A DNA stretch of 64,000 bases, taken from positions 212,584 to 276,583 of the forward strand of contig JACROE010000002.1 of NCBI GenBank assembly GCA_016214565.1, in the 5' to 3' direction. Each line of letters opens with the position of its first letter. The first letter of the stretch is position 1. A model generated the notes under the pieces. It made no database searches and was not told where the DNA came from. It worked only from the letters and a program-made list of their open reading frames with translations. This DNA comes from Candidatus Kerfeldbacteria bacterium (lineage in GTDB: Bacteria > Patescibacteriota > Patescibacteriia > UBA10025 > JAHIVO01). The position numbers were made by a program, and so were the translations under genes. Positions 1 through 64,000 of this stretch are shown here, in pieces.

Positions 1-1150
1 CTGCATGCGTTGCTGATGCGAGCGCGCCCAGGGCTGCGCCGATCAGGATTCCTCGCCGGTGTTCATCAGTCTCGCGTCGAATCACTACTATGATGCGCCT
101 GCCTACTAATATGATAAAAGCAACGAGGGCCGCTCCTCCAAAAACGCCCAGCTCAGCAAATGCCTGCATATAATAATTGTGCGCATAACGCGGTTGCTCA
201 TTGACCGTCTCAGCATACCGAGCATACATATCTTGATATGTATTCAAACCGGTCCCAATAATAGGGTGGTCAATTGCCATGTGAATCGCGCTGACCAAAA
301 AATTCCAACGCTGGCTGAAACTTGATATGAAATCGGAATAGGAAATGGTCTCATAAATTTTAATCGCCCGCCCCAGGTCTTTATGCTGAGCATAGCGAAA
401 ACCAATTAGTCCTCCTACGCCAAGGATGGCACAGAGGAGCATGATCACTACCGTTGTACGACTAAATATTTGTCGATGAAAACGACGCAATAATATGTAG
501 AGTGGAATAATACTACTGACCCAGGCGGTGTATGAATATGTCAGAGCCAGCCCCACGATCATGGTTAGTGCAGATAATCCCCATATTGTTTTGTACAGTT
601 TCCGCTCCGCCTGAATCCACTGTATACACGCCAATGGTATGAGGAGAATGAACACGCCAGATATCGCATTTGCATTAAACAAAAAACCGCTCAAGCGAGG
701 GCTCGATTGATTGAGAAACATTACGAATCCAGCGAGTGCCCCAAGCACGCCAACCCCAATGACTCCCCAATTAAACAGTTCAATATGTCGCCAGGTACGA
801 AAAAAATGTATAGCGGAAAAATAAATAAGTATATAGGCAGCCAGCAAAAACCAGTAGCTCAAACTCCCATACCAATGTACGGAAAAAAATACCCCCGCCA
901 GCCCAATGACGAGCCAACCAATCATATATGTATGCGGATGGCTGACGACTGATCTCCAGCGAGTCGATGCGGTATTAAATCGATGACCTCGGAGAATTAA
1001 AAAGGCAAATAAAAAAGAAAAAATTAGAACAATTGCGTGCACCCATTTGCTCCATTCTGCAGAAAAAAATGAGGTCACCGTGAGCAGTGCCATGAACAAA
1101 ACCATAATGATTCGGTCACGCCCTGATACTGCCGGCATAATATGATTCAT
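1..1150 (-). CDS. Partial CDS (C-terminus runs off window start): polytopic membrane protein, O-antigen ligase / Wzy_C-like (PglL/PilO-type O-oligosaccharyltransferase candidate)
   Basis: Start codon at 1148-1150 (MNHIMPAVSGRDRIIMVLFMALL...). Continuous minus-strand frame to position 1. About 10 predicted hydrophobic helices and a large loop, typical of Wzy_C-family ligases. Not in the ORF track because there is no stop inside the window. Confidence 0.45.
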   Translation of the reverse strand, partial: MNHIMPAVSGRDRIIMVLFMALLTVTSFFSAEWSKWVHAIVLIFSFLFAFLILRGHRFNTASTRWRSVVSHPHTYMIGWLVIGLAGVFFSVHWYGSLSYWFLLAAYILIYFSAIHFFRTWRHIELFNWGVIGVGVLGALAGFVMFLNQSSPRLSGFLFNANAISGVFILLIPLACIQWIQAERKLYKTIWGLSALTMIVGLALTYSYTAWVSSIIPLYILLRRFHRQIFSRTTVVIMLLCAILGVGGLIGFRYAQHKDLGRAIKIYETISYSDFISSFSQRWNFLVSAIHMAIDHPIIGTGLNTYQDMYARYAETVNEQPRYAHNYYMQAFAELGVFGGAALVAFIILVGRRIIVVIRRETDEHRRGILIGAALGALASATHA

Positions 1151-1171
1151 AACGGGAAAACGTTTCACCAT

Positions 1172-2146
1172 TCAGATGCTAAACATACGCTGCCAATCCA
1201 GTATATCACGCTTTGTCAGTGTTCTTCGATGCCCAATCACCAAGCGCTGCCGGAATAAACGAGGCAAGGCAATCAGTGCCGCTACTCCAATCCGGATAAA
1301 TAGCCACGCCCGGACAAGTGTTCCACCGGTGCCGGCAGCCAGCGCCGCACGATCGCGTACCGCCGCCGGCCAAAGCGAGATGGGTAAATTTTTTATGGCA
1401 AAAAATATCCGGTTCCGACCAGAATGGAACAGTCGAAACGTTGAGGCGAGCGTATTCACGGTAGCCGACACCTTATGATAAACCACCGCTGACGGCGCAT
1501 ACACGATCTTCCACCCGCGCAAACGAGCGCGTACTGACAAATCGGTATCCTCGATATAGGCAAAAAAATGGCGATCAAAATAATCTCCATCCAGGCAAAT
1601 ATCCTCAAGCATTTCCCTTCGATACAGTGCGGCGCCGCCACGCGCAATGAAGCATTCGTTTTCCTCTGCATATTGACCCCTATCTTTCTCGCCTGCGCCA
1701 CGTGTAACTACCTTGAAGGCATGGGGCAATAAATAATCCCCCGCTGAATCAAAGACGTCTCGCTGAAAAAAATTCATCATCCGGCTGGCCACGGCTCCAA
1801 TACGAACATCGCGCTCAATAGCCGTGTGCAATGCCCTGAGCCACCCGGCATCAACTTCGGTATCATTATTCAGCACCGCGATAAAACGAATGGTAGAATC
1901 CTCCAGTACCGCGCGAATGCCAATGTTATTCCCCTCGGCAAACCCTACATTTTTTTTGTTAGCAACTATTGTTACTTCGGGAAATGAATTCCGCACATAC
2001 TCGACTGAACCATCACGTGAACCATTGTCGACAAGAAATATTTTCGCACGGACGGAGTCCTGCCGGCACACTGAAGCAAGACAGGTCTCAAGATGCTGGC
2101 GACCATTCCAATTCAATACGATGACTGCGGTATCAGCCTGCTGCAT
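1172..2146 (-). CDS. Family 2 glycosyltransferase (GT-A fold)
   Basis: N-terminus AVIVLNWNGRQHLETCLASV...LVDNGSRDGS followed by a DxD-type region (NNDTEVD). This is the classic GT2 signature. 324 aa. Confidence 0.8.
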   Translation of the reverse strand: MQQADTAVIVLNWNGRQHLETCLASVCRQDSVRAKIFLVDNGSRDGSVEYVRNSFPEVTIVANKKNVGFAEGNNIGIRAVLEDSTIRFIAVLNNDTEVDAGWLRALHTAIERDVRIGAVASRMMNFFQRDVFDSAGDYLLPHAFKVVTRGAGEKDRGQYAEENECFIARGGAALYRREMLEDICLDGDYFDRHFFAYIEDTDLSVRARLRGWKIVYAPSAVVYHKVSATVNTLASTFRLFHSGRNRIFFAIKNLPISLWPAAVRDRAALAAGTGGTLVRAWLFIRIGVAALIALPRLFRQRLVIGHRRTLTKRDILDWQRMFSI

Positions 2147-2161
2147 ACAGACGAGAAAAAA

Positions 2162-3352
2162 TTATATGATCAATGTATCAATAAAACTATGCTGATACAA
2201 GAGCGGCCAAAGTCGAGGCAGCAGTGCCAAATACCAGCCGAGGCTCAGAACAACAAATAGCCCCACGCTCAGCTTCCCCGTCATCCCATGCTCCGACCAC
2301 AGGTGCCAGCACCAGTAGGCAAGGGCAAGGGCAATTAGTGGCACTAGGGGCAAAAAAACATTCCACGTGCCAGGGATAATAATCCATGGCACTGCCACAA
2401 CAAACAGGCTGCTAACTATAAACACCAGCCCGGCCTCCCGCTTCCGTATCAAACGCACAGCAGAAGCTATCAAAACGCCCAGGCCTGCCCACAAGATAAT
2501 AATATTGCCCGAGTACACTACCTGATATACTCTCTGCCAGGTCACGGGATTATCATAGGCAGCGCCACTCTGGATGGGGAATGATTGAAACCATTGAATA
2601 ATCCCCCCATTAAACCAATCCGCACCGGACCGAAATGCACTATGAAATTCAGCCATGTCACGATGCAGTGTCAATAAATTTGGCAAACCAGGAATAAGCA
2701 GATACAGCGGCATGAAGAGTAGGCAATAGCAGGCAACCGCCACCACCGTCGAGAAACCCATCATTCGTACCCAATGATTCCGTTTGATGAGAGCTGCTCC
2801 CCAGAGCAGCACCAGCAAACCTCCACCAGTCCACTTAATAGCTGCCGTGCAACCAATCATAGCGGCTGCGCCAACTGCCCAGGCAGCCCGCCCCGCCTCA
2901 ATATACCGCCAGATGCAATACAGACTCACCAATATAGCCGTAGCTAAAAAAGTATCAAGCATCGCCAGCCGACCGCTGGCAAACCAATATGTTTCTAATG
3001 AGAGAAAAGTTGCAGCAAGTACCGGCACGATGTACCCGCCAAACATGCGCTTGGCTAAGAGATACACAAAAATAACACCTGTGACACCAGCCACAACAGA
3101 AAAGATTCTCCAGCCGTCAGGATTATCGCCAAATAGTCGTATGCCCAGAGCGATAATATATTTACCAACCGGCGGGTGTTCACTATTAATCAGTACCCCA
3201 TCAAAAAACCCACGTGCTGCAGATACATAGGCGACCTCATCATAGCGAAACCAGTGGTATCTTCCGAGATGTATCGAATACATGACATAATTAAAAATAC
3301 TTATTCCGCCGAGAAAAAAATAATCCCGAATTTGTAGCTGCCGATTAATCAT
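2162..3352 (-). CDS. GT-C glycosyltransferase, ArnT/PMT (GT39)-like polytopic membrane protein
   Basis: 396 aa with many TM helices. The N-terminal loop carries the DE(V) motif typical of GT39/ArnT (RYDEVAYVSAARGF...PPVGKYIIALGIRLFG). Confidence 0.65.
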   Translation of the reverse strand: MINRQLQIRDYFFLGGISIFNYVMYSIHLGRYHWFRYDEVAYVSAARGFFDGVLINSEHPPVGKYIIALGIRLFGDNPDGWRIFSVVAGVTGVIFVYLLAKRMFGGYIVPVLAATFLSLETYWFASGRLAMLDTFLATAILVSLYCIWRYIEAGRAAWAVGAAAMIGCTAAIKWTGGGLLVLLWGAALIKRNHWVRMMGFSTVVAVACYCLLFMPLYLLIPGLPNLLTLHRDMAEFHSAFRSGADWFNGGIIQWFQSFPIQSGAAYDNPVTWQRVYQVVYSGNIIILWAGLGVLIASAVRLIRKREAGLVFIVSSLFVVAVPWIIIPGTWNVFLPLVPLIALALAYWCWHLWSEHGMTGKLSVGLFVVLSLGWYLALLPRLWPLLYQHSFIDTLII

Positions 3353-3390
3353 ACTATGAACCTACCACCTTCTCACTTCCGCAGCAATGG

Positions 3391-3436
3391 TAAAACAAAA
3401 AGCGCTCTGGAATATCCAGAACGCTTCTTGTTTTTA
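3391..3436. terminator. Bidirectional rho-independent terminator-like hairpin just downstream of the pilin gene
   Basis: Stem 3401-3411/3415-3425 (agcgctctgga/tccagaacgct, one mismatch). Flanked by an A-run on the plus strand (3391-3400) and a T-run (3426-3435). Confidence 0.5.
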
Positions 3437-3449
3437 ATATCCGAAGATA

Positions 3450-3902
3450 CTAGTCAGCAGTGATACCACAGCCAATAGCACCAGTCGTGTAATCATCATC
3501 ATTCGTACCATCACCTTTCAACCAGTAATAATGTCCTGTGGCAGCTGGAGACTCCAACTGTGCATACAGGATATAGAACGGCGCGGTGAGACCACCGTTA
3601 CATGCTTGGTAGCGGTAGTGCCGAGTCGTATCCTGAGGATCATCCGGAACTCGAGTAATGTAGGTCGGCGCTAATGCGCTCAAAGCTACGTTAGCAATAC
3701 CACTCGTTGCCGGGTAGGTGCTGCCGTAATCGTCTGAGTACAGTACTAAACCAGTACGAATCTGACCAAGGTCAGATTTACGTGTGGCGTCACGGGCTTT
3801 TTCCCGGGCGCCATTTAAGGCTACCAAACCGATCGTTGCCAAAATACCGATGATGGCAATAACGACCAATAACTCAATAAGGGTAAAACCTTTTCGTTTC
3901 AT
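3450..3902 (-). CDS. pilA: Type IV major pilin (prepilin with class III signal peptide)
   Basis: MKRKG/FTLIELLVVIAIIGILATI shows the canonical prepilin cleavage/methylation motif with Glu at +5. C-terminal Cys pair (QACNGG...IGCGITAD) fits a disulfide D-region. Strong SD (GGGGGTG) 8 nt upstream. 150 aa. Confidence 0.9.
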   Translation of the reverse strand: MKRKGFTLIELLVVIAIIGILATIGLVALNGAREKARDATRKSDLGQIRTGLVLYSDDYGSTYPATSGIANVALSALAPTYITRVPDDPQDTTRHYRYQACNGGLTAPFYILYAQLESPAATGHYYWLKGDGTNDDDYTTGAIGCGITAD

Positions 3903-4192
3903 GTCTTCACCCCCTTTCTATATAGTGGCAAAGACATGCAATATGCTTCCGCGTTCTGCGAAATATCACAGATCACGGATCCGCCTGACCCGTGCTCTTC
4001 ACAGAGCAACGAAAGCGGATACCACATGTCTAGGAAACCACTTGGGATACTATTAGTTTCTTAGATTGAAACTGATAATTGAATGTGCCGTACGACAAGC
4101 TGATGCAAATCCTGTGTATAGAATAAATCAATAATATCACATTTCGTACGTATTGTCAACTAAAACTACGTAAAAAGCCAGCGTCTATTAGC

Positions 4193-5398
4193 TTAAATAG
4201 TACTGGACAGGTTATACAGTGGCAGAATAATGGCAGAAACCAAGAAACCGACGGCCACACCGATAGCAATCATAATAATTGGCTCGATTGCCGTTGTTAA
4301 ATTCCCCAGAGAATTCTCCAATTCCCGCTGATAAAAGTCAGCGATTTTCTCCAAAATTTTATCCAATTGACCCGACTGCTCACCCACGCTCATCATTTGC
4401 GACAACATCAACGGCACGTCCTTATTCTGGACAAAAACGGTCGTGATTGAAGCGCCGCCTTCAACCTTTTTAATGGTTTCCCGAGTTAAATCATGATACA
4501 GGGTATTCCCCACTACATCAGCTACGATATCCAAAGATTTGGTTAAGGGTACGCCTGAGGTCAGCAGCGTCGACAATGACCGAGCAAATCGCGTCAAATA
4601 CAATCGGCTAAACAGCGCCCCAACCAAAGGTAGCCGAATTTTTACTTTATCAATTACCCGTTTGCCTGCTGGAGTTTTATTATACCAACGGAATAAAATG
4701 ACTGCGCCGATCGCCAATAAAATAATAAGCCACCAAAATCCACGCAAAAAATCACTGATACCAATGAAGATGATAGTGGTCAGCGGCAAATCAACATCCG
4801 CTCCTTCAAAAATTGAAGTGATCTGCGGCAGCACAAAAATCATCATCATCGCTCCGACTAAAATAAGAGCGCTCACAATAAACGAAGGGTAAATCAATGC
4901 GCCGCGCGTTTTTGCTTTCAGGTCATAATCTTTTTCTTGTTGATCGGCCAAATAAACAAGAATTTCATCCAGTCGCCCAGTCGTTTCCGCTGAACGCACC
5001 ATCTGAATAAAGAAGTTTGAAAACACGCGAGGATATTTCCCCAGGGCCTGAGATAATTTAGCGCCACCATCAACTTCGTCAGCGACATCAGACAGCACTG
5101 ATTTTAGCTTGACGCTGTTTGTTTGTGCCACCATAACTTTCAGCGCGCGCACAATTGGCACGTTTGATGAAATCATCACCGACAACTGCCGAGCAAAAAC
5201 TACGATGTCCTTCGAACTGACCCCCGATCCAAATGACAGTCCTGAAAATAATTGCCGGGATTTCCGCTCCTTCAGCGATACGATAAATAAGCGCTTATCG
5301 CGTAACATGCCATACGCAATATTTTCCGACGGCGCCACTACGACGCCATCTACTGTTTGCCCTTCGATTGTACGCGCTTTATACGCAAATTCCGACAT
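4193..5398 (-). CDS. pilC: Type IV pilus inner-membrane platform protein PilC (GspF family)
   Basis: 401 aa. Two GspF-type repeats with TM segments, in typical PilC arrangement next to pilB. Confidence 0.85.
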   Translation of the reverse strand: MSEFAYKARTIEGQTVDGVVVAPSENIAYGMLRDKRLFIVSLKERKSRQLFSGLSFGSGVSSKDIVVFARQLSVMISSNVPIVRALKVMVAQTNSVKLKSVLSDVADEVDGGAKLSQALGKYPRVFSNFFIQMVRSAETTGRLDEILVYLADQQEKDYDLKAKTRGALIYPSFIVSALILVGAMMMIFVLPQITSIFEGADVDLPLTTIIFIGISDFLRGFWWLIILLAIGAVILFRWYNKTPAGKRVIDKVKIRLPLVGALFSRLYLTRFARSLSTLLTSGVPLTKSLDIVADVVGNTLYHDLTRETIKKVEGGASITTVFVQNKDVPLMLSQMMSVGEQSGQLDKILEKIADFYQRELENSLGNLTTAIEPIIMIAIGVAVGFLVSAIILPLYNLSSTI

Positions 5399-5407
5399 GG
5401 GTAAAAA

Positions 5408-5797
5408 TTATTTTTTCGTTTTGCTAATAATTGATTTCACTTTTTCCACCACTTCCGCTGGCATAAAATGCGCTTTGATCAAATAATCCACCGCACCAAT
5501 TGCCAGGCCTTTCTGCACATCCTCTTGCTGTCCGAGATTGGTCAGCATCAAAACCGGAATATTCTTTGTTTTTGGGTCGCTTTTGAGATTTTTTAGCACG
5601 TCAAACCCGCTCATTTTCGGCAAAATGACATCGAGCAAAATAATGTCCGGCTTGATTGATTGCGCTTGTTCAAGTCCCGCCTCCCCGTCACCTGCCAAAA
5701 CCACTTCAAAATCTTCAAGGTTCATCTTGGTAACGTACATGCCGGCTAAAAATGCATCATCCTCAACCAGTAATATTTTTGTTTTGGAGTTGGCCAT
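5408..5797 (-). CDS. Single-domain response regulator (CheY-like REC only)
   Basis: KILLVEDD...DIILLDVILPKMSGFDVLKNLK...PVLMLTN...K. All REC phospho-acceptor landmarks are present. 129 aa with no output domain. Confidence 0.85.
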   Translation of the reverse strand: MANSKTKILLVEDDAFLAGMYVTKMNLEDFEVVLAGDGEAGLEQAQSIKPDIILLDVILPKMSGFDVLKNLKSDPKTKNIPVLMLTNLGQQEDVQKGLAIGAVDYLIKAHFMPAEVVEKVKSIISKTKK

Positions 5798-5801
5798 ATG
5801 A

Positions 5802-7571
5802 CTATTTTTTAGTTGCGCTTAATACTTCACTAAATGACGTTTTGCGTTCCAGAGCCTTCATAATGCCGTCCTGTGCCATCACGACCATATTTTGGCGGAG
5901 AGCGGTCTCGCGGATAGCGTCAATCGTAGGATTACTCACAATAATATTCTTCATCTCATCATTGACCTCAATAATTTCATTAATCAAAATACGTCCTTTG
6001 TAGCCAGTGTTTTCGCAGCGGACGCAGCCCTTGCCTTCATAAAATTTGAATTCCGGCTTCTCCACGCCGAGATGGCGTTTATAGGCTTCTGGCGGGATGC
6101 CCATCATTTGCTTCTCTACCTCTTTCATTAATTCAGCGGGAAGCGCCACTTCTTCTTGGCAGTACTGACATAACCGACGCACCAAGCGCTGAGCCACCAC
6201 TGTTGAAAGTGAAGCCGTGATCAAGAATGGTTCAATTTTCATATCAATCATGCGGGGAATCGCGCCAAATGAATCATTGGTGTGTAGTGTGGATAAAACT
6301 AAATGTCCCGTCAGCGAAGCGTGCACGGCTAATTCAGCAGTTTCACTATCACGAATTTCACCGACCATGATCACATCCGGATCTTGGCGCAAAATAGAGC
6401 GCAATCCAGCGGCAAAGGTCAGTCCAACATCAGGGTTGATTTGCGACTGATTCACCCCTTCGATGTAATACTCAACCGGATCCTCTAGGGTCACGATATT
6501 AATTGCCTCGTCATTCAATATAGTTAACAACGCTGACAAAGTGGTGGATTTACCCGAACCAGTCGGCCCGGTGAGTAAAATCATACCCACGCTTTTTTCT
6601 GTAGCGCGTTTCATCAAGTCTAATGATCGTCCCTCAAACCCCAATTTTTCTAAATCAAGCACCACCGCCGCACGATCCAAAATACGCATCACGACTTTTT
6701 CATTGGCAAAGAGTGGCAGCGTCGAAACGCGATAATCAATAATACGCCCACCCCACTCCGTACGGAACCGGCCGTCCTGTGGCACCCGCGTTTCATCCAG
6801 CTTCAAATTGCACATAACTTTAATCCGAGCCACGATAGAATTATGAACATACCGCGGTAATACCAACGATGTGTGCAGCACGCCATCAACTCGATACCGC
6901 ACGCGCGTCTCATTTTCCACCGGCTCGATGTGAATATCAGATGCATTGCCTTCGACCGCGTGCTTCAAAATAACATTCACCATCTTAGACACAGGCGCGC
7001 TCTTGACCACCTCCTCCATTCCCTTTTCCTTCGTTAGCGCCTGCTCCAACATATCCTCGTCGCCATCCTTCTGCTCGGTACTTGCGAGCGCCTCTTCGAC
7101 TTCAGCGCCGAGCGTTGCATATTGTTTAAACGCTTGGCGGAAACCTGCATCAGAAATCAAAAAATAATTTAATTTGTACCCATTTTCTCGTGCAATAAAT
7201 TCTATGGCTTCAATCGCCTTGAAGTCTCCCGGATTAACCATGGCGACCGAAACCGTGTTCCCCTCTTTTGCGAAGGCAACCACGTGATAATTCTCGGATA
7301 ATTCGCGAGGGATCAAATTCAAAACTGATTGGGAAATTGTTTTCCCAAATAAATCAATATAGGTAACCCCTAATAATTGCGATCGACCACGCGCCACATC
7401 CTCCTCAGAAACAAATCCGCGCTGGAGCAATTCAGCGATAATCGACTCGTCATCCGTGGCGTGCTCGCGGACACTGGCTAATTTGTCAGCAGGTAACTGT
7501 ACTTGCTGAGTGACAACATCAACAATTGATTGAGCTGGGGATTGAAAATTTTGATTCAATTGATCATCCAT
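5802..7571 (-). CDS. pilB: Type IV pilus assembly ATPase PilB (GspE family)
   Basis: N-terminal T2SSE_N domain. Walker A LLTGPTGSGKSTTL, Asp/His boxes and a tetracysteine motif (CQYC...CVRC). 589 aa. Confidence 0.9.
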   Translation of the reverse strand: MDDQLNQNFQSPAQSIVDVVTQQVQLPADKLASVREHATDDESIIAELLQRGFVSEEDVARGRSQLLGVTYIDLFGKTISQSVLNLIPRELSENYHVVAFAKEGNTVSVAMVNPGDFKAIEAIEFIARENGYKLNYFLISDAGFRQAFKQYATLGAEVEEALASTEQKDGDEDMLEQALTKEKGMEEVVKSAPVSKMVNVILKHAVEGNASDIHIEPVENETRVRYRVDGVLHTSLVLPRYVHNSIVARIKVMCNLKLDETRVPQDGRFRTEWGGRIIDYRVSTLPLFANEKVVMRILDRAAVVLDLEKLGFEGRSLDLMKRATEKSVGMILLTGPTGSGKSTTLSALLTILNDEAINIVTLEDPVEYYIEGVNQSQINPDVGLTFAAGLRSILRQDPDVIMVGEIRDSETAELAVHASLTGHLVLSTLHTNDSFGAIPRMIDMKIEPFLITASLSTVVAQRLVRRLCQYCQEEVALPAELMKEVEKQMMGIPPEAYKRHLGVEKPEFKFYEGKGCVRCENTGYKGRILINEIIEVNDEMKNIIVSNPTIDAIRETALRQNMVVMAQDGIMKALERKTSFSEVLSATKK

Positions 7572-7585
7572 ATTCAGCGGCTCGC

Positions 7586-8503
7586 TTAGAAATTGATTGG
7601 CTCAAAAGGATTAGCGTGATACGGCACGCTCACGAGTTCGCGTGTCGATTCATTTCCCTCAGCATCGACTGCAGTAACCGTGTAATAATACGGCGTATTC
7701 GGCTGGATTGACGTATCGCTAAATGAATATTTGTCGCTATCGGCTCCGCTGCCCCCCTGAGGAGCACCCTCCACTAGTACACTGCCGAGCTGACCGCTTA
7801 TTGCAGAACGATAAATTCGCACTAAGGCAACGTCACTTGGATCTAATAATTGCCAGGTGATGGTCAATGAATCGTCGTTTGAGGTTACCGCCACATTGGT
7901 GGGACTCGCGGGTGGAACTTCATCAGTCGCGATAGCTGCTATATTAGACGAGTACGGTGATGTATCACCTTCAGCATTTGCCATGCGCACTACGTAATAA
8001 TATCGAACAAAATTTTCCACCGTTGTATCTCGGTAATTAAGTTCCGCGGATGCATCGGATGTTTCCAGTGTAGCGATTAATTCTCCCCTATCAGACGTAT
8101 TTTGCGATCGATAAATCTGCGCTGACGTAAAATTAACAAACGCCGGATTTTTCCATGAGATAATAAGCGTATTACCAACGCCGGGATTTTCTATGTGCAC
8201 ATTGGTGGGGGGCAAGGGTACACTCAAATCAAGAGCGACACCGCTGTATTGATCGGCATATCCCTCGTGCGGTTTGCGTGATAAGCCATTTAACTGGGAA
8301 TCAGAAAAAATATCCTCCTCAAACTTCGGCACGCTTACCTGAGGCATGGTACTGACCACTCCCGTCGGTGATACCTGCTGCTGGCTGGGCGCCGCTGCGT
8401 AAAATTGGCTGTAGACGAAATATCCACCACCCAGCACAATCACGAGTAGCGCGATAATGAGATTGACAGTTCGTTTATTGAGGCTGTGTTTCTGAATCAA
8501 CAT
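7586..8503 (-). CDS. Membrane-anchored protein with two fibronectin type III-like domains (in the PilP position of the operon)
   Basis: N-terminal TM (LIIALLVIVLGGGYFVY). Two approx. 90-aa units end in YYYVVRMANAEGDTSPYS and YYYTVTAVDAEGNES, which are FN3 G-strand signatures. Confidence 0.55.
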   Translation of the reverse strand: MLIQKHSLNKRTVNLIIALLVIVLGGGYFVYSQFYAAAPSQQQVSPTGVVSTMPQVSVPKFEEDIFSDSQLNGLSRKPHEGYADQYSGVALDLSVPLPPTNVHIENPGVGNTLIISWKNPAFVNFTSAQIYRSQNTSDRGELIATLETSDASAELNYRDTTVENFVRYYYVVRMANAEGDTSPYSSNIAAIATDEVPPASPTNVAVTSNDDSLTITWQLLDPSDVALVRIYRSAISGQLGSVLVEGAPQGGSGADSDKYSFSDTSIQPNTPYYYTVTAVDAEGNESTRELVSVPYHANPFEPINF

Positions 8504-8509
8504 ATAATA

Positions 8510-9091
8510 TTATTGATAGTACAGCGTAAGGTTGAGCGTATAGTTTGTCTGATCTGGATCGTATGCCAATGAGGTTAATTCAAGCAGCGGCAATTGCGTG
8601 CTCACCGCATCCAAAAAACTTTTCATTTTTGAGTAGCTGGTAACATTTTGCACTCCCAGAGATATGTTAAGTGTCTTAATTGCTGCCTTGGCCGCTTTTT
8701 TGGAGCCGTCCGGTATGCTTAATGGGCCGCTATCAATACTAACTAATGATAATTCATTATCTGCGACGAAATCCTTCAGTTCAATCATAATTTGCGGGAT
8801 TTCTGACTCATGGGGTAGGACTGACTGCAGCTGAGCAATCTGTGCGTGAGTGACCGCCCGATAGCGAGTTTCGAGATCCTCGAGCCGCTCAAGGGTAATC
8901 CGGCGCTGATTAAGCGCTTCGAGCTGTGTATTCAAATCAACCACGCCCGCTTCCTGAATATCGGTCACAATACGCTGGACAAAAAAGAGATAACCCAATC
9001 CCAATATCAGCACCACGCAGCCGATGACGACAAAAATAAAGTACCTGCTAAAAATATAAGCTATTCGACGTTTGAGTAATTTCGATTTCAT
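8510..9091 (-). CDS. pilO: PilO-like pilus assembly protein (TM plus coiled-coil plus ferredoxin-like domain)
   Basis: 193 aa. Single N-terminal TM and a coiled-coil-rich segment. Position between pilN and pilB. Overlaps the pilN stop by 4 nt. Confidence 0.55.
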   Translation of the reverse strand: MKSKLLKRRIAYIFSRYFIFVVIGCVVLILGLGYLFFVQRIVTDIQEAGVVDLNTQLEALNQRRITLERLEDLETRYRAVTHAQIAQLQSVLPHESEIPQIMIELKDFVADNELSLVSIDSGPLSIPDGSKKAAKAAIKTLNISLGVQNVTSYSKMKSFLDAVSTQLPLLELTSLAYDPDQTNYTLNLTLYYQ

Positions 9092-10824
9092 AAGGTCGGT
9101 GAGAAATAAAAGATGGCTGGCTGAACCGTCAATTCGACGGTGAAGGTCACTGGCGTGTCCCCGACTCGAGCAGCCGGAGTCGCGCTCCCTATCGCCGAAG
9201 TCGCGGTTGTGTTTGTTGATTCGGCCAGGGTTCCAGTAAAAGCAATCCCGGAAACCGTGACGTCAGAAACAAATGACTGAGCCTTTTCAAATACCATAAG
9301 CTGCTTAATCGCGGCGTCATAATTACGGCCAACCGCTTGCAGTGTTACGGTGCCATTTACATCAGCAGACATTGAGGTGAAATACACGTCAGGACTGGTT
9401 GCCCGCTCCAATTCTGAAAAGAATGATGACCAATACACGTGCTTATCCAGCAGTGTGGAAACATTATCAATCTGTACGCGCAATTCATTAATCTCATTAA
9501 GCATTTTCTCGTATGACCGTATTTGAATATCCGCAATGACGATCTGGTTATTCATTTTATTTATCTCGGTAGTAATCGAATTGTAATACCAGTTTGCCCA
9601 GAGCCACCCGCCAAAAACGACGCCCACGGCCACTACAATAAATGTTGCCAGCATCATCACCCGCGAAATCGAAATTTCTTGTTCAAGCGATTCTTCGGGT
9701 ACTAGGTTGACTTCCCAATTCGTGCCAAGCGGTGCGCCAGCGCCCAAACCAGCCTGAGCCTGTAGCGTGTGAGAGGCCGCTGCTGGCCGATGAAATAATT
9801 CCTTGAACCATTGCAGCAAACGCATCCACCCCGAGAGCTGCTGTTTTTTTGGCTCAGCCTGGGTCATGGGTTGCGCTTCAGTCATGCGCATAGCTTCGTT
9901 TGTTGCGTGTTTTTTCTTCGGCACTGCCTGCACTATCGGAATTGTCGGGGCTGGCGGAACCACGGGCATTGCCGGCACAGCCGGTTTGGCAACTGACGGA
10001 ATTGGTACACTCGAAACTACCGGCTTCGAAAATTTAATCGCCGGAGCTGGAGAAGGTGTCGTGGGCGCAATAACCGTTGGACGTACCGGTTGAATTACTT
10101 TTGGCGTTGGAGCAATGATTGGCGATGAAACTGCCGCAGCTTTGAAACGGACTGACAAGGCGGGCTCAACCGGTGTGGGCATTGCCTCTATTTCTGTTGC
10201 CGCAGGTTTTACCACTGCCGGCTTCTCTGCTCGCGCAAACAACCCACGTAACCAATGCAATAATCGAGTAAAGAATGATCCCTGATGGGTAGACTTGCTC
10301 AAACCAGCAACAGTCGTCACCGTAATCACGTCTCCATGACGATGCTGATCATCCACGGGCTGTGATACTTCCCTTTCTGAACGTACGGGCGAGTATTTAG
10401 GAAACCGTTCGCCCAGTGGCTGGGTTGGTACAGCGGGCGCAACTGGAGCCGACTGACGCCGCATAAAGCGCGCCAAAAATCCACCCGAATCTTTTGGTAA
10501 TGGATGGGGCGTTACAACTGGTTTCGCCGCTGGTTTCACATATGTGATTACCTTCTTTTCAGGTAGAGCGGGTGCCGCTCGATATACAATATGCTCCTCA
10601 ATATTCACTTTGCGCTCGGGTAAACGAACTGCTGTTTCGTCAGCAACTTGTTTTTTTGGTCGAGAAAAAGCACCCTTAAAAAATGTCAAAACACCTGCCC
10701 GCTTCACGCTTGATCGCGATTTTTCGCTATGCGTGGGGCCAGTCATGACAATGGTTTGTTCGCGGGATTGTTTTTCGGTTTTTGCTTTTGCTTTTTCCTC
10801 GCTAGGGAGGAGATTGATCGCCAT
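9088..10824 (-). CDS. pilN: PilN-like pilus assembly protein with approx. 380-aa Pro/Ala-rich insertion
   Basis: Starts MAINLLP (PilN INLLP motif). Single TM near residue 395 (VMMLATFIVVAVGVVFGGWLW). The C-terminal approx. 180 aa looks like a PilN periplasmic domain. A long low-complexity PAxP region separates the INLLP motif from the TM. Confidence 0.6.
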   Translation of the reverse strand: MAINLLPSEEKAKAKTEKQSREQTIVMTGPTHSEKSRSSVKRAGVLTFFKGAFSRPKKQVADETAVRLPERKVNIEEHIVYRAAPALPEKKVITYVKPAAKPVVTPHPLPKDSGGFLARFMRRQSAPVAPAVPTQPLGERFPKYSPVRSEREVSQPVDDQHRHGDVITVTTVAGLSKSTHQGSFFTRLLHWLRGLFARAEKPAVVKPAATEIEAMPTPVEPALSVRFKAAAVSSPIIAPTPKVIQPVRPTVIAPTTPSPAPAIKFSKPVVSSVPIPSVAKPAVPAMPVVPPAPTIPIVQAVPKKKHATNEAMRMTEAQPMTQAEPKKQQLSGWMRLLQWFKELFHRPAAASHTLQAQAGLGAGAPLGTNWEVNLVPEESLEQEISISRVMMLATFIVVAVGVVFGGWLWANWYYNSITTEINKMNNQIVIADIQIRSYEKMLNEINELRVQIDNVSTLLDKHVYWSSFFSELERATSPDVYFTSMSADVNGTVTLQAVGRNYDAAIKQLMVFEKAQSFVSDVTVSGIAFTGTLAESTNTTATSAIGSATPAARVGDTPVTFTVELTVQPAIFYFSPTL

Positions 10825-11030
10825 AGTTTTGCCTCCTTTTGTTTTTTGTTTTGTGGGGTACGTGCTTTGGCGAGATGCACGGATACAACCAAGACCCTCA
10901 TATCAGGGTGCTCGGCTTTTTTATTCAGGCAAATAATAGTTTTTCCCTATATTTACCTTAATATACATATATTTTAGCACATTTAAAAACTAAAGTCAAG
11001 CACCTCTGACCTTAAAATGCATAATTCAAA

Positions 11031-12206
11031 TTATTGCAACTCTCGCATGGCCAAACCGATAGCAACGGACATGCGCGGACCCAATTCACGTAATAATGAA
11101 TCAATTTCAACCGGATGCACCACGCGCGCCCAAGGATCGCCCACAAACGACCGAATGTTGAAGCTTTCTTGAATATACTGGGTTATGTTACCGAGAAAAG
11201 CCGAACCGCCAGTTAACACAACTTTTGAAATCGGCTGTTTATTCTGATTTCGGTAAATATTAGTAATATATCGAATTTCATTCATGATAGCGTTGATCAC
11301 GTATTTCACTTGCTTTGGCAATTGGTCAAGCGGCTGATTAGCCATTGAAATAGTGAGATCACGCTTCATTTGCTCAGCCTGTTCATACGAAACCTGCATC
11401 GAATCCACAATCGCCTGGGTGATACTTTTCCCTCCGAGGTCAATACTCCGATTCAAGATAGGCACGCCGTCAGCATAAATGATAATACTCGTCGCTCCGC
11501 CGCCGATATCAATGACCATGATGGGATTGTGATCATTCCCTACCAGCGAGCGCTCGATAGCGAATGATTCTGTTTCCAAACCAACTAATCGGAGGCCAAC
11601 GTCTTTAAAAAGGGCAACGTAATTATTTACTAAATTTTTGGGAGCGGCGGTTAAGAGAACCTTCAGATTTGGTTTTGAGTCTCCTCCAATAATACTCCGC
11701 TTATCAACGGTATCTTTCGCTGAAGCCCCTTTATCCGTTGGATTTGTGTTCGGGACATTCAATCCTGCAGTATTTATCTCTTTCTCTTTCTTCCTCTTTT
11801 TGTCCTCTTGCTTACCATCGTCGCCAGGCATGCCGCCTAATACCTCCCAATCCAAAATCATTTCCTCTAAGGGAATAGGTACAAATTTCTTCGCTTCCCA
11901 TCGCACCGCTGAAATCAAATCCTTCTTATTCATGGCGGGTAGACTGATGATCGAACTGAATACGCTAAAGCTTGGCAGTGCCGCTACCGCATTTTCTGTG
12001 GATACCTTGGCGCGCTTCAGCAACTCACGCAAATGCTCAGCGATTGCCGCCCGCGCTTCTTTCGTATCATCCTTCACGATATTGTATGTCTCATCAATAA
12101 AACCATACGTCACCAGCTGAGGGCGATTCTGCTCTAACTGCAATTCAACAATCTTAATACTGGATCCTCCTAAATCGATTCCGACGTAACTTTGTTTTTT
12201 TGCCAT
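11031..12206 (-). CDS. pilM: PilM (actin-like ATPase of the type IV pilus inner membrane complex)
   Basis: SYVGIDLGGSSIKIVEL...MVIDIGGGATSIIIY...LTGGSA are actin/FtsA-fold phosphate motifs. 391 aa with a Lys/Glu-rich insert. Confidence 0.85.
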   Translation of the reverse strand: MAKKQSYVGIDLGGSSIKIVELQLEQNRPQLVTYGFIDETYNIVKDDTKEARAAIAEHLRELLKRAKVSTENAVAALPSFSVFSSIISLPAMNKKDLISAVRWEAKKFVPIPLEEMILDWEVLGGMPGDDGKQEDKKRKKEKEINTAGLNVPNTNPTDKGASAKDTVDKRSIIGGDSKPNLKVLLTAAPKNLVNNYVALFKDVGLRLVGLETESFAIERSLVGNDHNPIMVIDIGGGATSIIIYADGVPILNRSIDLGGKSITQAIVDSMQVSYEQAEQMKRDLTISMANQPLDQLPKQVKYVINAIMNEIRYITNIYRNQNKQPISKVVLTGGSAFLGNITQYIQESFNIRSFVGDPWARVVHPVEIDSLLRELGPRMSVAIGLAMRELQ

Positions 12207-12292
12207 AGGTAATTAATGTATAATGTAAAATCTATAATGCATAATCTATGTTCAGAAAATTATACATCATACATTACTCATTATTAAATACT

Positions 12293-15200
12293 TTAGGGAA
12301 CAACGCGCTGATAAAGTGGCAACGCTCGAGTGAAGTCAGCTAAGCCCGGCGGCGTATTGGCCACGACTCTACCATCATACACAATCTGCTCCGCACCTTC
12401 AAGGTTTTTGGTATAGGTACGATCAAAATTATAACCGCTGGCGATGAAGAGCCCTGACACATACAACGGCGTCTGATAGTCAATATGCAGCTGACTCGTG
12501 GCTGGATTAATAGGTCGCGTTTCATTGAGCGCGGCAAATGTTTCATTGCCACCGCGGCGCAGACGAATGCCAATGTGATTTCCTACGGTGTAGCCAGCGC
12601 GGTCAATCCAGGATTGAATGAGCGATGTGCTATCGGTCAGCCAATGGACACTCCCTGTTCCCCAGGCCCCGGCGGCTACATCTTCTGCCACTTCTGATAC
12701 ATCCTGAGTCATCGCGTATTCAAATGGATTTGCTCCAATTACCGGCATATCATCTGCCTCAAGCAATCCTTGGCGGAGCTCAAACGGTGCACTTGAACTA
12801 TTGCAATCATTTCCCTGTACGCGCAGATGAGACTCAACGATTTGGGCATTATCGGGCACCTGGGTAAAGCCCGACTGCGGCGCGAAACGTAAGTAAACTC
12901 GATTGGGATTATTCAGATACCAGCCCACGCTCTGACACGGCGAATTCGAACTCCAGCTACCGCCGGTACCCCAGGCAGCAGCATCATCGTCAAATGGGTC
13001 AGCTGCCACATCAGCCAATGTATAAATGGTCCGCTGAGGGGCATACTCAATAACCAGCACGGGCGCGGCTAAACTCAAATGGTCCTGCGACGCGAATGTC
13101 TTGAATTGGTTGGTAGTGGCCTGTCCTTCGTGCAAAACCAAACCAATATAATTCGTGGGGGCATACGCCTCATCATTCAAGAATCGTTTTACCAATGAGG
13201 TGATATCGGGACTATCGTGGGAATCAACCGTATTCCACGCAGTAGTATCATAGGTAACGCTGTTCGATACAACTGAATCAAACAGTGGCAGATTAGGAGT
13301 ATTGGTAAAATTAACCCCGCCAACATTGTTTGAATCCATGAGATAAATACGGCCGGTGAAATCCCCTCCGCTGGTAAGCCCAGTCGAATCAAATCGCAAG
13401 TAAGCACGGCGAATCTCGGCTCCCGCCGGTACATCGGGCATTTGATAACGAAGGAACGTGCGAATTGCCTGTCCCGATGCATTGACGCCAAATGAAGCCG
13501 TCGTGCTCGTCGGCGTATTAGCGCCGGTCGATAATACCGTCGTGTCATCAGGTGATACGGCAACCGTATACGCCACCGGATTTTTACGCCCCGTACTGAT
13601 GATGCCGGATGCAACGCCATCATCAGGATCGCGATCGATCGCCACATACACGCCAGCTAAAGTGTCAACTAATGAATTTACGGTAATATTGCCCCGCACA
13701 ATAAACGCGGCTGACGGCATTTCACTTAAATCAGTAAGCGCCGTATTGTCATAGGTTATTGCCGCATTGATCTCGAGATCACCGTCAATAACGATTAACC
13801 CATTGCCAGTCGTACCACCCGCACCTTTCGTAATCGTCATTGCCGAATTAATCACCGCGTTACCATTGACATAGTAAACCTCTCCGTTCAGAACCGGCGC
13901 CGTGCCCAGACGCGATCCGTTGGCCAAGTCGCCTGCGGTTAACACATTTAAATCATGGCCAAAACGATTCTTCGCACCACCAACGTCGGTAATCAATGAG
14001 TCGATATCGAGTCGAGACAGCACCTTTTCACCAAACGGCAATCCAGCACCGGTCACCAAGGGATTCAATCCCGGCTCTTGTAATTGGCTGGTTGGTAAGC
14101 CAGTCTGAGATGAAGCATAATTCCCTGGGATCCCCTGGATGTCTCCATTGGCCTGAATCAAATAGGTGGCCGTGTATTGGCTTGACCCAGCTGGCGGTGG
14201 AGCCAGCGTCACATTTTCACCAGAGTACACATCACCAAATGACGTCCGAATATACGGGATGCCCAATAACGCGCTGGCTGGGATGAATTCAATCCAGCCG
14301 ACTCCGCTGAGGATAGCCCCTCCGCTTAATTTTGTATACAAAACATTTGAAGATGCGCAGCGGTAGGTGCCAGGCGCTGTCGAAACCTCGAGACATACGG
14401 GATCCTCGCCACCACAATCCGCATCGCCATTGGCGGGATTGCATGCGGTGGCGCTGTAGTGCAGCTCATTCCAGGCAATATGCGGATTTGCATTTCGATC
14501 CAGTGCTAGACTTGGGCTCGTCGAAGAATCCGCAGTCACCCCGGCTGTTAACTGAGGATCATCATAATTCTGCATGCCACCCTCAATCCCATAATCCCCC
14601 GTAGCAGTAACCCAGGCTCCCTGGCCACCATTTGATTCTTGGTCCCAATACCGATATCGAACATCAGGAACCGCGGGAGGCTCGGTATCATCAGCCCAAG
14701 TAATATGCGGTTGGTCATCAGCATCAATCGCCAAAGTTGGCGCCCCGCCCATCTGAGCATGGCGCTGGGTTTCTCCCGTGACTACACCATTAACCAATAT
14801 ATTAGTCATCGCTGTACTTCCGCTGACCGTTACCCAATTAGTCCCGTTCCACGTCCGATACAGTACGAACTGTGGATCGCGCCAGACGATACCCGGCCGT
14901 CCTGCCGATGTCAGGGCGATGTCCGGATCCTGCCCATTGATAGTGACAATCTCATCTAATGCATCAACGCCTGCGTTCACCTGCAGATTAGTTGTGTTGG
15001 TTTGACCACTGGCGGTTACCCAATTCACACCATTCCAAGTGCGATAATTAATCTGCGCACCATTAACCCAGACAATATGGGGGATAGCTGGGGTTGATTG
15101 GGTAACGGTAAGTTTTGGGAACCATTCGGGAATTGATCCAGCAAGACTATTACTGACTTGAATATCATCAACTCCGCCGTCGGGATCAATCCAGACCCCA

Positions 15201-18200
15201 CCTGATTTCCAACGATAATACACTTCAGCCGTATTACCATTGCCAAAACGATACACCACATGAGGATTCGATCCCGCGTCCAGGGCGAGGTCAGGCATGC
15301 CGCCATTATCTATCTTTTCCGGAGTCGTCCAATTTCCTCCTGCATCATCATAATAGGAGAAAAATACTTCCCCATTTTGATCGTACGTGCCTCCTTGCTG
15401 CCAAACAATATATGGCCTATCTCCACTTAATTGGAGCGATGGCCAAAATGCGTCCACGCCATTGATATTGCTCACATTCAGACGTGATGATTGAGGATCG
15501 GTCGTGCCTGGCACATACGCAGTTCCATTTGCCGTCTCCCATTCACCAGCCTTGAGCCGAGCATAATAAATTTGATACGAGTTATTAGTACTATTATATT
15601 CACTCCAGGCCATATGTGGATCCCCGATGGAATCAACCACCAGTGAAGGCGAGCCGTAATTATCCCCCTGATCGCTCGCCGCCCGACCTGAGGCGGTCAC
15701 GCGGACATGCGGCAACCAAACTGAATTATTGTGCGTCTGCGGGATGAGTGAAGCTTGCCAGCCCCATCCAAACAATGTGTAGAGGGATACGTCCGTTGGA
15801 TTTACATCAGGGTCGCCCAGGAATTGCTGGGAATCTATCTCGGTGCCGGATAATGTGTATCGACCGGAACGAGTCGCCCCATCATCGTACGTACCACCCA
15901 GGCGAATCCAGCCCCAATCATCATAGCCCAGCGCTTCCCCTTCTGACTTCAGGGACATGATACGCGCCCATCCGGTAACTTCTCGAGTGATACCGCTGAA
16001 GCTGGCAGTGGCAATTGCCTTGCACTGCTCATCAGCGCCCGTGGGAGCGTAATCAGGACAGTCACTCTGCGTAGCGCATGTCTCGAAGACGCATGATTCA
16101 CCGGCCAGACAATCGGTATCGGCCACGCACGCACCAATGCCATCGGAACACACGCCATACCGCTGGCCAGACGATCCGGCTTGGTCATAGCAATACCCAT
16201 AGCCGTGCCCGCTCGAAGTAGCTTGCGCGACTTTTACCAGATTGCCACCGCCACTGAGAAGGCCCGAGGTCGTGACCGTCCAAATCGCATTATTTCGATA
16301 CATAATCTGAGAACCCATGACATAATCACGTGAAGAAACTTTATAACTATTAACCAGTGTCATAGTAGAGGCCTCATACTGGAAAATTCGAGCTTGGGAA
16401 TTGCTGCACCCGCCACCGACCGAACTACAAGCCGCCCGCTGACAATAATTTCCCGCTCCACTGCATTGATAATCAAAATCACAGACAGCTCCACCGATAG
16501 CGCAGGTTCCTTCACTTCCCTGGGCGCTACACAGAATCGTCGCATCATTATTACAATTACCTAGTCCCGTATGTGCCGTCATCCAGAGATAACGGCCGTC
16601 ATAGGCAATGCCCTGCGGATACTGGGGATGATCAAATTCTATCGTATCAATTATCGAACCGGCGACTGGGTCAATAATCATTACCGCGCCAATGCCAAAC
16701 TGACCTCGTGGATGACTTGACGACGCAGTCAGCGGTACATACAAACTGGCATTAACCCGCACCACGTCATAATACGCAAAGGCATAACCCGATGGCAACG
16801 GGATGGATTGAATCGTTCCGGTATTCAAGTCGAGACGCGCGATGGATGTTTCATAAACATGGCCTGTCCACAATGAATGAGTGGTCACATCAATATTTGC
16901 ATCTACGGGACGACGACCAGTGCCCCAATGCGTACCAGCAACGGCAATGCATGCCGCCTCAGTGGCATAGGCTGAATTAGAACAGCGACCACAGCGACGC
17001 GGCGCACCACCTGCCGGGAGGCCAGTATCACAATGGACTTCAGTATTGGTCGCGGGATCTATGCGTGATATTGAACCCCACCAATTGCCACCAGCGCCAC
17101 CGCCGCCAGCTTCCTGATTAATAACATAAATATCTCCGGAGGTTGGATCATAATCAATACCTTCGGGATTGCATTGTGGGTCAGTATCGTGCGCGTCAGC
17201 ACAGCTCACCAGATTGATGGTTGCTTCCACCGCCAAGGTCGTCGGATTTATGCGATACACCTGATTAGTCCCGTACGCGGTCACCCACACCGCAGTGCCA
17301 TCAAACGCCGCATCCAGCGGACGCAACCCACCGATGGCCTTCAGGTCGACATACCCAACCGTGGTCATATCACTGACGCGTACTTTCAATACGCCATGAT
17401 CAGCATTAGCCGGTGAATTAGACCAGTCCGTCCCCAGCGTAATCCAGTAATACGGACCTCCGGCGGTCACGCTGTCATAAGCAAATTTATGCAGGAAACC
17501 GGGACGGGGTTGTTTCACGTCATTCCAGGAGGCTGCCCAGTCAGTGGTCTGGGGCGGCGTACCAGCGCTTTCCACACATGTAGCTCCTTTACAATCAAAA
17601 CTATCCGCGCACGCCTGCTGGGTATTATTAGCACAGACATTGGTATTAAATGTAATCCAACCGACACCCGCTTCGCCATATCCCGCATCCCAGAATCGGT
17701 AGTGCACATTCCAGTCGTTTGGCGTGAGACCATCGGACTCGCTCCACAGCAGATACGGATCTCCCTCCCCATCAATGTCAAACGCCAGGCCACGGATATC
17801 AAATCCGGTGCGTCGAGCCGCTTCGAGATTGGCATCATTATTTCCTCCGCCGTATGCGCCACTGGTAGTTATCCAGGCACCGGCGCCGCTATTTGCGGCC
17901 GGATCATAATTACGATACCGAATAATCTGAGGATTGCCAGATTCATACCCCATCACATGCGGATGACGTTGACGATCAACCTTCAGATCAATGGCAGACA
18001 CGTTTCCACCTACGCCGGGATTATACGTCGCGCTAGTATCTGCGGGCACGGTGCCGTCAGCCGCTGCCCAGGCTGAACCATTCCAGGTAATATACCGCGC
18101 GCCACTCGTCGTTGCCCAGGCAATATGCGGCGTAACATTCCGGTCAAGCACAATCTTTGGACTTTTAACTCCGGTCGTAGCGCCATTGACGGCAACCTCA

Positions 18201-21200
18201 GCAGACCAGGCGCTACCATTCCAATATCGATACAGTACTTGATTAGCCGCGTCACCCCACACCACATACGGATAGCCTGTGGTGGGATCAACGGCTAATG
18301 ACGGCTGATGATCAGTAGATGTCGTATTGGCAATATCATCGAAATCCGGACCGCCATTTGGCCGTACCCAATCAGCGCCACCCCACTCGGTATAGTAGAC
18401 ATCATAGGTGCCACCGACTTTCGATTTCTTGAAGGCGATATGCGCCTGATTGAGTGCATCGATGGCAATCGAGGGATACAAATCATCGAGGTTCCCCGTG
18501 ATCACGTTCGTGGATACGTCAATTTTTTCATTCGTGGCATTCGTCGTGCCAGGCCGATACACAGTGCCCGTCGGCGCTACCCAAGCGCCAAATCCATTCT
18601 GCGCTTCCGGATTCCAGCGGAGATACCAAATATGATAATAATCTGAAATACCAGCCACCTTCTCGGCCCAGGCAATATGGGGATTCGCATTTTCATCAAA
18701 CACCAGCGTTGGTTGCATTGAATCAAGGCTGGTCTGAGAAATATTATCCGCTCCCAGCGCACCGGCAGCCGTCACCCACTCGCGACCATTCCATCGCTGG
18801 TAGAAAATATCTTTGGTATTGCCCGCACTCGGCCAAGCCTCTGCCCACACCCGATGCACCCGGCCAAATGCGTCAATAACAATGTTCTTATCCGATGAAT
18901 TCGCACTATTGGTCTGCGCCGGCTTATTCGTATTCACTGTCTCGACGGTGCTCCACTGCTCCTCGGGGATGCTCCGACCGGATGAGGACCAGGCATACCC
19001 GGTCACTGGATTGACGTCGCGCGTTTCCTCGAACATGGTATTGACCCCCCAGTCCTCGGAAGTGCCACAACTAAAGCCAAATCCCGTGAGATTATACAGA
19101 TTGAGGCAGTTCGTGGAAATCCAGCCAAGATTTGATGACCAGGCCCAACCCACGATGTTATTCCGCACTAAGAATAGAGTGGCCTTAGGCCCAAATGATG
19201 TTTCAATGCAGGTATTCCCTGCCACGCATCCGCTGGCAACAATGGTCGGACCGTCGCCGTTGCGGGCTTTCATGGCAAAATCATATTTACTCGAGGGATC
19301 CAGCGCTACATCAATACCATTATTACTGCCCCACTGGCTATAGGTCGCCCAGATGCCTGAGCTGTCGCCTGAGGCACACTGGAAATTACCGCCTGACATA
19401 TCAATACTCCCATCAGTCCGGGCGTATCGCTCATACTCAACATTACCATTACTATCATATTTAGTGACGCACAGAGCGTATTGGGTTTCTGGAATGCCGG
19501 CACCACCCTGAGGATTGCCATCGGTAGTGCGGACGGTTACATTTGCCGAGGTGCCTGACTCTGCCCGAACTAATATCGGCGCAGCTGGAATAGCCGCTAG
19601 CGTATAGCGGCAGGTCACGCCAGCGCCGGGAACAAATGAATTAATATCCCCGGTACCATTGACCAGGCGATCGGCATTCGCGGAACGCGCCTGGTAGCAG
19701 TAATTCCGATTGGCTGACAAACCACTATCCGTGACACTATTGGAAGTAATATATTGAGTCGTATGGTTGCTAAATCCAGCCTCACCACCACCGCCTGGTG
19801 CTGATGGATTATTTTCAAACGAAATTCCTGAGTTCGGCGTAGTCAGATTATTAAATGTGCTACCACTCGAATTCGCCATCACTGAAATCTGGTTAGTCTG
19901 AACATCGGTAAACGAAATCGAACCAACCGTCTCAATCGACGTATAGGCTCCAATGCTCCCCGTTAACGGATTACTTCTACCCAGGCGGCCTCGACTGTCA
20001 CGGGCGCGCACCGAAATAGTGCATCGTTGATTTGCATCACTTGTACCGGCATTGCCATCATTGCTCGAATGGATATAATTTGTCCCCGCGGTATTGAAGG
20101 CAAGCGGCGTACTCCGACAATATTGATTATAGGTACCCGTATAATCAACCACCGGCGCGCCACCGACAGGCGCATTCCACAGCCAGCGCAGACTATTAGT
20201 CGTTTGACTGTCGTGATTCGGCGTTTGGTACGTAATTTCACACGGCGGAAGCGTATCAGATGGTGGAATAAAAAGTAGCAACGGAGTGACCTCACTGCTA
20301 GAATTGCGCACCTCTACCTTATAATACTGATAGGTATGAGAAAGTGAACACGCCACCCAAGAATTGATAATGTTATCATTAAATGTTTTGACGGTACTGC
20401 CGATCCATCTTTTTGTTTCCCAGGGTAGCGCTGTCCAGGTCCCCCCTTCACAATCGTCTGCAAATGGACGGGTACAATACGACACTCGATACGAGGTGGT
20501 GTCGCTTGGATTTTCCGGCGATTGCTCGGTGATAGTGACCGCACAATAATAATCATCGGTATCGTCATCTACGCCATCCACATGATTACATGCCACGGTA
20601 ACATTGGGCTGGGCAGCATAGGTCCGCACCGGTCCGCCCGAACCTGACCACTGACCACACCGCTCCACATTTCCGTTACTGGCATTACCATTATCGCACC
20701 CCCGCACCGTAACCGTATACTGTTGATTTGGGCTGAGATTAGACTGTGTCCATGGATCATTCCCCGCCGGAGTGATATTCGGATATAAAATAGAACTCTG
20801 AAAATCAACCTGATACAGCCCCTCGGTGTCACGCGTATACGGAGCCGTCCAATCCCATTTGATATAGTTATGACCTTTGTTTGGATTGCATACTAAAATT
20901 GAACACAGCACTGGTGCGCTAGGTGCACACGGTGGCAGTGTATCATCCTTGACTGCTGAAGCGGCAGAATTTGTGGTTGAGGCATTATTGCCAGTCATTG
21001 AGGCATACACCCGAAAATAGAGCCGTGTGTTTGTGGCATTGGTGCAGCTTAAATTTTTAAACCGAACCGTCTGTCCATTCTGAAACGTTTGCGACCAATT
21101 CTGAGCATTATAAGTACCCAGTGCGCCACCGGGAATATACCCCTGAACATCAGTCCAGGCCGACGCACCATCATATGACCGCTGCACTTTATAGAAGTAT

Positions 21201-24097
21201 GGCGGCGAAGGATTTACCGTATCGCGGATAGTGACATCACAATAATACCCATCAGTCGTGTTGTAATTGCACACCACGTCCGGTGTGGCAGGAGTATTCA
21301 GCGGTGTGCAATACTGCGCGGTATTGGACCAAACTGATGATGCGCTCTCACCAATCACACCAGTCGAATTTTTCGATTGCGCCCGAAAATCGTAACACGT
21401 CGCCGCGCTTAAACCAGTAAGCGTTATTCCAGTTGCTCCCCCCCAGGTCGTATCAGTCGCCCACTGGGCAGTACCAAATCGCGTACTACCGCCAGCCGAA
21501 GAAAAGTATTGCCAGCTTCCGCCCTGAAATATCTGCATCGCATACTGGGTACTACTCGGATTCAGCCAGGGCGAGGTGGTGGGCGCATTCTGTGGAGTCG
21601 TATTCAATGCTATCTGAAAAGAAGTACTGGTGTTATTGGCGCTCGCGGGATTGCTCGGGGCAGATGGAGTACGCGCTCGAGTATAAATGTCCACGTAATT
21701 GGTAATGTCCGGATCATTAACCGTATTATTTCTTGTGTTCTGTGAAAAAGTTCCTGCCGCGTAGTATGCATTCGGCTTCAAATACGCAAACGCAGAATAC
21801 TCCCCTGAGGCGTAAAATGGCGTTAGTAACGGGATATTTATCCACTGATTGAACGTGAGGCAGCGAGCCTGACCGCCCGAGGATCCATTAGCTACCCAAT
21901 CGCGAGTGCCGATCACGCCATCAGGAAAATTCGTATAAACGGTACTATTAGCCGAGGGTGGATCATCAACGTACCGGATATCGGCAGTTGGCGAATAATT
22001 CCAGCTGGGAGAAAAAGCAAATGTGATTAAGCCAATACAATACCTGGTCGGCTCCGGATCAGAGGCAAAATACGATCGCTGATTGGTATATTCATCACCG
22101 ACCCCCGCCGCCGGCCAAATTTTAATCGATGACCACGTTTCAGAGGTTACCGAGGGTGGATGGATAGCCTTCGCCGCATATGTATAGTCATCTTGTACAT
22201 TACTATAATTTGAAATATAACTGCCGGGTGCCTCCAAACGCTGTACCCGGGCGCGATACCAGACGTGCTTATCTGAGTACTGTGTCAGACTCGTGCTGGT
22301 CTGCAGATTGTCAGTGATGGTACAAATACCCGTCGTGCCGGCTTTTGAAGTGGTAGTACAATTATAGGTAACACCCGTGGTACAAGTGCCCGACCCCCCC
22401 GTCGTCAACGTAGTACAGATTTCGGTCCACGGTCCAGTCGATGAGGTCAGCGACCGCTCCAGACGAAAATTCGTCTCATCATCAAAATCATCATCAATGT
22501 CTATCTCCAGAGTTGAAATACTACTGTCGGATTGGGGATCAACCCGGCTGATTACCGGACGCGGGAAATAAACGATCTCCAGCCAGGCGTACGGCTGGGT
22601 AAGCGGCGTTGTCTGCACCTCAGTACCGGTCCGCACACCCCAATTTGGTCCATAAAATATCTCACTGGGAATATCCAGCTGAAATTGAGTAAGCGCTAAA
22701 GCACCCACCAAACCCAGCGAACTTAATTCGACATCAATAATACGCGTGCAGTTTGCTGGGGCGGCAACACAGTTCTGAGTGGCGCTCGTTGGCAGTCCGG
22801 TGGTGTTAATCAACCCCTCATTGGTCATACTGGAGGTCAGCGCCCAGAGTGCGGAAGGATTGCTTACTGATGTCCATTTGTCCGCACCAGAATAGACCGT
22901 GACGTTATTCCCCTCGGTAAATGTTTGCTCGCCAGCCACGCCGCCAGTGCGGTACATATTGAGATACAATCGTGCTCCCTGGACCTGCGCATCATCAAAG
23001 CCTGACCCACCCGGCTGGTTCGCATCGCCCGTGTAGAAACTTAGGATTTGACGATACTCCCAGCGGGTATCCGGGCATGAGCTACAGCTCTGGGGCGGGC
23101 CCTGCGCTCGAGTCCCCGTCAGCCAATATGCACCAGTGGGCGTGCCATTAAAAGTATAAGTATGGACAACCGGAGACGATGGGTACGCATATGAATCCTG
23201 AAGCTGGCCGTACAATCCAAATGCCTGTGTGCCAAAATACGAATTATCAATAACCAGTGGATACCGGGCATGCGCCAGCCAATCCTCGCCACTCGGGCTG
23301 ATCACTTTCGATATTTCATATACTCGCTCATCAATCTGCGTGATGCGATAAGCAATGTCATAACTGGCCCCCGGATCGGTTTCTGCTAATTCATACATGA
23401 CGGGGGCAGGAGAAATAAAGACCACGTGCTTGGTTGTCGTATCATGAAAAGTAATCGAACCATCCGGTTCTAATTTTGGATACAAGCCGGTTAATACCAA
23501 CTGCTGGGTCAAGGACGGCAGTGTCGCAGCAGTCGTGGCTGAGTCCACAATCAGCTCCTCAATGAGCTTCCCTTTCCCCACTGAATACCGCGCATCAATG
23601 CCAGGATATATATCAGCATAGGTGACCTGGTCCCCGATCGCAGTCCAGACGCTATCCTGAGCACCTCGATAGGTAGTCTCGATCCGCCGTTTGCCATCCG
23701 GACTCTGGTACACAATAAAATTACTACTGCTAACATCATTTTTAAAATACGCTTTCTGAATATTGGTAGTATTTTCAAATGCATACTCGGGTTGCGCCGC
23801 GGGCACCAGCGCGGTATCAATCGGTGCATACTCTCCGGGGTTAGGCGTCAGGTATTGCACTGGCTCCGGAGAAAACATAACCGATGCAGTGCCGTCTTCA
23901 TGAAGTACGGGGTCACTTTTATAACTCACATATTCGAAACCAGACTGATCAAATATCGATTCAGGATTGACGGCGCTATGCTGCTGATCCTTAACCAGTA
24001 TGTGATACCAGCCTAATAAACCGGCCAAGCCAATACTACCGACCAGTGCGGCAATAAATAATATTCGTATAGTGATGTAATGAGAACGGGACATCAT
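12293..24097 (-). CDS. Giant (3934 aa) exported surface protein: N-terminal signal-anchor, FN3-like domains, two 7-bladed Trp-rich beta-propeller arrays, YWTD/NHL-like blades, Cys-rich linkers, beta-helix-like C-terminal region
   Basis: Single uninterrupted ORF. N-terminal TM (IRILFIAALVGSIGLAGLLGWY). FN3-type endings (CYDFRAQSKNSTGVIGESAS). Repeat arrays described separately. Start overlaps the upstream gene (ATGA). Confidence 0.9.
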   Translation of the reverse strand: MMSRSHYITIRILFIAALVGSIGLAGLLGWYHILVKDQQHSAVNPESIFDQSGFEYVSYKSDPVLHEDGTASVMFSPEPVQYLTPNPGEYAPIDTALVPAAQPEYAFENTTNIQKAYFKNDVSSSNFIVYQSPDGKRRIETTYRGAQDSVWTAIGDQVTYADIYPGIDARYSVGKGKLIEELIVDSATTAATLPSLTQQLVLTGLYPKLEPDGSITFHDTTTKHVVFISPAPVMYELAETDPGASYDIAYRITQIDERVYEISKVISPSGEDWLAHARYPLVIDNSYFGTQAFGLYGQLQDSYAYPSSPVVHTYTFNGTPTGAYWLTGTRAQGPPQSCSSCPDTRWEYRQILSFYTGDANQPGGSGFDDAQVQGARLYLNMYRTGGVAGEQTFTEGNNVTVYSGADKWTSVSNPSALWALTSSMTNEGLINTTGLPTSATQNCVAAPANCTRIIDVELSSLGLVGALALTQFQLDIPSEIFYGPNWGVRTGTEVQTTPLTQPYAWLEIVYFPRPVISRVDPQSDSSISTLEIDIDDDFDDETNFRLERSLTSSTGPWTEICTTLTTGGSGTCTTGVTYNCTTTSKAGTTGICTITDNLQTSTSLTQYSDKHVWYRARVQRLEAPGSYISNYSNVQDDYTYAAKAIHPPSVTSETWSSIKIWPAAGVGDEYTNQRSYFASDPEPTRYCIGLITFAFSPSWNYSPTADIRYVDDPPSANSTVYTNFPDGVIGTRDWVANGSSGGQARCLTFNQWINIPLLTPFYASGEYSAFAYLKPNAYYAAGTFSQNTRNNTVNDPDITNYVDIYTRARTPSAPSNPASANNTSTSFQIALNTTPQNAPTTSPWLNPSSTQYAMQIFQGGSWQYFSSAGGSTRFGTAQWATDTTWGGATGITLTGLSAATCYDFRAQSKNSTGVIGESASSVWSNTAQYCTPLNTPATPDVVCNYNTTDGYYCDVTIRDTVNPSPPYFYKVQRSYDGASAWTDVQGYIPGGALGTYNAQNWSQTFQNGQTVRFKNLSCTNATNTRLYFRVYASMTGNNASTTNSAASAVKDDTLPPCAPSAPVLCSILVCNPNKGHNYIKWDWTAPYTRDTEGLYQVDFQSSILYPNITPAGNDPWTQSNLSPNQQYTVTVRGCDNGNASNGNVERCGQWSGSGGPVRTYAAQPNVTVACNHVDGVDDDTDDYYCAVTITEQSPENPSDTTSYRVSYCTRPFADDCEGGTWTALPWETKRWIGSTVKTFNDNIINSWVACSLSHTYQYYKVEVRNSSSEVTPLLLFIPPSDTLPPCEITYQTPNHDSQTTNSLRWLWNAPVGGAPVVDYTGTYNQYCRSTPLAFNTAGTNYIHSSNDGNAGTSDANQRCTISVRARDSRGRLGRSNPLTGSIGAYTSIETVGSISFTDVQTNQISVMANSSGSTFNNLTTPNSGISFENNPSAPGGGGEAGFSNHTTQYITSNSVTDSGLSANRNYCYQARSANADRLVNGTGDINSFVPGAGVTCRYTLAAIPAAPILVRAESGTSANVTVRTTDGNPQGGAGIPETQYALCVTKYDSNGNVEYERYARTDGSIDMSGGNFQCASGDSSGIWATYSQWGSNNGIDVALDPSSKYDFAMKARNGDGPTIVASGCVAGNTCIETSFGPKATLFLVRNNIVGWAWSSNLGWISTNCLNLYNLTGFGFSCGTSEDWGVNTMFEETRDVNPVTGYAWSSSGRSIPEEQWSTVETVNTNKPAQTNSANSSDKNIVIDAFGRVHRVWAEAWPSAGNTKDIFYQRWNGREWVTAAGALGADNISQTSLDSMQPTLVFDENANPHIAWAEKVAGISDYYHIWYLRWNPEAQNGFGAWVAPTGTVYRPGTTNATNEKIDVSTNVITGNLDDLYPSIAIDALNQAHIAFKKSKVGGTYDVYYTEWGGADWVRPNGGPDFDDIANTTSTDHQPSLAVDPTTGYPYVVWGDAANQVLYRYWNGSAWSAEVAVNGATTGVKSPKIVLDRNVTPHIAWATTSGARYITWNGSAWAAADGTVPADTSATYNPGVGGNVSAIDLKVDRQRHPHVMGYESGNPQIIRYRNYDPAANSGAGAWITTSGAYGGGNNDANLEAARRTGFDIRGLAFDIDGEGDPYLLWSESDGLTPNDWNVHYRFWDAGYGEAGVGWITFNTNVCANNTQQACADSFDCKGATCVESAGTPPQTTDWAASWNDVKQPRPGFLHKFAYDSVTAGGPYYWITLGTDWSNSPANADHGVLKVRVSDMTTVGYVDLKAIGGLRPLDAAFDGTAVWVTAYGTNQVYRINPTTLAVEATINLVSCADAHDTDPQCNPEGIDYDPTSGDIYVINQEAGGGGAGGNWWGSISRIDPATNTEVHCDTGLPAGGAPRRCGRCSNSAYATEAACIAVAGTHWGTGRRPVDANIDVTTHSLWTGHVYETSIARLDLNTGTIQSIPLPSGYAFAYYDVVRVNASLYVPLTASSSHPRGQFGIGAVMIIDPVAGSIIDTIEFDHPQYPQGIAYDGRYLWMTAHTGLGNCNNDATILCSAQGSEGTCAIGGAVCDFDYQCSGAGNYCQRAACSSVGGGCSNSQARIFQYEASTMTLVNSYKVSSRDYVMGSQIMYRNNAIWTVTTSGLLSGGGNLVKVAQATSSGHGYGYCYDQAGSSGQRYGVCSDGIGACVADTDCLAGESCVFETCATQSDCPDYAPTGADEQCKAIATASFSGITREVTGWARIMSLKSEGEALGYDDWGWIRLGGTYDDGATRSGRYTLSGTEIDSQQFLGDPDVNPTDVSLYTLFGWGWQASLIPQTHNNSVWLPHVRVTASGRAASDQGDNYGSPSLVVDSIGDPHMAWSEYNSTNNSYQIYYARLKAGEWETANGTAYVPGTTDPQSSRLNVSNINGVDAFWPSLQLSGDRPYIVWQQGGTYDQNGEVFFSYYDDAGGNWTTPEKIDNGGMPDLALDAGSNPHVVYRFGNGNTAEVYYRWKSGGVWIDPDGGVDDIQVSNSLAGSIPEWFPKLTVTQSTPAIPHIVWVNGAQINYRTWNGVNWVTASGQTNTTNLQVNAGVDALDEIVTINGQDPDIALTSAGRPGIVWRDPQFVLYRTWNGTNWVTVSGSTAMTNILVNGVVTGETQRHAQMGGAPTLAIDADDQPHITWADDTEPPAVPDVRYRYWDQESNGGQGAWVTATGDYGIEGGMQNYDDPQLTAGVTADSSTSPSLALDRNANPHIAWNELHYSATACNPANGDADCGGEDPVCLEVSTAPGTYRCASSNVLYTKLSGGAILSGVGWIEFIPASALLGIPYIRTSFGDVYSGENVTLAPPPAGSSQYTATYLIQANGDIQGIPGNYASSQTGLPTSQLQEPGLNPLVTGAGLPFGEKVLSRLDIDSLITDVGGAKNRFGHDLNVLTAGDLANGSRLGTAPVLNGEVYYVNGNAVINSAMTITKGAGGTTGNGLIVIDGDLEINAAITYDNTALTDLSEMPSAAFIVRGNITVNSLVDTLAGVYVAIDRDPDDGVASGIISTGRKNPVAYTVAVSPDDTTVLSTGANTPTSTTASFGVNASGQAIRTFLRYQMPDVPAGAEIRRAYLRFDSTGLTSGGDFTGRIYLMDSNNVGGVNFTNTPNLPLFDSVVSNSVTYDTTAWNTVDSHDSPDITSLVKRFLNDEAYAPTNYIGLVLHEGQATTNQFKTFASQDHLSLAAPVLVIEYAPQRTIYTLADVAADPFDDDAAAWGTGGSWSSNSPCQSVGWYLNNPNRVYLRFAPQSGFTQVPDNAQIVESHLRVQGNDCNSSSAPFELRQGLLEADDMPVIGANPFEYAMTQDVSEVAEDVAAGAWGTGSVHWLTDSTSLIQSWIDRAGYTVGNHIGIRLRRGGNETFAALNETRPINPATSQLHIDYQTPLYVSGLFIASGYNFDRTYTKNLEGAEQIVYDGRVVANTPPGLADFTRALPLYQRVVP
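14432..15655 (-). repeat. Protein-level tandem repeat array 2: second set of seven blades with the same Trp-rich consensus
   Basis: Residues approx. 2815-3222. Examples are DPHMAWSEYNSTNNSYQIYYARLKAGEW, PHIVWVNGAQINYRTWNGVNW, PGIVWRDPQFVLYRTWNGTNW and PHITWADD...VRYRYWDQ. Confidence 0.7.
17642..18886 (-). repeat. Protein-level tandem repeat array 1: seven approx. 55-aa Trp-rich blades (consensus PS-hA-hD-x3-PHIAW-x8-12-hYY-x-W-NG-x-W)
   Basis: Residues approx. 1738-2152 of the giant protein. Examples are PHIAWAEKVAGISDYYHIWYLRWNPEAQNGFGAW, AHIAFKKSKVGGTYDVYYTEWGGADW and YPYVVWGDAANQVLYRYWNGSAW. Confidence 0.7.
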
Positions 24098-25566
24098 TGG
24101 GGTAGCGGATAACTAATCTCCAGATGGGGTTCAACGGTCGGAACATTCCCAATCACGTATGCTCCGGAAAATTTTCCATCAGTCACTGGAACAGCCGTGG
24201 TTGTCAATGCAATACTCAGCAGTAGGTGAACCCGAGCGCCAGCAATCACTGATTCGGAAAGCGGCACTGATGTTATACACGCCGCACTATCGGTCCGACA
24301 GATTGTGGTTGTTTTCGGATTGTCTGTCGGGAATGCCGCCAAGCTAATCCGGTCAAGCAATGTACCTCCAGTCGAAGCAAGTCGAGTAACTATACTAGGC
24401 AAGACTTGATCATATACACTCGCAATCGGTTGAATTGTCGCATCTGATAGAGGCGCCTCTTCACTGCTGACCTGACCGGATTGATGCAGCCCCAGTACCA
24501 GTCGGACAAGGGGTGCTCCCTCACCAGCAAACGTGTTGAGCGCATCACCAACATTAACGAATGAGAGTAAACTGACAAATGAAAGTGATGGTGCAGCACG
24601 CAGTAACCCATTGTCATCGGGTAACCGATAAGCACCAATTTTATATTTTTGTGCACGTGTATCTAATTGCGGCGCAGACGAATTAATGCGCCAAACTTGG
24701 CCAGTCACTGGCGTCGAGTACGGCGAACGATATTGATGTTCCAAAACAACTGGGCGGCTAACGAGCGATATCCATTCGGCTCCCGCCTCGCCCAGCGAAT
24801 ATTGAAGCGCGTCCTGCGCATAGGTAAGCCGCACATCGGTAGTCAATTCCCCTGACTGGAGATCAAGCTCCTCATCGGTCATAGGAATAAATAGCGTTGG
24901 TGAGATCGTAGAAAAAACAAGCTCGTGAGTATCGGCATCCTGCAACATGCCCTGTGCATCTCCCAGTCTACCCCAGGATAATCCATTCAGGGCTAATCGT
25001 GGCTGCCAGGACCATGTCTCAACGGTAGGATTATGAAATATTGTCTGTTCAATCAAAACATCATGGTCAAGGCGAAACTCAACATCAGTTTCTGGAGCGA
25101 CCCCCTGATAGCGCACGACTGCGTCACTCAGCTCCCAAGCGCCAGCTTGAGCCTGAGGATATTGGATAGTGAAAGATCGCCCTTCGGTAACCTCAACCGT
25201 CACTGATGGCACTCCTTGATCGATCCAAAAACGCGTAGAAAAAATATTAGCAGTATTCACAAAACCACCCTCTGATTCAATCCAGGACGAGTCAATAGGC
25301 ACTAGCGACCCTTCAGTTGTACGGTATTGCATAGCAAATGGATACACGGATCGTATAAATGTGCCTGAGGAACTCTCTTGATCAATATAATTCTTCCCGG
25401 CCTCCAGCATCGTGTGATCCAAAATAATAGCCTGGGATGACTGAGCATTATTCAATGCTCCATCATATAGCAAATAATACCAACCGATGAAGCCGAGTAA
25501 AAGCACAGCCAGAACTATCAGAAAAACGTAGTGTATTTTAGAAAATGAAATCATAATCCGCGACAC
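24094..25566 (-). CDS. Exported hypothetical protein (490 aa) with N-terminal signal-anchor, sharing an N-terminal domain pattern with the giant protein
   Basis: TM IHYVFLIVLAVLLLGFIGWYYLL. The stop overlaps the giant-gene start (ATGA). The start overlaps the 791-aa gene by 16 nt. Confidence 0.7.
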   Translation of the reverse strand: MSRIMISFSKIHYVFLIVLAVLLLGFIGWYYLLYDGALNNAQSSQAIILDHTMLEAGKNYIDQESSSGTFIRSVYPFAMQYRTTEGSLVPIDSSWIESEGGFVNTANIFSTRFWIDQGVPSVTVEVTEGRSFTIQYPQAQAGAWELSDAVVRYQGVAPETDVEFRLDHDVLIEQTIFHNPTVETWSWQPRLALNGLSWGRLGDAQGMLQDADTHELVFSTISPTLFIPMTDEELDLQSGELTTDVRLTYAQDALQYSLGEAGAEWISLVSRPVVLEHQYRSPYSTPVTGQVWRINSSAPQLDTRAQKYKIGAYRLPDDNGLLRAAPSLSFVSLLSFVNVGDALNTFAGEGAPLVRLVLGLHQSGQVSSEEAPLSDATIQPIASVYDQVLPSIVTRLASTGGTLLDRISLAAFPTDNPKTTTICRTDSAACITSVPLSESVIAGARVHLLLSIALTTTAVPVTDGKFSGAYVIGNVPTVEPHLEISYPLPQ

Positions 25567-27926
25567 GTTATCTGGCTAATTTTGCTATTACTATCCAGGG
25601 TAACACTGGCGACAAACTGACCATCAGGACAATCGGCAATACCGCCAGTTACGGGCACCGACGCGGTTAGACTTGACCAGGTATTACCGACCGTTTCAAT
25701 GTCTGCCCCTATCCGTAGGTCACCTGATGCGCAGGCACCACCCGCCAAATCACTACAGGCACCATTATTGGTACACGGTCGATTATAGTATACCGCTCCC
25801 CCCGCTTTACAATAACCATTTTTCAGGGTCAATGATCCGGAGATGCGCATATGTCCTGCCTGCGTCTGATTGATGACGCTGCATGTTTCTGCTGTCGGAC
25901 AATGCCAATCATACAGACACTGCCGGGTTGTCGTGATTGAACACGTGCCTGTGGTATGAGCAAATTGGACGACAGTACTGAGATCCGGATGGTCAGTCGT
26001 ACCGGTTATAAAAACTTTCGTCAGCTTTAGAGGGCGAGTGCCACCCGCATTACAATTTGCATCGCAGGCTGAGAGCGACCAGAGATTGGCTCCATCAAAA
26101 ACTAATGATGAATCCCAATAATTGGTCGAGAGTACCTCCCCAAATTCTTTCATCTCATCAGTTGCCACAGAAATCCGCAGCAGGCTCGCTTTGTTAATCC
26201 CACCCTGGGTACCCGCTAACCAGAGATACTGCCCATCGAATTCCATGGCCACTCGATAGGATGCTAATTCCTTTGGATACCCTGCCATAATCATACCATC
26301 GGACACGCGAACTTTTGAAATTGATTTCGGACCAGCGACGCTACTATTTGATATGACCCACATATAGATCCCATCAAAATACATTTTCCACGGATTAGCT
26401 ACGCCTGTTGCGTAGCGTGCCGTCACCGCGCCTGTGGCTGGATCTATTTTAATTAAATTATTCGGATTCAATCGGCATGATCCTGATACGCACGAAGCAT
26501 CAACCCGACACGAATCAAAAGTTGTCGGCGCGGTCGAGCCGCACAGCGCCGGAGTGATTACCCATATAGCATTATCGCCAAAAGTGATATCAGCCGGCTT
26601 CATAAAGAAGCCATCACTATTGAGGCGATTCAGGTTCGTGCCGGTGCCATGCGTCCCAATCGGATACGTTCCAATCACTTGGCAATTACGATCAACCTTA
26701 CTCACATCTCCACCCAGCCAATTAGCCGTCCAAATATATGGCTCGCCTGCTTCGGTAGCGATGGTCATCCGGGCTGGGTTGTCACCCCAGGTAGCGCCAT
26801 TCGGCCGACTTGAGTCAGAGGTGACACAGCGAGCGATCGTTTGCCCACTATGCGGATCAAACTTGAGTACAGAATTATCGCCCGTGCCGGTGCTTGTTAT
26901 CCAGAGATACTGCCCGTCATACTCCATAGCGCTGGGTGTGGCAGCGGCGCCCTGAACACGATAGCTGGCAATCCGCGCACCATCAGAGACACGAATCTTG
27001 AATACATTATTACCCGCGGCATCAGGCATAATATTACTGGCCCACACATACGCCCCATCAAATGCGAGACTGGGTTGATAGGCACCCTGGATAGCTCCAT
27101 CTGAAACAGAATAATAACCAATCCGCTTCGCCTGCACAAAAGGTATGCGCGAGGATTGGATATACGTCGCCACAAATCGATCGGCAATCAATTCGGCTCT
27201 GGCGCCCAAACGACCATTAAAATACCCTGCCCACCCGTCAGCGGTATTAGTTCCCGCTACCGCTGGTGCCGTAAGCGATTGAGTCGTCGCATATATACCA
27301 GTACCGCTGACGCTTTCACCGCGCACACCGACATTTGCCGAGCTTTCACCGCGGATCGCCCAACCCGTGGGCATATCAATAATGCCATAGATGCCGGCTT
27401 GACCAGTGGCTCCCGCGTCACCATAAATACCAACACTATCAACGCTATAGGCACGAACTGCCGATCCTGATGTCGGCGTATTTACATCTCCAATTTGCAC
27501 CGTCCCCTCATCAACCACTACCCGATACCCAGCGGCCGGAGTCAGAGTACCAATGCCCAGCCAATTTACTAATGCATCAACAAATAGCGTATCGGTATCA
27601 ACAGTCAGTTTATCAGCAAAGACCGACGGTGTGGCTAGGTGTATTCCAGTACCGCGCACATCAAGAGCGCGTAATGGATCAAAATTAAGCGACGTCTGTT
27701 CGTTCGGATTATAGCTCGGGTCAAGCAGCAGATCGCCAGCCTTCGCCTGATTTTCAGCACCCGTCGTCAGTGGTGCCGGGAATTCTTGTTGTGGCGGGGG
27801 AATCGACGGCTCGCGCCACTCAGCACCGACAGGCGTGCTCCACAACAAACCAAAGCTCAGCATTAAAATAACCACGCCCAAAAGGCTATACAACTGAGTT
27901 TGATTCTTTTTAAATAAATTACCCAT
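25551..27926 (-). CDS. Large exported protein, paralog A (791 aa): conserved N-module, GxYG/GxRG Gly-rich repeats, YWTD/NHL-like beta-propeller blades, C-terminal Cys-loop
   Basis: N-terminal TM, then PPPQQ...QAKAGDLLLDP...LTVDTDTLFVD. Blades include FDGAYVWASN...VFKIRVSDG, YDGQYLWITS...VLKFDPHSG, FDGIYMWVIS, FDGQYLWLAG and FDGANLW. Ends CPDGQFVASVTLDSNSKISQITCRGL. Confidence 0.85.
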   Translation of the reverse strand: MGNLFKKNQTQLYSLLGVVILMLSFGLLWSTPVGAEWREPSIPPPQQEFPAPLTTGAENQAKAGDLLLDPSYNPNEQTSLNFDPLRALDVRGTGIHLATPSVFADKLTVDTDTLFVDALVNWLGIGTLTPAAGYRVVVDEGTVQIGDVNTPTSGSAVRAYSVDSVGIYGDAGATGQAGIYGIIDMPTGWAIRGESSANVGVRGESVSGTGIYATTQSLTAPAVAGTNTADGWAGYFNGRLGARAELIADRFVATYIQSSRIPFVQAKRIGYYSVSDGAIQGAYQPSLAFDGAYVWASNIMPDAAGNNVFKIRVSDGARIASYRVQGAAATPSAMEYDGQYLWITSTGTGDNSVLKFDPHSGQTIARCVTSDSSRPNGATWGDNPARMTIATEAGEPYIWTANWLGGDVSKVDRNCQVIGTYPIGTHGTGTNLNRLNSDGFFMKPADITFGDNAIWVITPALCGSTAPTTFDSCRVDASCVSGSCRLNPNNLIKIDPATGAVTARYATGVANPWKMYFDGIYMWVISNSSVAGPKSISKVRVSDGMIMAGYPKELASYRVAMEFDGQYLWLAGTQGGINKASLLRISVATDEMKEFGEVLSTNYWDSSLVFDGANLWSLSACDANCNAGGTRPLKLTKVFITGTTDHPDLSTVVQFAHTTGTCSITTTRQCLYDWHCPTAETCSVINQTQAGHMRISGSLTLKNGYCKAGGAVYYNRPCTNNGACSDLAGGACASGDLRIGADIETVGNTWSSLTASVPVTGGIADCPDGQFVASVTLDSNSKISQITCRGL

Positions 27927-27934
27927 GATAATGA

Positions 27935-30900
27935 TTATAATGGACGACAGTGTAGCGAATTAGTCGTAATATCAAATCCTTTTGCAAATTGTCCGTCCTG
28001 ACACGAAGTGGAAAACCCGCGTACGTCATCGCTGCTACCGCCCCACACATTTGCGATCACTTGAAAATCATTCGTCACAATCAATTCTCTTCCGATTGAC
28101 GCCTGGCCTGACGAAAAAATACTCCCCGCTTGATTACGACCCGGGATGGTCGTCTGAAGATTAGCTAAACCCTCAAGGTCGGGATGAGAAAACCCCGTGC
28201 CTGAAAAAAACTGATGCAAATTATATCCATCACAATTATTTGTCGTTTGGTTCACCCAGATGCTGCTTCCGTCAAAGGTAAGACTATTCGGATTGCAGTA
28301 GTACCCATATTGAGTGCCATCAAGGTACTGGCTGGTACCGGCATTGATCCGATTCAGGTAGGCGGCATTCTCACGAACTGACTCATCAATATCAGAAGCG
28401 CTGGAACACTCCGGATCAGGACGCCCGCTGCAACCCGGCGATCCAGGGGCACCATCATAGTCACACAATCCATTCCCATCATTATCCACCCGATCAGCGC
28501 ACTCAATATCAGTGGTGGTGCCATAGTAATCACTACTATCGGTCTCATGGGCATCATCGACTGAGGCACATTTCGTATCTGCCGGGAGAGCGCCGCAACC
28601 CCGATCACATTGCCCGTTGCCATCATTATCGATACCATCCTCGCACTCACGTGTGTAGTTCGCCCGCTCCTGGACTGCCCAGATGTGCGTCCCGTCAAAA
28701 GTGAGGGCACTCACATTATTAGCCGTGGCACTACATGTCCCTCCGCCCGTACATTGGCTTGTCGCCGTGCAAAAAAGATTCGCCCGAGTCCCACCTGAAC
28801 AGCGACCTGGTATATTCATCGTCGGAATACGCGCCGCTACTGATCCATCACTGATGCGTACTTTATATACGCTGTTACCATCCGTATCTCGATTCCGCGC
28901 ACCAAACCAAAGGTAGGTACCATCAAATAATATTGAATATAAATTATCGTCCACGTTATACGCGGTAGAAATCGCATAGGTACTCAATATAGCGCCTGTC
29001 GTGCGGTCAATCTTTGAGTAACTATTGCGTCCTGCGCTAGTGGCAGTTTTCCGTGTCACCCAGATATATTCGCCATCGAAGGCAAGATATTTTGGCCCAT
29101 TAGCCACGGCAAAGGAACTCGCCGTGCAATTCGATCCACTACAGCTAATGGGGTCAATTCGTTTCAGGGTATTGGTACTATCATCACTGATCCAGAGGTA
29201 TTGCCCATCAAAGATCATATCATTACCATCTTCATTTGAGCTGGTAGTGTAATCATAATCACCGATCAGTACGCCATCGCTCGCGCGGATTTGCGCCAGC
29301 TCAGTATTTGATCCGCCGGCGCTGCCATGCGTTACCCAGATTGACTGTCCATCAAACGCTAAGTATGACGGATAGTAGCCGCTGAAGTAATCGCCGACCT
29401 TCTGTCCGTCGCTGGCACGGTACTTACTAATAGTATTCCCGGCGTTATTTGATGACCAAAGATAAGTGCCGTCATACAGGGTATCCTGAGAAAATGAACC
29501 CTTGGGGATGTAGGTGATCGTCGTATACGGCGCATCAATCATATTGCGACTGATTGAGCTGGCTACCCCGTGGCTGCCCCAAACATAATCAACCGGTCCT
29601 GATTCGCGATCAAAATCAAAGTCTGCCATTCCATCGGGGACTTCGTAGCTATGGACGATCGTTCCGGTGGTATTTATTTTGAAAAAATCATAATAATTAT
29701 GCGCCCATACATACGGACCGCCCGATGATGTATCGTCATATTCTACCTTTTCAAGATTAGTAGTCACTGACGCGTAATTGGTGAATGTCTCAGTGGTCGG
29801 ATTAAAACTCGCCAATCCTTCATTGCCCTGATACTTGCTGTAATGAGATGACTTCCCTATCCATACTTTCCCGTCGCCCCAAGCCAATGCGTGCGGTTCG
29901 CTGGCCGGACCAGGACAATATACTTTTTGTAGCGCGGTATTAGTCGGGTCAGCTGCAGAGAATTTAGCAATTCCTTCACCACGGTAGAGTAACGTGGGTG
30001 TCATCGAATCTAGTCCGTCAAATGCTACCCAAATAGTGGGGCTGGATGGGTCGGTAGTATTTGGCTGAAGCGTGATACCGTGGATAGCATTGACCGACGC
30101 CATAACCAGCCGCTCATCACCAGCCGGATAGGCACCCGTAGGACTGGTGCCGGGTGCCTGGGTTTGATTGATACATTCTGTATCGCCAGGTGTCCACGTG
30201 CCACCATTAGCCTGACAGGTTGCTTGAGTCGTGTAGCTCGCGTTGCTGCAGATCCCGCTATCAATATTCCCATCCCCATCATTATCGAGCCGATCGGAGC
30301 AACGTTTCGGATCATAAGAAAGACACTGATCACCTGTGTTCGGTGCCAGTTTGAAATTGGTATAAGTCTGATCCGCAATGCGAAAACGGGAAATTGAATA
30401 ATCGCGGCTCAAACCCGCATCATTGATAGTCCATATATATGGTCCACCAATGGTGTATGGATCATAAATCAGATCAGTTGGACCGTCATCAGAGGCCGAC
30501 GCATGCGCGCCCACGGCATAATGGGTGGCTGTATGTGTCGGATCATTAGGATCAACGCGAGATATGCCGAGAGCGTCATCCCAATTATTGGCTACCCAGA
30601 TATACCCGCCGCCGAGTATCATCTCACTGGTACCATGAGCTTGTGTGCCGCTGCTGTTCTCTAGTATAAATTCTTCGCTAATAGCGCCGTTCGAAGGATC
30701 AAGCAGAAGAAAATAGGGTGAGTTGTCCCACGATTCACCAATTAATTGCCAAATCCAGGTTCCGTCAAAGAGCATAACAGACGGATCGACAATTTTGCTC
30801 GAAGCGAGATCTCGCAATTCTTGCCCAGCCGTATACGGAAATTGAGAATTCTGTAATCGATTTGGCATAAATCCGCGAGCATAGCTCTCCTGTGAACTAT

Positions 30901-31627
30901 ACACCTGCTGGGCAAAATATCCCGCCCACGCACCGACGCCAGTCGCCTGGCCGTAAACGCCCGCTCGCTTAATCGCAGCTGCTCGATCGAGTGCGGCATT
31001 CGAGCTCCCTACCACAGCCGAGCTGGCTAGGCTGTCCGCCCGGATACCAGTGCCCGAGCTTGTATTCAAACCATACACACCGGGGCCAGCAGTACCGATG
31101 CCGCGTACTGCCGCCTGACCATCCTGCTGAGTCGTGCCCAGCGCACCATAATTCAGAGCGCTGCTCGTGACTAAGGCTGACCCAGTCACACCAGCGGACT
31201 GAGTGCCAATCAATAGACCGCCATCCAATTCAAGTAATGTCGCCGGATCATTAAGGCCAATGCCTACCCGATGTGTATTTCCATCTACATATAATGTATC
31301 GGTGTCTACCTGCAGTGTACCGGCGGGAGCTACTTCAAAATTATTAATAAACACGTCGCGCGTTCCACGCACCTCAAGTGGATACATAAACGAAGGTAGT
31401 TCGCCATAAGGATTGTAATACGGATCAAGCAGCAACCATCCGCGTTTTGCCTGACTATCGCGACTCGTGTTGAGCGGTGCATACACGTTTCCGGCTGGCG
31501 GCTGGGCTGACGGCGGATTCCAAACGGCCTTGACCGAAGCAACCCAGAGCAAATAAATTGCAGCGCTAACTACAATCAAGAGAGCCCCAGCAATGAATGG
31601 ATGTATTGTATTGATTCGACGAGTCAT
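27935..31627 (-). CDS. Large exported protein, paralog B (1230 aa): same N-module and blades, plus Asp-rich Ca-binding-like Cys/Asp stretches
   Basis: PPSAQPP...QAKRGWLLLDP...LQVDTDTLYVD. Blades include FDGTYLWSSNNAGNTISKYRASDG, FDGQSIWVTHG, FDGQYLWISDD, FDGEYIWVTR, FDGTYLWFGAR and FDGTHIWAVQ. DNDGNG motifs. Ends CQDGQFAKGFDITTNSLHCRPL. Confidence 0.85.
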   Translation of the reverse strand: MTRRINTIHPFIAGALLIVVSAAIYLLWVASVKAVWNPPSAQPPAGNVYAPLNTSRDSQAKRGWLLLDPYYNPYGELPSFMYPLEVRGTRDVFINNFEVAPAGTLQVDTDTLYVDGNTHRVGIGLNDPATLLELDGGLLIGTQSAGVTGSALVTSSALNYGALGTTQQDGQAAVRGIGTAGPGVYGLNTSSGTGIRADSLASSAVVGSSNAALDRAAAIKRAGVYGQATGVGAWAGYFAQQVYSSQESYARGFMPNRLQNSQFPYTAGQELRDLASSKIVDPSVMLFDGTWIWQLIGESWDNSPYFLLLDPSNGAISEEFILENSSGTQAHGTSEMILGGGYIWVANNWDDALGISRVDPNDPTHTATHYAVGAHASASDDGPTDLIYDPYTIGGPYIWTINDAGLSRDYSISRFRIADQTYTNFKLAPNTGDQCLSYDPKRCSDRLDNDGDGNIDSGICSNASYTTQATCQANGGTWTPGDTECINQTQAPGTSPTGAYPAGDERLVMASVNAIHGITLQPNTTDPSSPTIWVAFDGLDSMTPTLLYRGEGIAKFSAADPTNTALQKVYCPGPASEPHALAWGDGKVWIGKSSHYSKYQGNEGLASFNPTTETFTNYASVTTNLEKVEYDDTSSGGPYVWAHNYYDFFKINTTGTIVHSYEVPDGMADFDFDRESGPVDYVWGSHGVASSISRNMIDAPYTTITYIPKGSFSQDTLYDGTYLWSSNNAGNTISKYRASDGQKVGDYFSGYYPSYLAFDGQSIWVTHGSAGGSNTELAQIRASDGVLIGDYDYTTSSNEDGNDMIFDGQYLWISDDSTNTLKRIDPISCSGSNCTASSFAVANGPKYLAFDGEYIWVTRKTATSAGRNSYSKIDRTTGAILSTYAISTAYNVDDNLYSILFDGTYLWFGARNRDTDGNSVYKVRISDGSVAARIPTMNIPGRCSGGTRANLFCTATSQCTGGGTCSATANNVSALTFDGTHIWAVQERANYTRECEDGIDNDGNGQCDRGCGALPADTKCASVDDAHETDSSDYYGTTTDIECADRVDNDGNGLCDYDGAPGSPGCSGRPDPECSSASDIDESVRENAAYLNRINAGTSQYLDGTQYGYYCNPNSLTFDGSSIWVNQTTNNCDGYNLHQFFSGTGFSHPDLEGLANLQTTIPGRNQAGSIFSSGQASIGRELIVTNDFQVIANVWGGSSDDVRGFSTSCQDGQFAKGFDITTNSLHCRPL

Positions 31628-31630
31628 ATA

Positions 31631-34600
31631 TTATATTCCACGACAATCAATTCTTACTACCCCGCCGGCGGTATTCACCGTCACATTAGTGATATAGTGA
31701 CCATTCGGGCAGGTCTGGGTGCCTGGTGCCAAAACGCCCAAACCCGATCGATACACTTGCCCATTTGCCGCACCGGCGTAGAGATAGCCATTTGCAGTTT
31801 TGAGCAAGGTGTTGATTTGCGGCGTCCCGGACAAGGTGGTGAGCAGCGACCAGCTCGATCCATTATCAGTCGAGCGGAAAATCTTTCCTCCGGCAGTGCC
31901 GGCATACAGATACCCATTCGTTGTCTGCATTAATGCATTGACCATCGTGGTACCAGTCAGCGCGGTCTTCGTCCAATTAACCCCGTTATTGATTGAACGA
32001 AAAACACCGCCCGTGTCTGTCCCAGCATAGAGATATCCATTCGCTGCTCTTGTCATCGACTTGATTGCCTCAGCCGGTGAGAGCGTAGCTAAAAGCGTCC
32101 AATTCAAGCCGGAATCAACCGATTGTAGAATCTGTCCATTATCCACACCAGCCAGAATCGTCCCATTCGGTAAATCAGTAAATGCATAAATGATTCCGTT
32201 TGTGCTTGAGTACACGTCAGACCAAGACGCCCCGTTATCAGTAGAACGAGATATGCGAAATGCTCCCGTGTGAATATTGGTGCTCCGCGCAACGTAAATG
32301 ATGCCGTTGCTCCCCTGAAAGATAGCGTCAAATTTTGCCTGCCCGGCTGACAGCGCACCCCCCGCTTGCCAGGTCGCCCCATTAGTATCCGAATAATACA
32401 TCGTGGTAATCACGCCCTGCCCAGCAAATAGCCGCGTTCCACTGCGAAGCATGACTTGCACCCGATCACCCGGCGGAGTCGCCGCCGGCTGGGTCCAGGT
32501 CGTCCCCTGATTACTTGATAAATGTATCCAGCGCACACTGCCATTAACGCCAGCGACCAACGTATTAGCGGCTGACTCTACCATTGCATTCACCGAAGTT
32601 GCATTAGCGAGCGCTCCCATAGCCGGCCACGTACTATCGTCAAAATTGGTAAGGACATCGCCCGCGCCAACCTTTTGCCAACTGTTGCCCAGAGCATCCA
32701 CATTGCCATCAATTTGCACATCATTCCCCACCCGAGCATCTCCGGTAATGCTATAGCTCCCCCGTTGCCATGTCGGCACCGTCGTAGACTGCAGCGACAA
32801 TGCTTCAGCAAATGACTGGTCGCCATAGCCCGTCCCGGCAAATAATTTAACAACGCCGGCAGAGCCGGAATTTCCAGTACCCGTGGACCACAAATAGGAA
32901 CCATCAAATTCTAAACTCTGTGGCGCGAAGGCAAGCGGAATATCCAAGCGATTGTTCGGATCCGCGGCCTGCAATCGGCTGAGACTCTGACCCGCATAAT
33001 TTGCGGTCCACACATGCGTCCCATCAAAGGCAATCCCTACTGGTTCATTACCAGTCGCGAAAGTCCCGACGGCCTGTGGCAGCGCGAAGCACCCGCCATT
33101 ACCCGCGCAGTCAGTGTCAGTCGAGCAGGTAATTGTCTGATCCAGCGAGCAACGTTTATTATTGGTGAGGTAATATTGAGTGACGGAATTCGTGCCGCGA
33201 TTGGCTACCCAATAATGAACGTTGTCATACACAATATCAACTGGATTTAACCCAACTAATCCGGTCCAGAGCGCTGCTTGGCGTGTGGCAGGATTCATAT
33301 TTACGACCGCATTCTCTGCCGAAGAAACCGCCCAGAGAAAACTGCCGTTGTAAATAATTTTCCCTAACGAATTTGCGGCATTGGAAACATCGGTGCGGCT
33401 CAATTCAGCGCAGGTGTTGCTCAAATTGATAATCTCACCGGTGCCCTGGGCAGATACCCAATAACTTCGGCCATCAAAAGCGATACTGACCGGCTTGGTG
33501 CCACTGGCAAAAACTTTTGAGCAAACGATTGCGCCAGAATACAAATTCACCTTGTAAACGGTATCGGCATCACGCGCGGTCACCCAAAAATAATTACCAT
33601 CATGAAATCCCTCGGTCATACCAGCACCAAGGGTTGCCTGATATGCCACAAATCCGTCGCTGGCTCGGACTTTCCACAATTCTGAACCACGCGACAGCCA
33701 CACGTACGTATTGTCATGATACAAAATCGAAAAACCAATCTTTGAATAATCAAACGTTTGCGCAACCGACCCAGTACTACTCTCGAGTCCAACCACGGTG
33801 CGACCATACCAGCTCGGCACCCACACGCGATTGACTGATGGATCAAATAGTATATCGCGATACGACCGATTGCTGTTTGCGGGGAAATGCGACAAGGCGC
33901 TGGGATTATTTGCCGGGAACCGATCGACATAACCAGCCGGTGCTCCACTCGTGGTCGCTACCCAAATATTTGTACCATCATAGGTGATCGCCTGCGGTCC
34001 AACGGGCCCCGCATACGTCGCAATCCTCGAGGAGACAGTCCCCGAACCAATATTGATGTAATAAGCGCCATCACTGCCAGTACCACTATCATCGGCCGAG
34101 GCCCACATGTAATGACGGTTACCATCATAAACTAAATCAGTTGGTCCCGGCACGCTGAAACGAGTATAATCTGACGCACTGATGGTCGCATCACCCCCGC
34201 CTGGATTGACTGAGTTTATCCGATATACTGCATCATTATTACTAAAAGCGAGCCATAAGCTATTAGTCGTAGTATCAAAAGTAATGGCGCGAGGTCCCTG
34301 TGAATACGGCGCGGTCATCGATTCAGCATGTTCTATATCATAGCGGGCAATCGGCTGCCAGTTCACGCTATCATCTGTATAATCGGAAATTCGGAATTGC
34401 TCGAGCCGATCGTGATAATCTCGTCCAAAACAATCTCCACCGGCATGCAACGCCCATAAAATATCAGAATCGTTTGGATCCTGAACAATAAAACCATACG
34501 GACATGTGCCATGAGCATCCGCATCAAGCACGCTTCTTGATTCCGCAATCCCCGATGCAATGTTGACGCGAGCGATTTTTCCCGAGTACGTATCAGATGC

Positions 34601-35587
34601 CTGCCAAATATATCCATTCGGCTGATCATACATGAGATCTTGAGCTGGACCGAGTGTGTAGCGAGCAGTTACCTCGCCGGTTCCTTTGTCTACACGCAAC
34701 AAATCGTTATGGCCATTTCCCGCCTGACCGATCCAAAGCCATTTCCCATCAGTGGCCATGCGCGCCGGGTACAATTCAGGAAATAATTGCGCAGCAATTT
34801 GACCTTCGGTATAGGGGATCAGCGATTCAGGCTCTGTAGTTCGAAGAATCTTTGCAGCTGAAACAATCTCATTGGACTCGAGCAACCCAGTAAAGTACCC
34901 AGCCCAGCGGTTGCTCAAGTTCAAACTTGTTCCATAGACACCGATACCCGTCGAGCTAAATCCACCTACCGCACTATACAAAGGGGTAACAGCTGTATGC
35001 GCCCCCTCAAGAGCAGCACTCAAGCTTGCTACTGCCCACATACCATAGCCCGACGTGCTGCTCGACACCCCCTGCACTCCGTACGTCGCTCCATACCCAT
35101 AGAGTGCCTCACTATCAGCACTCACCGCGCGAACACCCGCTTCATCCAAGCCAGTCACGCGCATTCGTCCACTCGGGATTTGCAATATTGCCGAGTCTCC
35201 CGACACGCAGCTATTCACACAGACGCGATTATTGAGAGGGTCAACAAACAATGTTTCAGAAGAATCGTTAACTTTCAAGGTATTGTCGATGATACCCTCA
35301 GTAGTACGAGCGCCACTGCCGAGCACCTCTAACTGATAGGCATATGGTGAAGTTTGATCATCTGTTCCGAAACGTAGTGCACCGCTTTTTACCTGATTTG
35401 ACTCGTCAATTCTCAGTAATTCTGGGGTATTGTCTTCAGGCGGCGGAGCACTAGGGTCAGGTAAGGCATCGGCAAATCCGCCATTAATAAAGAAAATACA
35501 GCCAGCAATTACAAAGGAAATAAAAAATAGGCTAAAATTAGCCAATTTATTATACTGACGCTTAGTTTTCTTATTGAAAATACTCAC
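31631..35587 (-). CDS. Large exported protein, paralog C (1318 aa): same N-module, beta-propeller blades, and C-terminal BNR/Asp-box propeller
   Basis: Signal peptide (...FINGGFA/DA). PDPSAPPP...QVKSGALRFG...SETLFVDP. Blades include TDGKWLWIG, FDGRSYWVS, FDGTHVW and FDGSYLW. Ends CPNGHYITNVTVNTAGGVVRIDCRGI. Confidence 0.85.
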   Translation of the reverse strand: MSIFNKKTKRQYNKLANFSLFFISFVIAGCIFFINGGFADALPDPSAPPPEDNTPELLRIDESNQVKSGALRFGTDDQTSPYAYQLEVLGSGARTTEGIIDNTLKVNDSSETLFVDPLNNRVCVNSCVSGDSAILQIPSGRMRVTGLDEAGVRAVSADSEALYGYGATYGVQGVSSSTSGYGMWAVASLSAALEGAHTAVTPLYSAVGGFSSTGIGVYGTSLNLSNRWAGYFTGLLESNEIVSAAKILRTTEPESLIPYTEGQIAAQLFPELYPARMATDGKWLWIGQAGNGHNDLLRVDKGTGEVTARYTLGPAQDLMYDQPNGYIWQASDTYSGKIARVNIASGIAESRSVLDADAHGTCPYGFIVQDPNDSDILWALHAGGDCFGRDYHDRLEQFRISDYTDDSVNWQPIARYDIEHAESMTAPYSQGPRAITFDTTTNSLWLAFSNNDAVYRINSVNPGGGDATISASDYTRFSVPGPTDLVYDGNRHYMWASADDSGTGSDGAYYINIGSGTVSSRIATYAGPVGPQAITYDGTNIWVATTSGAPAGYVDRFPANNPSALSHFPANSNRSYRDILFDPSVNRVWVPSWYGRTVVGLESSTGSVAQTFDYSKIGFSILYHDNTYVWLSRGSELWKVRASDGFVAYQATLGAGMTEGFHDGNYFWVTARDADTVYKVNLYSGAIVCSKVFASGTKPVSIAFDGRSYWVSAQGTGEIINLSNTCAELSRTDVSNAANSLGKIIYNGSFLWAVSSAENAVVNMNPATRQAALWTGLVGLNPVDIVYDNVHYWVANRGTNSVTQYYLTNNKRCSLDQTITCSTDTDCAGNGGCFALPQAVGTFATGNEPVGIAFDGTHVWTANYAGQSLSRLQAADPNNRLDIPLAFAPQSLEFDGSYLWSTGTGNSGSAGVVKLFAGTGYGDQSFAEALSLQSTTVPTWQRGSYSITGDARVGNDVQIDGNVDALGNSWQKVGAGDVLTNFDDSTWPAMGALANATSVNAMVESAANTLVAGVNGSVRWIHLSSNQGTTWTQPAATPPGDRVQVMLRSGTRLFAGQGVITTMYYSDTNGATWQAGGALSAGQAKFDAIFQGSNGIIYVARSTNIHTGAFRISRSTDNGASWSDVYSSTNGIIYAFTDLPNGTILAGVDNGQILQSVDSGLNWTLLATLSPAEAIKSMTRAANGYLYAGTDTGGVFRSINNGVNWTKTALTGTTMVNALMQTTNGYLYAGTAGGKIFRSTDNGSSWSLLTTLSGTPQINTLLKTANGYLYAGAANGQVYRSGLGVLAPGTQTCPNGHYITNVTVNTAGGVVRIDCRGI
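31748..32527 (-). repeat. BNR/Asp-box repeat array (S-x-D-x-G-x-T/S-W) at the C-terminus of the 1318-aa protein
   Basis: SSNQGTTW, SDTNGATW, STDNGASW, SVDSGLNW, SINNGVNW and STDNGSSW recur at approx. 45-aa spacing, alternating with GY(L/I)YAG motifs. Confidence 0.7.
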
Positions 35588-35661
35588 AAATTTCCTCCCG
35601 TATAGGACTTTTGAAGTTTATTTTCTAGTTTTATTTAAAATGCTGCTCAAAAATCAGCAAA

Positions 35662-35690
35662 TTGACATTTTGACCAGTATTTGCAATAAT
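35662..35690 (+). promoter_or_regulatory. Candidate sigma70-type promoter for the plus-strand LemA/HtpX unit, within a divergent intergenic region
   Basis: TTGACA (35662-35667), 17-nt spacer, AATAAT (35685-35690). AT-rich 150-bp divergent region between the giant-protein operon and the 35737 gene. Confidence 0.35.
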
Positions 35691-35736
35691 CAGAGATATT
35701 GAGTGCAAATTATTTCTATTTAATAGTAACATAATT

Positions 35737-36288
35737 TTGCCATTCAGTCAACTAATGAGGCAAAATAAAAAAATGAAAAACATTACCAATAAAGAAGACC
35801 TCTTTGGCTGGTCCCGTAACGCAGTCTATGGGGCTTTTGTAGCATTTTTGCTCATATTAGGTGTCGCTTCCACCGCATATTTTGTTGGACGCCATAATGT
35901 AAGACAGGCTCAGTCCCCGATCGCAGTTATCGAACTCTCTGATCGGTCACCGCAAGTTATGGGAGCTAAAATTTTTAACCTCAATGGTGTCGTCATCGAA
36001 AACAATTCATCTGACAACGAACTTATTATACAAACGACATACCGCGATAATACCGGAGCGCTTCAACAGAAGCAAATTACGGTCAGCATTGATCCTGATC
36101 TTGAAATTATTCGCTGGGATGTCACTGATACTGCTGGACAAACAGAAAGTGCACAACGCGTTCGTATAACATTGAATGATATTCAAGCGGGAAGCCAGGT
36201 AACCATTCAAACAGAAGACGACATCCAAACTAATACCCAGGTAAATGCTCAGGCCATAACTGAGATGATTACCCCATTTACTAATTAA
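35737..36288 (+). CDS. Hypothetical membrane-anchored protein (183 aa; true start may be the internal Met at 35773)
   Basis: Single N-terminal TM (VYGAFVAFLLILGVASTAYFV) followed by a Thr/Gln-rich soluble domain. GAGG 12 nt upstream of the 35773 ATG. Confidence 0.55.
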   Translation: MPFSQLMRQNKKMKNITNKEDLFGWSRNAVYGAFVAFLLILGVASTAYFVGRHNVRQAQSPIAVIELSDRSPQVMGAKIFNLNGVVIENNSSDNELIIQTTYRDNTGALQQKQITVSIDPDLEIIRWDVTDTAGQTESAQRVRITLNDIQAGSQVTIQTEDDIQTNTQVNAQAITEMITPFTN

Positions 36289-36315
36289 TTTTTTAATAAC
36301 TAACGTATATATCCT

Positions 36316-36873
36316 ATGCCTCTTTTTCTCTGGATCATAGTCGGTATCATCGCCGTAGCCATACTTTGGCTGATTGGCGTGTACAACGGTTTAATTCGAC
36401 TCCGTAACCAAACAGGTGAAGCCTGGTCAGACATCGATGTACAGCTCAAGCGACGTTATGACCTCATTCCGAATTTAGTTGAGACCGTCAAAGGATACGC
36501 CAAGCATGAACGTGAACTTTTTGAAAAAGTGACTCAGGCGCGTTCGCAAGCAATGAGCGCTACCGGCATTGCTCAAAAAGGCCAAGCGGAAAACATGTTA
36601 TCGGAAACTTTGAAGAGTTTATTTGCCGTTTCTGAAAATTATCCTGATCTGAAGGCAAATCAAAACTTTTTGAAATTACAAGATGAATTGTCCGACACGG
36701 AAAATAAGATTCAAGCATCTCGCCGATTTTACAACGGCAATGTACGTGACTTCAACACGAAGCTGCAAGTTTTCCCCAATAACATGGTAGCCAGCACGAT
36801 GGGATTTAAGCCGTATGAATTTTTTGAGGTAGAGGAAGCGGCGGAGCGAGAACCAGTCAAAGTTCAATTTTAA
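36316..36873 (+). CDS. lemA: LemA family protein
   Basis: N-terminal TM plus LIRLRNQTGEAWSDIDVQLKRRYDLIPNLVETVKGYAKHERE...NYPDLKANQNF...ENKIQASRRFYN. This is a textbook LemA signature. 185 aa. Confidence 0.9.
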   Translation: MPLFLWIIVGIIAVAILWLIGVYNGLIRLRNQTGEAWSDIDVQLKRRYDLIPNLVETVKGYAKHERELFEKVTQARSQAMSATGIAQKGQAENMLSETLKSLFAVSENYPDLKANQNFLKLQDELSDTENKIQASRRFYNGNVRDFNTKLQVFPNNMVASTMGFKPYEFFEVEEAAEREPVKVQF

Positions 36874-36928
36874 GCAGTCAACTCAGTAATAATCGCGCGG
36901 CTTACCAGTAAGACGCGCGATTTCAACT

Positions 36929-37822
36929 ATGCCTACTATCTACACTCATATTGCAGCCAATAAACGTCGATCGTGGATATTGATGGGACTGTGCATCATG
37001 ATTTTATTTGGCATTGGCTACCTGATCGACCAGGTGTACGGAAATGGTTCATGGGGCTGGTCGTTTGTAGCCGTCATCTACGCGACCATCAGCGCTTTGA
37101 TCGGCTATTACCGAGGTGATAAAATTGCCCTCTGGACTTCGGGGGCCATCCCAATCACTAAAGAACAAAACCCCTACGTCATTCGCATGATTGAAAATCT
37201 CGCGATTACCGCGGGCTTGCCAATGCCTAAAGTTTTTATCATTCCTGATGATGATATTAATGCCTTTGCCACTGGACGAGACCCACGGCACGCCTCAATC
37301 GCAGTCACCAAGGGAGCGATTGAAAAATTAGAAAATGAAGAGCTGGAAGGTGTGCTGGCACATGAGCTTTCCCATATCGGAAACTACGACATTCGCTATA
37401 TGACACTGGTTATTGTTGTGGTTGGAACTATCATTGTACTCTCTGACATGTTCTGGCGAACCCGTTTTATAGGCCGCTCAAATAACCGCAACAACGGCGG
37501 CGGCCTTATCCTATTGATCGGTCTCGTCATGCTGATACTCGCGCCGCTGTTTGCCGAGCTGATAAAACTTGCCGTCTCGCGCAAACGTGAATACCTAGCT
37601 GACGCATCAGGCGCGCTACTGACTCGCTACCCCGAGGGCTTAGCCCGCGCTCTTGAAAAAATTAATGCACAGGGTGCACGAATTGAACGCGCCACTAAGT
37701 CGACTGCTCATCTCTATATTGCTAACCCCTTGGGTGGCGGCTTCTCAAAATTATTCTCCACGCATCCGCCCATTGAGGATCGCGTTCAGCGCCTCCGTCA
37801 AATGGGATCCATAACCCAATAA
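36929..37822 (+). CDS. htpX: HtpX-type M48 zinc metalloprotease
   Basis: HExxH motif (HELSHIGNYD). Four TM segments. Downstream Glu (REYLADASG). Canonical LemA-HtpX gene pair. Confidence 0.85.
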   Translation: MPTIYTHIAANKRRSWILMGLCIMILFGIGYLIDQVYGNGSWGWSFVAVIYATISALIGYYRGDKIALWTSGAIPITKEQNPYVIRMIENLAITAGLPMPKVFIIPDDDINAFATGRDPRHASIAVTKGAIEKLENEELEGVLAHELSHIGNYDIRYMTLVIVVVGTIIVLSDMFWRTRFIGRSNNRNNGGGLILLIGLVMLILAPLFAELIKLAVSRKREYLADASGALLTRYPEGLARALEKINAQGARIERATKSTAHLYIANPLGGGFSKLFSTHPPIEDRVQRLRQMGSITQ

Positions 37823-37826
37823 TCCT

Positions 37827-37961
37827 ATGCCACGAAAAGAAATAGACACTACGGTCGCTACAAAAACTAGTCTGGCAACAAAAATATCACTGGGCATCCT
37901 CATTACCAGCGGGGTTGTCGCGATTATCGCAATTGTGACCGGTCTCGTGATGAGTAATTAG
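37827..37961 (+). CDS. Possible small (44 aa) single-TM membrane peptide
   Basis: ATG 4 nt after the htpX stop. Hydrophobic C-terminus ISLGILITSGVVAIIAIVTGLVM. No convincing SD. Confidence 0.25.
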   Translation: MPRKEIDTTVATKTSLATKISLGILITSGVVAIIAIVTGLVMSN

Positions 37962-37990
37962 TTCACAGACGCACACAATCAGCAAATCAC

Positions 37991-38022
37991 TTGCGTATAT
38001 ACTAGTGGATCCGTATACTAGA
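37991..38022 (+). promoter_or_regulatory. Candidate clpC promoter overlapping a direct-repeat/palindrome cluster. The transcript is predicted to be near-leaderless.
   Basis: TTGCGT (37991-96), 17-nt spacer, TATACT (38014-19). Direct repeat TATACTAG at 37998-38005 and 38014-38021. Palindromic hexamers GTATAC, ACTAGT and GGATCC. ClpC ATG at 38031. Confidence 0.3.
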
Positions 38023-38030
38023 CAAGCGCT

Positions 38031-40535
38031 ATGGATAATAAAATTACCGATAAATTTACCACCCACCTCAAAAACGCCCTGAAAAAGGCGCGAGAATTAA
38101 GCGCATCCATGGGCACGACTTTTATTAATCCCGAACATATCACCTACGGGCTGATCATGCAAAAAGGCAGTATCGCCGCCGAAATTCTCACAAAATCAGG
38201 ACTTACCCCGGAACGTATCCGTACGATCGTTCTAAAAAATAATAAGGGCGTACTTGATGATTCGCTCACAGCCAAGCCGGCGGCCACAGGCTCTTTTTCG
38301 GTGCATACGAAAAAAACCATCGAAAAAGCTGCTTTGATCGCCCATCATAACAACCATAAATATATCGGAACCGAGCACCTGCTGATGAGTCTAACGCAGA
38401 TCAATACTCCCGCTATGCTCGAGCTCTGGGAGCAAAATAAAGTTAACCTCAATAGTATTGAAGAGCAACTCGAAACTGTCATGCGCAGCACCTCGCGCTT
38501 CCCTGATTTAACCCAAATTTTTGAGCAAGCAAAAGAGGCTGAACAAGAAGAGAAAACGAAAGATGAATCAAAAACACCCGCACTTGATTTCTTCTCCACT
38601 GATCTGACCGACCCGAAACAACAGAAAAGTATTGATCCGGTCATCGGTCGCACAGACGAAATTAACCGTCTCATCCACATTCTTTCTCGCCGTACAAAAA
38701 ATAATCCCGTGTTAATCGGCGAGCCGGGCGTAGGTAAAACAGCCATTGTTGAAGGTTTAGCAAAAAAAATATTGCAGGGTGACGTACCCGATATGCTGCT
38801 CAATAAAAAAATCCTTCGACTTGATCTCAGCTTGGTAGTTGCAGGGACGATTTATCGTGGTGAATTTGAAGGACGTTTCAAACAAATTATTGACGAGATT
38901 AAGCGTGATCCAAATATCATCGTCTTTATTGACGAGCTCCATACCATTATCGGTACTGGTTCAGCCGCGGGCTCTATGGATGCAGCAAATATATTAAAAC
39001 CAGCCCTAGCAAAAGGAGAACTGAGAACCATTGGTGCCACCACGCTGGATGAATACCGCAAACACATCGAATCTGATCCAGCCCTTGAACGACGCTTTCA
39101 ACCTATTATTATTGAGGAGGCAAGCGCCGAAGAAACAATGGAGGTTTTGCGTGGCATCAAAGAAAACTACGAACGGTATCACCTGGTGCACATTTCCGAT
39201 GACGCTATCCGGGCAGCTGTAGAAATGAGCGCGCGCTACATTCAGGACAAATTCTTACCTGACAAAGCAATCGACTTGATCGACGAGGCTGCCTCAAAAA
39301 TCAAGATTTCCCAGAAGCGCGACGGTTTACTCAAAGAAATCCATCAAACAGAAAAAGAAATCAACCGAGTCCGTGAAGAAAAAAACACCCTAGTTAATAA
39401 GGAGAATTTTGAACGTGCCTTACAATATAAAGCGCAGGAAAATAAGTTGCTTGAGCGATTAGCCATCCTTCGCCAAAAACAATCCCAGTCCAACCTGCAA
39501 TTCGTGGGGAAAATAACGCGAACGGACATTGCCGAGGTCATTTCCCGGATGACAAAAATACCCCTCCAAGAACTGGTGGTAGAGGAAAAGGAAAGACTCC
39601 TAAACCTTGAAGAGGAACTGTCACAATCAATCATTGGCCAGGACGAAGCGATCAAAGCTATCGCCAATGCCATTCGCCGATCCCGCGTCGGCCTGGCTGA
39701 TCCAAATCGTCCGATTGCTTCATTTATGTTTCTCGGACCATCCGGCGTAGGGAAAACTGAGACGGCAAAAGTGCTAGCTCGCACGGTCTTCGAAGATGAG
39801 CACGCACTGATCCGCATCGACATGTCTGAATTTGCCGAAGGATTTAATATGTCCAAACTATTAGGCGCTCCGGCTGGATACGTTGGTTATAAAGAGGGTA
39901 ATAAACTTACCGAGCCCGTTCGCCGCAAACCATATTCAGTCGTACTCTTCGATGAGATTGAAAAAGCGCATCCGGAAGTTTTCAATGTATTGCTACAAAT
40001 CATGGAAGACGGCCATTTAACTGACGCCACGGGCCGACAAGTCAATTTCAAAAACACTATTGTCATCATGACGTCAAATATTGGATTGCAAAACCTGACG
40101 AAGGGCGCTGAGATTGGTTTTGCTGCTGACAGCCCCGCTGATAAAGCCGAAGCAGAGAAACAATATCAACATATTAAAGAGCGTGTCCTACAAGACTTAG
40201 AAAAAACGTTCCGTCCTGAATTATTGAACCGTATCGACAGTACTATTGTCTATCGCCCACTCACCAAAAAAACGATTGAAAAGATTGTCTCGCTTCACAT
40301 CGCTGCGCTCCAGGAAAAGCTGCGCGCCCAACAACTCACGGTCAATGTTACGAAGCGAGCGATTAAATTTATTGCGGAAAAAAGCTTCCAACCAAATCAA
40401 GGCGCCCGCGCCGTGCGTCGCCATATTCAGGAGCATATTGAAAATGTCATTGCCGAAAAGCTATTGTCCGGCACCCTCCACGCCGGCGAGCGTGTCAAAG
40501 TTACAGTTACGAATGGTGCCTTGACAGTGGGGTAG
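38031..40535 (+). CDS. clpC: ATP-dependent Clp protease ATP-binding subunit ClpC (class I AAA+, two NBDs, Clp_N repeats)
   Basis: Two Clp_N repeats at the N-terminus. NBD1 Walker A GEPGVGKTAIVEGLA. Short UVR-like middle domain. NBD2 Walker A GPSGVGKTETAKVLA and sensor motifs. 834 aa. Confidence 0.9.
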   Translation: MDNKITDKFTTHLKNALKKARELSASMGTTFINPEHITYGLIMQKGSIAAEILTKSGLTPERIRTIVLKNNKGVLDDSLTAKPAATGSFSVHTKKTIEKAALIAHHNNHKYIGTEHLLMSLTQINTPAMLELWEQNKVNLNSIEEQLETVMRSTSRFPDLTQIFEQAKEAEQEEKTKDESKTPALDFFSTDLTDPKQQKSIDPVIGRTDEINRLIHILSRRTKNNPVLIGEPGVGKTAIVEGLAKKILQGDVPDMLLNKKILRLDLSLVVAGTIYRGEFEGRFKQIIDEIKRDPNIIVFIDELHTIIGTGSAAGSMDAANILKPALAKGELRTIGATTLDEYRKHIESDPALERRFQPIIIEEASAEETMEVLRGIKENYERYHLVHISDDAIRAAVEMSARYIQDKFLPDKAIDLIDEAASKIKISQKRDGLLKEIHQTEKEINRVREEKNTLVNKENFERALQYKAQENKLLERLAILRQKQSQSNLQFVGKITRTDIAEVISRMTKIPLQELVVEEKERLLNLEEELSQSIIGQDEAIKAIANAIRRSRVGLADPNRPIASFMFLGPSGVGKTETAKVLARTVFEDEHALIRIDMSEFAEGFNMSKLLGAPAGYVGYKEGNKLTEPVRRKPYSVVLFDEIEKAHPEVFNVLLQIMEDGHLTDATGRQVNFKNTIVIMTSNIGLQNLTKGAEIGFAADSPADKAEAEKQYQHIKERVLQDLEKTFRPELLNRIDSTIVYRPLTKKTIEKIVSLHIAALQEKLRAQQLTVNVTKRAIKFIAEKSFQPNQGARAVRRHIQEHIENVIAEKLLSGTLHAGERVKVTVTNGALTVG

Positions 40536-40589
40536 TATTTTTTTATTCTATTTGGCAGATGGCCTTCCCTCCAAAACGGGAAGGTTTTT

Positions 40590-41258
40590 ATGTTTATTCA
40601 ATCATTGCTCAAAGAAATACTATCATTAATTTTTCCTCTCAATTGCCTTGGCTGCGGCCGAGAAGACACCTGGCTCTGTCCTACCTGTGTAGCACGTATT
40701 CCACGATCGGTTCATGCAGTGCCACATCGTCCACCCCTCGACGGTGTCTGGGCCATCACCCACTATGACAATCCAATCGTCAACGCCCTGCTACACTATC
40801 TCAAATATAATGGTGTTGCGACCGTACACATGCATCTAGGCGCTTTACTCGTAGAGTTATGCTCACACATTGACAATTCTTCCGTGCACACTATACTTCA
40901 TACTTCATCGATAATCCCAGTTCCTCTGCACCCCCGGCGATTGCGCGAACGTGGCTACAATCAATCGTTGTTACTTGCCCAGCATGTTGGGGATATGCGG
41001 CAGATACCAGTAGTTCCAGGCGCGCTGATCCGAAGCAAATATACAGTACCCCAAGCATCACTTGATCGCGCTGAGCGACTGCACAATATCGATGGCGCCT
41101 TTAGTATCGGACCGGACTTTAAAAAACTCAACAAAAATGTTATACTCGTAGACGATGTTGCCACTACTACGGCGACGCTCGCGGCCTGTGCCACGATCCT
41201 CAAAACCCACGGGACTCGCGCTGTTTGGGGGTTTGTCATCGCACATGGAAATCGTTGA
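40590..41258 (+). CDS. comFC: ComF family protein (ComFC-like; zinc finger plus phosphoribosyltransferase domain)
   Basis: N-terminal CLGCG...CPTC zinc ribbon. C-terminal PRTase motif VILVDDVATTTATL. 222 aa. Confidence 0.8.
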   Translation: MFIQSLLKEILSLIFPLNCLGCGREDTWLCPTCVARIPRSVHAVPHRPPLDGVWAITHYDNPIVNALLHYLKYNGVATVHMHLGALLVELCSHIDNSSVHTILHTSSIIPVPLHPRRLRERGYNQSLLLAQHVGDMRQIPVVPGALIRSKYTVPQASLDRAERLHNIDGAFSIGPDFKKLNKNVILVDDVATTTATLAACATILKTHGTRAVWGFVIAHGNR

Positions 41259-41292
41259 AATCACACTATTGAGTACCCATGGGGGATTCCGA

Positions 41293-41381
41293 GGAGAGTT
41301 GGCCGAGTGGCTTAAGGCAGCGGTTTGCTAAACCGCGGGGGTCTAAAAAGCCCCGCACAGGTTCGAATCCTGTACTCTCCG
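41293..41381 (+). tRNA. tRNA-Ser (anticodon GCT) with long variable arm
   Basis: Acceptor GGAGAGT/ACTCTCC plus discriminator G. Anticodon loop TTGCTAA. Long extra arm GGGGGTCTAAAAAGCCCC. T-loop GGTTCGAATCC. Confidence 0.85.
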
Positions 41382-41382
41382 A
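41364..41382 (+). repeat. Direct repeat copy 1 (19 bp, CGAATCCTGTACTCTCCGA), the 3' end of tRNA-Ser(GCT)
   Basis: Identical 19-mer recurs at 41535-41553. GAATTCTAT also recurs next to each copy. Confidence 0.8.
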
Positions 41383-41534
41383 AGTGAATTCTATGAACGA
41401 GGATGAGTAGCGAGCACACTGCTGTGCTCGCGACAGGATGAGAAAGCCGCAGCGATGCGCGAGTTTCCCGAAGAGAAGGCGAGCGCCGCGAGGCGGGGTC
41501 GACGAAGAATTCCGTCAGGAATTCTATCGGTGAC

Positions 41535-41553
41535 CGAATCCTGTACTCTCCGA
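41535..41553 (+). repeat. Direct repeat copy 2 (19 bp), duplicated tRNA-Ser 3' end 171 bp downstream of copy 1
   Basis: Perfect match to 41364-41382. The intervening 150 bp contains a perfect 9-bp-stem hairpin GCGAGCACA-CTGC-TGTGCTCGC (41412-41433). Confidence 0.8.
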
Positions 41554-41582
41554 CCTGATCAGTATTTCCAAAACAATGTCAT

Positions 41583-41669
41583 GGAGGCGTGCGAGAGTGG
41601 TTGAATCGGGCAGTCTTGAAAACTGCTAGGCCCGCAAGGGTCTCGGGGGTTCGAATCCCTCCGCCTCCG
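41583..41669 (+). tRNA. tRNA-Ser (anticodon TGA) with long variable arm
   Basis: Acceptor GGAGGCG/CGCCTCC plus G. Anticodon loop CTTGAAA. Extra arm GGCCCGCAAGGGTC. T-loop GGTTCGAATCC. Confidence 0.85.
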
Positions 41670-41703
41670 AATGAACAACAGCCCTAATAAATAAGCTACC
41701 ATT

Positions 41704-42216
41704 ATGAACGAAGAAGAGCTGAGCCCCTCAGTCAACAAGCCGAATCTGGGCGAAACAAGACTCAGGTGGGATTTCCCTGAGTATGTCCAATACCGTCGTG
41801 GTATGTGGTGGTACGTCATGGCTTTGATTATTATTATCGGTCTACTCATATATTCAATTGTTGCGAAAAATTACATATTCATGGTTCTGATTGTGCTGAC
41901 TGGATTTATTATATATTTTCGAGATCGTCGCGAACCCGCTGAATTATCAATCCAGATCAAAGAGCGAGGCATTCAACTAGGTGATCGCAACGCTTACCGC
42001 TGGGCTGACCTCAAGGCTTTTTGGATTATTTATGAACCGCCAGAAGTAAAAAACCTCTATCTTGATTTCAAAGGTTTGCGGCCAACTATGTCTATTTCGC
42101 TTGAAGATCAAAATCCGATAGAGGTACGAAACCTACTGGCAGGGCACCTGATCGAAGATACCGAACGTGAAAATGAATCATTCTCAGATGGTTTTGGCAG
42201 GATATTCAAGATATAA
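41704..42216 (+). CDS. Hypothetical membrane protein (170 aa, two TM helices)
   Basis: WWYVMALIIIIGLLIYSIVAKNYIFMVLIVLTGFIIYF, then a soluble C-terminal domain. No recognisable family. Confidence 0.55.
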   Translation: MNEEELSPSVNKPNLGETRLRWDFPEYVQYRRGMWWYVMALIIIIGLLIYSIVAKNYIFMVLIVLTGFIIYFRDRREPAELSIQIKERGIQLGDRNAYRWADLKAFWIIYEPPEVKNLYLDFKGLRPTMSISLEDQNPIEVRNLLAGHLIEDTERENESFSDGFGRIFKI

Positions 42217-42257
42217 ACCATTGCAGTAAAAAATTTCCCTACACTGTCCTCGTGCGC

Positions 42258-42329
42258 GCCCTCGTCGTTCAACGGATAGGACGCAAGATTGCGGATCTTG
42301 TAATCGTGGTTCGATTCCACGCGAGGGCA
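42258..42329 (+). tRNA. tRNA-Arg (anticodon parsed as GCG), flanked by a 14-bp inverted repeat
   Basis: Acceptor GCCCTCG/CGAGGGC plus A. D-stem GTTC/GGAC. Anticodon loop TTGCGGA. T-arm CGTGG-TTCGATT-CCACG. Flanks are CCTACACTGTCCTC (42240-53) and GAGGACAATGTAGG (42331-44). Confidence 0.7.
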
Positions 42330-42371
42330 TGAGGACAATGTAGGGAAGTACTAATAAATACTTAAACCAAT

Positions 42372-43103
42372 ATGACTGATCCTAAGAATCATTTACCCCA
42401 GAATGAAGATTTTGCTGCACCGCCGCCGCCCTGGGGAGATATTCGGGACACCACCCACCAGACACGCATTGATATTGGGTTCAAGGATCGCCAAACGTGG
42501 AAAAATGCTCCTGCAGTATTTGATGCACATACCCTCAAAATTTTTGGCCACCCGGTCATGGAAGATTGGGAAACACCCTACATGAAAGAGTTGGCAACCA
42601 TAGCAACAAAAAATGGCGGCGTAATCCTTGAACTCGGGTATGGCATGGGCATCTCGGCAAACTTTATTCAACAAGCTGCAATCCTCAAACATATTGTCAT
42701 CGAAGCAAACCACGAGGTAGCTGAAAAAGCACGTGAATTTGCGCATACTGCCCCACATCCCGTAGAGGTATTAGAAGGTCTCTGGGAAGAAGTTATTGAT
42801 CAAGTAGCGGATAATAGCATTGATGGAATTTTATTTGACACCTACCCATTATCTGAGCTTGAAATTCATAAAAATCATTTTGGATTTTTCAGAACAGCAT
42901 TTAAAAAATTAAAGTCGGGCGGAGTATTTACCTACTACTCTGATGAAATTGATGATTACCATCCTGTTCACCTAAAAAAATTGATTGCGGCAGGTTTTAA
43001 AAGAAAAGACATTAATGGTAGAGTAATCCCGATGCACCCACCGGCCGACTGTCAGTATTGGAAAGCGGATACCATGCTCGCGCCAATTGTAACCAAGGAG
43101 TAG
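42372..43103 (+). CDS. Guanidinoacetate N-methyltransferase (GAMT)-family class I SAM-dependent methyltransferase
   Basis: High similarity to animal GAMT as recalled from memory: IFGHPVMEDWETPYMKELA...GGVILELGYGMGISAN (motif I)...GLWEEV...DGILFDTYPLSE...LKSGGVFTYY...PPADCQYW...APIVTKE. Confidence 0.75.
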   Translation: MTDPKNHLPQNEDFAAPPPPWGDIRDTTHQTRIDIGFKDRQTWKNAPAVFDAHTLKIFGHPVMEDWETPYMKELATIATKNGGVILELGYGMGISANFIQQAAILKHIVIEANHEVAEKAREFAHTAPHPVEVLEGLWEEVIDQVADNSIDGILFDTYPLSELEIHKNHFGFFRTAFKKLKSGGVFTYYSDEIDDYHPVHLKKLIAAGFKRKDINGRVIPMHPPADCQYWKADTMLAPIVTKE

Positions 43104-43158
43104 AAACAAAAAGCACAAATAAAGTCTCGAGGGCACTGCTTTGTGCTACAATATACCC

Positions 43159-45225
43159 ATGCGCATTAGCATCAATACTCCCATTGGAGAATTACCTCGC
43201 GTTGGTCCCGCCCTCACCAAACGCCTCAATAAGCTCGGTATCACAACTGTAGCCGATTTATTATGGTACTATCCATTTCGCTACGAGGACTACAGCACCA
43301 TCACACCCATCGTAGATATTCATACCGACACAAAAGTAACGATTAAGGGGCAGGTGACGTTGATTGCCAATAAGCGAGTATTCCGTCGGCGCATGTTCAT
43401 CACCGAATGCATCATCACCGACGACACCGGCAGTATCAAAGCAGTTTGGTTTAACCAACCATTTATCACCAAGCTGCTGGCCCAAGGTGACCTCGCCTAT
43501 TTTTCTGGAACCGTTGAAATGACTAAATTTGGATTGCAACTAGTCGGTCCACAGTACGAAAAGATTAAAAAGGAACAAACCCATACCGCCCGGATTGTAC
43601 CGATGTACTCATTAACCGAACGCCTGACCGAGAAACAAATCAGGTTTTTGATTAAACTCGTCCTGCCATTGGCCGAACAGATCCCGGACTGGATGCCGGA
43701 ATCTTTGCGCCGTACCCATAAACTCATCCCCCTGCACCAGGCGCTGCGCGAAATTCATTTCCCAACTAATAAAAATACGCTGGTGCAAGCGCGGACGCGA
43801 CTCAAGATAAATGAGCTCCTCCTACTCCAGCTCCAATCGCGGCTGATCCGCGCCGCTCTCCAGAGCAAAACCGCGCCCGTGATACCATTTGACGAGACCC
43901 TAACTAAAACGTTTGTTGGCCGACTCCCCTTTACCCTCACCGACGACCAGCGCCGTGCCGCTTGGACTATTCTCCAGGATTTACAGAAAACCACGCCAAT
44001 GAATCGACTGCTCCAAGGCGATGTCGGTTCGGGAAAAACGGTGGTCGCGGCCATCGCTATGCTCAATGCCAGCCGAGCTCACTTCCAATCAGCCCTGATG
44101 GCACCCACGGAAATCCTCGCGCTCCAACATTACGCGACCATCACCACGATTATTGCACCAGAAGAAGCGCGGATTGCCCTGCTGACCCGCTCAAAAAAAA
44201 TGCTGCGAGGAAAACTTGCCACCAGCGCCACATTCAATCGCGCCATAGAGCAGCATGAAGTAGACATCTTGGTCGGAACGCATGCCCTGATCCAGGATAA
44301 GGTGAAATTCGCCCAACTGGGCTTCATAATTATTGATGAACAGCATCGGTTTGGTGTGGACCAGCGTAAACAGCTCAAACAAAAATCAGACTCAGGAACC
44401 ATACCGCACCTACTGTCCATGACCGCGACGCCAATTCCTCGATCACTAGCTCTGACGGTCTATGGCGATCTGGATGTCAGCACTATTACCCAGATGCCAC
44501 CCGGTCGCAAACCAATTATGACAAAAGTTGTGCCACCTGAAAAAAGAGAAGCGGCCAATGAATTTATTCGAAAAGAAATCAGCGCTGGACGACAAGCATT
44601 TGTCATTTGCCCGCTCATCGAAGAATCGGATAAGCTCGGGGTGAAAGCGGCAACGGACGAACACAAACGACTGCAACAAGACATCTTTCCTGAATTGCAG
44701 ATTGGCCTGCTCCATGGAAAAATGAACATTGAGGAAAAAGAACATGCTATGAACGACTTCAGTGCTGGCAAAACCAATATTCTGGTAGCAACTGCGGTAG
44801 TGGAGGTGGGTATCGACGTGCCCAATGCTTCGGTCATGGTGATTGAGGGCGCTGATCGATTTGGCCTCGCCCAGTTGCACCAGTTCCGCGGACGAGTAGG
44901 ACGGGCCGCTCATCAATCCTACTGTCTCGTCTTTACCGACGCCACTAACGATAAAGCGATCGAGCGGCTGACTGCACTGACCACGACCCAAAATGGATTT
45001 ATTCTTGCGGAAAAAGACCTCGAAATGCGAGGACCCGGTGAAGTATACGGTTTACGGCAGTCGGGTTTCCCTGAACTTAAAATTGCCACCCTGACCGACC
45101 TACCACTCATCATGCTCGCAAAATCAATGGCCGAGGAAATCCTGACTGATGACCCAGATTTGTCAAAAAATGAGCTGCTCGCGAAGCAGCTCAGACAATC
45201 CAGCCGATCAGTCCATCTCGAATAA
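43159..45225 (+). CDS. recG: ATP-dependent DNA helicase RecG
   Basis: N-terminal wedge/OB domain. Helicase motif I GDVGSGKTVVA. DEQHRFGV (motif II). Motifs III-VI present. The C-terminal region is typical of RecG. ORF track begins at 43141 (MCYNIPM...); Met at 43159 (MRISIN) is the likelier start. Confidence 0.85.
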   Translation: MRISINTPIGELPRVGPALTKRLNKLGITTVADLLWYYPFRYEDYSTITPIVDIHTDTKVTIKGQVTLIANKRVFRRRMFITECIITDDTGSIKAVWFNQPFITKLLAQGDLAYFSGTVEMTKFGLQLVGPQYEKIKKEQTHTARIVPMYSLTERLTEKQIRFLIKLVLPLAEQIPDWMPESLRRTHKLIPLHQALREIHFPTNKNTLVQARTRLKINELLLLQLQSRLIRAALQSKTAPVIPFDETLTKTFVGRLPFTLTDDQRRAAWTILQDLQKTTPMNRLLQGDVGSGKTVVAAIAMLNASRAHFQSALMAPTEILALQHYATITTIIAPEEARIALLTRSKKMLRGKLATSATFNRAIEQHEVDILVGTHALIQDKVKFAQLGFIIIDEQHRFGVDQRKQLKQKSDSGTIPHLLSMTATPIPRSLALTVYGDLDVSTITQMPPGRKPIMTKVVPPEKREAANEFIRKEISAGRQAFVICPLIEESDKLGVKAATDEHKRLQQDIFPELQIGLLHGKMNIEEKEHAMNDFSAGKTNILVATAVVEVGIDVPNASVMVIEGADRFGLAQLHQFRGRVGRAAHQSYCLVFTDATNDKAIERLTALTTTQNGFILAEKDLEMRGPGEVYGLRQSGFPELKIATLTDLPLIMLAKSMAEEILTDDPDLSKNELLAKQLRQSSRSVHLE

Positions 45226-46524
45226 CTACAGCACAATATTCCGAATCGCATCGCTGACCGATGACTCAGGGATGACTTGTAATCCCGCCGTAGCGCTCGC
45301 ATCACGCGTGGCGGGCATGACCACGTCGCGGAACCCCAGCTTGGCTGCCTCGGCTAAGCGCTTGTCCAACGTAGCGACTGATCGTATTTCTCCACCCAAG
45401 CCAACCTCTCCCAAGACAATCGTCTCTGGAGCAATGGCTTTATTTTTTAATGCTGAAGCTATGGCAATGCACACGGCCAGATCAACCGCTGGTTCATTGA
45501 CCCGGAAACCGCCGGCCACGCTGACATGGACATCTTGATTTCCCAGAAAGAGGCCTGCTTTCTTCATTAAAACTGCTATCAATACCTGCAAACGATTCAG
45601 ACTAAAACCAACTGCGCGACGCTGAGGGTAGCCAAAATTGGTGCGTGTAACCAACGCCTGTATTTCAACCAAAAACGCACGCGAGCCCTCAACAACGGCG
45701 GTCACGACTGACCCCGGTTGGCTCTTTGATCGTTCGGCGAGGAATAATGCAGAGGGATTCGTCACTTCATGTAACCCATCAGGATGCATGTCAAAAACTC
45801 CAATCTCATTGGTTGAACCAAAGCGGTTTTTCACTGCGCGCAATACCCGAAAGGCATGGTGGCGATCACCCTCAAGGTACAGCACGACATCAACCAAATG
45901 CTCCAGAGAACGAGGGCCAGCTACCGAACCTTCTTTCGTCACATGGCCAATCACAATGATAGGGATATTCAATTCTTTAGCCAGGGCAACCAACCGTCCA
46001 GTCGCGGCGCGCAATTGGCTAACACTTCCCGGCTCACTGGAAACGTCCGGCGTGGCCACGGTCTGAATAGAATCCAGAATGACCAGCCCCGGCGTATGCT
46101 GACGCACCGTACTTTCAATAATATCTAAATCTGTTTCGCCTAAAAATTTTAAGCCTGCCGCGCGCAGGCCCAAGCGCTCAAATCTCCCCTTGACCTGACT
46201 GCCGGATTCTTCGCCGGAAATATACAGTACTGTTTTATTCTGGTCGGCGATACGACCGCCGATCTGGAGTATCAAGGTCGATTTGCCAATCCCGGGATCG
46301 CCACCGAGTAAAATAACGCCGCCTAAAACAATGCCACCGCCTAAAACCCGATCAAATTCTGGCAATGCCGTTGAGAGCCGAACCGCATGCACATCGCTGA
46401 TTTCGGTCAGCGATTGGACAGTGCCTGCCGGAGCGCTCGATCCAGGCCGGGCAATCGATCGACGCACAGTCTGCACTTGCTGTTGTACTGTTCCCCATTG
46501 GCCGCACTCAGTACAACGCCCCAC
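45226..46524 (-). CDS. radA: DNA repair protein RadA/Sms
   Basis: N-terminal C4 zinc finger CTECGQWGTV. RecA-like Walker A GDPGIGKSTLILQ. KNRFG motif (AVKNRFGSTNEIG). C-terminal Lon-protease-like domain. 432 aa. Confidence 0.9.
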   Translation of the reverse strand: MGRCTECGQWGTVQQQVQTVRRSIARPGSSAPAGTVQSLTEISDVHAVRLSTALPEFDRVLGGGIVLGGVILLGGDPGIGKSTLILQIGGRIADQNKTVLYISGEESGSQVKGRFERLGLRAAGLKFLGETDLDIIESTVRQHTPGLVILDSIQTVATPDVSSEPGSVSQLRAATGRLVALAKELNIPIIVIGHVTKEGSVAGPRSLEHLVDVVLYLEGDRHHAFRVLRAVKNRFGSTNEIGVFDMHPDGLHEVTNPSALFLAERSKSQPGSVVTAVVEGSRAFLVEIQALVTRTNFGYPQRRAVGFSLNRLQVLIAVLMKKAGLFLGNQDVHVSVAGGFRVNEPAVDLAVCIAIASALKNKAIAPETIVLGEVGLGGEIRSVATLDKRLAEAAKLGFRDVVMPATRDASATAGLQVIPESSVSDAIRNIVL

Positions 46525-46637
46525 CCACTTGGGGAATTGCGCATCGCAATTTGAGCAGGAATAAATTGTTTTTATTTTAGGAATATGAAAAAAATACTGG
46601 ATTAGCTAGTACCATCATAACACAAGGTGGCGATGCC

Positions 46638-48050
46638 TCAAAAAGTCATAGTACGCAGCACGGCGCAGGTTGGCGTAGTCGCATCTTGCCAGACATAATC
46701 AGGAAATTGGCCAGGATTATTCTTTGACTGAATAATCTTTTCGTAGGCAGCCTGGACTTTGCCCACGTAATTCCTGGTTTCCGCGTAGCCAGGATTCTCC
46801 ACGCACTCCCACCAGGTTTGACCCGGACACGTCACACTCGAACAATTTGCGCCAACTCCGCCATTATAGGCCGCGTTCGCGTATTTATGATCACCATTTT
46901 TACACTGTGTTTGCTCTGGAAAGCACGAAGCTTTTTTCCCACTTTTATAGGTGGCTGACTTGGGGCACGTGCCATTCAACAAATCCCGATACAACTGTGC
47001 GGCAATGTTTATATTAGTCGCTGGATTGAGTAGCTGCTCACAGGTTATCCCGCCTGAATATTTCGCTGCGGTAGATGGCATCAATTGAATGAGTCCACAG
47101 GCGCCAACGGACGATTTTGCCTTTGGGTTACCCGATGACTCGACCAGCATCAGCGCCTTGAGCCAATCACGATCAATGCCGATATTTGCCGCTTCGGCAG
47201 TCAAACAATTATCAAAGGTACTGGTATTTGCGGTTACGGCAAACCCACTTGAAGTTTTTTCCGGCGTTTCTTTGATTTCAAATTCTCGAATCGGAAATTG
47301 TCGTTCAATTTTAATCCCATCAAACTTGACTAAATTTGGATTGATCGTCAAAAGTATGGTATACGAGGCAACCGCAATCAGCAGCCCAATCAGCGCACTG
47401 GAAATAGTCTCTTTGGCGCTCTGAATCTGCGATTGATTGCCAAAAGAGATAATATAGCGGAACCCGCCGTACATCACAAAAACGGTGGAAAGAATACCAG
47501 CCACGCTCACCAGAAATACATAGAGTGCAATAATATATTCCCCGAGTGTCGCACCCGTGATAACGACAGTCCTCCCCTCGTTAAAAATGCTGGAAAATGG
47601 AATAGAGACTTGCGGAATAAACGAAACGAGTCGACGAGGATTATCCTCAGGTGTCGTTTGAGTTTCGCCTCTCCACTGAATACATTGGTCAATTTCAGTG
47701 CAGACCTCTCCGCTTGCGTTGCACACCGTGGCAGCGCAACCCTGCGGCTCATCTGGTTTGACGACAAAACATTGCCCTTCGATTCCCTCATGCGGTGGAC
47801 AGACACAGCAGCGCACGGTCGCGGTCGGCCTTTGCCGACAAGTACTAATCTGATCACAGGGCTGAGATTGCATGACATAACCAAATGCCTCACATTGAGC
47901 AGTCTCTGGATTGGTATGTGAATAGCATTCACCTGGACCTTTGACACAGCATCGTTCAGTTTCAGGCAACCCTTGAGCGCTGACTACACTCGGAGCCACA
48001 ACAAATAACCCCGCTCCGATGATTATCAGCGTGAAAAGATATCGTCGCAT
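46638..48050 (-). CDS. Secreted Cys-rich protein with VirB2/TrbC-pilin-like hydrophobic hairpin module and C-terminal lytic transglycosylase (SLT) domain
   Basis: Signal peptide. Cys-rich 130 aa. Hydrophobic hairpin AGILSTVFVMYGGFRYIISFGNQSQIQSAKETISSALIGLL. SLT motif LMLVESSGNPKAKSSVGACGLIQLMPSTA. Confidence 0.65.
   Translation of the reverse strand: MRRYLFTLIIIGAGLFVVAPSVVSAQGLPETERCCVKGPGECYSHTNPETAQCEAFGYVMQSQPCDQISTCRQRPTATVRCCVCPPHEGIEGQCFVVKPDEPQGCAATVCNASGEVCTEIDQCIQWRGETQTTPEDNPRRLVSFIPQVSIPFSSIFNEGRTVVITGATLGEYIIALYVFLVSVAGILSTVFVMYGGFRYIISFGNQSQIQSAKETISSALIGLLIAVASYTILLTINPNLVKFDGIKIERQFPIREFEIKETPEKTSSGFAVTANTSTFDNCLTAEAANIGIDRDWLKALMLVESSGNPKAKSSVGACGLIQLMPSTAAKYSGGITCEQLLNPATNINIAAQLYRDLLNGTCPKSATYKSGKKASCFPEQTQCKNGDHKYANAAYNGGVGANCSSVTCPGQTWWECVENPGYAETRNYVGKVQAAYEKIIQSKNNPGQFPDYVWQDATTPTCAVLRTMTF
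47316..47558 (-). repeat. Paralogous module copy 1 (approx. 240 bp, approx. 80% nt identity to 49970-50212)
   Basis: Encodes the shared FVMYGGFRY(I/V)ISFGNQSQIQSAKETISSALIGLL segment. DNA similarity is visible directly (ggaaatagtctctttggcgctctgaatctgcgattgattgccaaa vs ggaaatcgtttctttggcactctgaatctgtgactgattgccaaa). Confidence 0.75.
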
Positions 48051-48052
48051 AA

Positions 48053-49318
48053 CTATGGCAATTGGATAGTGTACACGTTTCCGGTATTGGCGTCGGTAAA
48101 GTATAACCGATTGTCATCATTGGAAACCACTAAATTCACAACGGTATACTCCTTGTTGCCAGTCGAGAGCGTGGGCAAAGCAACCAGGGTGCGCAAGCCT
48201 GAGTTAGTATCTATTTTATAAATTAAGTCATTGGTATTAGTAGCAGCTGATGGGACTATCCCAGTACCTTCAGGCAAAAATTTTGGTACCGCACAATAAA
48301 CAAATGACTCGCTATGCGTGAATGAACATTTTGACGACCATGTTTGTAATCCTAATTCAATGGTATTGCCTCCCGTAGTATCCCCACTCGCATCAACCAG
48401 AAATAACTCAGGGTTATAGCGAGAGCTGGCATTATAGGTACTGTACAGTAATTGTTTGCCGTCGGGTGACCAAGTGCCTTCGAAGCCACGCCCGGTGGTG
48501 GTGATTGATTTGAAATTTTCTCCCTGGGTGCCAATCAAAAATATTTCCTGACTAGTTCCATTTTGCGCCTCACGGAAAGTAGCTACCACTTGGCTCGAGG
48601 GAGACCAATTAATATCAACGTTTTGGCTCTGGTCGCCGAGCGGTTCAATCGCCTCGACCTGAGAACCGTCGGAATTGGAAATCGCTAGCCAGCGCTCATC
48701 CTCGATGTCTGACTCATTTTTAAAGCCTAATTTCTGGCCATTGGGAGAAAATTCAACGTCATTCCAGGTGCGCGGAATCGTCAGCTGATTATGCAAATCA
48801 AAATCGTAGATGATTTTCGTGTCATCGGGAAACGTAATCAACGCTTTATTTTCAACTGGTGACCACTCAATCGTATCGGCCTGGGGGAATATTTGATCGG
48901 AGAGTGCAACTTGCTTACCTAGTGCATCAAGCATAAAAAACTGCCCGGTATCTTTATCGTAAAAACGAATCCCGTTGCCGTCCGGGGTCGTATTCACGCC
49001 AAGGGCATTGGCTCGCGCCACAATATCAGCAATAGTTTCACCTCCCTGAGCTACCGGGCTTGGCCCGGTATTCGTATTGGCCGCTGGTGCGGTATTCGTG
49101 AAGCGATTTGTATTTGTGACGTTGGTAGGAGGAATATTTACTGCGCCATTAGAGTTTGGCAATACGCCACCATTCGTTACTTGATTCGTATTCTGGTTTG
49201 CATTATCATTTCCATTTCCCGAGGTAAAAATGTCGCGCAAAAAAACAAAATATATCAGCGCGCCAAACACGATGACAATCAAGATAAAGAGCGTAATGAA
49301 TAATAGTCGTCGATTCAT
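48053..49318 (-). CDS. TolB-like beta-propeller protein (PD40/WD40-like repeats), membrane-anchored
   Basis: N-terminal TM. PD40-type blades (WSPDGKQLLYST, FSPNGQKLGF, INWSPSSQVVATF). 421 aa. Confidence 0.6.
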   Translation of the reverse strand: MNRRLLFITLFILIVIVFGALIYFVFLRDIFTSGNGNDNANQNTNQVTNGGVLPNSNGAVNIPPTNVTNTNRFTNTAPAANTNTGPSPVAQGGETIADIVARANALGVNTTPDGNGIRFYDKDTGQFFMLDALGKQVALSDQIFPQADTIEWSPVENKALITFPDDTKIIYDFDLHNQLTIPRTWNDVEFSPNGQKLGFKNESDIEDERWLAISNSDGSQVEAIEPLGDQSQNVDINWSPSSQVVATFREAQNGTSQEIFLIGTQGENFKSITTTGRGFEGTWSPDGKQLLYSTYNASSRYNPELFLVDASGDTTGGNTIELGLQTWSSKCSFTHSESFVYCAVPKFLPEGTGIVPSAATNTNDLIYKIDTNSGLRTLVALPTLSTGNKEYTVVNLVVSNDDNRLYFTDANTGNVYTIQLP

Positions 49319-49324
49319 AGTTTC

Positions 49325-50404
49325 TTATTGACAAAAATACTGCACGAATCCGCCCACGATACTCTGGTCAGGCGGACGAATATCACCGGGGCCAAAAAAA
49401 TTAAACCTGGCTTGGGGCATAATGACACATGATTTCCCCTCTTCACATACTTTGCCAATCAGCAAATTATGAGGAACTGTTTTTTCCTTAATCATCCCAC
49501 AGTCAAGATCGTTTAAAATATGCGCATTATAAATAAGATTATCAGTAGGATTTAATATCGGCCATTGATCAATGCATTCAAATGTAGACTTGCCATCTTC
49601 CTCCACGGCAGCACACACCTTATTTTCCCCACACGTAATACCAATACACTCATCCGTTTGTCCTTCATGCCAAATGAACCCGCAGGTTTGAAACAATTTC
49701 TCCTTGCAAACTTTACGATCCCCATAACTCAAAACGCAACCATATGTTTTTTCTCGGCCGTCATCAGCAATGACCTGACAGGTTTCCCCGTCAGTGCAAT
49801 TTGAGCCCTTATACACACACTGTTTACTGTCTGCGCTCTCAATCACCCCCGTACGTTCGACGGTTCCGACGTCACCACAGTTCACCGAGCCCTCAACTTT
49901 CGGCGTTGCGGTTCCCTCTCGATCCTCGCACCAACCCGCTCCAAATTCTGCGATCGGAGTAAAATCAATCACATCAAAACGAGTCAAATTCGGATTGATA
50001 AAATACAGTATGGTGTATGAACTGACCACCAATAATAACCCAATCAATGCGCTGGAAATCGTTTCTTTGGCACTCTGAATCTGTGACTGATTGCCAAATG
50101 ATATGACATACCGAAATCCTCCATACATAACGAAAACCGTGGTCAAGATACCAGCCACCCCCGCAAAATACCGATAAATGCCGACAATGTAGCAGCCAAG
50201 ATTTTTTATGTAGTGCCCACCGTCATGATTAACGGTCACTCCGGGTATTTCAATACTGAGCTTAATTGCCTTGGTAAAATCAGTTATGGCGCATGGATCA
50301 GTCTGATTGGCTCCTTGGGCAAATGTAGTCAATGGCACAATGACCATCGCGGTTACGATAGCTATCCTGAAAACAATGCGATGTGATTTGAGCCAACGAA
50401 CCAT
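49325..50404 (-). CDS. Secreted Cys-rich protein carrying the same VirB2/TrbC-pilin-like hydrophobic hairpin module (paralog of the 46638-48050 N-region)
   Basis: Signal peptide (TTFA/QGA). AGVAGILTTVFVMYGGFRYVISFGNQSQIQSAKETISSALIGLL. Cys-rich C-terminal domain. 359 aa. Confidence 0.65.
   Translation of the reverse strand: MVRWLKSHRIVFRIAIVTAMVIVPLTTFAQGANQTDPCAITDFTKAIKLSIEIPGVTVNHDGGHYIKNLGCYIVGIYRYFAGVAGILTTVFVMYGGFRYVISFGNQSQIQSAKETISSALIGLLLVVSSYTILYFINPNLTRFDVIDFTPIAEFGAGWCEDREGTATPKVEGSVNCGDVGTVERTGVIESADSKQCVYKGSNCTDGETCQVIADDGREKTYGCVLSYGDRKVCKEKLFQTCGFIWHEGQTDECIGITCGENKVCAAVEEDGKSTFECIDQWPILNPTDNLIYNAHILNDLDCGMIKEKTVPHNLLIGKVCEEGKSCVIMPQARFNFFGPGDIRPPDQSIVGGFVQYFCQ
49970..50212 (-). 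repeat. Paralogous module copy 2 (see 47316-47558)
   Basis: Near-identical 45-aa core and approx. 80% nucleotide identity to copy 1. Confidence 0.75.
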
Positions 50405-50419
50405 AACTTAAAAGGGAGA

Positions 50420-51073
50420 CTACAATTGATTAATCAAGTCCTCGGGTGATACAACACTATTCGTGGGGGATGATTCCGGTGCTGCAATACCCTTCTCCTG
50501 CCATGAAGCAGTATCCACGAGCCACCCCTCCCCTTCATAGGCTAATCTCAGAATAATATCCTGATAGTATATATCCTGACTTTCCGTCGTATCACCAGTT
50601 TCGATCCGCTGAGTGGATAATCGAATAGTCGCATTGCCACTGTCCTGAGCGGTAATTGACGTGCTCAGCACTTTAGTCACCACCTCGGTGAATGCCCCGC
50701 TGGTGGCCTGGCTCGACTGCCGTCGCACAAAATCATCTGCCGATTGCTGCATCCGAGCGGTCATATACGGCTTCAGATTAGTAATATTCACAAATTCTGA
50801 TTCTGAGGTATAGCTCCCATACCGCTCAGTAAAAAATTGGGCCAAGCGTGTCGCATCCACGGTCACCGGATCCACCGCCGTCCCCGGATTGGTATTTACA
50901 TTCGTGGTCACGTCGACCACTGCCACATTCGCCGCTTGATTTGTCGTATTCGTCGGCGTCACGGCATCATCGGCCGACTGAAAATAAAACCAAGCCAATA
51001 CCCCCAGTAACACCACGATGGCACCGCCTGCTATCAAGAGATACTGGCGCTGAGTTAAGTTGATTCGTGCCAT
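50420..51073 (-). CDS. Membrane-anchored protein, possibly VirB8-like (NTF2-like periplasmic domain)
   Basis: N-terminal TM (LLIAGGAIVVLLGVLAWFYF). Thr/Asn-rich linker. approx. 120-aa C-terminal globular domain. Position between the VirB4-like and pilin-like genes. Confidence 0.3.
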   Translation of the reverse strand: MARINLTQRQYLLIAGGAIVVLLGVLAWFYFQSADDAVTPTNTTNQAANVAVVDVTTNVNTNPGTAVDPVTVDATRLAQFFTERYGSYTSESEFVNITNLKPYMTARMQQSADDFVRRQSSQATSGAFTEVVTKVLSTSITAQDSGNATIRLSTQRIETGDTTESQDIYYQDIILRLAYEGEGWLVDTASWQEKGIAAPESSPTNSVVSPEDLINQL

Positions 51074-51104
51074 AAAATATATAGATTAACCTTTAATAAT
51101 TGAC

Positions 51105-53003
51105 TTAGGCCGATGCCTCGGCTCCTTCGCGCTGCGAAGCGACAAACTCGCGTTTGGCCTGCTCTATTTCCAGCAACTGGCGCGGATCAGAGGTAATGAT
51201 CTGATCCTCCGTGTATGAAGCAACCACTTTTATAGCGGCGTGCTTCGAGCCGGCAAAGAAAATGCCTTCACCCACCCCGCACTCAAGCAGGAGATATTTC
51301 TCTCCTTCGGTCAGCAGGAATGTCTTGGCAATCAGATCAATCGCCGCTGGTGACTGTTTCATCAGCAACTGAATCGCGGAGTTATTCACGATTGCCTGTC
51401 CATACGGCGATCGCAAAAAGTCATTCACGTCCTGGGTAATAGTCGTGACACCCAGGTAATATTTACGACATCGCTTCACCAGAGCAAAAATAAATTTCGC
51501 GGAATCTTCCTGCTGCATCAACCACCACGCTTCATCAATGACCATCAGGCGTTTCTTCAATTGGGAACGTACCGTATTCCAGATATAGGAAACGATCAAC
51601 TGGATACCGACGGGCTTCAATTCATCCTCAAGATCACGCACTGAGAACACCACTAACTGGTTATTCATTTCCACGTTGGTCGGGTTATTGAGTAAACCAG
51701 CAAACGTTCCTTCCGTATATTTCTTGAGGCGGGTCACCAATTGGTCAGCACCGACCATGCCCTCGAGCACTTCTTGGAAATCCTGGAAGAGCGGCGGTTC
51801 GACGCGAGTCAAATCTGTTTCTGCCGTAATATCTTTCTTGGCATAGGTCTCAATCAAAGCTCGATCAATGATGGAGTCTTCCTCGTGGGAAAATTGACCC
51901 AGCATCAGCCGAAGCAGACCCTTCAGAGTGATGACCGCCGACCGAATAATATCCGACGTTTTTTCATCCTTGCGCGTCGGCCGCGGCAAATCAAACGGAT
52001 TAATCTTACTCTCTGAACTCAATGAAATGTTAATATAGGTACCGCCCACGGCATCGGATAAGTATTTGTACTCCATTTCTGGATCAATCACGATGACGTC
52101 AGTGCCCAGCATCATGCTGCGCAATATTTCCAGCTTAACGGCGTAGCTTTTACCAGCACCGGAGGTGGCGAAAACCACCGAGTTCGCATTTTGCAGAGAA
52201 AATCGGTCAAATAATATAAGGCTATTGTTATGACGATTAATTCCGTACAGGATACCGTTGTCGCTGGTCAACTCGGACGAAATAAAAGGGAACGATGAGG
52301 CAACCGGCGAACTGGCCATATTGAAGGTGATATTCAATTCATCGGTCGCAAGCGGCAAGGTGGACATGAAGCCCTGCTCCGCTTGATAGAGCACCCGCTT
52401 GGTATACACCAGTCGCGAGCCAAACAGCGATTCAACTTTTTCCGTTATCTTATCCAGCTCATCTTTTTGTTGTGCGTACATGGTAATATACAGCGCGTAC
52501 TGGAAAAACCGTTCAATGCCCTGCGTCAGGTCATCGCGTAGCTTTTCAATATCACGAAGCGCCGTTTCACGGATCGGATCGCGGGGGGCACCTTTTTCCG
52601 CATCGGCTAATATTTGAGCTTCCAGGGCGCCCACTTTATTGCGCAATTGCTTCAAAATAATTTCCGAATTAACCGGATAGAAAAACATGGCAATGTCCAG
52701 TGGAACGTTCAGATTGATCACCGGCGCAAACCATCCGACACGGATATAGCGTGGATATGCCACAACAAATATGGTCCGGACAAACTGGGAGCCCAATTCC
52801 AGATAACGCGATTCAATCCTCATTGATGCCGGCGCAATCAAATCGCGCACCGTCACCACGCCGCGCCGATACGCTTTTTCTGATTCGAGGAGTGTCTTTT
52901 TTTCCTCAAGTTGTTCGCGCGCCAGCTGCTCCTTTTCCTGAGGAGTTAATTCGGGTGGTCGTTCAGTTGGGATGGATTGCGTAGCACGATAGAGTTCAAC
53001 CAT
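51105..53003 (-). CDS. virB4: VirB4/TrbE/CagE-family type IV secretion ATPase (C-terminal ATPase portion, 632 aa)
   Basis: Walker A VVFATSGAGKSYAVK. Walker B RLMVIDEAWWLM. DUF87/VirB4-type arrangement with conserved Arg/Gln residues in the C-terminal region. Confidence 0.8.
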   Translation of the reverse strand: MVELYRATQSIPTERPPELTPQEKEQLAREQLEEKKTLLESEKAYRRGVVTVRDLIAPASMRIESRYLELGSQFVRTIFVVAYPRYIRVGWFAPVINLNVPLDIAMFFYPVNSEIILKQLRNKVGALEAQILADAEKGAPRDPIRETALRDIEKLRDDLTQGIERFFQYALYITMYAQQKDELDKITEKVESLFGSRLVYTKRVLYQAEQGFMSTLPLATDELNITFNMASSPVASSFPFISSELTSDNGILYGINRHNNSLILFDRFSLQNANSVVFATSGAGKSYAVKLEILRSMMLGTDVIVIDPEMEYKYLSDAVGGTYINISLSSESKINPFDLPRPTRKDEKTSDIIRSAVITLKGLLRLMLGQFSHEEDSIIDRALIETYAKKDITAETDLTRVEPPLFQDFQEVLEGMVGADQLVTRLKKYTEGTFAGLLNNPTNVEMNNQLVVFSVRDLEDELKPVGIQLIVSYIWNTVRSQLKKRLMVIDEAWWLMQQEDSAKFIFALVKRCRKYYLGVTTITQDVNDFLRSPYGQAIVNNSAIQLLMKQSPAAIDLIAKTFLLTEGEKYLLLECGVGEGIFFAGSKHAAIKVVASYTEDQIITSDPRQLLEIEQAKREFVASQREGAEASA

Positions 53004-53004
53004 A

Positions 53005-53682
53005 CTATTCGATATTGAGTTTGCTCACGTCGACTAATTGTTGCTGGTCGTATGTGTCAGGGTTGTACGTATTATAATACAATTCGATCAAGCTCTGCGT
53101 GTCTAGCTGGACCGCTTTCAAACCAATCGAACTTAAACCGTCAATAATGTACTCAATGCGCTTCTGCATCTCAATCCGATTTTTCTCGAATTTCTTTTGT
53201 TTAATGGTGATAACGTTTGTTGGCGACAGCACCTCTTTCACTCGGCTAAAAAACCCCTTGGCTTTTATATTGCCGGCGGCGTACGGCACAACGATATAAA
53301 ATCGCTTGCTCATGATGTCTGCCAGTGAAACCAATTCCTGAATATACTGGCGATACTCCCGGGTTTGCACTTTGAGCAGCTCATTGGTCTGCTCTTTCTC
53401 AACCGTTTTCAGCCGCTCCAGGTAATCGTCAATATTTAGTTTCCGAGATTGAATCAATATTTGAAGGGGAAATTCTATCGTATTCAAAAATTGAACATAC
53501 CCTTGAATAACCGCATTTTGTTCGTCTTCAGATTTCAAAGCAAAATTGATCGACGAAACGAGTACAACTGCACGCAGCGTCCCATCTTTCAGGATAACCG
53601 TGTTATCCTTGATTTCAAGAATGCTCATGTATTGCTGAGTAGCGGCCGCGAGATTATTTTTACTGATTTTTTCTTCAGCCAT
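53005..53682 (-). CDS. Soluble 225-aa protein translationally coupled to virB4; candidate split-off VirB4 N-terminal domain
   Basis: 1-nt gap to the virB4 start. 225 + 632 = 857 aa, matching full-length Gram-positive VirB4 (e.g. approx. 800 aa). No TM. Confidence 0.35.
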   Translation of the reverse strand: MAEEKISKNNLAAATQQYMSILEIKDNTVILKDGTLRAVVLVSSINFALKSEDEQNAVIQGYVQFLNTIEFPLQILIQSRKLNIDDYLERLKTVEKEQTNELLKVQTREYRQYIQELVSLADIMSKRFYIVVPYAAGNIKAKGFFSRVKEVLSPTNVITIKQKKFEKNRIEMQKRIEYIIDGLSSIGLKAVQLDTQSLIELYYNTYNPDTYDQQQLVDVSKLNIE

Positions 53683-53687
53683 GATGA

Positions 53688-54119
53688 TTAATTATTTGGC
53701 TCAAGTCCTTCCTGATACGCCCCGCCTGTATCGACCACGAGCGATAACTCGGTCAATCGCGATTCAGTTAAGCGTTGCTTCTTGGAGGGAGGGGGCGGTG
53801 CGGGCTTTTCCTTCTCCTCTTTAACACTGCTATTATCATACTGCTTATGCCAGATGGTCAGGGTCGGCCGACGCAATGTTTGCATCATGTTTAATAAAAA
53901 ATGGTGAAACGGTCGCCCATTAATTTTCGCAAAAGCAAATACACCAGTCAGAGCAAAAATGAGTACGCCTTCAATGGCGGCCGCCCAAAAGTTGGCGAGT
54001 TTAAAAACAATAAAAATCATGCCGGCACCGATTAAAAAAGTGATGAACTGGCGCACCGTTAAGGGGCCAATAATTTTATTCTCAACATCGAGGAATTGAG
54101 GAACAATAAATTGCTGCAT
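53688..54119 (-). CDS. PrgI/VirB3-like small two-TM protein
   Basis: IIGPLTVRQFITFLIGAGMIFIVF, then a second TM (VLIFALTGVFAFA), as in PrgI-family proteins preceding VirB4. 143 aa. Confidence 0.55.
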   Translation of the reverse strand: MQQFIVPQFLDVENKIIGPLTVRQFITFLIGAGMIFIVFKLANFWAAAIEGVLIFALTGVFAFAKINGRPFHHFLLNMMQTLRRPTLTIWHKQYDNSSVKEEKEKPAPPPPSKKQRLTESRLTELSLVVDTGGAYQEGLEPNN

Positions 54120-54121
54120 AC

Positions 54122-55453
54122 CTAAGTGACGAGTCGCGCATTGAGCGCATTAATGGCAAAAAATTCTTCCGTCAAGAGAAATGGCTGCTGACTTTCGCGA
54201 CGTTTTCTCACAATCTCACCAATAGGCACATTCTGCTCCATGCTTTCTCGGCCAATCGCCAAGTACAGTGCAAAAAGAGGCGAAGTACGCCAGGCCTGAA
54301 CTGCTTGCATCCGCATTTCCCACGACTCCTCCTCCAGTAATTCAATTTTTTCATACACTTTATCCGCTGATTCTGAGGGATTGGTACCCAAGCGGCGGAA
54401 TTCCTGCAAATCAACTTGATGAATTTCTTCAACAGGTCCAACCACGCCCGCAGGCTGGCGGATGTCAATCATTTGTGGTTTGTCCGGACGCATCGTCTGA
54501 CGAATGCGCGGCATCGCCTGATCAGACTGACCATACAATTCATGAGCAGGCGCAACCGGCCGTGGTGTCTCGGAAATAGGTACAGCCGGACGAACTGGTG
54601 GTCGAGGAACTGGCGATACGATTGGCGCGGGCGGTATCGCCGCGGCGGGTGGCTTCATAGCTGCCAATGCAGCCGCCATATCAGCTGGCATGGTGGGTGT
54701 AACCGGCGAGACAGGTGCGGCACCGCCTGGGCGGGGTACAAAAGCAGGTGGAGCAGCCGCATACATACCCCGCTCTGGAGCAGGCTGCGACGCTGGTTTT
54801 TTAATCACTGGAGTTTGAGCGGCAGGCTTACCGTGGCGCATTGTGTCTGACTCAACCATGACCGATTCAATAACCGCAGTAGCCACTGGAGCAGCGAAAC
54901 CCAGCCCACCAATCTTCGTCTGCCGTTGCAGCACGTCTTCTACTTCGATGGCGCTGCGCAAACCACGGATGAAAGACTCAAGCACCTTCGCAAATCGTTT
55001 TTGCATCAGATCGCTATCAAATGTCAGATTGTGCTTGCGAATGACTCGTTCAACGACTGCGTCAACGGTTTGCGCAGGATCTGAGGCGGGCTGCGTCACC
55101 ATTTTCTGCAATTCAGCGGCATGCCGTTTAATCTCCTCTTCATCACTTTTATCAATAAATGCCGCGGGTGCCGGGCCTAAATCTTTAAGCGGCGGACTCG
55201 GGCGAAATGGCGTGGGTGAGGGAGTCGGCACTACCGACTTTGCTGCTGGCTGGGCAGCAACCGGTGTAGCAACGATTTTTGGCGTTGGCGAAACTGACGC
55301 GGGCTTTGGAGCTACTGCCGGAGGCGGTGGGGTGGGCAGCGAACCTGAATCTACATCAATTGATTCATTATGATGCACACGAGAAAAGGTGCCTCCTGGG
55401 TCTTTAACCAGGAAGCCGTCTTGCCACTCATTCATTAATTGATCATCAGCCAT
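54122..55453 (-). CDS. Pro/Ala-rich hypothetical protein (443 aa), no TM
   Basis: Long PxP tracts (PTPPPPAVAPKPASVSPTPK...; PPAAAIPPAPIVSPVPRPPVRPAVP) with a conserved-looking approx. 90-aa C-terminal domain. Confidence 0.6.
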   Translation of the reverse strand: MADDQLMNEWQDGFLVKDPGGTFSRVHHNESIDVDSGSLPTPPPPAVAPKPASVSPTPKIVATPVAAQPAAKSVVPTPSPTPFRPSPPLKDLGPAPAAFIDKSDEEEIKRHAAELQKMVTQPASDPAQTVDAVVERVIRKHNLTFDSDLMQKRFAKVLESFIRGLRSAIEVEDVLQRQTKIGGLGFAAPVATAVIESVMVESDTMRHGKPAAQTPVIKKPASQPAPERGMYAAAPPAFVPRPGGAAPVSPVTPTMPADMAAALAAMKPPAAAIPPAPIVSPVPRPPVRPAVPISETPRPVAPAHELYGQSDQAMPRIRQTMRPDKPQMIDIRQPAGVVGPVEEIHQVDLQEFRRLGTNPSESADKVYEKIELLEEESWEMRMQAVQAWRTSPLFALYLAIGRESMEQNVPIGEIVRKRRESQQPFLLTEEFFAINALNARLVT

Positions 55454-55464
55454 TGTTTGTTTTT

Positions 55465-56418
55465 TTATAACGTCGTGATTGGACGAGTTTGCGTAATATA
55501 GAATTTATTGTGTGACCACGCCCATTCGATATCCTGTGGCGTACCATAGTGCTTCTCGATTGTTGCACACAATCGTGCTATTTTCATAATCTGAGCACTC
55601 TTCAATTTCTGTTTCTCGCGTTTTGCTAGCGGAACCATTACTTCACGGGTTCCCTGCGTTCCCTTGCGCTGTATCATCCGTTCTTGCCGTGAGACAGCAA
55701 TATCGAGAATAGCATCCGATTTCCGATCGACGACGTAGGTATCGGGCGTAATGCGTCCGGAAACAACCGCCTCTCCCTGCCCCCAGCCAGCCTCGATAAC
55801 CATATGCTGGCGATTCTTTGTCACGGGATGCGCCGTAAAGGTTATACCCGCCACTTCAGAATCAATCATTTCCTGCACCACCACGGCGACTGATACGGGA
55901 ATGGTATGTAATTTCTTCTCAAAACGATAAAAAATTGCTCGTGGCGTAAAAAGAGAGGACCAGCAGGTTTGTATCGTTTTCAGTAATTGTGGTTTTCGTA
56001 TGAATAAATACGACTCTAATTCCCCTGCCCATGATGCCGTCGAAGAATCCTCGGCTGTCGCAGATGAGCGGACGGCGACCGTAGTATTATGTAATTTTGT
56101 AAATGCGGCGAACACCTCTCGCGCTAACTCAGGGGGGAATGATGCGTTTTGAATTTTCCTTCGTAGTTCACGGGAGGCTCGGTTGATACTGGCTAAAACT
56201 TTCGGATCGACCGTGCGTAACATGCGGCTGGCGAGACTATCAATCCCCGTATCACGCATAAATTGATCAAATGCGGTACGCAATACCACAAAACCCTGAG
56301 GTACCGGGATGTGATGTGCGGTCATCTCGCCAAGATTTGCCCCTTTGCCGCCCGCGAGATTGACGCTCTTCTTATCGAGCTTGCTGAAGGGGGATACAAA
56401 GGCTTTCGATGACTTCAT
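55465..56418 (-). CDS. Stand-alone PPDK_N domain protein (ATP-grasp nucleotide-binding domain of PEP synthase / pyruvate phosphate dikinase / rifampin phosphotransferase)
   Basis: LAGGKGANLGEM...VAVRSSATAEDSSTASWAGELESY...DIEWAWSHNKFYITQTRPIT covers the complete PPDK_N signature. 317 aa. No His-swivel or PEP-binding domain attached. Confidence 0.8.
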   Translation of the reverse strand: MKSSKAFVSPFSKLDKKSVNLAGGKGANLGEMTAHHIPVPQGFVVLRTAFDQFMRDTGIDSLASRMLRTVDPKVLASINRASRELRRKIQNASFPPELAREVFAAFTKLHNTTVAVRSSATAEDSSTASWAGELESYLFIRKPQLLKTIQTCWSSLFTPRAIFYRFEKKLHTIPVSVAVVVQEMIDSEVAGITFTAHPVTKNRQHMVIEAGWGQGEAVVSGRITPDTYVVDRKSDAILDIAVSRQERMIQRKGTQGTREVMVPLAKREKQKLKSAQIMKIARLCATIEKHYGTPQDIEWAWSHNKFYITQTRPITTL

Positions 56419-56575
56419 GATGATCGATTATGCTTAAAAAAATCATATAATGAGCATTCAAAATCATGGCTACATTATAGCATAATTTGCCGATAAAATC
56501 AAACCACGAAAATCATCGGCAAATATCTAAGTGATTGTTGAAGAAAACGCAAAAAAATGGTAAAATAACGTTACT

Positions 56576-57403
56576 ATGGCTGATATGGAGGTCAAGAAAA
56601 TCAAAGTAGCCCAGCAAAGAGAAACCGTGGCCTCACCTTTTAGTTCAACAATATCTCCTGCCACAACGGAGCCCCCCAAGCCCATGGGGAGTCCATTGCG
56701 CATGCCCAGCAATAATATCTCAATACCGGTAGCAATGCCTTCGGGACAAACCGAAAGAGAAAGCCAGTGGAGTCAAACGTTATCACAGGAACGGGTTAAC
56801 CAATTCAAACAGTCAAAAAAAATGACTGGCACTATCGGTCGCATGCTGGGTAATTTAGAAAACCCTGACTTAGATATGGAAGATAATCAAAATCTCCAAT
56901 ATCTAAAAAAAATGCAGCATTCTCTGACCAAGGGATCAAAAGTAAATGCCATTAAAACTGGTGCACAAATCGGTATAGACCTCCGCCACCGCATCGCCGC
57001 CGGAGGAATGCAAGGATTTTTATTTGCTTTGTCATTGGCGATCATTAAAGACTTCTGGGACTTCGGCACTATTTGGTTTACGATCGGGTTCGCTGGCACA
57101 CTCTTCAATATCATGATTACTACCGCACTTCTATTTGTGGTCATGTTTCAAGGAATCTGGTTTCGTCGCTGGTTACTAAAAAAAATGTGGAGTAGGTTTC
57201 TAGGCGCTATCATCCTGGAATTTATTCCTATACTTAATTTTTTTCCCTGGTGGATTATCAGCGTACTCTTAGTTAAACAAGCAGCTGATAAACGACTCAA
57301 GAAAATGGAAGCGGCTGGAGATCAGCATGACCAAAATATGGAGGAACTCAAAGCGGCTGAAGAGGATTCAGGGGAACAGGCCCAATACAATCAAGCCGCC
57401 TAA
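56576..57403 (+). CDS. Hypothetical membrane protein (3-4 TM helices in C-terminal half); the only plus-strand gene in this block
   Basis: GMQGFLFALSLAIIKDFWDFGTIWFTIGFAGTLFNIMITTALLFVVMF...FLGAIILEFIPILNFFPWWIISVLLV. Start uncertain. Confidence 0.5.
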   Translation: MADMEVKKIKVAQQRETVASPFSSTISPATTEPPKPMGSPLRMPSNNISIPVAMPSGQTERESQWSQTLSQERVNQFKQSKKMTGTIGRMLGNLENPDLDMEDNQNLQYLKKMQHSLTKGSKVNAIKTGAQIGIDLRHRIAAGGMQGFLFALSLAIIKDFWDFGTIWFTIGFAGTLFNIMITTALLFVVMFQGIWFRRWLLKKMWSRFLGAIILEFIPILNFFPWWIISVLLVKQAADKRLKKMEAAGDQHDQNMEELKAAEEDSGEQAQYNQAA

Positions 57404-57443
57404 TATTTTAGGTGACCCATATCCGTATAGCACATTATGAGTG

Positions 57444-58970
57444 CTATATTTTTTTTACAATTCCTTTAGTTGCATCCACTTCGACCCGGTCGCCGGTCTT
57501 CAGTACACGAGTGGCAATCATGGTACCGATCACGCAGGGAATTCCTAATTCACGTGAGACAATAGCGGCATGGGTCGTAATCCCACCCTGGTCGGTAATA
57601 ATCGCCGCCGCCTTTTTCATCAGTGGGACAAACTCAGGTGTGGTATTATTAGTTACCAAAATATCTCCCTTATTAAAGGGGCCAGGCTGATGAGCATTCC
57701 GTACGAGCCGAACGACCCCTCGCGCTATTCCTGGGCTGGCAGCAACGCCGGCAATTAAGTCCGCAGCACTGTTTCGTGGTTCGAAATCTTTCTCGTGTAC
57801 AAACCGCGACACAGTTCGACCATGATATAATACATACCCACGTCGAGTACCGTAAACAAACGTTCGGAGGCGGCGGCTCCGCAATTCCTGAGGATCAAAA
57901 TTACGATCTAAAAAAACCTTCGCTACTTCTGGCTCCACAACGCTATACATCTCATTCAAATCCAAGCCAACCCGCTTGCCCATCTCAGAAAAAATTAATC
58001 GGAGAAAGTGACTGAAGCGAATGAGGCACATCTTGCGATAATCTTGCATGTGCGTCATTTGTTCGGAAAAATACACCACATGTGACAGCCAAGGATTATG
58101 GAGTCTGTGTAATAATTTGTTTTTCTCTATTCGATTTTTTTTCAACACCGTAGCCAGATCCCCCATGAATGGCTGCCGAACGAGTCGAAAAAGTTTCGAT
58201 GCAAAATAGCGTTCAGTGAGCACCTTAGCGTAATAATTATTCTCAACCCAATAATACAGTCGGGCATGTCGCTTAAGTGCCTTCCAAAACCTTGGAGTAC
58301 GCTGAAGAAATCTAAAAAAATCAGGAAACGTTCGCCACTGTCCCCGAATTTTGCGAGCGAGGCGTTGTAATGCGATCTCCTCCTCATTGGTATATGAAGG
58401 GATAGTGGGCGCTGTCAGAATTGTAATAGCCTTTTGGCGCCTGGCCGCATCAGCAATATGGCGACTAATAAATTGGCTCAACCAATCTTCAGTTCCTGCA
58501 GTCAAACAGCAATCAGCCATATATCCTTCAGCGGCCTGGTCCATATTTGCCCAATATAGCTTATGATACAATGCATAAAGCTGCTGATCAGTAAGTATAC
58601 GCACGTCAATTGCTTCTGCCGCAGCATAGGCAGCGAGATTTGCGTCAGCATGCCGCTCCCACCGTCGATAAAATTTACGGAAAATCGCTAAGCTCCGTTT
58701 GCAACCACGCACGAAATAATCCCGCACCAAAGCTAAATCTCGCAAATCCCAATAGTGAAATAATTCCGTTTGCTCAGATGGCATAGTGCGGATAAATAAA
58801 TAGCTTTGTCGAATTGCAGGTGAATACCGCTGATTTTGCAACCATACCCCGGCATGGGTACCTTGCATAAAAATGGTATGTAAGAATCCTGGGTAATTTT
58901 TTTCCAGCCATAAATGACGAGGATTTCTCGTTCGAATAGTATATGGAGATAACCGCCTGTACTGTTTCAT
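57444..58970 (-). CDS. Paralog 1 (508 aa): helical N-terminal domain plus C-terminal PEP-utilizing enzyme mobile (phosphohistidine swivel) domain
   Basis: C-terminus GDILVTNNTTPEFVPLMKKAAAIITDQGGITTHAAIVSRELGIPCVIGT...GDRVEVDATKGIVKKI. Confidence 0.8.
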   Translation of the reverse strand: MKQYRRLSPYTIRTRNPRHLWLEKNYPGFLHTIFMQGTHAGVWLQNQRYSPAIRQSYLFIRTMPSEQTELFHYWDLRDLALVRDYFVRGCKRSLAIFRKFYRRWERHADANLAAYAAAEAIDVRILTDQQLYALYHKLYWANMDQAAEGYMADCCLTAGTEDWLSQFISRHIADAARRQKAITILTAPTIPSYTNEEEIALQRLARKIRGQWRTFPDFFRFLQRTPRFWKALKRHARLYYWVENNYYAKVLTERYFASKLFRLVRQPFMGDLATVLKKNRIEKNKLLHRLHNPWLSHVVYFSEQMTHMQDYRKMCLIRFSHFLRLIFSEMGKRVGLDLNEMYSVVEPEVAKVFLDRNFDPQELRSRRLRTFVYGTRRGYVLYHGRTVSRFVHEKDFEPRNSAADLIAGVAASPGIARGVVRLVRNAHQPGPFNKGDILVTNNTTPEFVPLMKKAAAIITDQGGITTHAAIVSRELGIPCVIGTMIATRVLKTGDRVEVDATKGIVKKI

Positions 58971-60052
58971 ATTTTTCTAACAACTCCGCTTGTTGCGTCC
59001 ACTTCCACCCGGTCGCCGTCTTTGAAAACTTTGGTGGCAATTCTTGTACCGGCAATACTGGGGATTCTTAACTCACGACTGACAATCGCCGCATGGCTCA
59101 GAACGCCGCCACCCTCATCAACCACAATGGCCGAAACTTCTTTCAGTAAAGGCACATCATTAGGATGAGTATTAACACTAACGTAAATAGGATGTCTCGG
59201 CCACCGCACGGGACGTAACGTACGGATAACGGTGCCATTACGTTTGCCCCGAAATACTGACGTTCCTCGAACTACCCTCGCACTATCTATTACCCTAGGC
59301 CATACGCAACTTTTCTTCACTCGGCTAACTTCTTGGGTACGACCGTCTACTGTTTCCCTTCGCACGCCATAAAAATACACATACCCCTTGCGACGAGACT
59401 CAAGCGTGCGAGGTGAGACAACTAACCGCCGCTTCCTCAGAGTAGCAGATAATTCTGGCCGAGTCATCATAAGTAATAATCGCGGTGTAGTTCCTAATGC
59501 CCGAGCTACTAATCGAGCTATCTGCTGAAGCAGCACTTCAATGCGCGGATATACCGCGGCGATACGGTTGCGCTCCCGGGCAAGGCGCCGAAGTTCGCTG
59601 TGTGGCATAGACGGCATCAATCGATCTGCAAACTCTAAATACCGCCAAAAATAATTATACACACCAATAGCAGCAAAATAATCGGGGTAGCGACGAATCA
59701 AAAATTGTAAAAAATGAAACGGATTATCTGTGGCGAATGGTGCCTGGTGATCATACGCACGTACAAAGTCCTCATACCGAGCATATGCTTTCCTCCGACT
59801 TTGATTGAGCCAAGCAGGATGGCGCCGTAACTGCTGCGCTATCCGTCGTATGACAGATTGGATATTGAGTAGTGACGTCCACCGATTACCCGTGCCAATA
59901 CCACCCAACGAGCCATACGTCATACCCGCTAAACGACTAATCCGCCGGCCATACCCATTACTGACGCAACTCAAAGTAAACAAAGATAATTTCCTCTGCA
60001 CCCCGCCCTCGGCAGAAAGGTGATAATGAATAATTGACTGAGCAGGGTTCAT
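58967..60052 (-). CDS. Paralog 2 (361 aa): shorter N-terminal domain plus C-terminal phosphohistidine swivel domain
   Basis: VVDEGGGVLSHAAIVSRELRIPSIAGTRIATKVFKDGDRVEVDATSGVVRKI. ATGA overlap with paralog 1. Confidence 0.75.
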   Translation of the reverse strand: MNPAQSIIHYHLSAEGGVQRKLSLFTLSCVSNGYGRRISRLAGMTYGSLGGIGTGNRWTSLLNIQSVIRRIAQQLRRHPAWLNQSRRKAYARYEDFVRAYDHQAPFATDNPFHFLQFLIRRYPDYFAAIGVYNYFWRYLEFADRLMPSMPHSELRRLARERNRIAAVYPRIEVLLQQIARLVARALGTTPRLLLMMTRPELSATLRKRRLVVSPRTLESRRKGYVYFYGVRRETVDGRTQEVSRVKKSCVWPRVIDSARVVRGTSVFRGKRNGTVIRTLRPVRWPRHPIYVSVNTHPNDVPLLKEVSAIVVDEGGGVLSHAAIVSRELRIPSIAGTRIATKVFKDGDRVEVDATSGVVRKI

Positions 60053-60054
60053 AA

Positions 60055-61479
60055 TTATATTTTCCTCACAATCCCATGATTTGCCCGTACCTCAATCATA
60101 TCACCATCCTTGAATACTTTTGTCGCATACTGCGTTCCGACAATACACGGAATCCCCAACTCGCGGGAAACAATAGCGGCATGGCAGGTAATACCGCCCT
60201 CATCGGTAACGATACCAACCGCCTTTCGCAAGGCTGGCATATATTCAGGTCGCGTCATTGAAGCAATAATAATATCACCCCGACGGACGTTCTTTAATGA
60301 GGCGAGATTACGACAAATGACTGCCCGCCCAATTGCAGTGCCCATTGTCGCTGATGAACCATGAAGGTCATTGCTCGTTGTGGTAGTTGCCGCATGTTGA
60401 TAGCGCTGATTTAATTGACGGTACTGCGGACCGCTCGCAATATACTCCTGTAAACCCTCAGTAACGACAAAACATCCAGACCGATATCGCTCAATGAGTA
60501 CCCCGCGAATTCGCTTCAATTCACGGATAGCGCGTAGCTCTAAAACCTCTCTGACACCTAACTGATACAAGTAACGCTCATCAATAGATACCCGACGGTG
60601 TATCTCATGAATCACCAGACCCACATATCCAATCGTTCTTAAAATATGCTGTTTTCGGTTATCCTGCCAGATGGCGGCCTGATCAATCACGCTGACCATT
60701 GTTTGAATCTCAGGTCCGAGATAATACCGCCGCATAAGCTGATTTTTTGTATGCCTAATCTCTGCTAATGATCGATATCTTTCCGGCGCTATTCGCCACC
60801 GCTTCATAAACCACTGAACAGCAGGGAGGACTGGCCCCGAATAGCTGTTTTGTATCCATGAATAACGCTTCGCATGGCGGGCAATTGCCTGACGCCAACC
60901 GCTATCTTTTTTAATTCTAAAAAGCGCTCGCTCCTCCTGGGTAACGAAAGAAAGTTGAGTGGGCGTAGCGAGCTCCATAAAAACTTTATTTACGTCATTC
61001 GGTGGTACCACCCGCGTAATCGCCTGTTTAAACTCTCGCTCAATTCCGATCGAAATTGATTCAAGAATGTGAGCAATGCCCACGGCATCCGTGAGGCTGC
61101 CAGCCACACGCTTTAGCTGTGCCAATAATTGAGTATCAGTAATTGTACGGAGATATTTCAGTGATATACGCCGATTAAAAATCTCGTGCTTTTGCATGAT
61201 ACGGTTTGATCGGCGTTCTAATTGTTTTAAATATAACGGATTCTTTTTGAGTCGCTTCTTAGTCTCACGCCAAATACGCTCCAGGTCCGTCTGTAAATAA
61301 TGCATCTCCCCATATCCATCGTGATATCGATATAAGAATGAAGAATATCCAAATCCAATGTGTCCCTTCATTTTCATGCCGCTGTAACCGGCCATGCCGA
61401 GAAAAATCGGGACGCCAGTAAACCCCTGCGTGTACCAGCGCTTTTTAAAAGCTATTTGAAATCGTTGGGTGATAGTCAT
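60055..61479 (-). CDS. Paralog 3 (474 aa): N-terminal domain plus C-terminal phosphohistidine swivel domain
   Basis: GDIIIASMTRPEYMPALRKAVGIVTDEGGITCHAAIVSRELGIPCIVGT...GDMIEVRANHGIVRKI. N-domain motif SFVTQEERALFRI is shared with paralog 4 (SFVNETEVALFRI). Confidence 0.8.
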   Translation of the reverse strand: MTITQRFQIAFKKRWYTQGFTGVPIFLGMAGYSGMKMKGHIGFGYSSFLYRYHDGYGEMHYLQTDLERIWRETKKRLKKNPLYLKQLERRSNRIMQKHEIFNRRISLKYLRTITDTQLLAQLKRVAGSLTDAVGIAHILESISIGIEREFKQAITRVVPPNDVNKVFMELATPTQLSFVTQEERALFRIKKDSGWRQAIARHAKRYSWIQNSYSGPVLPAVQWFMKRWRIAPERYRSLAEIRHTKNQLMRRYYLGPEIQTMVSVIDQAAIWQDNRKQHILRTIGYVGLVIHEIHRRVSIDERYLYQLGVREVLELRAIRELKRIRGVLIERYRSGCFVVTEGLQEYIASGPQYRQLNQRYQHAATTTTSNDLHGSSATMGTAIGRAVICRNLASLKNVRRGDIIIASMTRPEYMPALRKAVGIVTDEGGITCHAAIVSRELGIPCIVGTQYATKVFKDGDMIEVRANHGIVRKI

Positions 61480-61484
61480 GCGAG

Positions 61485-62108
61485 CTACTTTCTTAGGTGT
61501 TTTTCAGCTTCCTTAACGCCATATAGATCACGCACTGGCGTAATAGCATGCGGCGTCGACGCAGCGGCTGTAGTTAAGTGGTATGCCCGACCGGGGACCG
61601 CTACTCCCTGCTGGCGCGCTTGTTGAACCGCTTTCAAAAAAAACTGGCAATTTTGCTTTCTATCATCAGTATACACCACTTCAGAAAATTTTTTTGCTAC
61701 GATCCGCCGCAATACATCTACCAGCATGGTGCTGGTCTTAACGTTTGTATTTCCGTAATCAAAAGTGCTAAATCGATAAGTAAAATAGTCGCGTATATCC
61801 AAATGATAGTGCTTTTGAATGTATTCTGCCCGCCAATCCAACTGCTCATGATTCCCTGTAGTGAAGTAGCCATTGTGCCGTGTCCAGCGAAGCACCTCGA
61901 CAAATCCAGGTGCTAATGAAAGTCGAAAGAGGCCTTCTCGATATGGCCGCTCATACGCATGTTCATAATCAAACGCTGAAATAGTCCGTAGATCATAGCC
62001 CAATGACTCTAGGTACGCATCATAATCCGGGAAGCCGCTGCTACGAGTATCCCACTCTTCAGGAAACAAAGTGTTGGCAAGATCCCATAAATAAAATACG
62101 CTGCCCAT
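61485..62108 (-). CDS. HAD-superfamily-like protein with degenerate motif I (D-L-A instead of D-x-D)
   Basis: VFYLWDLANTLF (motif I-like). APGFVEVLRWTRHNGYFTTGNH (motif II-like). K...EVVYTDDRKQN (motifs III/IV-like). 207 aa. Embedded in the paralog array. Confidence 0.45.
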   Translation of the reverse strand: MGSVFYLWDLANTLFPEEWDTRSSGFPDYDAYLESLGYDLRTISAFDYEHAYERPYREGLFRLSLAPGFVEVLRWTRHNGYFTTGNHEQLDWRAEYIQKHYHLDIRDYFTYRFSTFDYGNTNVKTSTMLVDVLRRIVAKKFSEVVYTDDRKQNCQFFLKAVQQARQQGVAVPGRAYHLTTAAASTPHAITPVRDLYGVKEAEKHLRK

Positions 62109-63680
62109 TTACGTCCGTTTAATAACCGTGACCACTCCATGATTACCGTTTACCTCTACGATATCGCCGTCTTTCAGCACCTGAGTGGCAATTTTTGTGC
62201 CAATCACGCACGGGATATCAAGCTCCCGTGAAACAATCGCCGCATGGCAGGTGACACCGCCTTCGTTAGTTACGATCGCAGCTGCTTGTTTCATGCCGGC
62301 GATATAATCAGGCCGGGTCATAATGGCCACTAAAATATCGCCTGCTTTAACCTTTTTGATTTCAGTGGCTGACTTCACAATGCATACTCGTCCCCGAGCC
62401 ACGCCTCGACAAGCAGACAAACCACGAAAATCATTAACCAGTTTCTGTTCACTGACGCCGAGAATCTCTCGATATAATCGCCTCGCCGGAGCGCCGGTCA
62501 CGATTTCATACTGATTACTATCATGCTGGTACCATAAACAAAATTTCATTCGCCGACGAATCTCGGGCACCGGAATTGCAAGCCCGTTAAATAATGCTTC
62601 AATTTCCGGTTGAGCATGATACTTCATTTCGTGAAGTGTACGACCAAAACGACTACCGATTTCCTTAAGTAAAATACTACCATAGTGCGTGGACCAGTAG
62701 GTGAGTAGTTTGCGGCTGTCTTGCCAATGGGTAAAATCTTCGGATATTTCCAAGAGTACCCGTATCTTTTTCGGAAGTTGTAACCGTGACATGAGCCTCT
62801 TCTTTTCCCGAAGATTGCGTCTGGGTGTGGTCGTAATTTGCCGAATACGCTCGACAATGTCAAAGCCGGATTTAAAAATAGCTTTCAGTTCATTAATCCA
62901 TTCCGGTAATCCTAAATAATTATCATGTACATAATTATTCTTACTCCAAAAATACTGCCGCTCCTGCTGGAGCAACAACGAATGAATTACCGCATTTTTT
63001 TTCACGAGCGTAATTAATTGCCGAACGGGCAATCGGCGGAAAGCGGCGACCAACGTACGGTTTCGTTGTATCATGAATGCAATTCGAAATAAGGCAACTT
63101 CAGTTTCATTTACAAACGAATGGTGTACCGGCGCGGTAAGGATTGAAAAATAACGCGACAACTCTCGTTCCATCCCCTTGCCCCGCAAAAATTTCTGTAG
63201 CTCTTTCTGAATAATGGTGTCAGTACCTAATGCAAATCCATCAATAATGAAACTAGAACTGACTGCCCGTACATTTAATTGTACATAGGTGTGATACAAC
63301 GTACGAAGTTGTTTCAGCTTTAGGCGTTGGAAGTCTTGGTCATGCAATTTTTGGCAAAATGTAAAAAAACATCGTTCATCCTCTGCCCATCGCTTCATGA
63401 GCAGTTTTGAAAAATGTGGTTTGCGCATCCCTGCCCCTGTAATCCCCGATGAAACGCGGTCAATGTCTGCCTGATCAATATACCAATCCGCACGGTCATT
63501 TTCAAAAATGCCAAAATGACTTGTAGCATGCCAACCATTTTTTCGCTGTTCTCGAAGTATCTCGCCGATAGAAATGAAATAAATAAAATGCGGACATCCA
63601 TCAAACCGCTGATGATACCATTCCTTGCTGTGTAATCGTTCAACATCGCGCTTGATAAGTCCAGGAGTAAATGTTTTCAT
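62109..63680 (-). CDS. Paralog 4 (523 aa): N-terminal domain plus C-terminal phosphohistidine swivel domain
   Basis: GDILVAIMTRPDYIAGMKQAAAIVTNEGGVTCHAAIVSRELDIPCVIGT...GDIVEVNGNHGVV. Confidence 0.8.
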   Translation of the reverse strand: MKTFTPGLIKRDVERLHSKEWYHQRFDGCPHFIYFISIGEILREQRKNGWHATSHFGIFENDRADWYIDQADIDRVSSGITGAGMRKPHFSKLLMKRWAEDERCFFTFCQKLHDQDFQRLKLKQLRTLYHTYVQLNVRAVSSSFIIDGFALGTDTIIQKELQKFLRGKGMERELSRYFSILTAPVHHSFVNETEVALFRIAFMIQRNRTLVAAFRRLPVRQLITLVKKNAVIHSLLLQQERQYFWSKNNYVHDNYLGLPEWINELKAIFKSGFDIVERIRQITTTPRRNLREKKRLMSRLQLPKKIRVLLEISEDFTHWQDSRKLLTYWSTHYGSILLKEIGSRFGRTLHEMKYHAQPEIEALFNGLAIPVPEIRRRMKFCLWYQHDSNQYEIVTGAPARRLYREILGVSEQKLVNDFRGLSACRGVARGRVCIVKSATEIKKVKAGDILVAIMTRPDYIAGMKQAAAIVTNEGGVTCHAAIVSRELDIPCVIGTKIATQVLKDGDIVEVNGNHGVVTVIKRT

Positions 63681-63689
63681 ACTATCGTA

Positions 63690-64000
63690 TCACGAGGTAA
63701 CTTTTTTAATCGTCCCGGTCGCGCCGTTTACTTCCACAAAGTCACCATCCTTAAAAATACGCATCGCAAACCGCGTACCAACAACGCAAGGAATCTTCAT
63801 TTCCCTGGAAATAATGGCAGCATGCGAGGTGAGACCACCTTCATCAGTGACAATCGCCCCCGCACGGTGCATTAAGGGAACAAAGTCGGGACGAGTCATA
63901 TACGTCATCAGTATATCACCCGGCCGAAGTTTATGCCCATCAGCGGACGGAGACTCAATCTTTCGCACTTTCCCACGATAGATACCTACGGCTGCGCCAA
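63690..64000 (-). CDS. Paralog 5, partial (N-terminus beyond window end): C-terminal phosphohistidine swivel domain
   Basis: GDILMTYMTRPDFVPLMHRAGAIVTDEGGLTSHAAIISREMKIPCVVGT...GDFVEVNGATGTIKKV. The frame stays open to position 64000. The track's Met is a GTG inside the conserved region. Confidence 0.7.
   Translation of the reverse strand, partial: GAAVGIYRGKVRKIESPSADGHKLRPGDILMTYMTRPDFVPLMHRAGAIVTDEGGLTSHAAIISREMKIPCVVGTRFAMRIFKDGDFVEVNGATGTIKKVTS

Follow-up and report, generated by a model that had tools for sequence, protein, structure and literature searches.

A previously undescribed family of predicted Patescibacteria propeller proteins with conserved ends, encoded at the head of a type IV pilus operon

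Results

Three large proteins share both ends and head a pilus operon

As judged from their sequences, three adjacent large proteins of a Candidatus Kerfeldbacteria genome belong to a previously undescribed Patescibacteria family, in which a Sec signal peptide is followed by a conserved N-module, one or more variable propellers, and a conserved C-module. The last elements of the C-module are a two-cysteine hairpin loop and a free C-terminus of the form [IL]-x-C-R-[PG]-L, and three types of the family, in the order C, B, A, head a pilus operon. Our favored reading, which we consider probable, is that these are exported, disulfide-rich adhesins or fibers acting with the type IV pilus, whose ends dock or assemble and whose propellers bind.

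The proteins are encoded in a 64-kb stretch of this patescibacterial genome of 1.1 Mb; we refer to the whole stretch as the window. The three open reading frames (ORFs), all on the minus strand, are A791 (25551-27926, 791 aa), B1230 (27935-31627, 1230 aa), and C1318 (31631-35587, 1318 aa). They and the genes downstream are separated by 3 to 8 nt or have overlapping ends, which fits a single operon. The parts of the trio and of the operon, from the head of the operon downstream, are as follows.

35465-35587, minus: C1318 signal peptide, aa 1 to ~41, FADA/LP (sequence)
34778-35464, minus: C1318 N-module, aa ~42-270 (BLASTP, alignment, HMM 1.4e-73)
32933-34777, minus: C1318 variable head, aa ~271-885, propeller blades (BLASTP, conservation comparison)
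32642-32932, minus: C1318 C-module, first part, aa ~886-982, AGTGYGDQSF box and QRGSYSITGDARVGNDVQIDGNVDALGNSW box (HMM 4.6e-14, profile positions 16-106)
31733-32641, minus: C1318 inserted BNR/sortilin-like propeller, aa ~983-1285 (Pfam Sortilin-Vps10 6e-9, BNR_2 4e-8)
31634-31732, minus: C1318 terminal loop, C1293-x21-C1315-RGI-COOH (sequence, HMM)
31529-31627, minus: B1230 signal peptide, aa 1-33, ending VKA/VW (sequence, family statistics)
30803-31528, minus: B1230 N-module, aa 34-275 (BLASTP, alignment, HMM 1.9e-84, AF2)
28310-30802, minus: B1230 variable head, aa 276-1106, with FDGxYxW blades, acidic DNDGDG double-disulfide repeats, and 4-Cys motifs (sequence comparison)
27938-28309, minus: B1230 C-module, aa 1107-1230, SGTGFSHPDL box, QAGSIFSSGQASIGRELIVTNDFQVIANVWGG box, and loop C1209-x17-C1227-RPL-COOH (HMM 4.8e-35)
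27822-27926, minus: A791 signal peptide, aa 1-35, ending VGA/EW (sequence, family Ala at -1, AF2 helix 7-29)
27141-27821, minus: A791 N-module, aa 36-262, with Pro-rich start, QAKxG, LTVDTDTLFVD...WLGIG repeat, GxYG, and WAGYF (BLASTP, alignments, HMM 4e-85)
26007-27140, minus: A791 beta-propeller head, aa 263-640, FDGxYxW blades (AF2 pLDDT mostly 75-90, Foldseek)
25554-26006, minus: A791 C-module, aa 641-791, two Cys-rich insertions, last hairpin loop C766-x21-C788, then RGL-COOH (HMM 1.9e-20, AF2)
24094-25566, minus: D490, downstream gene of the same operon (membrane-anchored, Cys-rich)
12293-24097, minus: giant E3934, downstream gene of the same operon (membrane-anchored, Cys-rich)
3450-12206, minus: type IV pilus genes in the same strand run, namely pilM, pilN-like, pilO, an fn3 protein, pilB, pilC, and the window's only prepilin (Pfam and NCBIfam, prepilin motif scan)

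Neither D490 nor E3934 had a Pfam match. Scanning the 64-kb window for the prepilin motif G-F-x-x-x-E gave a single occurrence (3450-3902), with no further prepilin or minor pilin gene in the operon or the window, and Pfam/NCBIfam annotation placed no secretin gene in this type IV pilus operon. The location of the trio within the pilus cluster is kept in two related loci, L002 and L005. A link to pili had been suspected from the proteins alone, and the position of the trio at the head of the operon supports it; the link is one of gene order, and synteny among related Patescibacteria may partly reflect shared ancestry.

The N-module contains a single tail-fiber-type repeat

Starting at the mature N-terminus, a module of ~235 aa is common to A791, B1230, and C1318. 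Composition-corrected BLASTP aligned A791 with B1230 at 2e-29 over 405 aa, A791 with C1318 at 2e-18, and B1230 with C1318 at 5e-14, and a profile of the module scored 4e-85, 1.9e-84, and 1.4e-73 against A791, B1230, and C1318, respectively; with the N- and C-module profiles, no other ORF of the window fell below an E-value of 0.3. The preliminary description had proposed this shared N-module, which the BLASTP values bear out, and had named formal statistics on the N- and C-terminal similarity as the test that could refute it; by both BLASTP and HMM E-values the similarity survives. All of the conserved boxes it listed are present in the alignments, but RVGIG is exact in B1230 only, with WLGIG in A791 and RVCVN in C1318 at that position.

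The module consists of a Pro-rich box, a QxKxG box, one phage-tail-fiber-type repeat, Gly-rich GxYG micro-repeats, and an invariant WAGYF box, which together with an F-x-x-x-x-Q-x-S-x-x-P-[FY]-T box ends the module near residues 262 to 275. The N-modules of the A, B, and C types differ in length and indels. AF2 modeled the B1230 N-module, from an alignment of 56 sequences, as an elongated structure with few short strands (mean pLDDT, 76.6); in the model of full-length A791, made with 22 sequences, the module had a pLDDT below 50. The closest structural neighbors are trimeric fibers, with weak fold matches, and those in BFVD are tail fibers.

PHROG 5906 matches the tail-fiber-type repeat, and phage tail-fiber proteins with "LxVDTNTLFVDxxNNRVGIGT" repeats contain the same element. 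In the alignments, however, each trio protein has a single copy rather than a tandem array, and the remaining architecture is not phage-like; when the N-module was compared by tblastn, none of 50,697 phage records gave a match. Proteins with 4 to 25 copies of the repeat dominate the weaker profile matches, aligning to profile positions 58 to 113. The Gly-rich micro-repeat sub-module also occurs by itself in unrelated phyla. Pfam had no match to these Gly-rich/WAGYF relatives of other phyla or to the multi-repeat relatives. No family in Pfam, NCBIfam, or PHROGs covers the N-module or the C-module; sequence searches of the PDB with the N-module found no match, and neither module has a PDB family.

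The C-module ends in a two-cysteine loop and a free C-terminus

All three proteins end in a C-module of ~90 to 125 aa that closes with a two-Cys loop and C-R-(G/P)-(L/I)-COOH. Pairwise BLAST of the tails alone was weak (A/C, 3e-4). We built an HMM solely from foreign homologues, taking their last 130 aa, and among the 468 ORFs of the window it matched exactly these three: B1230 at 4.8e-35, A791 at 1.9e-20, and C1318 in two parts at 4.6e-14 and 1e-11. The shared two-Cys tail of the preliminary description thus holds with a profile of foreign homologues, but the conserved unit extends further than was described. Two boxes, SGTGxGHxDL and then QxGxIxIxGxAxVGxDLxVxxDxxVxxNxWGG, precede the loop, and in C1318 the module is split between the NxW box and the loop by the ~300-aa BNR/sortilin-like propeller. 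AF2 places strands at residues 770-777 and 783-790 of A791, the terminal hairpin.

In a terminal profile of 81 sequences, in which C at position -4 was fixed by selection, Arg occupied position -3 in 65, Pro or Gly position -2 in 54, and Leu position -1 in 78. Two known kinds of C-terminal signal were considered and rejected. Only three residues follow the last Cys, and the tail, lacking a hydrophobic segment, is therefore not a sortase- or exosortase-type sorting signal (LPXTG, PEP-CTERM). A CaaX box processed by a neighboring M48 peptidase is a misfit to the motif, given the Arg at -3 and the Pro/Gly at -2.

The proteins have Sec signals and lack the marks of pilins

Type IV pilins carry a short basic leader that PilD cleaves at a G/F-x-x-x-E or G/M-x-x-x-E site, and a long alpha-1 helix on a globular head gives them a "lollipop" shape. 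The signal peptides of the family are instead 28 to 68 aa long (median, 37 aa) with an AxA site, having Ala at -1 in 69 of 78 and A, V, T, or S at -3 in 72 of 78. C1318 has the h-region motif conserved in the C type (KLANFSLFF; compare KWAIFSLFFC). A lipoprotein signal in C1318 was rejected, its I-A-G-C lying in the middle of the h-region and not being conserved in orthologues. Even numbers of cysteines, found in 70 of 77 mature family proteins, suggest an oxidized (disulfide) state.

The C-terminal loop had been likened to the D-region of pilins, and type IVa pilins do have a two-Cys C-terminal loop ending a few residues before the C-terminus. Unlike them, the trio has no prepilin leader, Glu5, or alpha-1 helix: the motif scan found G-F-x-x-x-E in none of the three proteins, and the AF2 model of A791 has a helix at residues 7-29 only, followed by a proline-rich, non-helical stretch that is not a pilin helix. 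Because the loop is also unrelated in length and sequence, the resemblance is superficial, and the long Sec signals with AxA sites tell against the analogy.

Propeller heads evolve faster than the modules on either side

Foldseek matched the A791 head to generic seven- or eight-bladed propellers (YncE, BtuG, BamB; E ~1e-12). Among A-type orthologues, pairwise identity is 44% in the N-module and 42% in the C-module versus 31% in the propeller, and B-type proteins range from 656 to 2109 aa. The BNR/sortilin propeller of C1318 is also present in P0025 and P0071 and is absent from C-type orthologues of 690 to 700 aa. The NCBI name of C1318, exo-alpha-sialidase, covers a protein whose BNR/Asp-box and sortilin-type matches are near threshold and confined to aa ~1010-1250, within the inserted propeller. 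The proposal of shared ends around variable propeller heads is upheld by these comparisons, with heads that diverge faster and whole domains gained or lost.

Three orthologous types keep a fixed gene order

A profile search for the module, as the preliminary description had suggested, gave 1664 matches at E<1e-3, 67 of them at E<1e-30, and led to a family of ~80 related proteins or clusters. Both ends travel together: C-x-x-[LIV]-COOH ends 64 of the 67 listed proteins with a full N-module (CRPL in 29, CRGL in 9) versus a single one of the 79 non-family proteins listed with them, and in 613 kb of related loci, all 29 ORFs with a C-module also have a strong N-module.

The family members fall into three orthologous types, C, B, and A, and the three N-module clades agree with the tail types, giving no sign of module shuffling between types. 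Related loci were found with the A-type alignment through the peptide GWAGYF[DN]G, so that their number is a lower bound; in the window and in L001 to L005, L016, and L018, the order C-B-A-giant is kept, with one gene per type at each locus. An E-type giant of 3100 to 3900 aa follows the A-type gene in 8/8 loci reaching that far, and pilM follows the giant gene in 3/3 loci extending that far (the window, L002, and L005). A LemA-M48 pair is a conserved neighbor of the trio loci rather than a specific partner. The modules are thus present at orthologous loci in fixed C-B-A order, an outcome the preliminary description had left to be checked. Its picture of a locally diversifying paralogue set does not hold; the comparison indicates that the three genes are not recent duplicates and represent three old orthologous groups with the same order in every locus.

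Discussion

Since the trio likewise opens the type IV pilus operon of related genomes, its members are likely attachment proteins. We propose that they would leave the cell by the Sec route, lose their signal peptides to signal peptidase I, and become oxidized, and that once outside they would serve as attachment proteins or fibers cooperating with the pilus of a bacterium that is presumably host-dependent. Assembly or docking would be the common task of the N- and C-modules, which evolve slowly, and ligand binding that of the propeller heads, which evolve faster and swap domains. In a closed propeller the entry and exit strands lie together, and therefore both modules should leave the head on one side, like a stalk. 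The terminal disulfide may staple the final beta-hairpin, and the invariant Arg and the carboxylate of the C-terminal Leu could form a conserved contact that lies inside the stalk or involves a partner.

Several known systems resemble this arrangement in part. PilY1/PilC proteins of Pseudomonas, Neisseria, and Myxococcus are Sec-exported, pilus-encoded propeller proteins proposed to bind surfaces or hosts (PMC11525922; see also PMC7541494). Like the trio, they are large non-pilins encoded with pilus genes, and one could suppose that the trio likewise forms non-pilin subunits on the pilus, with the C-terminal loop or strand docked in pilins and the propellers at the tip. The place of the trio in the operon, its propellers with Sec rather than prepilin signals, and a strictly conserved free C-terminus that would fit a docking strand agree with this, as does the propeller protein PilX2 of Saccharibacteria, which the pilus needs for host binding (PMC11623550). 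We nonetheless think it unlikely. The Neisseria_PilC propeller domain had no Pfam match in the trio at E <= 0.1; PilY1/PilC are encoded with the core minor pilins of the tip complex, whereas none lie beside the trio in the operon or the 64-kb window; three proteins of 800 to 1300 aa and one of 3900 aa would make a very bulky tip; and the N-module resembles a fiber shaft, not a pilin-binding domain. The pattern of conservation differs as well: in PilY1 the N-terminal region varies and the propeller at the C-terminus is conserved, whereas the trio has variable propellers between conserved ends. PilX2 itself, a beta-propeller adhesin for host binding from the pilus locus of Nanosynbacter lyticus TM7x, has a non-canonical (non-PilD) signal peptide (PMC11623550). 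Compared by description, it shares the superphylum, the propeller, and the pilus locus with the trio, but it is described as pilin-like, a "lollipop" whose N-terminal helix is hydrophobic and whose C-terminal propeller is of the RCC1 type (PMC11623550), unlike the AxA-cleavable signal, Pro-rich fiber-like module, and conserved C-terminal tail seen here. In the mosaic adhesive trimer (MAT) fibers of Bdellovibrio bacteriovorus (Bd2133, Bd1334, Bd3182, and others), a signal peptide and an invariant N-terminal domain are combined with tips that vary (PMC10769870); the intramolecular chaperone of the S74 subgroup of MAT and phage fibers was sought in the trio as Peptidase_S74, with no match.

The likeness to trimeric fibers invites a more specific reading, in which one chain of each type, A, B, and C, contributes its N- and C-modules to a single stalk with three different heads. 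Exactly one gene per type in fixed order at all loci, with tight coupling between the genes, is what such a fiber would need; the repeat in the N-module is typical of trimeric phage tail fibers, the best structural neighbors are trimeric, and the monomer model was poor until the alignment was deep. Yet the N-modules differ between types in length and indels, the fold matches are weak, and homotrimers or monomers account for the same data, so that we hold this reading to be improbable. An equally long shot is its extended form, a 1:1:1 C-B-A heterotrimer whose invariant ends, [IL]-x-C-R-[PG]-L-COOH, would act as a new kind of signal for docking to the type IV pilus or the giant protein; if true, ultra-small episymbiotic bacteria would have a three-headed device of their own for host recognition. 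The fixed, stoichiometric-looking gene set and order beside pilMNO, in an operon with no secretin gene, could also belong to structural parts of the pilus machine or envelope of a secretin-less bacterium, for instance a conduit or collar spanning the wall or S-layer, rather than to adhesins. That seems very improbable to us, because the heads of orthologues vary strongly in length and domain content, which is unusual for machines and typical of ligand-binding surfaces. Finally, the partly Gly-rich micro-repeats of the N-module, a sub-module found alone in other phyla, might raise the suspicion of chance resemblance or a low-complexity artifact of Gly-, Pro-, or Cys-rich composition. We give this practically no credence: composition-corrected BLASTP reached 2e-29, the profiles 1e-73 to 1e-85 (N-module) and 1e-11 to 5e-35 (C-module), and gene order is conserved in independent genomes; these E-values and the co-occurrence of tail and N-module in 64/67 proteins refute a chance or low-complexity origin of the shared boxes.

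The favored reading of the trio, as attachment proteins or fibers acting with the pilus, extends known themes, those of pilus-associated propeller adhesins and of fibers with conserved bases and variable binding domains, and introduces no new principle. The two unannotated modules can serve as profiles for finding such proteins in metagenomes, and mutagenesis or multimer modeling could start from well-defined targets, namely the C-R-x-L end, the two cysteines, and the trio as a whole. The presumed lifestyle of Patescibacteria is one of attachment to other microbes, and what is understood of how they recognize and hold their hosts comes, to our knowledge, largely from one cultivated lineage. 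The locus described here offers, together with the pilus genes, a candidate apparatus for attachment, consisting of a conserved trio of propeller proteins with common ends and a giant protein.

Gene organization of the trio

The three large ORFs of the trio lie back to back at 25551-35587, separated by only 3 and 8 nt, and the series continues through overlaps into D490 and then the giant ORF E3934 on the same strand.

Genes of the trio locus (window coordinates)
35737-40535, plus strand: 183-aa membrane protein, LemA and M48 (HtpX/Ste24-family) peptidase; divergent neighbors kept in related loci L001, L002, L004 and L005
31631-35587, minus strand: C1318, first ORF of the trio
27935-31627, minus strand: B1230, second ORF of the trio
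25551-27926, minus strand: A791, third ORF of the trio
24094-25566, minus strand: D490, 490-aa ORF
12293-24097, minus strand: E3934, 3934-aa ORF

Downstream of E3934 come pilM, a pilN-like gene, pilO, an fn3-protein gene, pilB, pilC and a single prepilin gene, which places the trio in the pilus operon. On the divergent side ClpB lies beyond the M48 peptidase, as it does in L001 and L005. The trio was deposited as MBI5037319-21, with two proteins named "hypothetical" and C1318 named "exo-alpha-sialidase," a label that, judged from sequence, appears to rest only on the BNR-type repeats in an inserted propeller. The first ~390 residues of E3934 have a paralogue in D490 (BLASTP 7e-12), which is confined to the window, the related loci carrying the giant gene without it. 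Both proteins have an N-terminal membrane anchor and neither has a Pfam match; the C terminus of the giant protein is conserved (...VYDGRVVANTPPGLxDFxxALPxYxRVxP).

Elsewhere in the window, on the minus strand, we observed a type IV secretion-like cluster at 46638-53003 (an SLT transglycosylase-T4SS-pilin fusion, a second T4SS-pilin protein, a VirB4/TraG-like ATPase and a PD40-like propeller protein), and at 55465-60052 pyruvate phosphate dikinase-like functions are spread over three ORFs, PPDK_N standing alone and the next two each carrying a PEP-utilizers mobile domain.

Conserved ends and variable heads

The preliminary description had claimed that the three proteins are paralogues with shared ends, and formal statistics uphold the N-terminal similarity: composition-corrected BLASTP gave 2e-29 for A791/B1230, 2e-18 for A791/C1318 and 5e-14 for B1230/C1318, over ~400 residues. 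All of the sequence boxes it listed are present in the alignment, although RVGIG is exact only in B1230. Two further boxes, WAGYF (invariant) and F-x-P-x-x-L-Q-x-S-x-x-P-[FY]-T, lie in this shared N-terminal unit, the N-module, whose end is near residue 262-275.

At the other end, the tails read C766-x21-C788-RGL in A791, C1209-x17-C1227-RPL in B1230 and C1293-x21-C1315-RGI in C1318. Pairwise BLASTP of the tails alone reached at best 3e-4, and because such short segments give statistics too weak to use, we turned to an HMM trained solely on the final 130 residues of homologues from other organisms. Of the 468 window ORFs, it matched just the trio (domain E-values 5e-35 for B1230, 2e-20 for A791, and 5e-14 and 1e-11 for C1318), bearing out the shared Cys-loop tail. 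Alignments define a conserved C-terminal unit of ~90-125 residues, the C-module: past the last propeller blade come a SGTGxGHxDL box, a QxGxIxIxGxAxVGxDLxVxxDxxVxxNxWGG box and then the Cys loop. The A791 C-module holds two Cys-rich insertions, and in C1318 a ~300-residue BNR/sortilin-like propeller sits between the NxW box and the loop.

In an AF2 model built on a 22-sequence alignment, residues 263-640 of A791 form a confident beta-propeller, for which Foldseek returned generic 7/8-bladed propellers (YncE, BtuG, BamB, WD40; E ~1e-12), while the N-module has pLDDT < 50. The N-module of B1230, modeled on a 56-sequence alignment, reaches a mean pLDDT of 76.6 and is elongated, with only eight short strands and little regular secondary structure. 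In the full-length A791 model, the last two strands (770-777 and 783-790) form a hairpin between both cysteines.

The contrast between conserved ends and variable propeller heads is supported by mean pairwise identities among 22 A-type orthologues (44% in the N-module and 42% in the C-module vs 31% in the propeller) and by changing domain content. The BNR/sortilin propeller of C1318 also occurs in the C-type orthologues P0025 and P0071, and is absent from C-type proteins of 690-700 aa; among B-type proteins, length varies from 656 to 2109 aa and alternative C-proximal segments occur.

A small four-Cys motif, approximately C-x7-9-C-x5-C-x4-5-C, also recurs as an insertion within propeller regions of the four large operon proteins (A791 aa 662-682; B1230 aa 943-965; C1318 aa 813-833; E3934 aa 2155-2174), and it is exact as C-x7-C-x5-C-x5-C in A791 and C1318.

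Distribution of the family and its three types

Searching 1.84 billion representative proteins with a profile made from the N-modules of the trio yielded 1664 matches at E < 1e-3, of which 67 were at E < 1e-30. In about 80 of the matched proteins the N-module is complete and comes directly after a signal peptide; the remaining matches cover positions 58-113 only, in many copies per protein, and are tail-fibre-like proteins built of 'LxVDTNTLFVDxxNNRVGIGT' repeats. Among the matches listed, 64 of 67 full-N-module proteins end in C-x-x-[LIV]-COOH (CRPL in 29, CRGL in 9, CRSL in 4, others in the rest); of the three exceptions, two are apparently truncated and one extends seven residues beyond the tail. 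The whole loop is present in 55 of these 67, with an inter-Cys spacing of 21 residues in 30 and 17 in 10, and some B-type proteins have lost the first half of the loop and kept C-R-x-L. Six tail-bearing proteins outside the 67 belong to the family after all, their N-module match being split, and only 1 of 79 true non-members in the same list bears the tail end. Conversely, every C-module ORF in 613 kb of fetched loci has a strong N-module match (29/29). Across 81 distinct sequences, the C terminus follows the pattern [IL] (69) - x - C - R (65) - P/G (54) - L (78). Pfam, NCBIfam and PDB sequences cover neither module, and the searchable literature yielded no account of the family.

The Gly-rich GxYG micro-repeat and WAGYF box also occur alone in large proteins from other phyla (among them Chloroflexia and Planctomycetales; L009 8453-10786, L010 9275-11347, L047 2270-4057, L058 3097-4926), followed there by an 'IDHPLDPxNKxLxHSxVESPEM' segment or VGIGT repeats, and these proteins lack Pfam coverage.

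When the N-modules were clustered, they fell into three clades (21, 27 and 35 sequences), and each clade has its own style of tail: C-P-x-G-H-F-[VI]-x-N-I...I-E-C-R-P-L in the C-type, C-x-x-G-x-F-[IV]-K-G-[IV]-x-[LI]-D...I-x-C-R-[GE]-L in the A-type, and a shorter loop, C-D-x-G-[EQ]-F-x-K-G...C-R-P-L, in the B-type. The N- and C-modules therefore appear to have diverged together, this comparison giving no sign of module exchange between types, and on sequence evidence the trio is a set of three old orthologous types.

Searches of a species-level genome collection and JGI metagenomes recovered related loci L001-L005, L016 and L018, plus duplicates, all Patescibacteria-like; a 'Gammaproteobacteria' label on two is contradicted by gene content. 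The trio was found in all of them, so the modules are present at orthologous loci, a point on which the preliminary description had made its reading depend. In each recovered locus the C-type gene is followed by the B-type, the A-type and then a gene for a 3100-3900-aa E-type protein like E3934. On the divergent side the neighbors are again the 183-aa protein, LemA and M48, followed by ClpB in loci long enough to include it, and pilM directly follows the giant gene wherever sequence extends past it (window, L002, L005).

Signal peptides and cysteines

The family has long signal peptides, 37 aa at the median, in which a K/R-rich n-region of ~13-15 aa comes first and a classical signal peptidase I site last; the residue at -1 is Ala in 69/78 and that at -3 is A, V, T or S in 72/78. 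Directly from the cleavage site onward, the mature N terminus is conserved as [AE]-W-x-E-P-x-x-x-P-P. C-type signal peptides share a [ST]-K-W-A-[IF]-F-S-L-F-F-C motif in the hydrophobic core (C1318 aa 14-24), a conservation unusual for a segment thought to be cleaved off. The only prepilin motif in the window, G-F-T-L-I-E, is in the pilin gene at 3450-3902.

Cysteine number is even in 70 of 77 mature family members (18, 24 and 12 in A791, B1230 and C1318), which points to fully disulfide-bonded extracellular proteins whose terminal loop would be closed by an intramolecular bond. B1230 also carries acidic DNDGDG-type double-disulfide repeats that are probably calcium-binding (NCBIfam NF033662, 1e-6; two matched stretches, 441-457 reported); they lie at aa ~441-457 and, by inspection, in two stretches near aa 995-1066 (window ~28430-30305, minus strand).

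Comparison with known systems and proposed role

Several known classes were ruled out: PilY1/PilC family membership (no domain match, no minor pilins nearby), a sortase- or exosortase-type signal (no hydrophobic tail) and a CaaX box (Arg and Pro/Gly at the 'aliphatic' positions). Action of the M48 peptidase on the C-terminal Cys motif was weighed and judged unlikely. The preliminary description was thus confirmed and extended as an observation and was right in part as an interpretation: conserved ends with variable heads stood, whereas the likeness to pilins did not, as the proteins have neither a prepilin signal nor an alpha-1 helix.

In their proposed working, the trio proteins come closest to pilus-associated propeller adhesins and MAT-type surface fibres. 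They differ in that the variable part is central, with a conserved module on either side, in the invariant C-R-x-L terminus, and in the fixed occurrence as a trio. In Saccharibacteria TM7x, the propeller-bearing PilX2 has a non-canonical signal peptide and is needed for pilus-mediated host binding (PMC11623550), and Bdellovibrio fibres, which function in prey recognition, combine a signal peptide and an invariant N-terminal domain with diverse adhesive tips (PMC10769870). These precedents make an attachment role plausible.

We consider it somewhat probable that the trio proteins are exported, cleaved and oxidized, and that they act with the type IV pilus as attachment proteins or fibres. The N- and C-modules together would be a common part for assembly or docking; since the first and last strands of a closed propeller are adjacent, both modules should emerge side by side from the head. 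The disulfide would staple the terminal hairpin, and the invariant Arg and C-terminal Leu may make a conserved contact. That the trio is instead physically built into the pilus tip, in a PilY1-like manner, seems unlikely to us, and a 1:1:1 heterotrimeric fibre of A, B and C chains still less likely, while we give very little credence to the proteins being structural elements of the pilus machine in the envelope.

The family and its gene arrangement are best classed as undescribed and lineage-restricted, among kinds of surface adhesin already known. Under the attachment reading that we favor, the trio provides candidate host-attachment proteins of Patescibacteria that can be put to the test, and as yet no new principle.

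Follow-up and report, generated by a model that had tools for sequence, protein, structure and literature searches.

An ordinary ABY1 type IV secretion locus with a probable lineage-specific dikinase gene as its likely first cistron

The locus considered here raises the question of whether a stand-alone ATP-grasp (PPDK_N) gene at the head of a type IV secretion system (T4SS) operon belongs to the secretion system. It lies in a window of 64 kb, the whole stretch of DNA analysed, which comes from a Candidatus Kerfeldbacteria MAG of the class ABY1. The ORF list of the window contains nine minus-strand ORFs at 56418-46638. Their ends are exactly those given in a preliminary description of this DNA, and so is the spacing of 1-31 nt, the gaps from gene 1 to gene 9 being 11, 2, 5, 1, 31, 15, 6 and 2 nt. 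Operonic adjacency, when conserved, is commonly read as a hint of functional coupling. Gap size alone, on the other hand, carries little information about this array, as tight spacing is the norm in the genome: 68% of adjacent genes on one strand of the window are no more than 31 nt apart, the median being 10 nt.

Genes 2-9 are a chromosomal Patescibacteria/ABY1 T4SS of the type published in 2025 (PMC12102498). The preliminary domain labels were all verified, and the reading of the array as a monoderm-type T4SS-like operon is borne out. Gene 2 (54122..55453, minus strand, as are all genes of the array; 443 aa) encodes a Pro/Ala-rich protein (13.5% Pro, 12.6% Ala) that had no match in Pfam and NCBIfam searches and is probably cytoplasmic, since no TM segment is predicted. 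Conservation is concentrated in a GFLVKD motif, in residues about 95-190 and in the last 110 aa. The gene has a conserved place at the start of the T4SS module: each of the 46 family members precedes virB4 in the same orientation, and the family is absent from the 64 VirB4-less loci. Gene 3 (53688..54119; 143 aa) encodes a PrgI/VirB3-like membrane protein (PF12666, E=1.2e-8, above the cut-off) with an additional weak TcpE match and a TM segment at 20-49, and its homologs are present in 98 of 104 VirB4 loci. The product of gene 4 (53005..53682; 225 aa) is a TrsD/TraC-like, separately encoded N-terminal domain of VirB4. It matches positions 92-266 of the NCBIfam model VirB4_plasma (E=2.9e-12) and, weakly, TrsD (1.3e-4), and its homologs bear the TraC-like domain PF26593.

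The VirB4 ATPase, of the CD1110/MPF-FATA type, is encoded by gene 5 (51105..53003; 632 aa). It covers positions 286-893 of VirB4_plasma, complementing gene 4, and has clear Walker A (TSGAGKS) and Walker B (VIDEAW) motifs as well as a P-loop_TraG match (1e-29). The earlier assignment of this protein to VirB4 passed an HMM test, as the score with the curated NCBIfam CD1110 model NF045971 is 359.4 bits against a cut-off of 325 (profile positions 153-730 of 752). Thousands of Patescibacteria proteins are 74-93% identical to it. The split of VirB4 into genes 4 and 5 is conserved, as shown by the length of about 630 aa that all VirB4 homologs share.

Gene 6 (50420..51073; 217 aa) encodes a VirB8-like bitopic protein with a TM helix, a disordered linker and an NTF2-like domain. 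No family in Pfam or NCBIfam matches its sequence, and the VirB8-like fold was confirmed with an AF2 model (pLDDT about 85-95 across residues 70-191), whose best Foldseek matches are CagV (6iqt) and PrgL (7aed), at E=2.8e-5, then TraE, TrwG and VirB8. Gene 7 (49325..50404; 359 aa) combines a VirB2-like T4SS pilin module (PF18895, E=6.8e-7, above the cut-off) with a Cys-rich C-terminal domain. Gene 8 (48053..49318; 421 aa), whose homologs have a conserved position downstream of virB4, encodes a membrane-anchored beta-propeller with an N-terminal TM segment and PD40/TolB-like repeats (PD40 E=1.1e-4; TolB propeller model E=3.7e-10, a partial match). Gene 9 (46638..48050; 470 aa) encodes a Cys-rich region, a T4SS pilin module (T4SS_pilin E=1.1e-5) 53% identical to that of gene 7, and a VirB1-like SLT lytic transglycosylase (E=3.7e-17).

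A tenth gene of the cluster lies on the plus strand (56576..57403). It encodes a 275-aa membrane protein with C-terminal TM helices, from an unannotated family that had no match in Pfam and NCBIfam. An iterative HMM search yielded 48 members. Every one of them is in a VirB4 locus, while the 64 VirB4-less loci contain no member; in distant loci the gene is directly downstream of virB4. Among 168 loci, genes 2, 3 and 4 and the gene of the 275-aa protein never occur without VirB4.

The system shares with the ABY1 T4SS (Quinonero-Coronel et al. 2025, PMC12102498) an MPF-FATA-related VirB4 with a TrsD-like homolog beside virB4, PrgI/VirB3, PF18895 VirB2-like pilins, a VirB8/PrgL-like protein, reported there mainly in ABY1, the absence of a relaxase and the proximity of comF, recG and radA. 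It was suggested earlier that the T4SS might be incomplete here or a repurposed device; it is instead the one described in that paper. However, the Pro-rich first gene and the 275-aa family are not named components there, and the PPDK_N first cistron does not appear in the accessible parts of its text and supplements. As stated in the preliminary description, neither VirB6 nor VirD4 was found in the 64 kb of the window. Compared with the monoderm MPF-FATA systems (pCF10 Prg/Pcf, pGO1 Trs, CTn2 CD1110), the locus has a VirB4 that passes the CD1110 model, a PrgI-like protein, a PrgL/VirB8-like fold, a TrsD-like protein and a peptidoglycan hydrolase. It differs in the VirB2-like pilin modules, absent from MPF-FATA systems, in the fusion of the hydrolase (SLT) to such a module, and in being chromosomal and vertically conserved; no relaxase, T4CP or PrgH/VirB6 was seen in the window.

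Gene 1 (55465..56418; 317 aa), the only PPDK_N copy in the window, encodes a stand-alone ATP-grasp protein similar to HpeI, PpsB and CreI; it is a homolog of HpeI, which is the ATP-grasp subunit in a two-component dikinase. It matches PF01326 over profile positions 2-311 of 328 (E=7.7e-95) and scores under every full-length PEPS and RPH cut-off of NCBIfam. Sequence matches in PDB include PEPS (8a8e, 1e-63), the ATP-grasp domain of Listeria RPH (5hv6, 6e-57) and HpeI (9GOJ, 6e-47).

Starting 1 kb upstream, on the same strand, are genes of the PEP-utilizers (PU) type, encoding an RPH-like substrate-binding domain and a C-terminal His-swivel domain, whose products are the probable partners of PPDK_N. 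Four are complete (57444-58970, 58967-60052, 60055-61479 and 62109-63680), and the fifth, with its swivel domain at 63699-63998, continues past the window end. Among them is a minus-strand gene of 207 aa (61485-62108), whose homolog in locus L005 is annotated as HAD. Both these paralogs and the plus-strand gene at 56576-57403 had been overlooked in the preliminary description. PF00391 is found at the C-terminus of each PU protein (E=1e-17 to 1e-26), and the His motif GGxT(C/T/S)HAAIVSRE is present. Pairwise identity of the paralogs is 27-32% across most of the length, and about 39% between the two shortest-matching copies. For the AF2 model of PU474 (pLDDT 94), rifampin phosphotransferase is the sole alignment over most of the length; the same near-full-length likeness solely to this enzyme was reported for HpeH.

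The arrangement resembles that of HpeHI, CreHI and PpsAB, two-component dikinases characterised by experiment (PMC12167813), which have a stand-alone ATP-grasp subunit, no PEP/pyruvate TIM-barrel domain, and a partner consisting of an RPH-like substrate-binding domain and a C-terminal swivel with the GGxT(C/S)HAA His motif. However, here one ATP-grasp gene corresponds to at least five diverged partner paralogs, stands apart from them at the head of a T4SS operon and has no aromatic-catabolism genes nearby, and the family is spread over Patescibacteria and DPANN archaea. The same three modules, ATP-grasp, substrate-binding and His swivel, constitute Listeria RPH-Lm (5HV1/5FBS), but RPH is a single polypeptide, the identity of the substrate domains is about 14-15%, and the NCBIfam RPH models score far under their cut-offs.

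The two gene types tend to occur together. Within flanks of up to 10 kb on each side of PPDK_N, at least one swivel-domain gene was found in 65 to 67 of 80 PPDK_N-seeded GTDB loci, the figure varying with the way of counting, and some loci have up to 7-8 copies. These loci contain 212 swivel-only ORFs versus 82 PPDK_N ORFs; 214 of 215 swivel ORFs have the same orientation as PPDK_N, and in 23 loci a swivel-domain gene is at most 300 nt away from it. Natural fusions occur in three loci, one being a 1508-aa ORF with PPDK_N and three substrate/swivel modules. In contrast, none of the T4SS proteins at the locus has a swivel/His domain, by Pfam and NCBIfam, that could be a target of the ATP-grasp domain. 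Thus the PPDK_N gene product, earlier seen as an unexplained secretion component, most likely forms the ATP-binding half of a small-molecule kinase that is split over separate genes, and is not a new part of the secretion machinery.

One possibility is that PPDK_N is nevertheless a true T4SS accessory, which energises or regulates assembly or phosphorylates a component or a transported substrate, or else a rate-limiting dikinase subunit under the T4SS promoter, turned on with host contact. Indeed, the PPDK_N-T4SS junction is real and inherited. It was found in 22 linked loci from at least 16 GTDB species, with a gap of -26 to +45 nt between PPDK_N and gene 2 in 18 of them, and about 70% of loci in a sizeable VirB4 clade retain PPDK_N. 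In the window PPDK_N stands between two T4SS-cluster genes. A single candidate promoter is upstream of it, in the 157-nt divergent intergenic region: a TG-extended sigma-70-like consensus match, TTGATT-17-TATAAT (56474..56502, minus strand), that scores 10/12 and ranks in the top four for 45-64 kb. The stretch from PPDK_N to gene 2 shows neither a promoter-like nor a terminator-like site. Thus PPDK_N is probably the first cistron, as had been proposed. The 275-aa gene is followed by an intrinsic-terminator-like hairpin with a T7 run (57425..57449, plus strand) overlapping the stop codon of the convergent PU508 gene; the minus-strand side of this hairpin has no T-run, and hence read-through from the PU genes toward PPDK_N may occur.

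The wider distribution argues against the accessory role and suggests that the T4SS can do without PPDK_N. The linkage to VirB4, whose conservation had been left to be checked, is kept in at least 16 species, but PPDK_N is present at no more than 6 of 52 VirB4-seeded loci: 5 of 9 at VirB4 identity of at least 80%, 1 of 11 at 70-80% and none of 32 below 70%. The loci lacking it include L001, L003, L008, L089, L093 and L095, nested within the linked VirB4 clade, whereas L014 has a PPDK_N of this clade without an adjacent T4SS. Moreover, ATP-grasp domains of this family work via a His-swivel partner, which only the PU proteins provide, and throughout Patescibacteria PPDK_N is found together with, or fused to, PU genes. 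Finally, the junction has a single origin. As all linked cases are one event, conservation is inseparable from inheritance and the linkage gives no independent support to an accessory role, which we consider rather unlikely.

The T4SS itself could be a DNA-uptake or recombination-linked machine (ComB-like) rather than a conduit for exchange with the host. Its neighbourhood is fixed: radA (45226..46575, minus strand; start probably a non-canonical ATA or ATT codon) is directly downstream, convergent with recG (43141..45225, plus strand), a conserved context, and further on there is a comF-family gene (40590..41258, plus strand; TIGR00201, E=2e-23, profile positions 1-188 of 190, below the cut-off). 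All three were reported in ABY1 T4SS loci, where the co-localisation was noted and coordination suggested (PMC12102498). The order T4SS, radA, recG recurs in Kerfeldbacteria, 'Nomurabacteria' and further Patescibacteria, and in L003 the gap between the last T4SS gene and radA is about 10 nt. However, radA has its own promoter-like site in the window (46641-46614) and is present in only 12 of 36 VirB4-seeded loci with sufficient flank, and the window lacks any DNA-processing or coupling protein. In Southlakia epibionticum, according to PMC12857230 (and Wang et al. 2023 as cited there and in PMC12102498), the T4SS is essential for growth on the host, whereas comEC-dependent competence is dispensable for viability. 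The DNA-uptake function thus seems quite improbable.

An integrated conjugative element with PPDK_N as cargo is very improbable: although VirB4 belongs to the CD1110/MPF-FATA conjugation-type family, the window contains no relaxase, T4CP or integrase, its GC content is even, the chromosomal context (radA, recG) is the same across lineages with VirB4 74-93% identical, and relaxases are rare in the published survey (PMC12102498).

The probable explanation is that two systems abut here, the known ABY1 T4SS and a dikinase ATP-grasp gene co-transcribed with it as a passenger. In one ABY1 subclade the PPDK_N gene would have come to lie ahead of gene 2, downstream of the T4SS promoter region, without a direct role in secretion. 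With ATP bound, its product would transfer a pyrophosphoryl group to the catalytic swivel-domain His of the PU proteins encoded just upstream, which would then hand the beta-phosphate to a small molecule in the RPH-like substrate domain; several PU paralogs appear to share one ATP-grasp gene. Against the passenger reading, the junction is tight and long-lived, being retained across lineages whose PPDK_N is only 51-62% identical to that of the window and whose VirB4 is 72-94% identical, T4SS-cluster genes lie on both sides of PPDK_N in the window, and between it and the PU genes there is a gene of divergent orientation that has a terminator-like hairpin of its own.

The T4SS consists of genes 2-9 and the divergent 275-aa membrane-protein gene, with VirB4 in two pieces, the TrsD-like N-domain and the 632-aa ATPase. 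Presumably the PrgI/VirB3-like and VirB8-like proteins anchor VirB4 at the membrane, the SLT domain opens peptidoglycan, and the two proteins with VirB2-like pilin modules build a filament or conduit outside the cell. The system probably serves exchange with a host cell on contact rather than conjugation, as judged from S. epibionticum. Overall, the T4SS at this locus is an ordinary one of a known kind, and the probable dikinase gene that heads it as first cistron is specific to the lineage.

The nine minus-strand ORFs running from 56418 down to 46638 have exactly the ends claimed in the preliminary description (ORF table), and its account of the genes was borne out in each detail checked by domain, ORF and fold searches. 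Our verdict is that the operon is a known T4SS, and that there is a good ordinary explanation for its first gene, which encodes the stand-alone ATP-grasp protein PPDK_N (55465-56418, minus strand). According to the ORF table, the ORFs are separated by 11, 2, 5, 1, 31, 15, 6 and 2 nt. Such spacing is the norm in this compact genome: the window contains 34 pairs of adjacent genes on the same strand, and 68% of these have gaps of at most 31 nt (median 10 nt), so that spacing alone is weak evidence. In the divergent intergenic region of 157 nt that lies 5' of the PPDK_N gene, a scan detected a good sigma-70-like site at 56502-56474 (TTGATT-17-TATAAT, TG-extended). A promoter or terminator separating this gene from the downstream ones was also sought; the scan found no promoter-like or terminator-like sites in the 11-nt junction with gene 2 or in the 3' part of the PPDK_N gene. 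Thus, on sequence grounds, PPDK_N is predicted to be the first cistron of the transcription unit. Gene 2 contains a terminator-like hairpin within its first 60 nt (55416-55391), which might have been an attenuator between PPDK_N and the T4SS genes. It was rejected, as its T-tail is weak and it is not conserved, being present in the window and partly in the relative's locus L013 and absent from 12 of 14 orthologous loci.

Gene 1 contains the full PPDK_N domain (PF01326, E=7.7e-95). The product of gene 2 is Pro-rich (13.5% Pro, 12.6% Ala), has no TM segment and matches no Pfam or NCBIfam family. Gene 3 encodes a VirB3/PrgI membrane protein (PF12666, 35.8 bits against a cut-off of 27). Gene 5 encodes a VirB4 ATPase of the CD1110/FATA type, an assignment that holds in the HMM search (NF045971, 359.4 bits, curated cut-off 325); it also matches P-loop_TraG (1e-29), and its Walker A and B motifs are readable in the sequence. 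Gene 4 is TrsD-like, a homolog of the VirB4 N-terminus matching positions 92-266 of the VirB4_plasma model (E=2.9e-12), while its match to the TrsD model (1.3e-4) is under that model's cut-off. Its homologs carry PF26593, and the family is present in 101 of the 104 VirB4 loci. Genes 4 and 5 are a split VirB4, gene 5 covering positions 286-893 of the same VirB4_plasma model. The split is not a frameshift artefact, since the VirB4 homologs have about 620-680 aa in 120/120 cases among the matches listed (74-93% identity), and in every context examined a separate 'TraC-like' gene precedes VirB4.

Gene 6 has no match to a Pfam or NCBIfam family at the sequence level. Its AF2 model, built on a shallow alignment (the homolog search gave 7 sequences), shows an NTF2-like domain joined to a TM helix by a disordered linker; the folded part has pLDDT of about 85-95. 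The top Foldseek matches of the model are CagV and PrgL (E=2.8e-5), followed by TraE, TrwG and VirB8, with E-values from 2.8e-5 to 3e-3 and target TM-scores of 0.6-0.7; the protein is VirB8/PrgL-like. Gene 7, near virB4, encodes a VirB2-like pilin (PF18895, 29.7 bits, cut-off 26.6). Gene 9 combines a pilin module slightly under the same cut-off (25.8 bits against 26.6) with an SLT domain (E=3.7e-17) of a VirB1-like peptidoglycan hydrolase. Between them, gene 8 encodes a membrane-anchored propeller with PD40/TolB-type repeats. The two pilin modules, at 49943-50317 (gene 7) and 47280-47672 (gene 9) on the minus strand, are 53% identical over 131 aa. The Cys-rich domains lie on opposite sides, following the module in gene 7 and preceding it in gene 9, which suggests a duplication with subsequent domain shuffling.

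The same order of genes, Pro-rich, PrgI, TrsD-like, VirB4, VirB8-like, pilin and propeller, recurs across loci of Kerfeldbacteria, 'Nomurabacteria' and other Patescibacteria, and continues with pilin-SLT in some loci, then radA and the convergent recG. Iterative HMM searches of 168 fetched loci found genes 2, 3 and 4 only in the 104 that contain VirB4. A 2025 survey of Patescibacteria T4SS (PMC12102498) describes a VirB4 related to MPF-FATA, whose commonest neighbour is TrsD, a homolog of the VirB4 N-terminus, together with PrgI/VirB3 and VirB2-like pilins of PF18895. In the same survey VirB8/PrgL homologs are nearly restricted to class ABY1, relaxases are rare, and the ABY1 loci hold comF, recG and radA. 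According to a 2025 review (PMC12857230), Southlakia epibionticum cannot grow on its host without the T4SS, and this requirement is independent of comEC; the review speculates that the T4SS and the pilus form a conduit for host exchange. Given these features, genes 2-9 are a member of the already described Patescibacteria T4SS.

Two proteins of the window share 100% identity with HZC01_01315 and HZC01_01360 of a Candidatus Kerfeldbacteria MAG. The remaining genes of the window fit a patescibacterium: a type IV pilus cluster, giant surface proteins, ClpC, comF, recG and radA. The pilus cluster (3450-35587, minus strand) contains an N_methyl pilin, PilC/T2SSF, a response regulator, PilB/T2SSE, PilO-like and PilM genes. 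In transcription order these are preceded by genes of five large proteins (1318, 1230, 791, 490 and 3934 aa) with nearly no family matches, BNR/sortilin-type repeats being found only in the 1318-aa protein. The gene radA as listed starts with GTG at 46524 (minus strand) and lacks the first zinc-ribbon CxxC. In-frame codons upstream of this GTG (window 46522-46608, minus strand) encode (I)KTIYSCSNCDAQFPKW, and there are no ATG, GTG or TTG codons between the stop at 46608-46606 and the listed start. Thus the true start of radA is probably ATA (46575) or ATT (46584).

The system shares VirB4, TrsD-like, PrgI, VirB8-like, PF18895 pilin and SLT components with the Patescibacteria/MPF-FATA T4SS, whereas VirB6 and VirD4 are absent from the window, as the preliminary description had stated and Pfam searches confirmed. 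None of the window ORFs of at least 110 aa has a TrbL/VirB6 Pfam match that would indicate a polytopic VirB6/PrgH/TrbL channel, and tblastn with the TrbL proteins of the relatives' loci L003 and L008 found nothing in the window. In relatives, the TrbL gene is located further upstream, adjoining a gene for a giant protein, and thus the VirB6/TrbL gene of this genome may lie outside the 64 kb. The five large proteins (12293-35587) were considered as T4SS parts and rejected: each has a single N-terminal TM segment, and they belong with the type IV pilus cluster. The Pfam search of the same ORFs found no VirD4/TcpA coupling protein. The survey reports that VirD4-type coupling proteins are mostly encoded far from virB4, and that t4cp was not found essential in S. 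epibionticum (PMC12102498).

A tenth gene of the T4SS cluster, not listed in the preliminary description, encodes a 275-aa membrane protein (56576-57403, plus strand). It has no Pfam or NCBIfam family, and ten distant homologs also have no Pfam match. In the iterative HMM search of the 168 loci, all 48 family members fell within loci that contain VirB4, whereas the 64 VirB4-less loci had none. The family members vary in their hydrophilic N-terminus and have 2-4 TM helices at the C-terminus (examples are L133:11767-12387, L043:7521-8345 and L008:5850-6854). In distant T4SS loci they occupy the usual place, directly 3' of virB4; in some ABY1 loci they follow the VirB8-like gene, and in the subclade of the window the gene is divergent and upstream of the operon. 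The family is a candidate for a missing T4SS component, e.g. a minimal VirB6-like channel subunit. As this gene belongs to the cluster, PPDK_N in the window has T4SS-cluster genes on either side.

PF01326 covers almost the whole 317-aa PPDK_N protein, which is a homolog of HpeI (PDB 9GOJ, E=6e-47), the ATP-grasp subunit of the two-component dikinase HpeHI. ATP-grasp domains of the PPDK_N family pyrophosphorylate a swivel His (PMC12167813). Pfam, NCBIfam and motif searches found no swivel/His domain in any T4SS protein of the window. Gene 2 in particular was considered as a hidden swivel/His partner and rejected, as it has neither the GGxTxHAA motif nor a PF00391 match. Upstream of PPDK_N, the region 57444-64000 (minus strand) encodes the PU proteins, of which four are complete (508, 361, 474 and 523 aa) and one more is truncated at the edge of the window. 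All five carry a C-terminal PEP-utilizers swivel domain (PF00391) with the catalytic-His motif GGxT(C/T/S)HAAIVSRE, where T431, H433, A434 and A435 are invariant across 80 sequences. The sole near-full-length structural match of the PU model is RPH, and the domain pattern is the same as reported for HpeH, the substrate and swivel subunit of HpeHI. Neither PPDK_N nor any PU protein matches the PEP/pyruvate TIM-barrel (PF02896). Membership in PEPS/PPDK was rejected, PPDK_N scoring about 290-310 bits and the PU proteins about 65-135 against full-length PEPS cut-offs of 598-740. The same holds for single-chain RPH, as the system is split into two genes and the NF041857 score is 280 bits against a cut-off of 999.

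In the window the PPDK_N and PU genes are on the same strand, 1 kb apart, with a divergent gene between them. The 80 PPDK_N-seeded loci contain 82 PPDK_N ORFs and 212 swivel-only ORFs, with up to 7-8 PU-type paralogs per PPDK_N gene; 214 of 215 swivel ORFs point in the same direction as PPDK_N, and in 23 loci a swivel gene is at most 300 nt away from it. Natural PPDK_N/swivel fusions occur in three loci, one 1508-aa ORF consisting of PPDK_N and three substrate/swivel modules. Split-dikinase loci include L082:9944-14467, L079:9989-12031 and L056:3-1799, and some homologs are labelled Woesearchaeota and Nanoarchaeota. Co-occurrence and co-orientation with PPDK_N, along with the Rosetta-stone fusions, the fold and the characterised homologs, mark the PU swivel proteins as its probable functional partners. 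The literature searched contains no account of PPDK_N or PEP-utilizers in CPR/DPANN, nor of a family with one ATP-grasp protein and many modules.

A 207-aa gene among the PU paralogs (61485-62108, minus strand) has no Pfam or NCBIfam match. It recurs within other PU clusters (L028:13863-14477, L071:6728-7339), and its counterpart in L005 (215-820) carries HAD hydrolase domains; its product may work alongside the dikinases as a phosphatase. A terminator-like hairpin with a T7 run (57425-57449, plus strand) follows the plus-strand gene and overlaps the 3' end (VKKI-stop) of the gene for the 508-aa PU protein, which is convergent with it. Since no T-run follows the hairpin when it is read on the minus strand, read-through from the PU genes into PPDK_N, antisense to the 275-aa gene, is conceivable.

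The linkage of PPDK_N with VirB4 across genomes is kept in one clade and is missing from most T4SS loci. PPDK_N heads the operon in 6 of the 52 VirB4-seeded loci with enough upstream sequence: 5 of 9 with VirB4 identity of at least 80%, 1 of 11 at 70-80%, and none of 32 below 70%. Conversely, among the 67 PPDK_N-seeded loci of GTDB species whose downstream flank is long enough, 15 carry VirB4 on the same strand no more than 5 kb downstream. Of the 22 linked loci, 18 have a spacing of -26 to +45 nt between the stop codon of PPDK_N and the start of gene 2; in the other 4 it is 82-137 nt. In simple NJ trees, which are approximate, the linked PPDK_N copies all group in one clade, inside which a single unlinked member also falls, and on the VirB4 side the linked loci fill one large clade that also includes L001, L008, L089, L093, L095 and L003, loci without PPDK_N. 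Evidently the T4SS persists without PPDK_N in close relatives. Our reading is that the junction goes back to one ancestral juxtaposition, with long retention and several losses. In PPDK_N-seeded loci L054, L056, L059, L062, L064 and L085, the PU/PPDK_N cluster adjoins recG, and beyond it radA and the T4SS propeller gene lie on the opposite strand. Both gene sets are thus adjacent, but differently arranged, in lineages other than the linked clade, a hint that the neighbourhood they share is older and did not come from a single local insertion.

That PPDK_N acts in the T4SS directly, or as a regulator, would agree with a tight, long-lived junction and with a gene embedded in the cluster. However, the junction is of single origin, so that its conservation is not independent evidence for such a role, and the losses in nested lineages speak against a structural one; we consider this role doubtful. 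It is unlikely that the position of the single, shared ATP-grasp gene as first cistron is adaptive, so that expression of a host-contact machine gates an RPH-like dikinase battery of at least five modules phosphorylating small molecules at the host interface. If it were, the dikinases might trap scavenged host metabolites inside the epibiont, or inactivate host-made antibiotics or phenolics, and a secretion/uptake apparatus would be joined to a modular small-molecule kinase system in CPR. The radA, recG and comF neighbours could point to a DNA-uptake machine, but the Southlakia genetics is contrary to this, and we regard it as improbable. That the cluster is an integrative conjugative element is very unlikely.

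We propose for the T4SS the same mode of action as in other Patescibacteria, with the split VirB4 ATPase docked at the membrane by the PrgI/VirB3-like and VirB8-like proteins. The SLT-pilin fusion and the pilin protein would form an extracellular structure that passes through the wall. As lineage-specific parts, the system would further contain the propeller, the Pro-rich protein and the 275-aa membrane protein, and its likely purpose is contact-dependent exchange with a host. PPDK_N would bind ATP and charge several paralogous substrate modules at their swivel His; these modules would in turn phosphorylate small molecules. In the subclade of the window, its gene would be transcribed from the T4SS promoter region due to an ancient rearrangement. 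The preliminary description called a first gene of this kind unprecedented. Indeed, its conserved operonic position in one ABY1 clade was not found in the literature searched, including the T4SS paper PMC12102498 and its supplements; however, a dikinase subunit is an ordinary explanation for it.

By itself the T4SS carries little weight, being one more well-resolved ABY1 example of a described system. Still, the split VirB4, the VirB8-like fold and the T4SS-linked membrane-protein family help to fill the parts list of a machine essential for epibiotic growth. The conserved PPDK_N-T4SS operon in one clade provides a concrete co-expression hypothesis. Finally, RPH/HpeHI-type dikinases with one ATP-grasp protein and many substrate modules exist in Patescibacteria and apparently also in DPANN archaea, and this split family may bear on how the symbionts handle small molecules of their hosts.

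Follow-up and report, generated by a model that had tools for sequence, protein, structure and literature searches.

Two VirB2-like hairpin proteins in a type IV secretion operon of Candidatus Kerfeldbacteria share a core shaped by concerted evolution

Analysis of a 64-kb window (the whole stretch of 64,000 nucleotides studied here) from Candidatus Kerfeldbacteria, an ultra-small bacterium not yet cultivated, revealed a conserved chromosomal operon with the gene order PrgI/VirB3, TrsD, VirB4, bitopic protein, B, beta-propeller, and A (Table 1). Relatives have the operon genes in the same order, and the B-propeller-A arrangement was found in 28 species, with the beta-propeller gene between B and A in all of them (28/28). 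The Pro/Ala-rich product of the first gene matched no Pfam or NCBIfam family; its orthologs (449 to 463 aa) occupy the same operon position. The VirB4-like ATPase scored 359 bits against NF045971 (cutoff, 325), and orthologs of the TrsD-like protein carry the TraC-like domain PF26593. The gene for the bitopic protein is kept between those for VirB4 and B; its product matched no family or PDB entry, and its position alone makes it a VirB8-like candidate. Neither a VirB6-like polytopic protein nor VirD4 or a relaxase was found in the operon or in the rest of the window.

Table 1. Features of the operon and of the proteins encoded by genes A and B (window positions)
Feature	Position	Strand	Basis
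Gene A, 470 aa	46638..48050	-	ORF; database protein P0001 identical
A aa1-25, Sec-type signal peptide (MRRYLFTLIIIGAGLFVVAPSVVSA followed by QG)	47976..48050	-	By eye, from sequence and hydropathy
A aa26-163, N-terminal extracytoplasmic segment	47562..47975	-	Cys map and alignment to B
A aa164-248, T4SS_pilin-type helix-turn-helix membrane hairpin	47307..47561	-	Module HMM columns 2-86, 126 bits; PF18895 at aa168-232
A aa183-232, concertedly evolving core (HMM columns 21-70)	47355..47504	-	Per-column same-genome identity excess
A aa284-401, family-1 lytic transglycosylase (SLT) domain	46848..47201	-	PF01464, E=3.7e-17
TolB/PD40-like beta-propeller, membrane-anchored, 421 aa	48053..49318	-	Pfam PD40 and NCBIfam TolB propeller, both weak
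Gene B, 359 aa	49325..50404	-	ORF; T4SS_pilin 29.7 bits
B aa148-359, C-terminal extracytoplasmic domain	49328..49963	-	Alignment and Cys map
B aa64-147, T4SS_pilin-type hairpin module	49964..50215	-	Module HMM, 124 bits; AF2 model
B aa83-132, concertedly evolving core	50009..50158	-	Direct repeat of 47355-47504
Bitopic protein, 217 aa, one N-terminal TM segment	50420..51073	-	Hydropathy and synteny
VirB4-like conjugal-transfer ATPase, monoderm CD1110/PrgJ type	51105..53003	-	NF045971; Pfam P-loop_TraG and AAA_10
TrsD / VirB4 N-terminal-domain-like protein	53005..53682	-	NCBIfam VirB4_plasma N-terminal region, E=3e-12; TrsD, E=1e-4
PrgI/TcpE family protein (VirB3-like)	53688..54119	-	PF12666, 35.8 bits vs 27-bit cutoff
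Pro/Ala-rich protein, 443 aa, without TM segment; operon's first gene	54122..55453	-	Translation

Gene A encodes a signal peptide, a Cys-rich N-terminal ectodomain, a VirB2-like hairpin, and an SLT lytic transglycosylase domain, in this order. The SLT domain had been recognized in a preliminary description of the DNA, and the Pfam match and the NCBI label of the protein in the Candidatus Kerfeldbacteria MAG ("lytic transglycosylase domain-containing protein") agree with it. The N-terminal segment contains 14 Cys (aa34-123) and an IPxxSIP motif common to A and B. In the matches of the SLT profile of A to EmtA/MltC/Slt70, the ES motif is in register, and the catalytic Glu-Ser (E304-S305), GLxQ (Q322), and AYNGG (Y395, N396, and G398) motifs are invariant in 53 homologs. 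Judged by its sequence, A has all conserved SLT motifs and would supply the VirB1 function; no second hydrolase domain was detected by Pfam. Gene B encodes a signal peptide, a short N-terminal ectodomain, a VirB2-like hairpin, and a variable Cys-rich C-terminal domain, and the NCBI labels of its orthologs read "pilin" or "hypothetical." The C-terminal domain of B has 16 Cys, is beta-rich by prediction (with low AF2 confidence), and is highly variable in length and sequence across orthologs. All Cys residues of A (24 in total) and B (18 in total) lie outside the hairpin, on both of its sides, and their partner proteins in the cytoplasm and membrane contain 0 to 2. Both proteins are probably exported by their Sec signal peptides and held in the cytoplasmic membrane by the hairpin, and the Cys distribution points to an extracellular position of the segments on either side of it. 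A would therefore display its Cys-rich N-domain and the SLT domain, and B its hypervariable Cys-rich domain.

Comparison of A (aa127-257) with B (aa30-154) by BLASTP revealed 70/131 identical residues (E=3e-36). Within this region, 59 of 79 residues are identical in the ungapped module (A aa168-246, 47313-47549; B aa68-146, 49967-50203) and 40 of 44 in its core (A aa183-226; B aa83-126), as the preliminary description had noticed; over HMM columns 21-63, the pair is 93% identical. The nucleotide identity of about 80% over about 240 bp given there proved too high, since the 132-nt core is 76.5% and the 237-nt module 68% identical. Its statement that everything else in the two proteins differs is mostly correct, but homology extends about 30 residues N-terminal of the module to a common IPG motif and also through an INPNL motif, and Cys-rich CxxGxxC-type ectodomain segments occur in both. 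A tblastn search of the window found two module copies only (E about 1e-37; next-best E=0.3). The core of B lies 2,654 bp upstream of that of A on the same strand, and the core of A spans the SFGN turn together with the inner halves of helices 1 and 2. A collapsed-repeat assembly artifact was ruled out, because 31 of the 132 core nucleotides, most of them at third positions, are different in the two copies and because 27 species with assemblies of their own have the same gene pair.

The assignment of the module to the T4SS pilin-type hairpins was upheld by Pfam and by the operon with VirB3, TrsD, and VirB4. Each of the 51 tested modules of the family matches PF18895 (T4SS_pilin); B scored 29.7 bits, above the gathering score of 26.6 bits, and A scored 25.8 bits, just below it. 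TrbC/VirB2, weakly matched by 14 of the 51 modules, is the second commonest Pfam family among them. The hairpin family is very large (84,506 representatives at 50% identity clustering), and PF18895-type modules are fused to SLT, Peptidase_M23, Peptidase_C39_2, Amidase_2, and VanY domains. An AF2 model of the B hairpin (pLDDT, 82) contains two long helices, at residues 7-39 and 44-74, in line with the preliminary description; in the model, the polar loop presumed to join them is mostly helical, with a turn of four residues only (SFGN). The hairpin fold is nondiagnostic. In hhalign comparisons, the module profile did not match VirB2 significantly (E=0.075; Prob, 0.75%) and gave E=0.004 (Prob, 8.5%) with PrgF, and a profile search of PDB sequences returned no pilin. 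Profile comparison thus provides no demonstration of direct homology between the module and canonical VirB2.

The evolution of the pair was analyzed in the 28 species with the B-propeller-A arrangement. In the core (columns 21-63), A and B of the same genome are 75.6% identical, compared with 50.8% for A-B, 50.8% for A-A, and 52.7% for B-B pairs from different genomes (permutation p<=1e-4). The per-column excess of same-genome identity is limited to columns 21-70, where the own-genome paralog was the nearest neighbor in 20 of 56 tests. In the flanks, which are about 26 to 67% identical and follow orthology across the 28 species, the nearest neighbor was the same gene type in 54/56 tests and the own-genome paralog in none. 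Pooled over genomes, core sites with identical residues use the same codon at 415 of 837 positions, against 296 expected (p=2e-17); the corresponding figures for the flanks are 196 and 174. The codon-identity excess is BH-significant in 7 of the 28 genomes and absent in several, including L047, L002, and L017. Conversion tracts are visible in L004 (63 nt with 2 mismatches) and L007 (47 identical nt). These results show that the near-identity of the hairpin core stems from concerted evolution through recurrent gene conversion across the clade.

Three explanations had been proposed earlier. Recent duplication is contradicted by the age of the A/B pair, which already existed before at least 28 species diverged. 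Constraint alone, acting through strict conservation, does not explain the data, given an identity of only 51% between orthologous cores. Gene conversion was the correct proposal, except that it was not recent in this genome: 21/44 third codon positions of the core match, NG86 dS has reached saturation, and the codon is the same at 17/39 sites, where 13.8 would be expected (p=0.18). Since synonymous sites have been randomized, the last conversion in this genome is old, and the 93% protein identity is a remnant kept by purifying selection since then.

We consider it probable that A and B, with hairpin cores homogenized by conversion, are the two VirB2-like components of the conserved chromosomal T4SS operon of Patescibacteria and would belong to one assembly. 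Short-tract conversion of about 150 bp recurs between direct repeats 2.65 kb apart and is followed by purifying selection. In one lineage after another, beginning before at least 28 species separated, it has homogenized the inner half of the hairpin, leaving the outer helix ends and the ectodomains gene specific. Homogenization would be tolerated or favored because both hairpins must fill equivalent positions in one assembly. This may be a VirB2-type polymer or stalk built from A and B together, or a common T4SS platform or docking point. The core would correspond to the lumen-lining, subunit-packing part of solved VirB2 pili. The termini would then face outward, and so would the fused domains, placing the peptidoglycan hydrolase where the secretion machine crosses the wall. 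It is plausible, and fits the synteny, that the hairpin brings the SLT domain to the secretion channel.

Concerted evolution alone does not prove a common binding site, as conversion between nearby repeats can also bring it about neutrally. The hairpin might instead be a generic Patescibacteria anchor or export module for cell wall-remodeling enzymes and surface proteins that neither polymerizes nor docks on the T4SS, with "pilin" a misnomer for these large proteins and concerted evolution a neutral by-product. Its fusion to many unrelated cell wall enzymes is the reason to consider this, and the size of the family, the nonsignificant VirB2 profile match, the nondiagnostic fold, and an operon lacking VirB6 point the same way. 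We nevertheless regard this reading as rather unlikely, given the strict synteny of A and B with VirB4, TrsD, and PrgI in 28 species, the TrbC/VirB2 matches, and the essential array of small PF18895 proteins within the T4SS locus of Southlakia epibionticum (PMC10633639). The sharp stop of conversion at type-specific flanks also argues against it and implies that selection acts on which stretches are open to homogenization and which are not. That the cores were matched by protein-level coevolution alone, with substitutions selected in concert and no gene conversion, is very improbable. The randomized synonymous sites beside 40/44 identical residues, and the genomes without a codon excess, would suit such a process; the tracts of 47 to 63 nt in L004 and L007 and the pooled codon excess oppose it, and a dN of 0.05 to 0.06 for the window pair with saturated dS fits old conversion followed by purifying selection (omega, about 0.07 to 0.1 among close orthologs). 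The view that the copies were duplicated recently, were converted recently in this genome, or result from faulty assembly has the high amino acid identity of the core as its sole support and is already refuted by the third positions, the orthology-following flanks, and the recurrence of the pair in independent assemblies.

The VirB2-like hairpin family PF18895 and this type IV secretion system are already known; VirB2-like PF18895 pilins have been described near virB4 in Patescibacteria (PMC12102498). No published description of this VirB2-VirB1 fusion or of the domain-restricted concerted evolution seen here was found. A and B resemble the Patescibacteria pilins in their Pfam family, in the layout of signal peptide and hairpin, and in a chromosomal, relaxase-less, monoderm-type locus with PrgI, TrsD, VirB4, and multiple paralogs. 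Array pilins, however, are small (about 125 to 140 aa) and divergent (average identity within an array, 25%; maximum, 54% [PMC12102498]), whereas A and B carry large ectodomains and homogenized cores. In S. epibionticum, the pilin array (SEML1_0014-0019) and the T4SS are essential (PMC10633639) and the hydrolases stand alone as SEML1_0006 and 0007; here, the locus has two hairpin proteins only, and the SLT domain is fused to the hairpin of A.

A and B share with VirB2/TrbC pilins (A. tumefaciens VirB2 and R388 TrwL) and with PrgF a cleavable signal peptide, two hydrophobic helices, a short polar or charged turn, and a location beside virB1, virB3, and virB4 functions; in sequence, they are only weakly related. 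The VirB2-like pilin PrgF, from the monoderm T4SS of pCF10, has outward termini and a lumen-lining loop (bioRxiv 10.64898/2025.12.18.695078), and outward termini in an assembled VirB2/PrgF pilus are compatible with terminal fusions as in A and B. Canonical VirB2 pilins, in contrast, have 70 to 120 aa without extra domains and polymerize on a VirB6 pentamer, and no VirB6 was found in the window; A and B are far larger than any known polymerizing VirB2. Like the VirB1-type hydrolases (VirB1, PrgK of pCF10, TraG of pIP501, and CwlT of ICEBs1), the SLT domain of A is encoded in a T4SS operon, and as in the monoderm enzymes, the membrane tether is N-terminal to the catalytic domain. Those monoderm enzymes have one TM segment and a second hydrolase domain (CHAP, NlpC/P60, or LytM), unlike A, which is tethered by a VirB2-like hairpin and so amounts to a VirB2-VirB1 fusion.

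Long-lasting prokaryotic concerted evolution by gene conversion is reported for duplicated mtrA of methanogens (PMC4632066) and for the 26 genes of a survey of prokaryotic paralogs (PMC6053082). As in these reported cases, within-genome paralogs are closer than between-genome orthologs, with deep persistence and mosaic tracts; unlike them, homogenization here is limited to about 50 codons in two otherwise nonhomologous multidomain proteins, and its target is a membrane hairpin of a CPR secretion system. Several virB2-like genes in one T4SS locus also occur in Bartonella and Anaplasma, whose VirB2 paralog arrays, as cited in PMC12102498, are interpreted as a means of diversification that serves antigenic variation or host range. 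In contrast to those arrays, the hairpin of A and B is homogenized, and the variable part is the ectodomain of B.

Genes A and B encode two proteins that share a VirB2-like hairpin module of about 80 residues, which is joined to an SLT lytic transglycosylase domain in A and to a variable Cys-rich C-terminal domain in B. Both genes lie in a conserved chromosomal T4SS operon, in which all genes are tightly packed on the minus strand and the order in transcription ends with B, a beta-propeller gene and A, followed by radA. Gene order was identical on the contigs of relatives, and the place of A in the operon was kept in 28 species. The window is part of a MAG assigned to Candidatus Kerfeldbacteria (Patescibacteria/CPR), and database entries identical to A and B are located on a contig of 1.116 Mb. 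The positions of the features are compiled in the table below.

Positions of the T4SS operon, the homogenized segments and other features of the window
Feature	Position	Strand	Remark
PilB-type ATPase	5802-7571		type IV pilus set (5802-12206)
fn3 protein	7586-8503		type IV pilus set
PilO-like protein	8510-9091		type IV pilus set
PilM	11031-12206		type IV pilus set
Very large ORFs	12293-35587	minus	3934, 490, 791, 1230 and 1318 aa
3934-aa ORF	12293-24097	minus
Gene A	46638-48050	minus	470 aa
HMM columns 21-70 in A	47355-47504		aa183-232
Membrane-anchored TolB/PD40-like beta-propeller	48053-49318	minus	between B and A
Gene B	49325-50404	minus	359 aa
HMM columns 21-70 in B	50009-50158		aa83-132
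Bitopic protein	50420-51073	minus	217 aa; between VirB4 and B
VirB4, monoderm CD1110 type	51105-53003	minus
TrsD/VirB4 N-domain-like	53005-53682	minus
PrgI/VirB3-like	53688-54119	minus
Pro/Ala-rich protein	54122-55453	minus	443 aa; first operon gene
PEP-synthase/PPDK-like set	55465-56418, 57444-63680
Stand-alone PPDK_N (ATP-grasp) gene	55465-56418		directly upstream of the operon
PEP-utilizers genes	57444-63680	minus	508, 361, 474 and 523 aa
207-aa gene	61485-62108		between the third and fourth PEP-utilizers genes

The operon matches the published picture of the Patescibacteria T4SS, which is chromosomal, relaxase-less and monoderm-derived and has VirB2-like pilins (PMC12102498). A search of the operon and the 64-kb window for a VirB6-like polytopic protein, VirD4 and a relaxase found none of them. 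The first operon gene occupies a slot that could be expected to hold a VirB6-like gene. Its 443-aa product was rejected as a VirB6-like protein, being Pro/Ala-rich, without a TM segment and clearly not polytopic; it has no family match, and its position and size (449 to 463 aa) are kept in relatives. The bitopic 217-aa protein consists of an N-terminal TM segment and a domain of about 180 residues without Cys. It was kept in all relatives examined and gave no match to Pfam or to PDB sequences; its position makes it a VirB8-like candidate. A VirB8-like component has been reported as mostly undetectable in Patescibacteria. The beta-propeller gene was always located between the two hairpin genes in the 28 species; we know of no T4SS in which a TolB/PD40-like beta-propeller is a recognized component.

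Searches of protein families assigned the module to PF18895 (T4SS_pilin), the VirB2-like pilins of Patescibacteria. The whole B protein scored 29.7 bits and the isolated B module 34.8 bits, above the gathering threshold of 26.6 bits, and A scored 25.8 bits, marginally below it. The database protein identical to A (P0001) carries PF18895 in the precomputed Pfam annotation of the database, and all 51 collected homologous modules matched this family (best E value, 6e-15). TrbC/VirB2 (PF04956) was the second most common family, with weak matches in 14 of the 51 modules (best E value, 3.6e-4), and CagC matched one. The great size of the family is evident from the 84,506 matches (E value of 1e-3 or lower) recovered when 1.84 billion representatives were searched with the profile. 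The AF2 model of the module (pLDDT, 82) revealed two helices (residues 7 to 39 and 44 to 74) connected by the four-residue turn SFGN, and the hydropathy of the A and B modules agreed with a two-helix membrane hairpin. Profile alignments with hhalign were nonsignificant for eight annotated alphaproteobacterial VirB2/TrbC proteins (E = 0.075; Prob, 0.75%; hairpins in register) and for PrgF of pCF10 (E = 0.004; Prob, 8.5%; helix 1 and turn in register). No pilin was matched in the PDB by the B sequence or by the module profile, and fold searches of the module were nondiagnostic, as for any helical hairpin. The PF18895 matches, the predicted helix-turn-helix and the VirB4/PrgI operon bear out the preliminary description of the module as a T4SS pilin-type hairpin. 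The two helices of that description are also present in the model; its "polar loop" is mostly the start of helix 2, because the modeled turn comprises only four residues.

The C-terminal domain of A was identified as PF01464 (62.4 bits against a cutoff of 21.3 bits; E = 3.7e-17). Residues E304, S305, Q322, Y395, N396 and G398, belonging to the E-S, GLxQ and AYNGG motifs, were invariant in 53 homologs, and comparison of the SLT profile with the EmtA, MltC and Slt70 structures aligned the ES motif (E = 2e-17). By its sequence, which has all conserved motifs, this domain is a family-1 lytic transglycosylase. Besides the hairpin, SLT was the sole domain match in Pfam and NCBIfam, and A thus has no second hydrolase domain. 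The hairpin-SLT architecture is widespread and occurs in over 50 clusters formed at 90% identity, and the same hairpin is also fused to Peptidase_M23, Peptidase_C39_2, Amidase_2 and VanY D-Ala-D-Ala carboxypeptidase domains (database proteins P0086, P0087, P0090 and P0062; L063:11108-12232 on a contig of another genome). The gene directly after a hairpin-SLT gene encodes, in several clades, another hairpin protein with a length of about 300 aa. Some polypeptides contain T4SS_pilin-like hairpins in tandem, namely, 17 in P0108 (1775 aa), 11 in P0109 (1147 aa) and 6 in P0094 (552 aa), and all repeats carry the same G-G...S-x-G-(D/N)-P...A-K pattern. Such "poly-pilins" may represent precursors, or else oligomers with covalently linked subunits.

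A and B are Cys rich and, as judged by eye, have a Sec-type signal peptide at the N terminus. Of the 24 cysteines in A, 14 are in aa34-123 and the other 10 in aa282-462; B contains 18 (C38, C71 and 16 in aa159-358). The hairpin itself is free of Cys in both, and the cytoplasmic or membrane partner proteins contain 0 to 2 Cys. This distribution fits a hairpin with both termini outside and oxidized ectodomains on both sides, and we infer an N-out/C-out topology for A and B. The C-terminal domain of B is hypervariable in length and sequence among orthologs; in the AF2 prediction of full-length B (mean pLDDT, 63), it was mostly below 60 and yielded no confident model. C38 and C71 of B were invariant in 20 B-type orthologs. 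C38 is located in the short N-terminal ectodomain; C71, part of an "LGCY" motif, lies at the outer end of helix 1, and A-type proteins have Glu instead ("LGEY"). A C38-C71 disulfide may pin the N-terminal segment of B to the hairpin.

Comparison of A with B by BLASTP gave an E value of 3e-36. The modules aligned without gaps (A aa168-246 with B aa68-146) and were identical in 59 of 79 residues; in the core (A aa183-226 and B aa83-126), 40 of 44 residues were identical, which confirms the near-identical core reported for these two neighboring secreted Cys-rich proteins. A tblastn search of the 64 kb found only the A and B copies of the module. Nucleotide identity, put at about 80% over about 240 bp in the preliminary description, is somewhat lower than stated, at 76.5% over the 132 nt of the core and 68% over the 237 nt of the module. 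The statement that everything else in the two proteins differs is also slightly too strong, as an "IPG" motif on the N-terminal side and a juxtamembrane "INPNL" motif are still within the homologous stretch. Within the core, A and B matched at 37, 43 and 21 of 44 sites in codon positions 1, 2 and 3, respectively; dN was 0.05 to 0.06, and dS (NG86) was saturated. The divergence at third positions and the saturated dS rule out an assembly artifact. Together with flanks that follow orthology across 28 species, they also contradict the recent duplication proposed previously. At sites with identical residues, the two genes used the same codon at 17 of 39 sites (13.8 expected; P = 0.18), which is no significant excess.

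GTDB species representatives were scanned, yielding 61 loci; in 28 species, including that of the window, genes B, propeller and A were arranged as in the window. The 56 modules of these species were aligned to one HMM, and identity was compared by region.

Identity between modules of the 28 species, by HMM region
Region	Same-genome A-B	Other-genome A-B	A-A	B-B
N-flank, columns 2-20	32%	30%	54%	48%
Core, columns 21-63	75.6%	50.8%	50.8%	52.7%
C-flank, columns 64-84	53%	43%	56%	53%

Comparison of the core (columns 21 to 63; permutation P ≤ 1e-4) ranked the same-genome partner first in 20 of 28 genomes. In the flanks (columns 2 to 20 plus 71 to 84), 54 of the 56 modules had a nearest neighbor of their own gene type, and for none of the 56 was it the own-genome paralog. 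The excess of same-genome identity was restricted to columns 21 to 70, which in the window form direct repeats 2,654 bp apart. There, the own-genome paralog was the nearest neighbor of 20 of the 56 modules, and the distinction between A and B was erased, because identity within types (51%) equaled that between types (50%). With expected counts taken from the codon usage of each genome, identical-residue core sites pooled from the 28 genomes shared the codon in 415 of 837 cases (296 expected; P = 2e-17), and flank sites in 196 of 461 (174 expected). The excess was significant after BH correction in 7 of the 28 genomes. In L004, the locus of the closest relative of the window, 26 of 32 codons were identical, with a 63-nt tract containing 2 mismatches; in L007, 22 of 30 codons and 47 nt were identical. 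No codon excess was found in the window, L047 or L002, and such unevenness among genomes is what episodic conversion predicts. Between close orthologs, omega was approximately 0.07 to 0.1; beyond the closest pairs, NG86 dS (43 to 83 codons) is noisy, is biased by the codon usage of GC-rich genomes and has qualitative value only. A dN of about 0.06 with saturated dS in the window is therefore what is expected if a conversion took place long ago and ordinary purifying selection acted afterward. These results show that the inner hairpin of A and B evolves in concert, with direct conversion tracts in relatives. The gene conversion proposed in the preliminary description is thus recurrent across the clade and, in the window genome, ancient rather than recent. 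Long-lasting concerted evolution is a known and rare phenomenon in prokaryotes (PMC6053082, PMC4632066).

In two loci of other Patescibacteria lineages (L063:9791-12232 and L060:4092-6219), adjacent hairpin proteins carry modules that are 100% identical over the whole hairpin, which could reflect a very recent conversion or duplication, or else an assembly effect. A permutation test on the adjacent hairpin pairs of other clades was uninterpretable, as this set mixes independent duplications.

We propose that homogenization of the core is tolerated or favored because the two hairpins take equivalent places within a single assembly; the outer ends of the helices and the ectodomains have stayed gene specific. 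Solved VirB2 pili and a PrgF model have a lumen lined by the turn region, with the termini pointing outward (bioRxiv 10.64898/2025.12.18.695078), and fusions at the termini are therefore topologically compatible with incorporation into a pilus. Whether by coassembly or by a common docking site, the SLT domain would come to lie at the site of passage of the machine through the wall. It is plausible that the hairpin targets this domain to the channel, as proposed earlier. In the main rival explanation, wall enzymes use the hairpin as a generic anchor, and conversion between A and B is neutral. The fusion of the hairpin to many different enzymes and the lack of a detected VirB6 in the operon or window support this rival. 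Evidence against it is that A and B are strictly syntenic with VirB4 and PrgI and that conversion has sharp, type-specific limits. An extended version of the coassembly reading is that A and B copolymerize through their homogenized cores into one VirB2-type conduit, the outer surface or tip of which would bear the lytic transglycosylase of A and the hypervariable, adhesin-like Cys-rich domain of B. With such a "self-drilling," host-specific T4SS pilus, these episymbiotic Patescibacteria would pass through their own wall and perhaps that of a host, and conversion would maintain uniformity in the core that forms the lumen and packs the subunits, leaving the exposed domains free to diverge. We consider this extended version unlikely.

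The set described here differs from known systems in several respects. Canonical TrbC/VirB2 pilins have about 70 to 120 aa when mature, consist essentially of the hairpin only and polymerize into a helical pilus on a VirB6 platform, whereas A (470 aa) and B (359 aa) are far larger, their hairpins being flanked on one side or both by ectodomains of 130 to 230 residues, and VirB6 was not found in the operon or window. Southlakia epibionticum has six pilins of about 125 to 140 aa and separate hydrolases, in contrast to the two large hairpin-fusion proteins at this T4SS locus. The pilins of such arrays are small and divergent, with identities of at most 54% in Patescibacteria (PMC12102498), whereas the hairpin cores of A and B are homogenized. 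The hydrolases PrgK, TraG and CwlT of monoderms combine an N-terminal anchor with a muramidase/SLT domain and a CHAP, NlpC-P60 or LytM domain; A has only SLT, and its anchor is a two-helix hairpin instead of a single TM segment. In seven MPF_T plasmids of Alphaproteobacteria (L065 to L071), the gene in the virB1 position, virB2 and virB3 were separate genes in this order in 7 of 7; the first of them was annotated as lytic transglycosylase or VirB1 in all but L067, where it was named "type IV secretion protein." A is in effect a VirB2-VirB1 fusion, uniting two functions that are adjacent in classical MPF_T systems, with the domain order reversed. VirB1 was inferred to be dispensable, since most VirB2-bearing genomes are without VirB1, and the fusion was not mentioned (PMC12102498). 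Neither a pilin-SLT fusion nor concerted evolution of PF18895 pilins was described in the literature covered, which was incomplete.

The advance is incremental and not categorical, because the family and the system had already been described; what differs here is the fusion, the homogenization of the core and the set of two large proteins. In S. epibionticum, the one lineage tested, the relaxase-less T4SS of Patescibacteria is essential for epibiotic growth (PMC10633639). At the T4SS locus of the whole clade studied here, two large hairpin fusions, one of them with a VirB1-type hydrolase, replace small plain pilins. The concerted evolution, restricted to one domain, probably marks approximately 50 residues as having to stay interchangeable between two subunits, which would provide a concrete, testable map of an assembly interface. 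It also adds a clean example of long-lasting, subgenic gene conversion in reduced genomes.

Several other gene groups were observed in the window. The stand-alone PPDK_N gene is likewise located directly upstream of the T4SS operon in L002 and L003. Farther on, four of five consecutive genes end in a PEP-utilizers mobile domain, and the 207-aa gene between them has no Pfam match; these genes together are an unusual split and expanded PEP-synthase/PPDK-like set. The type IV pilus gene set is situated about 35 kb from the T4SS operon. It is followed by the very large ORFs, among which the 1318-aa ORF contains BNR/sortilin-type repeats and the 490-, 791- and 1230-aa ORFs have no Pfam match. These ORFs probably encode giant surface proteins.
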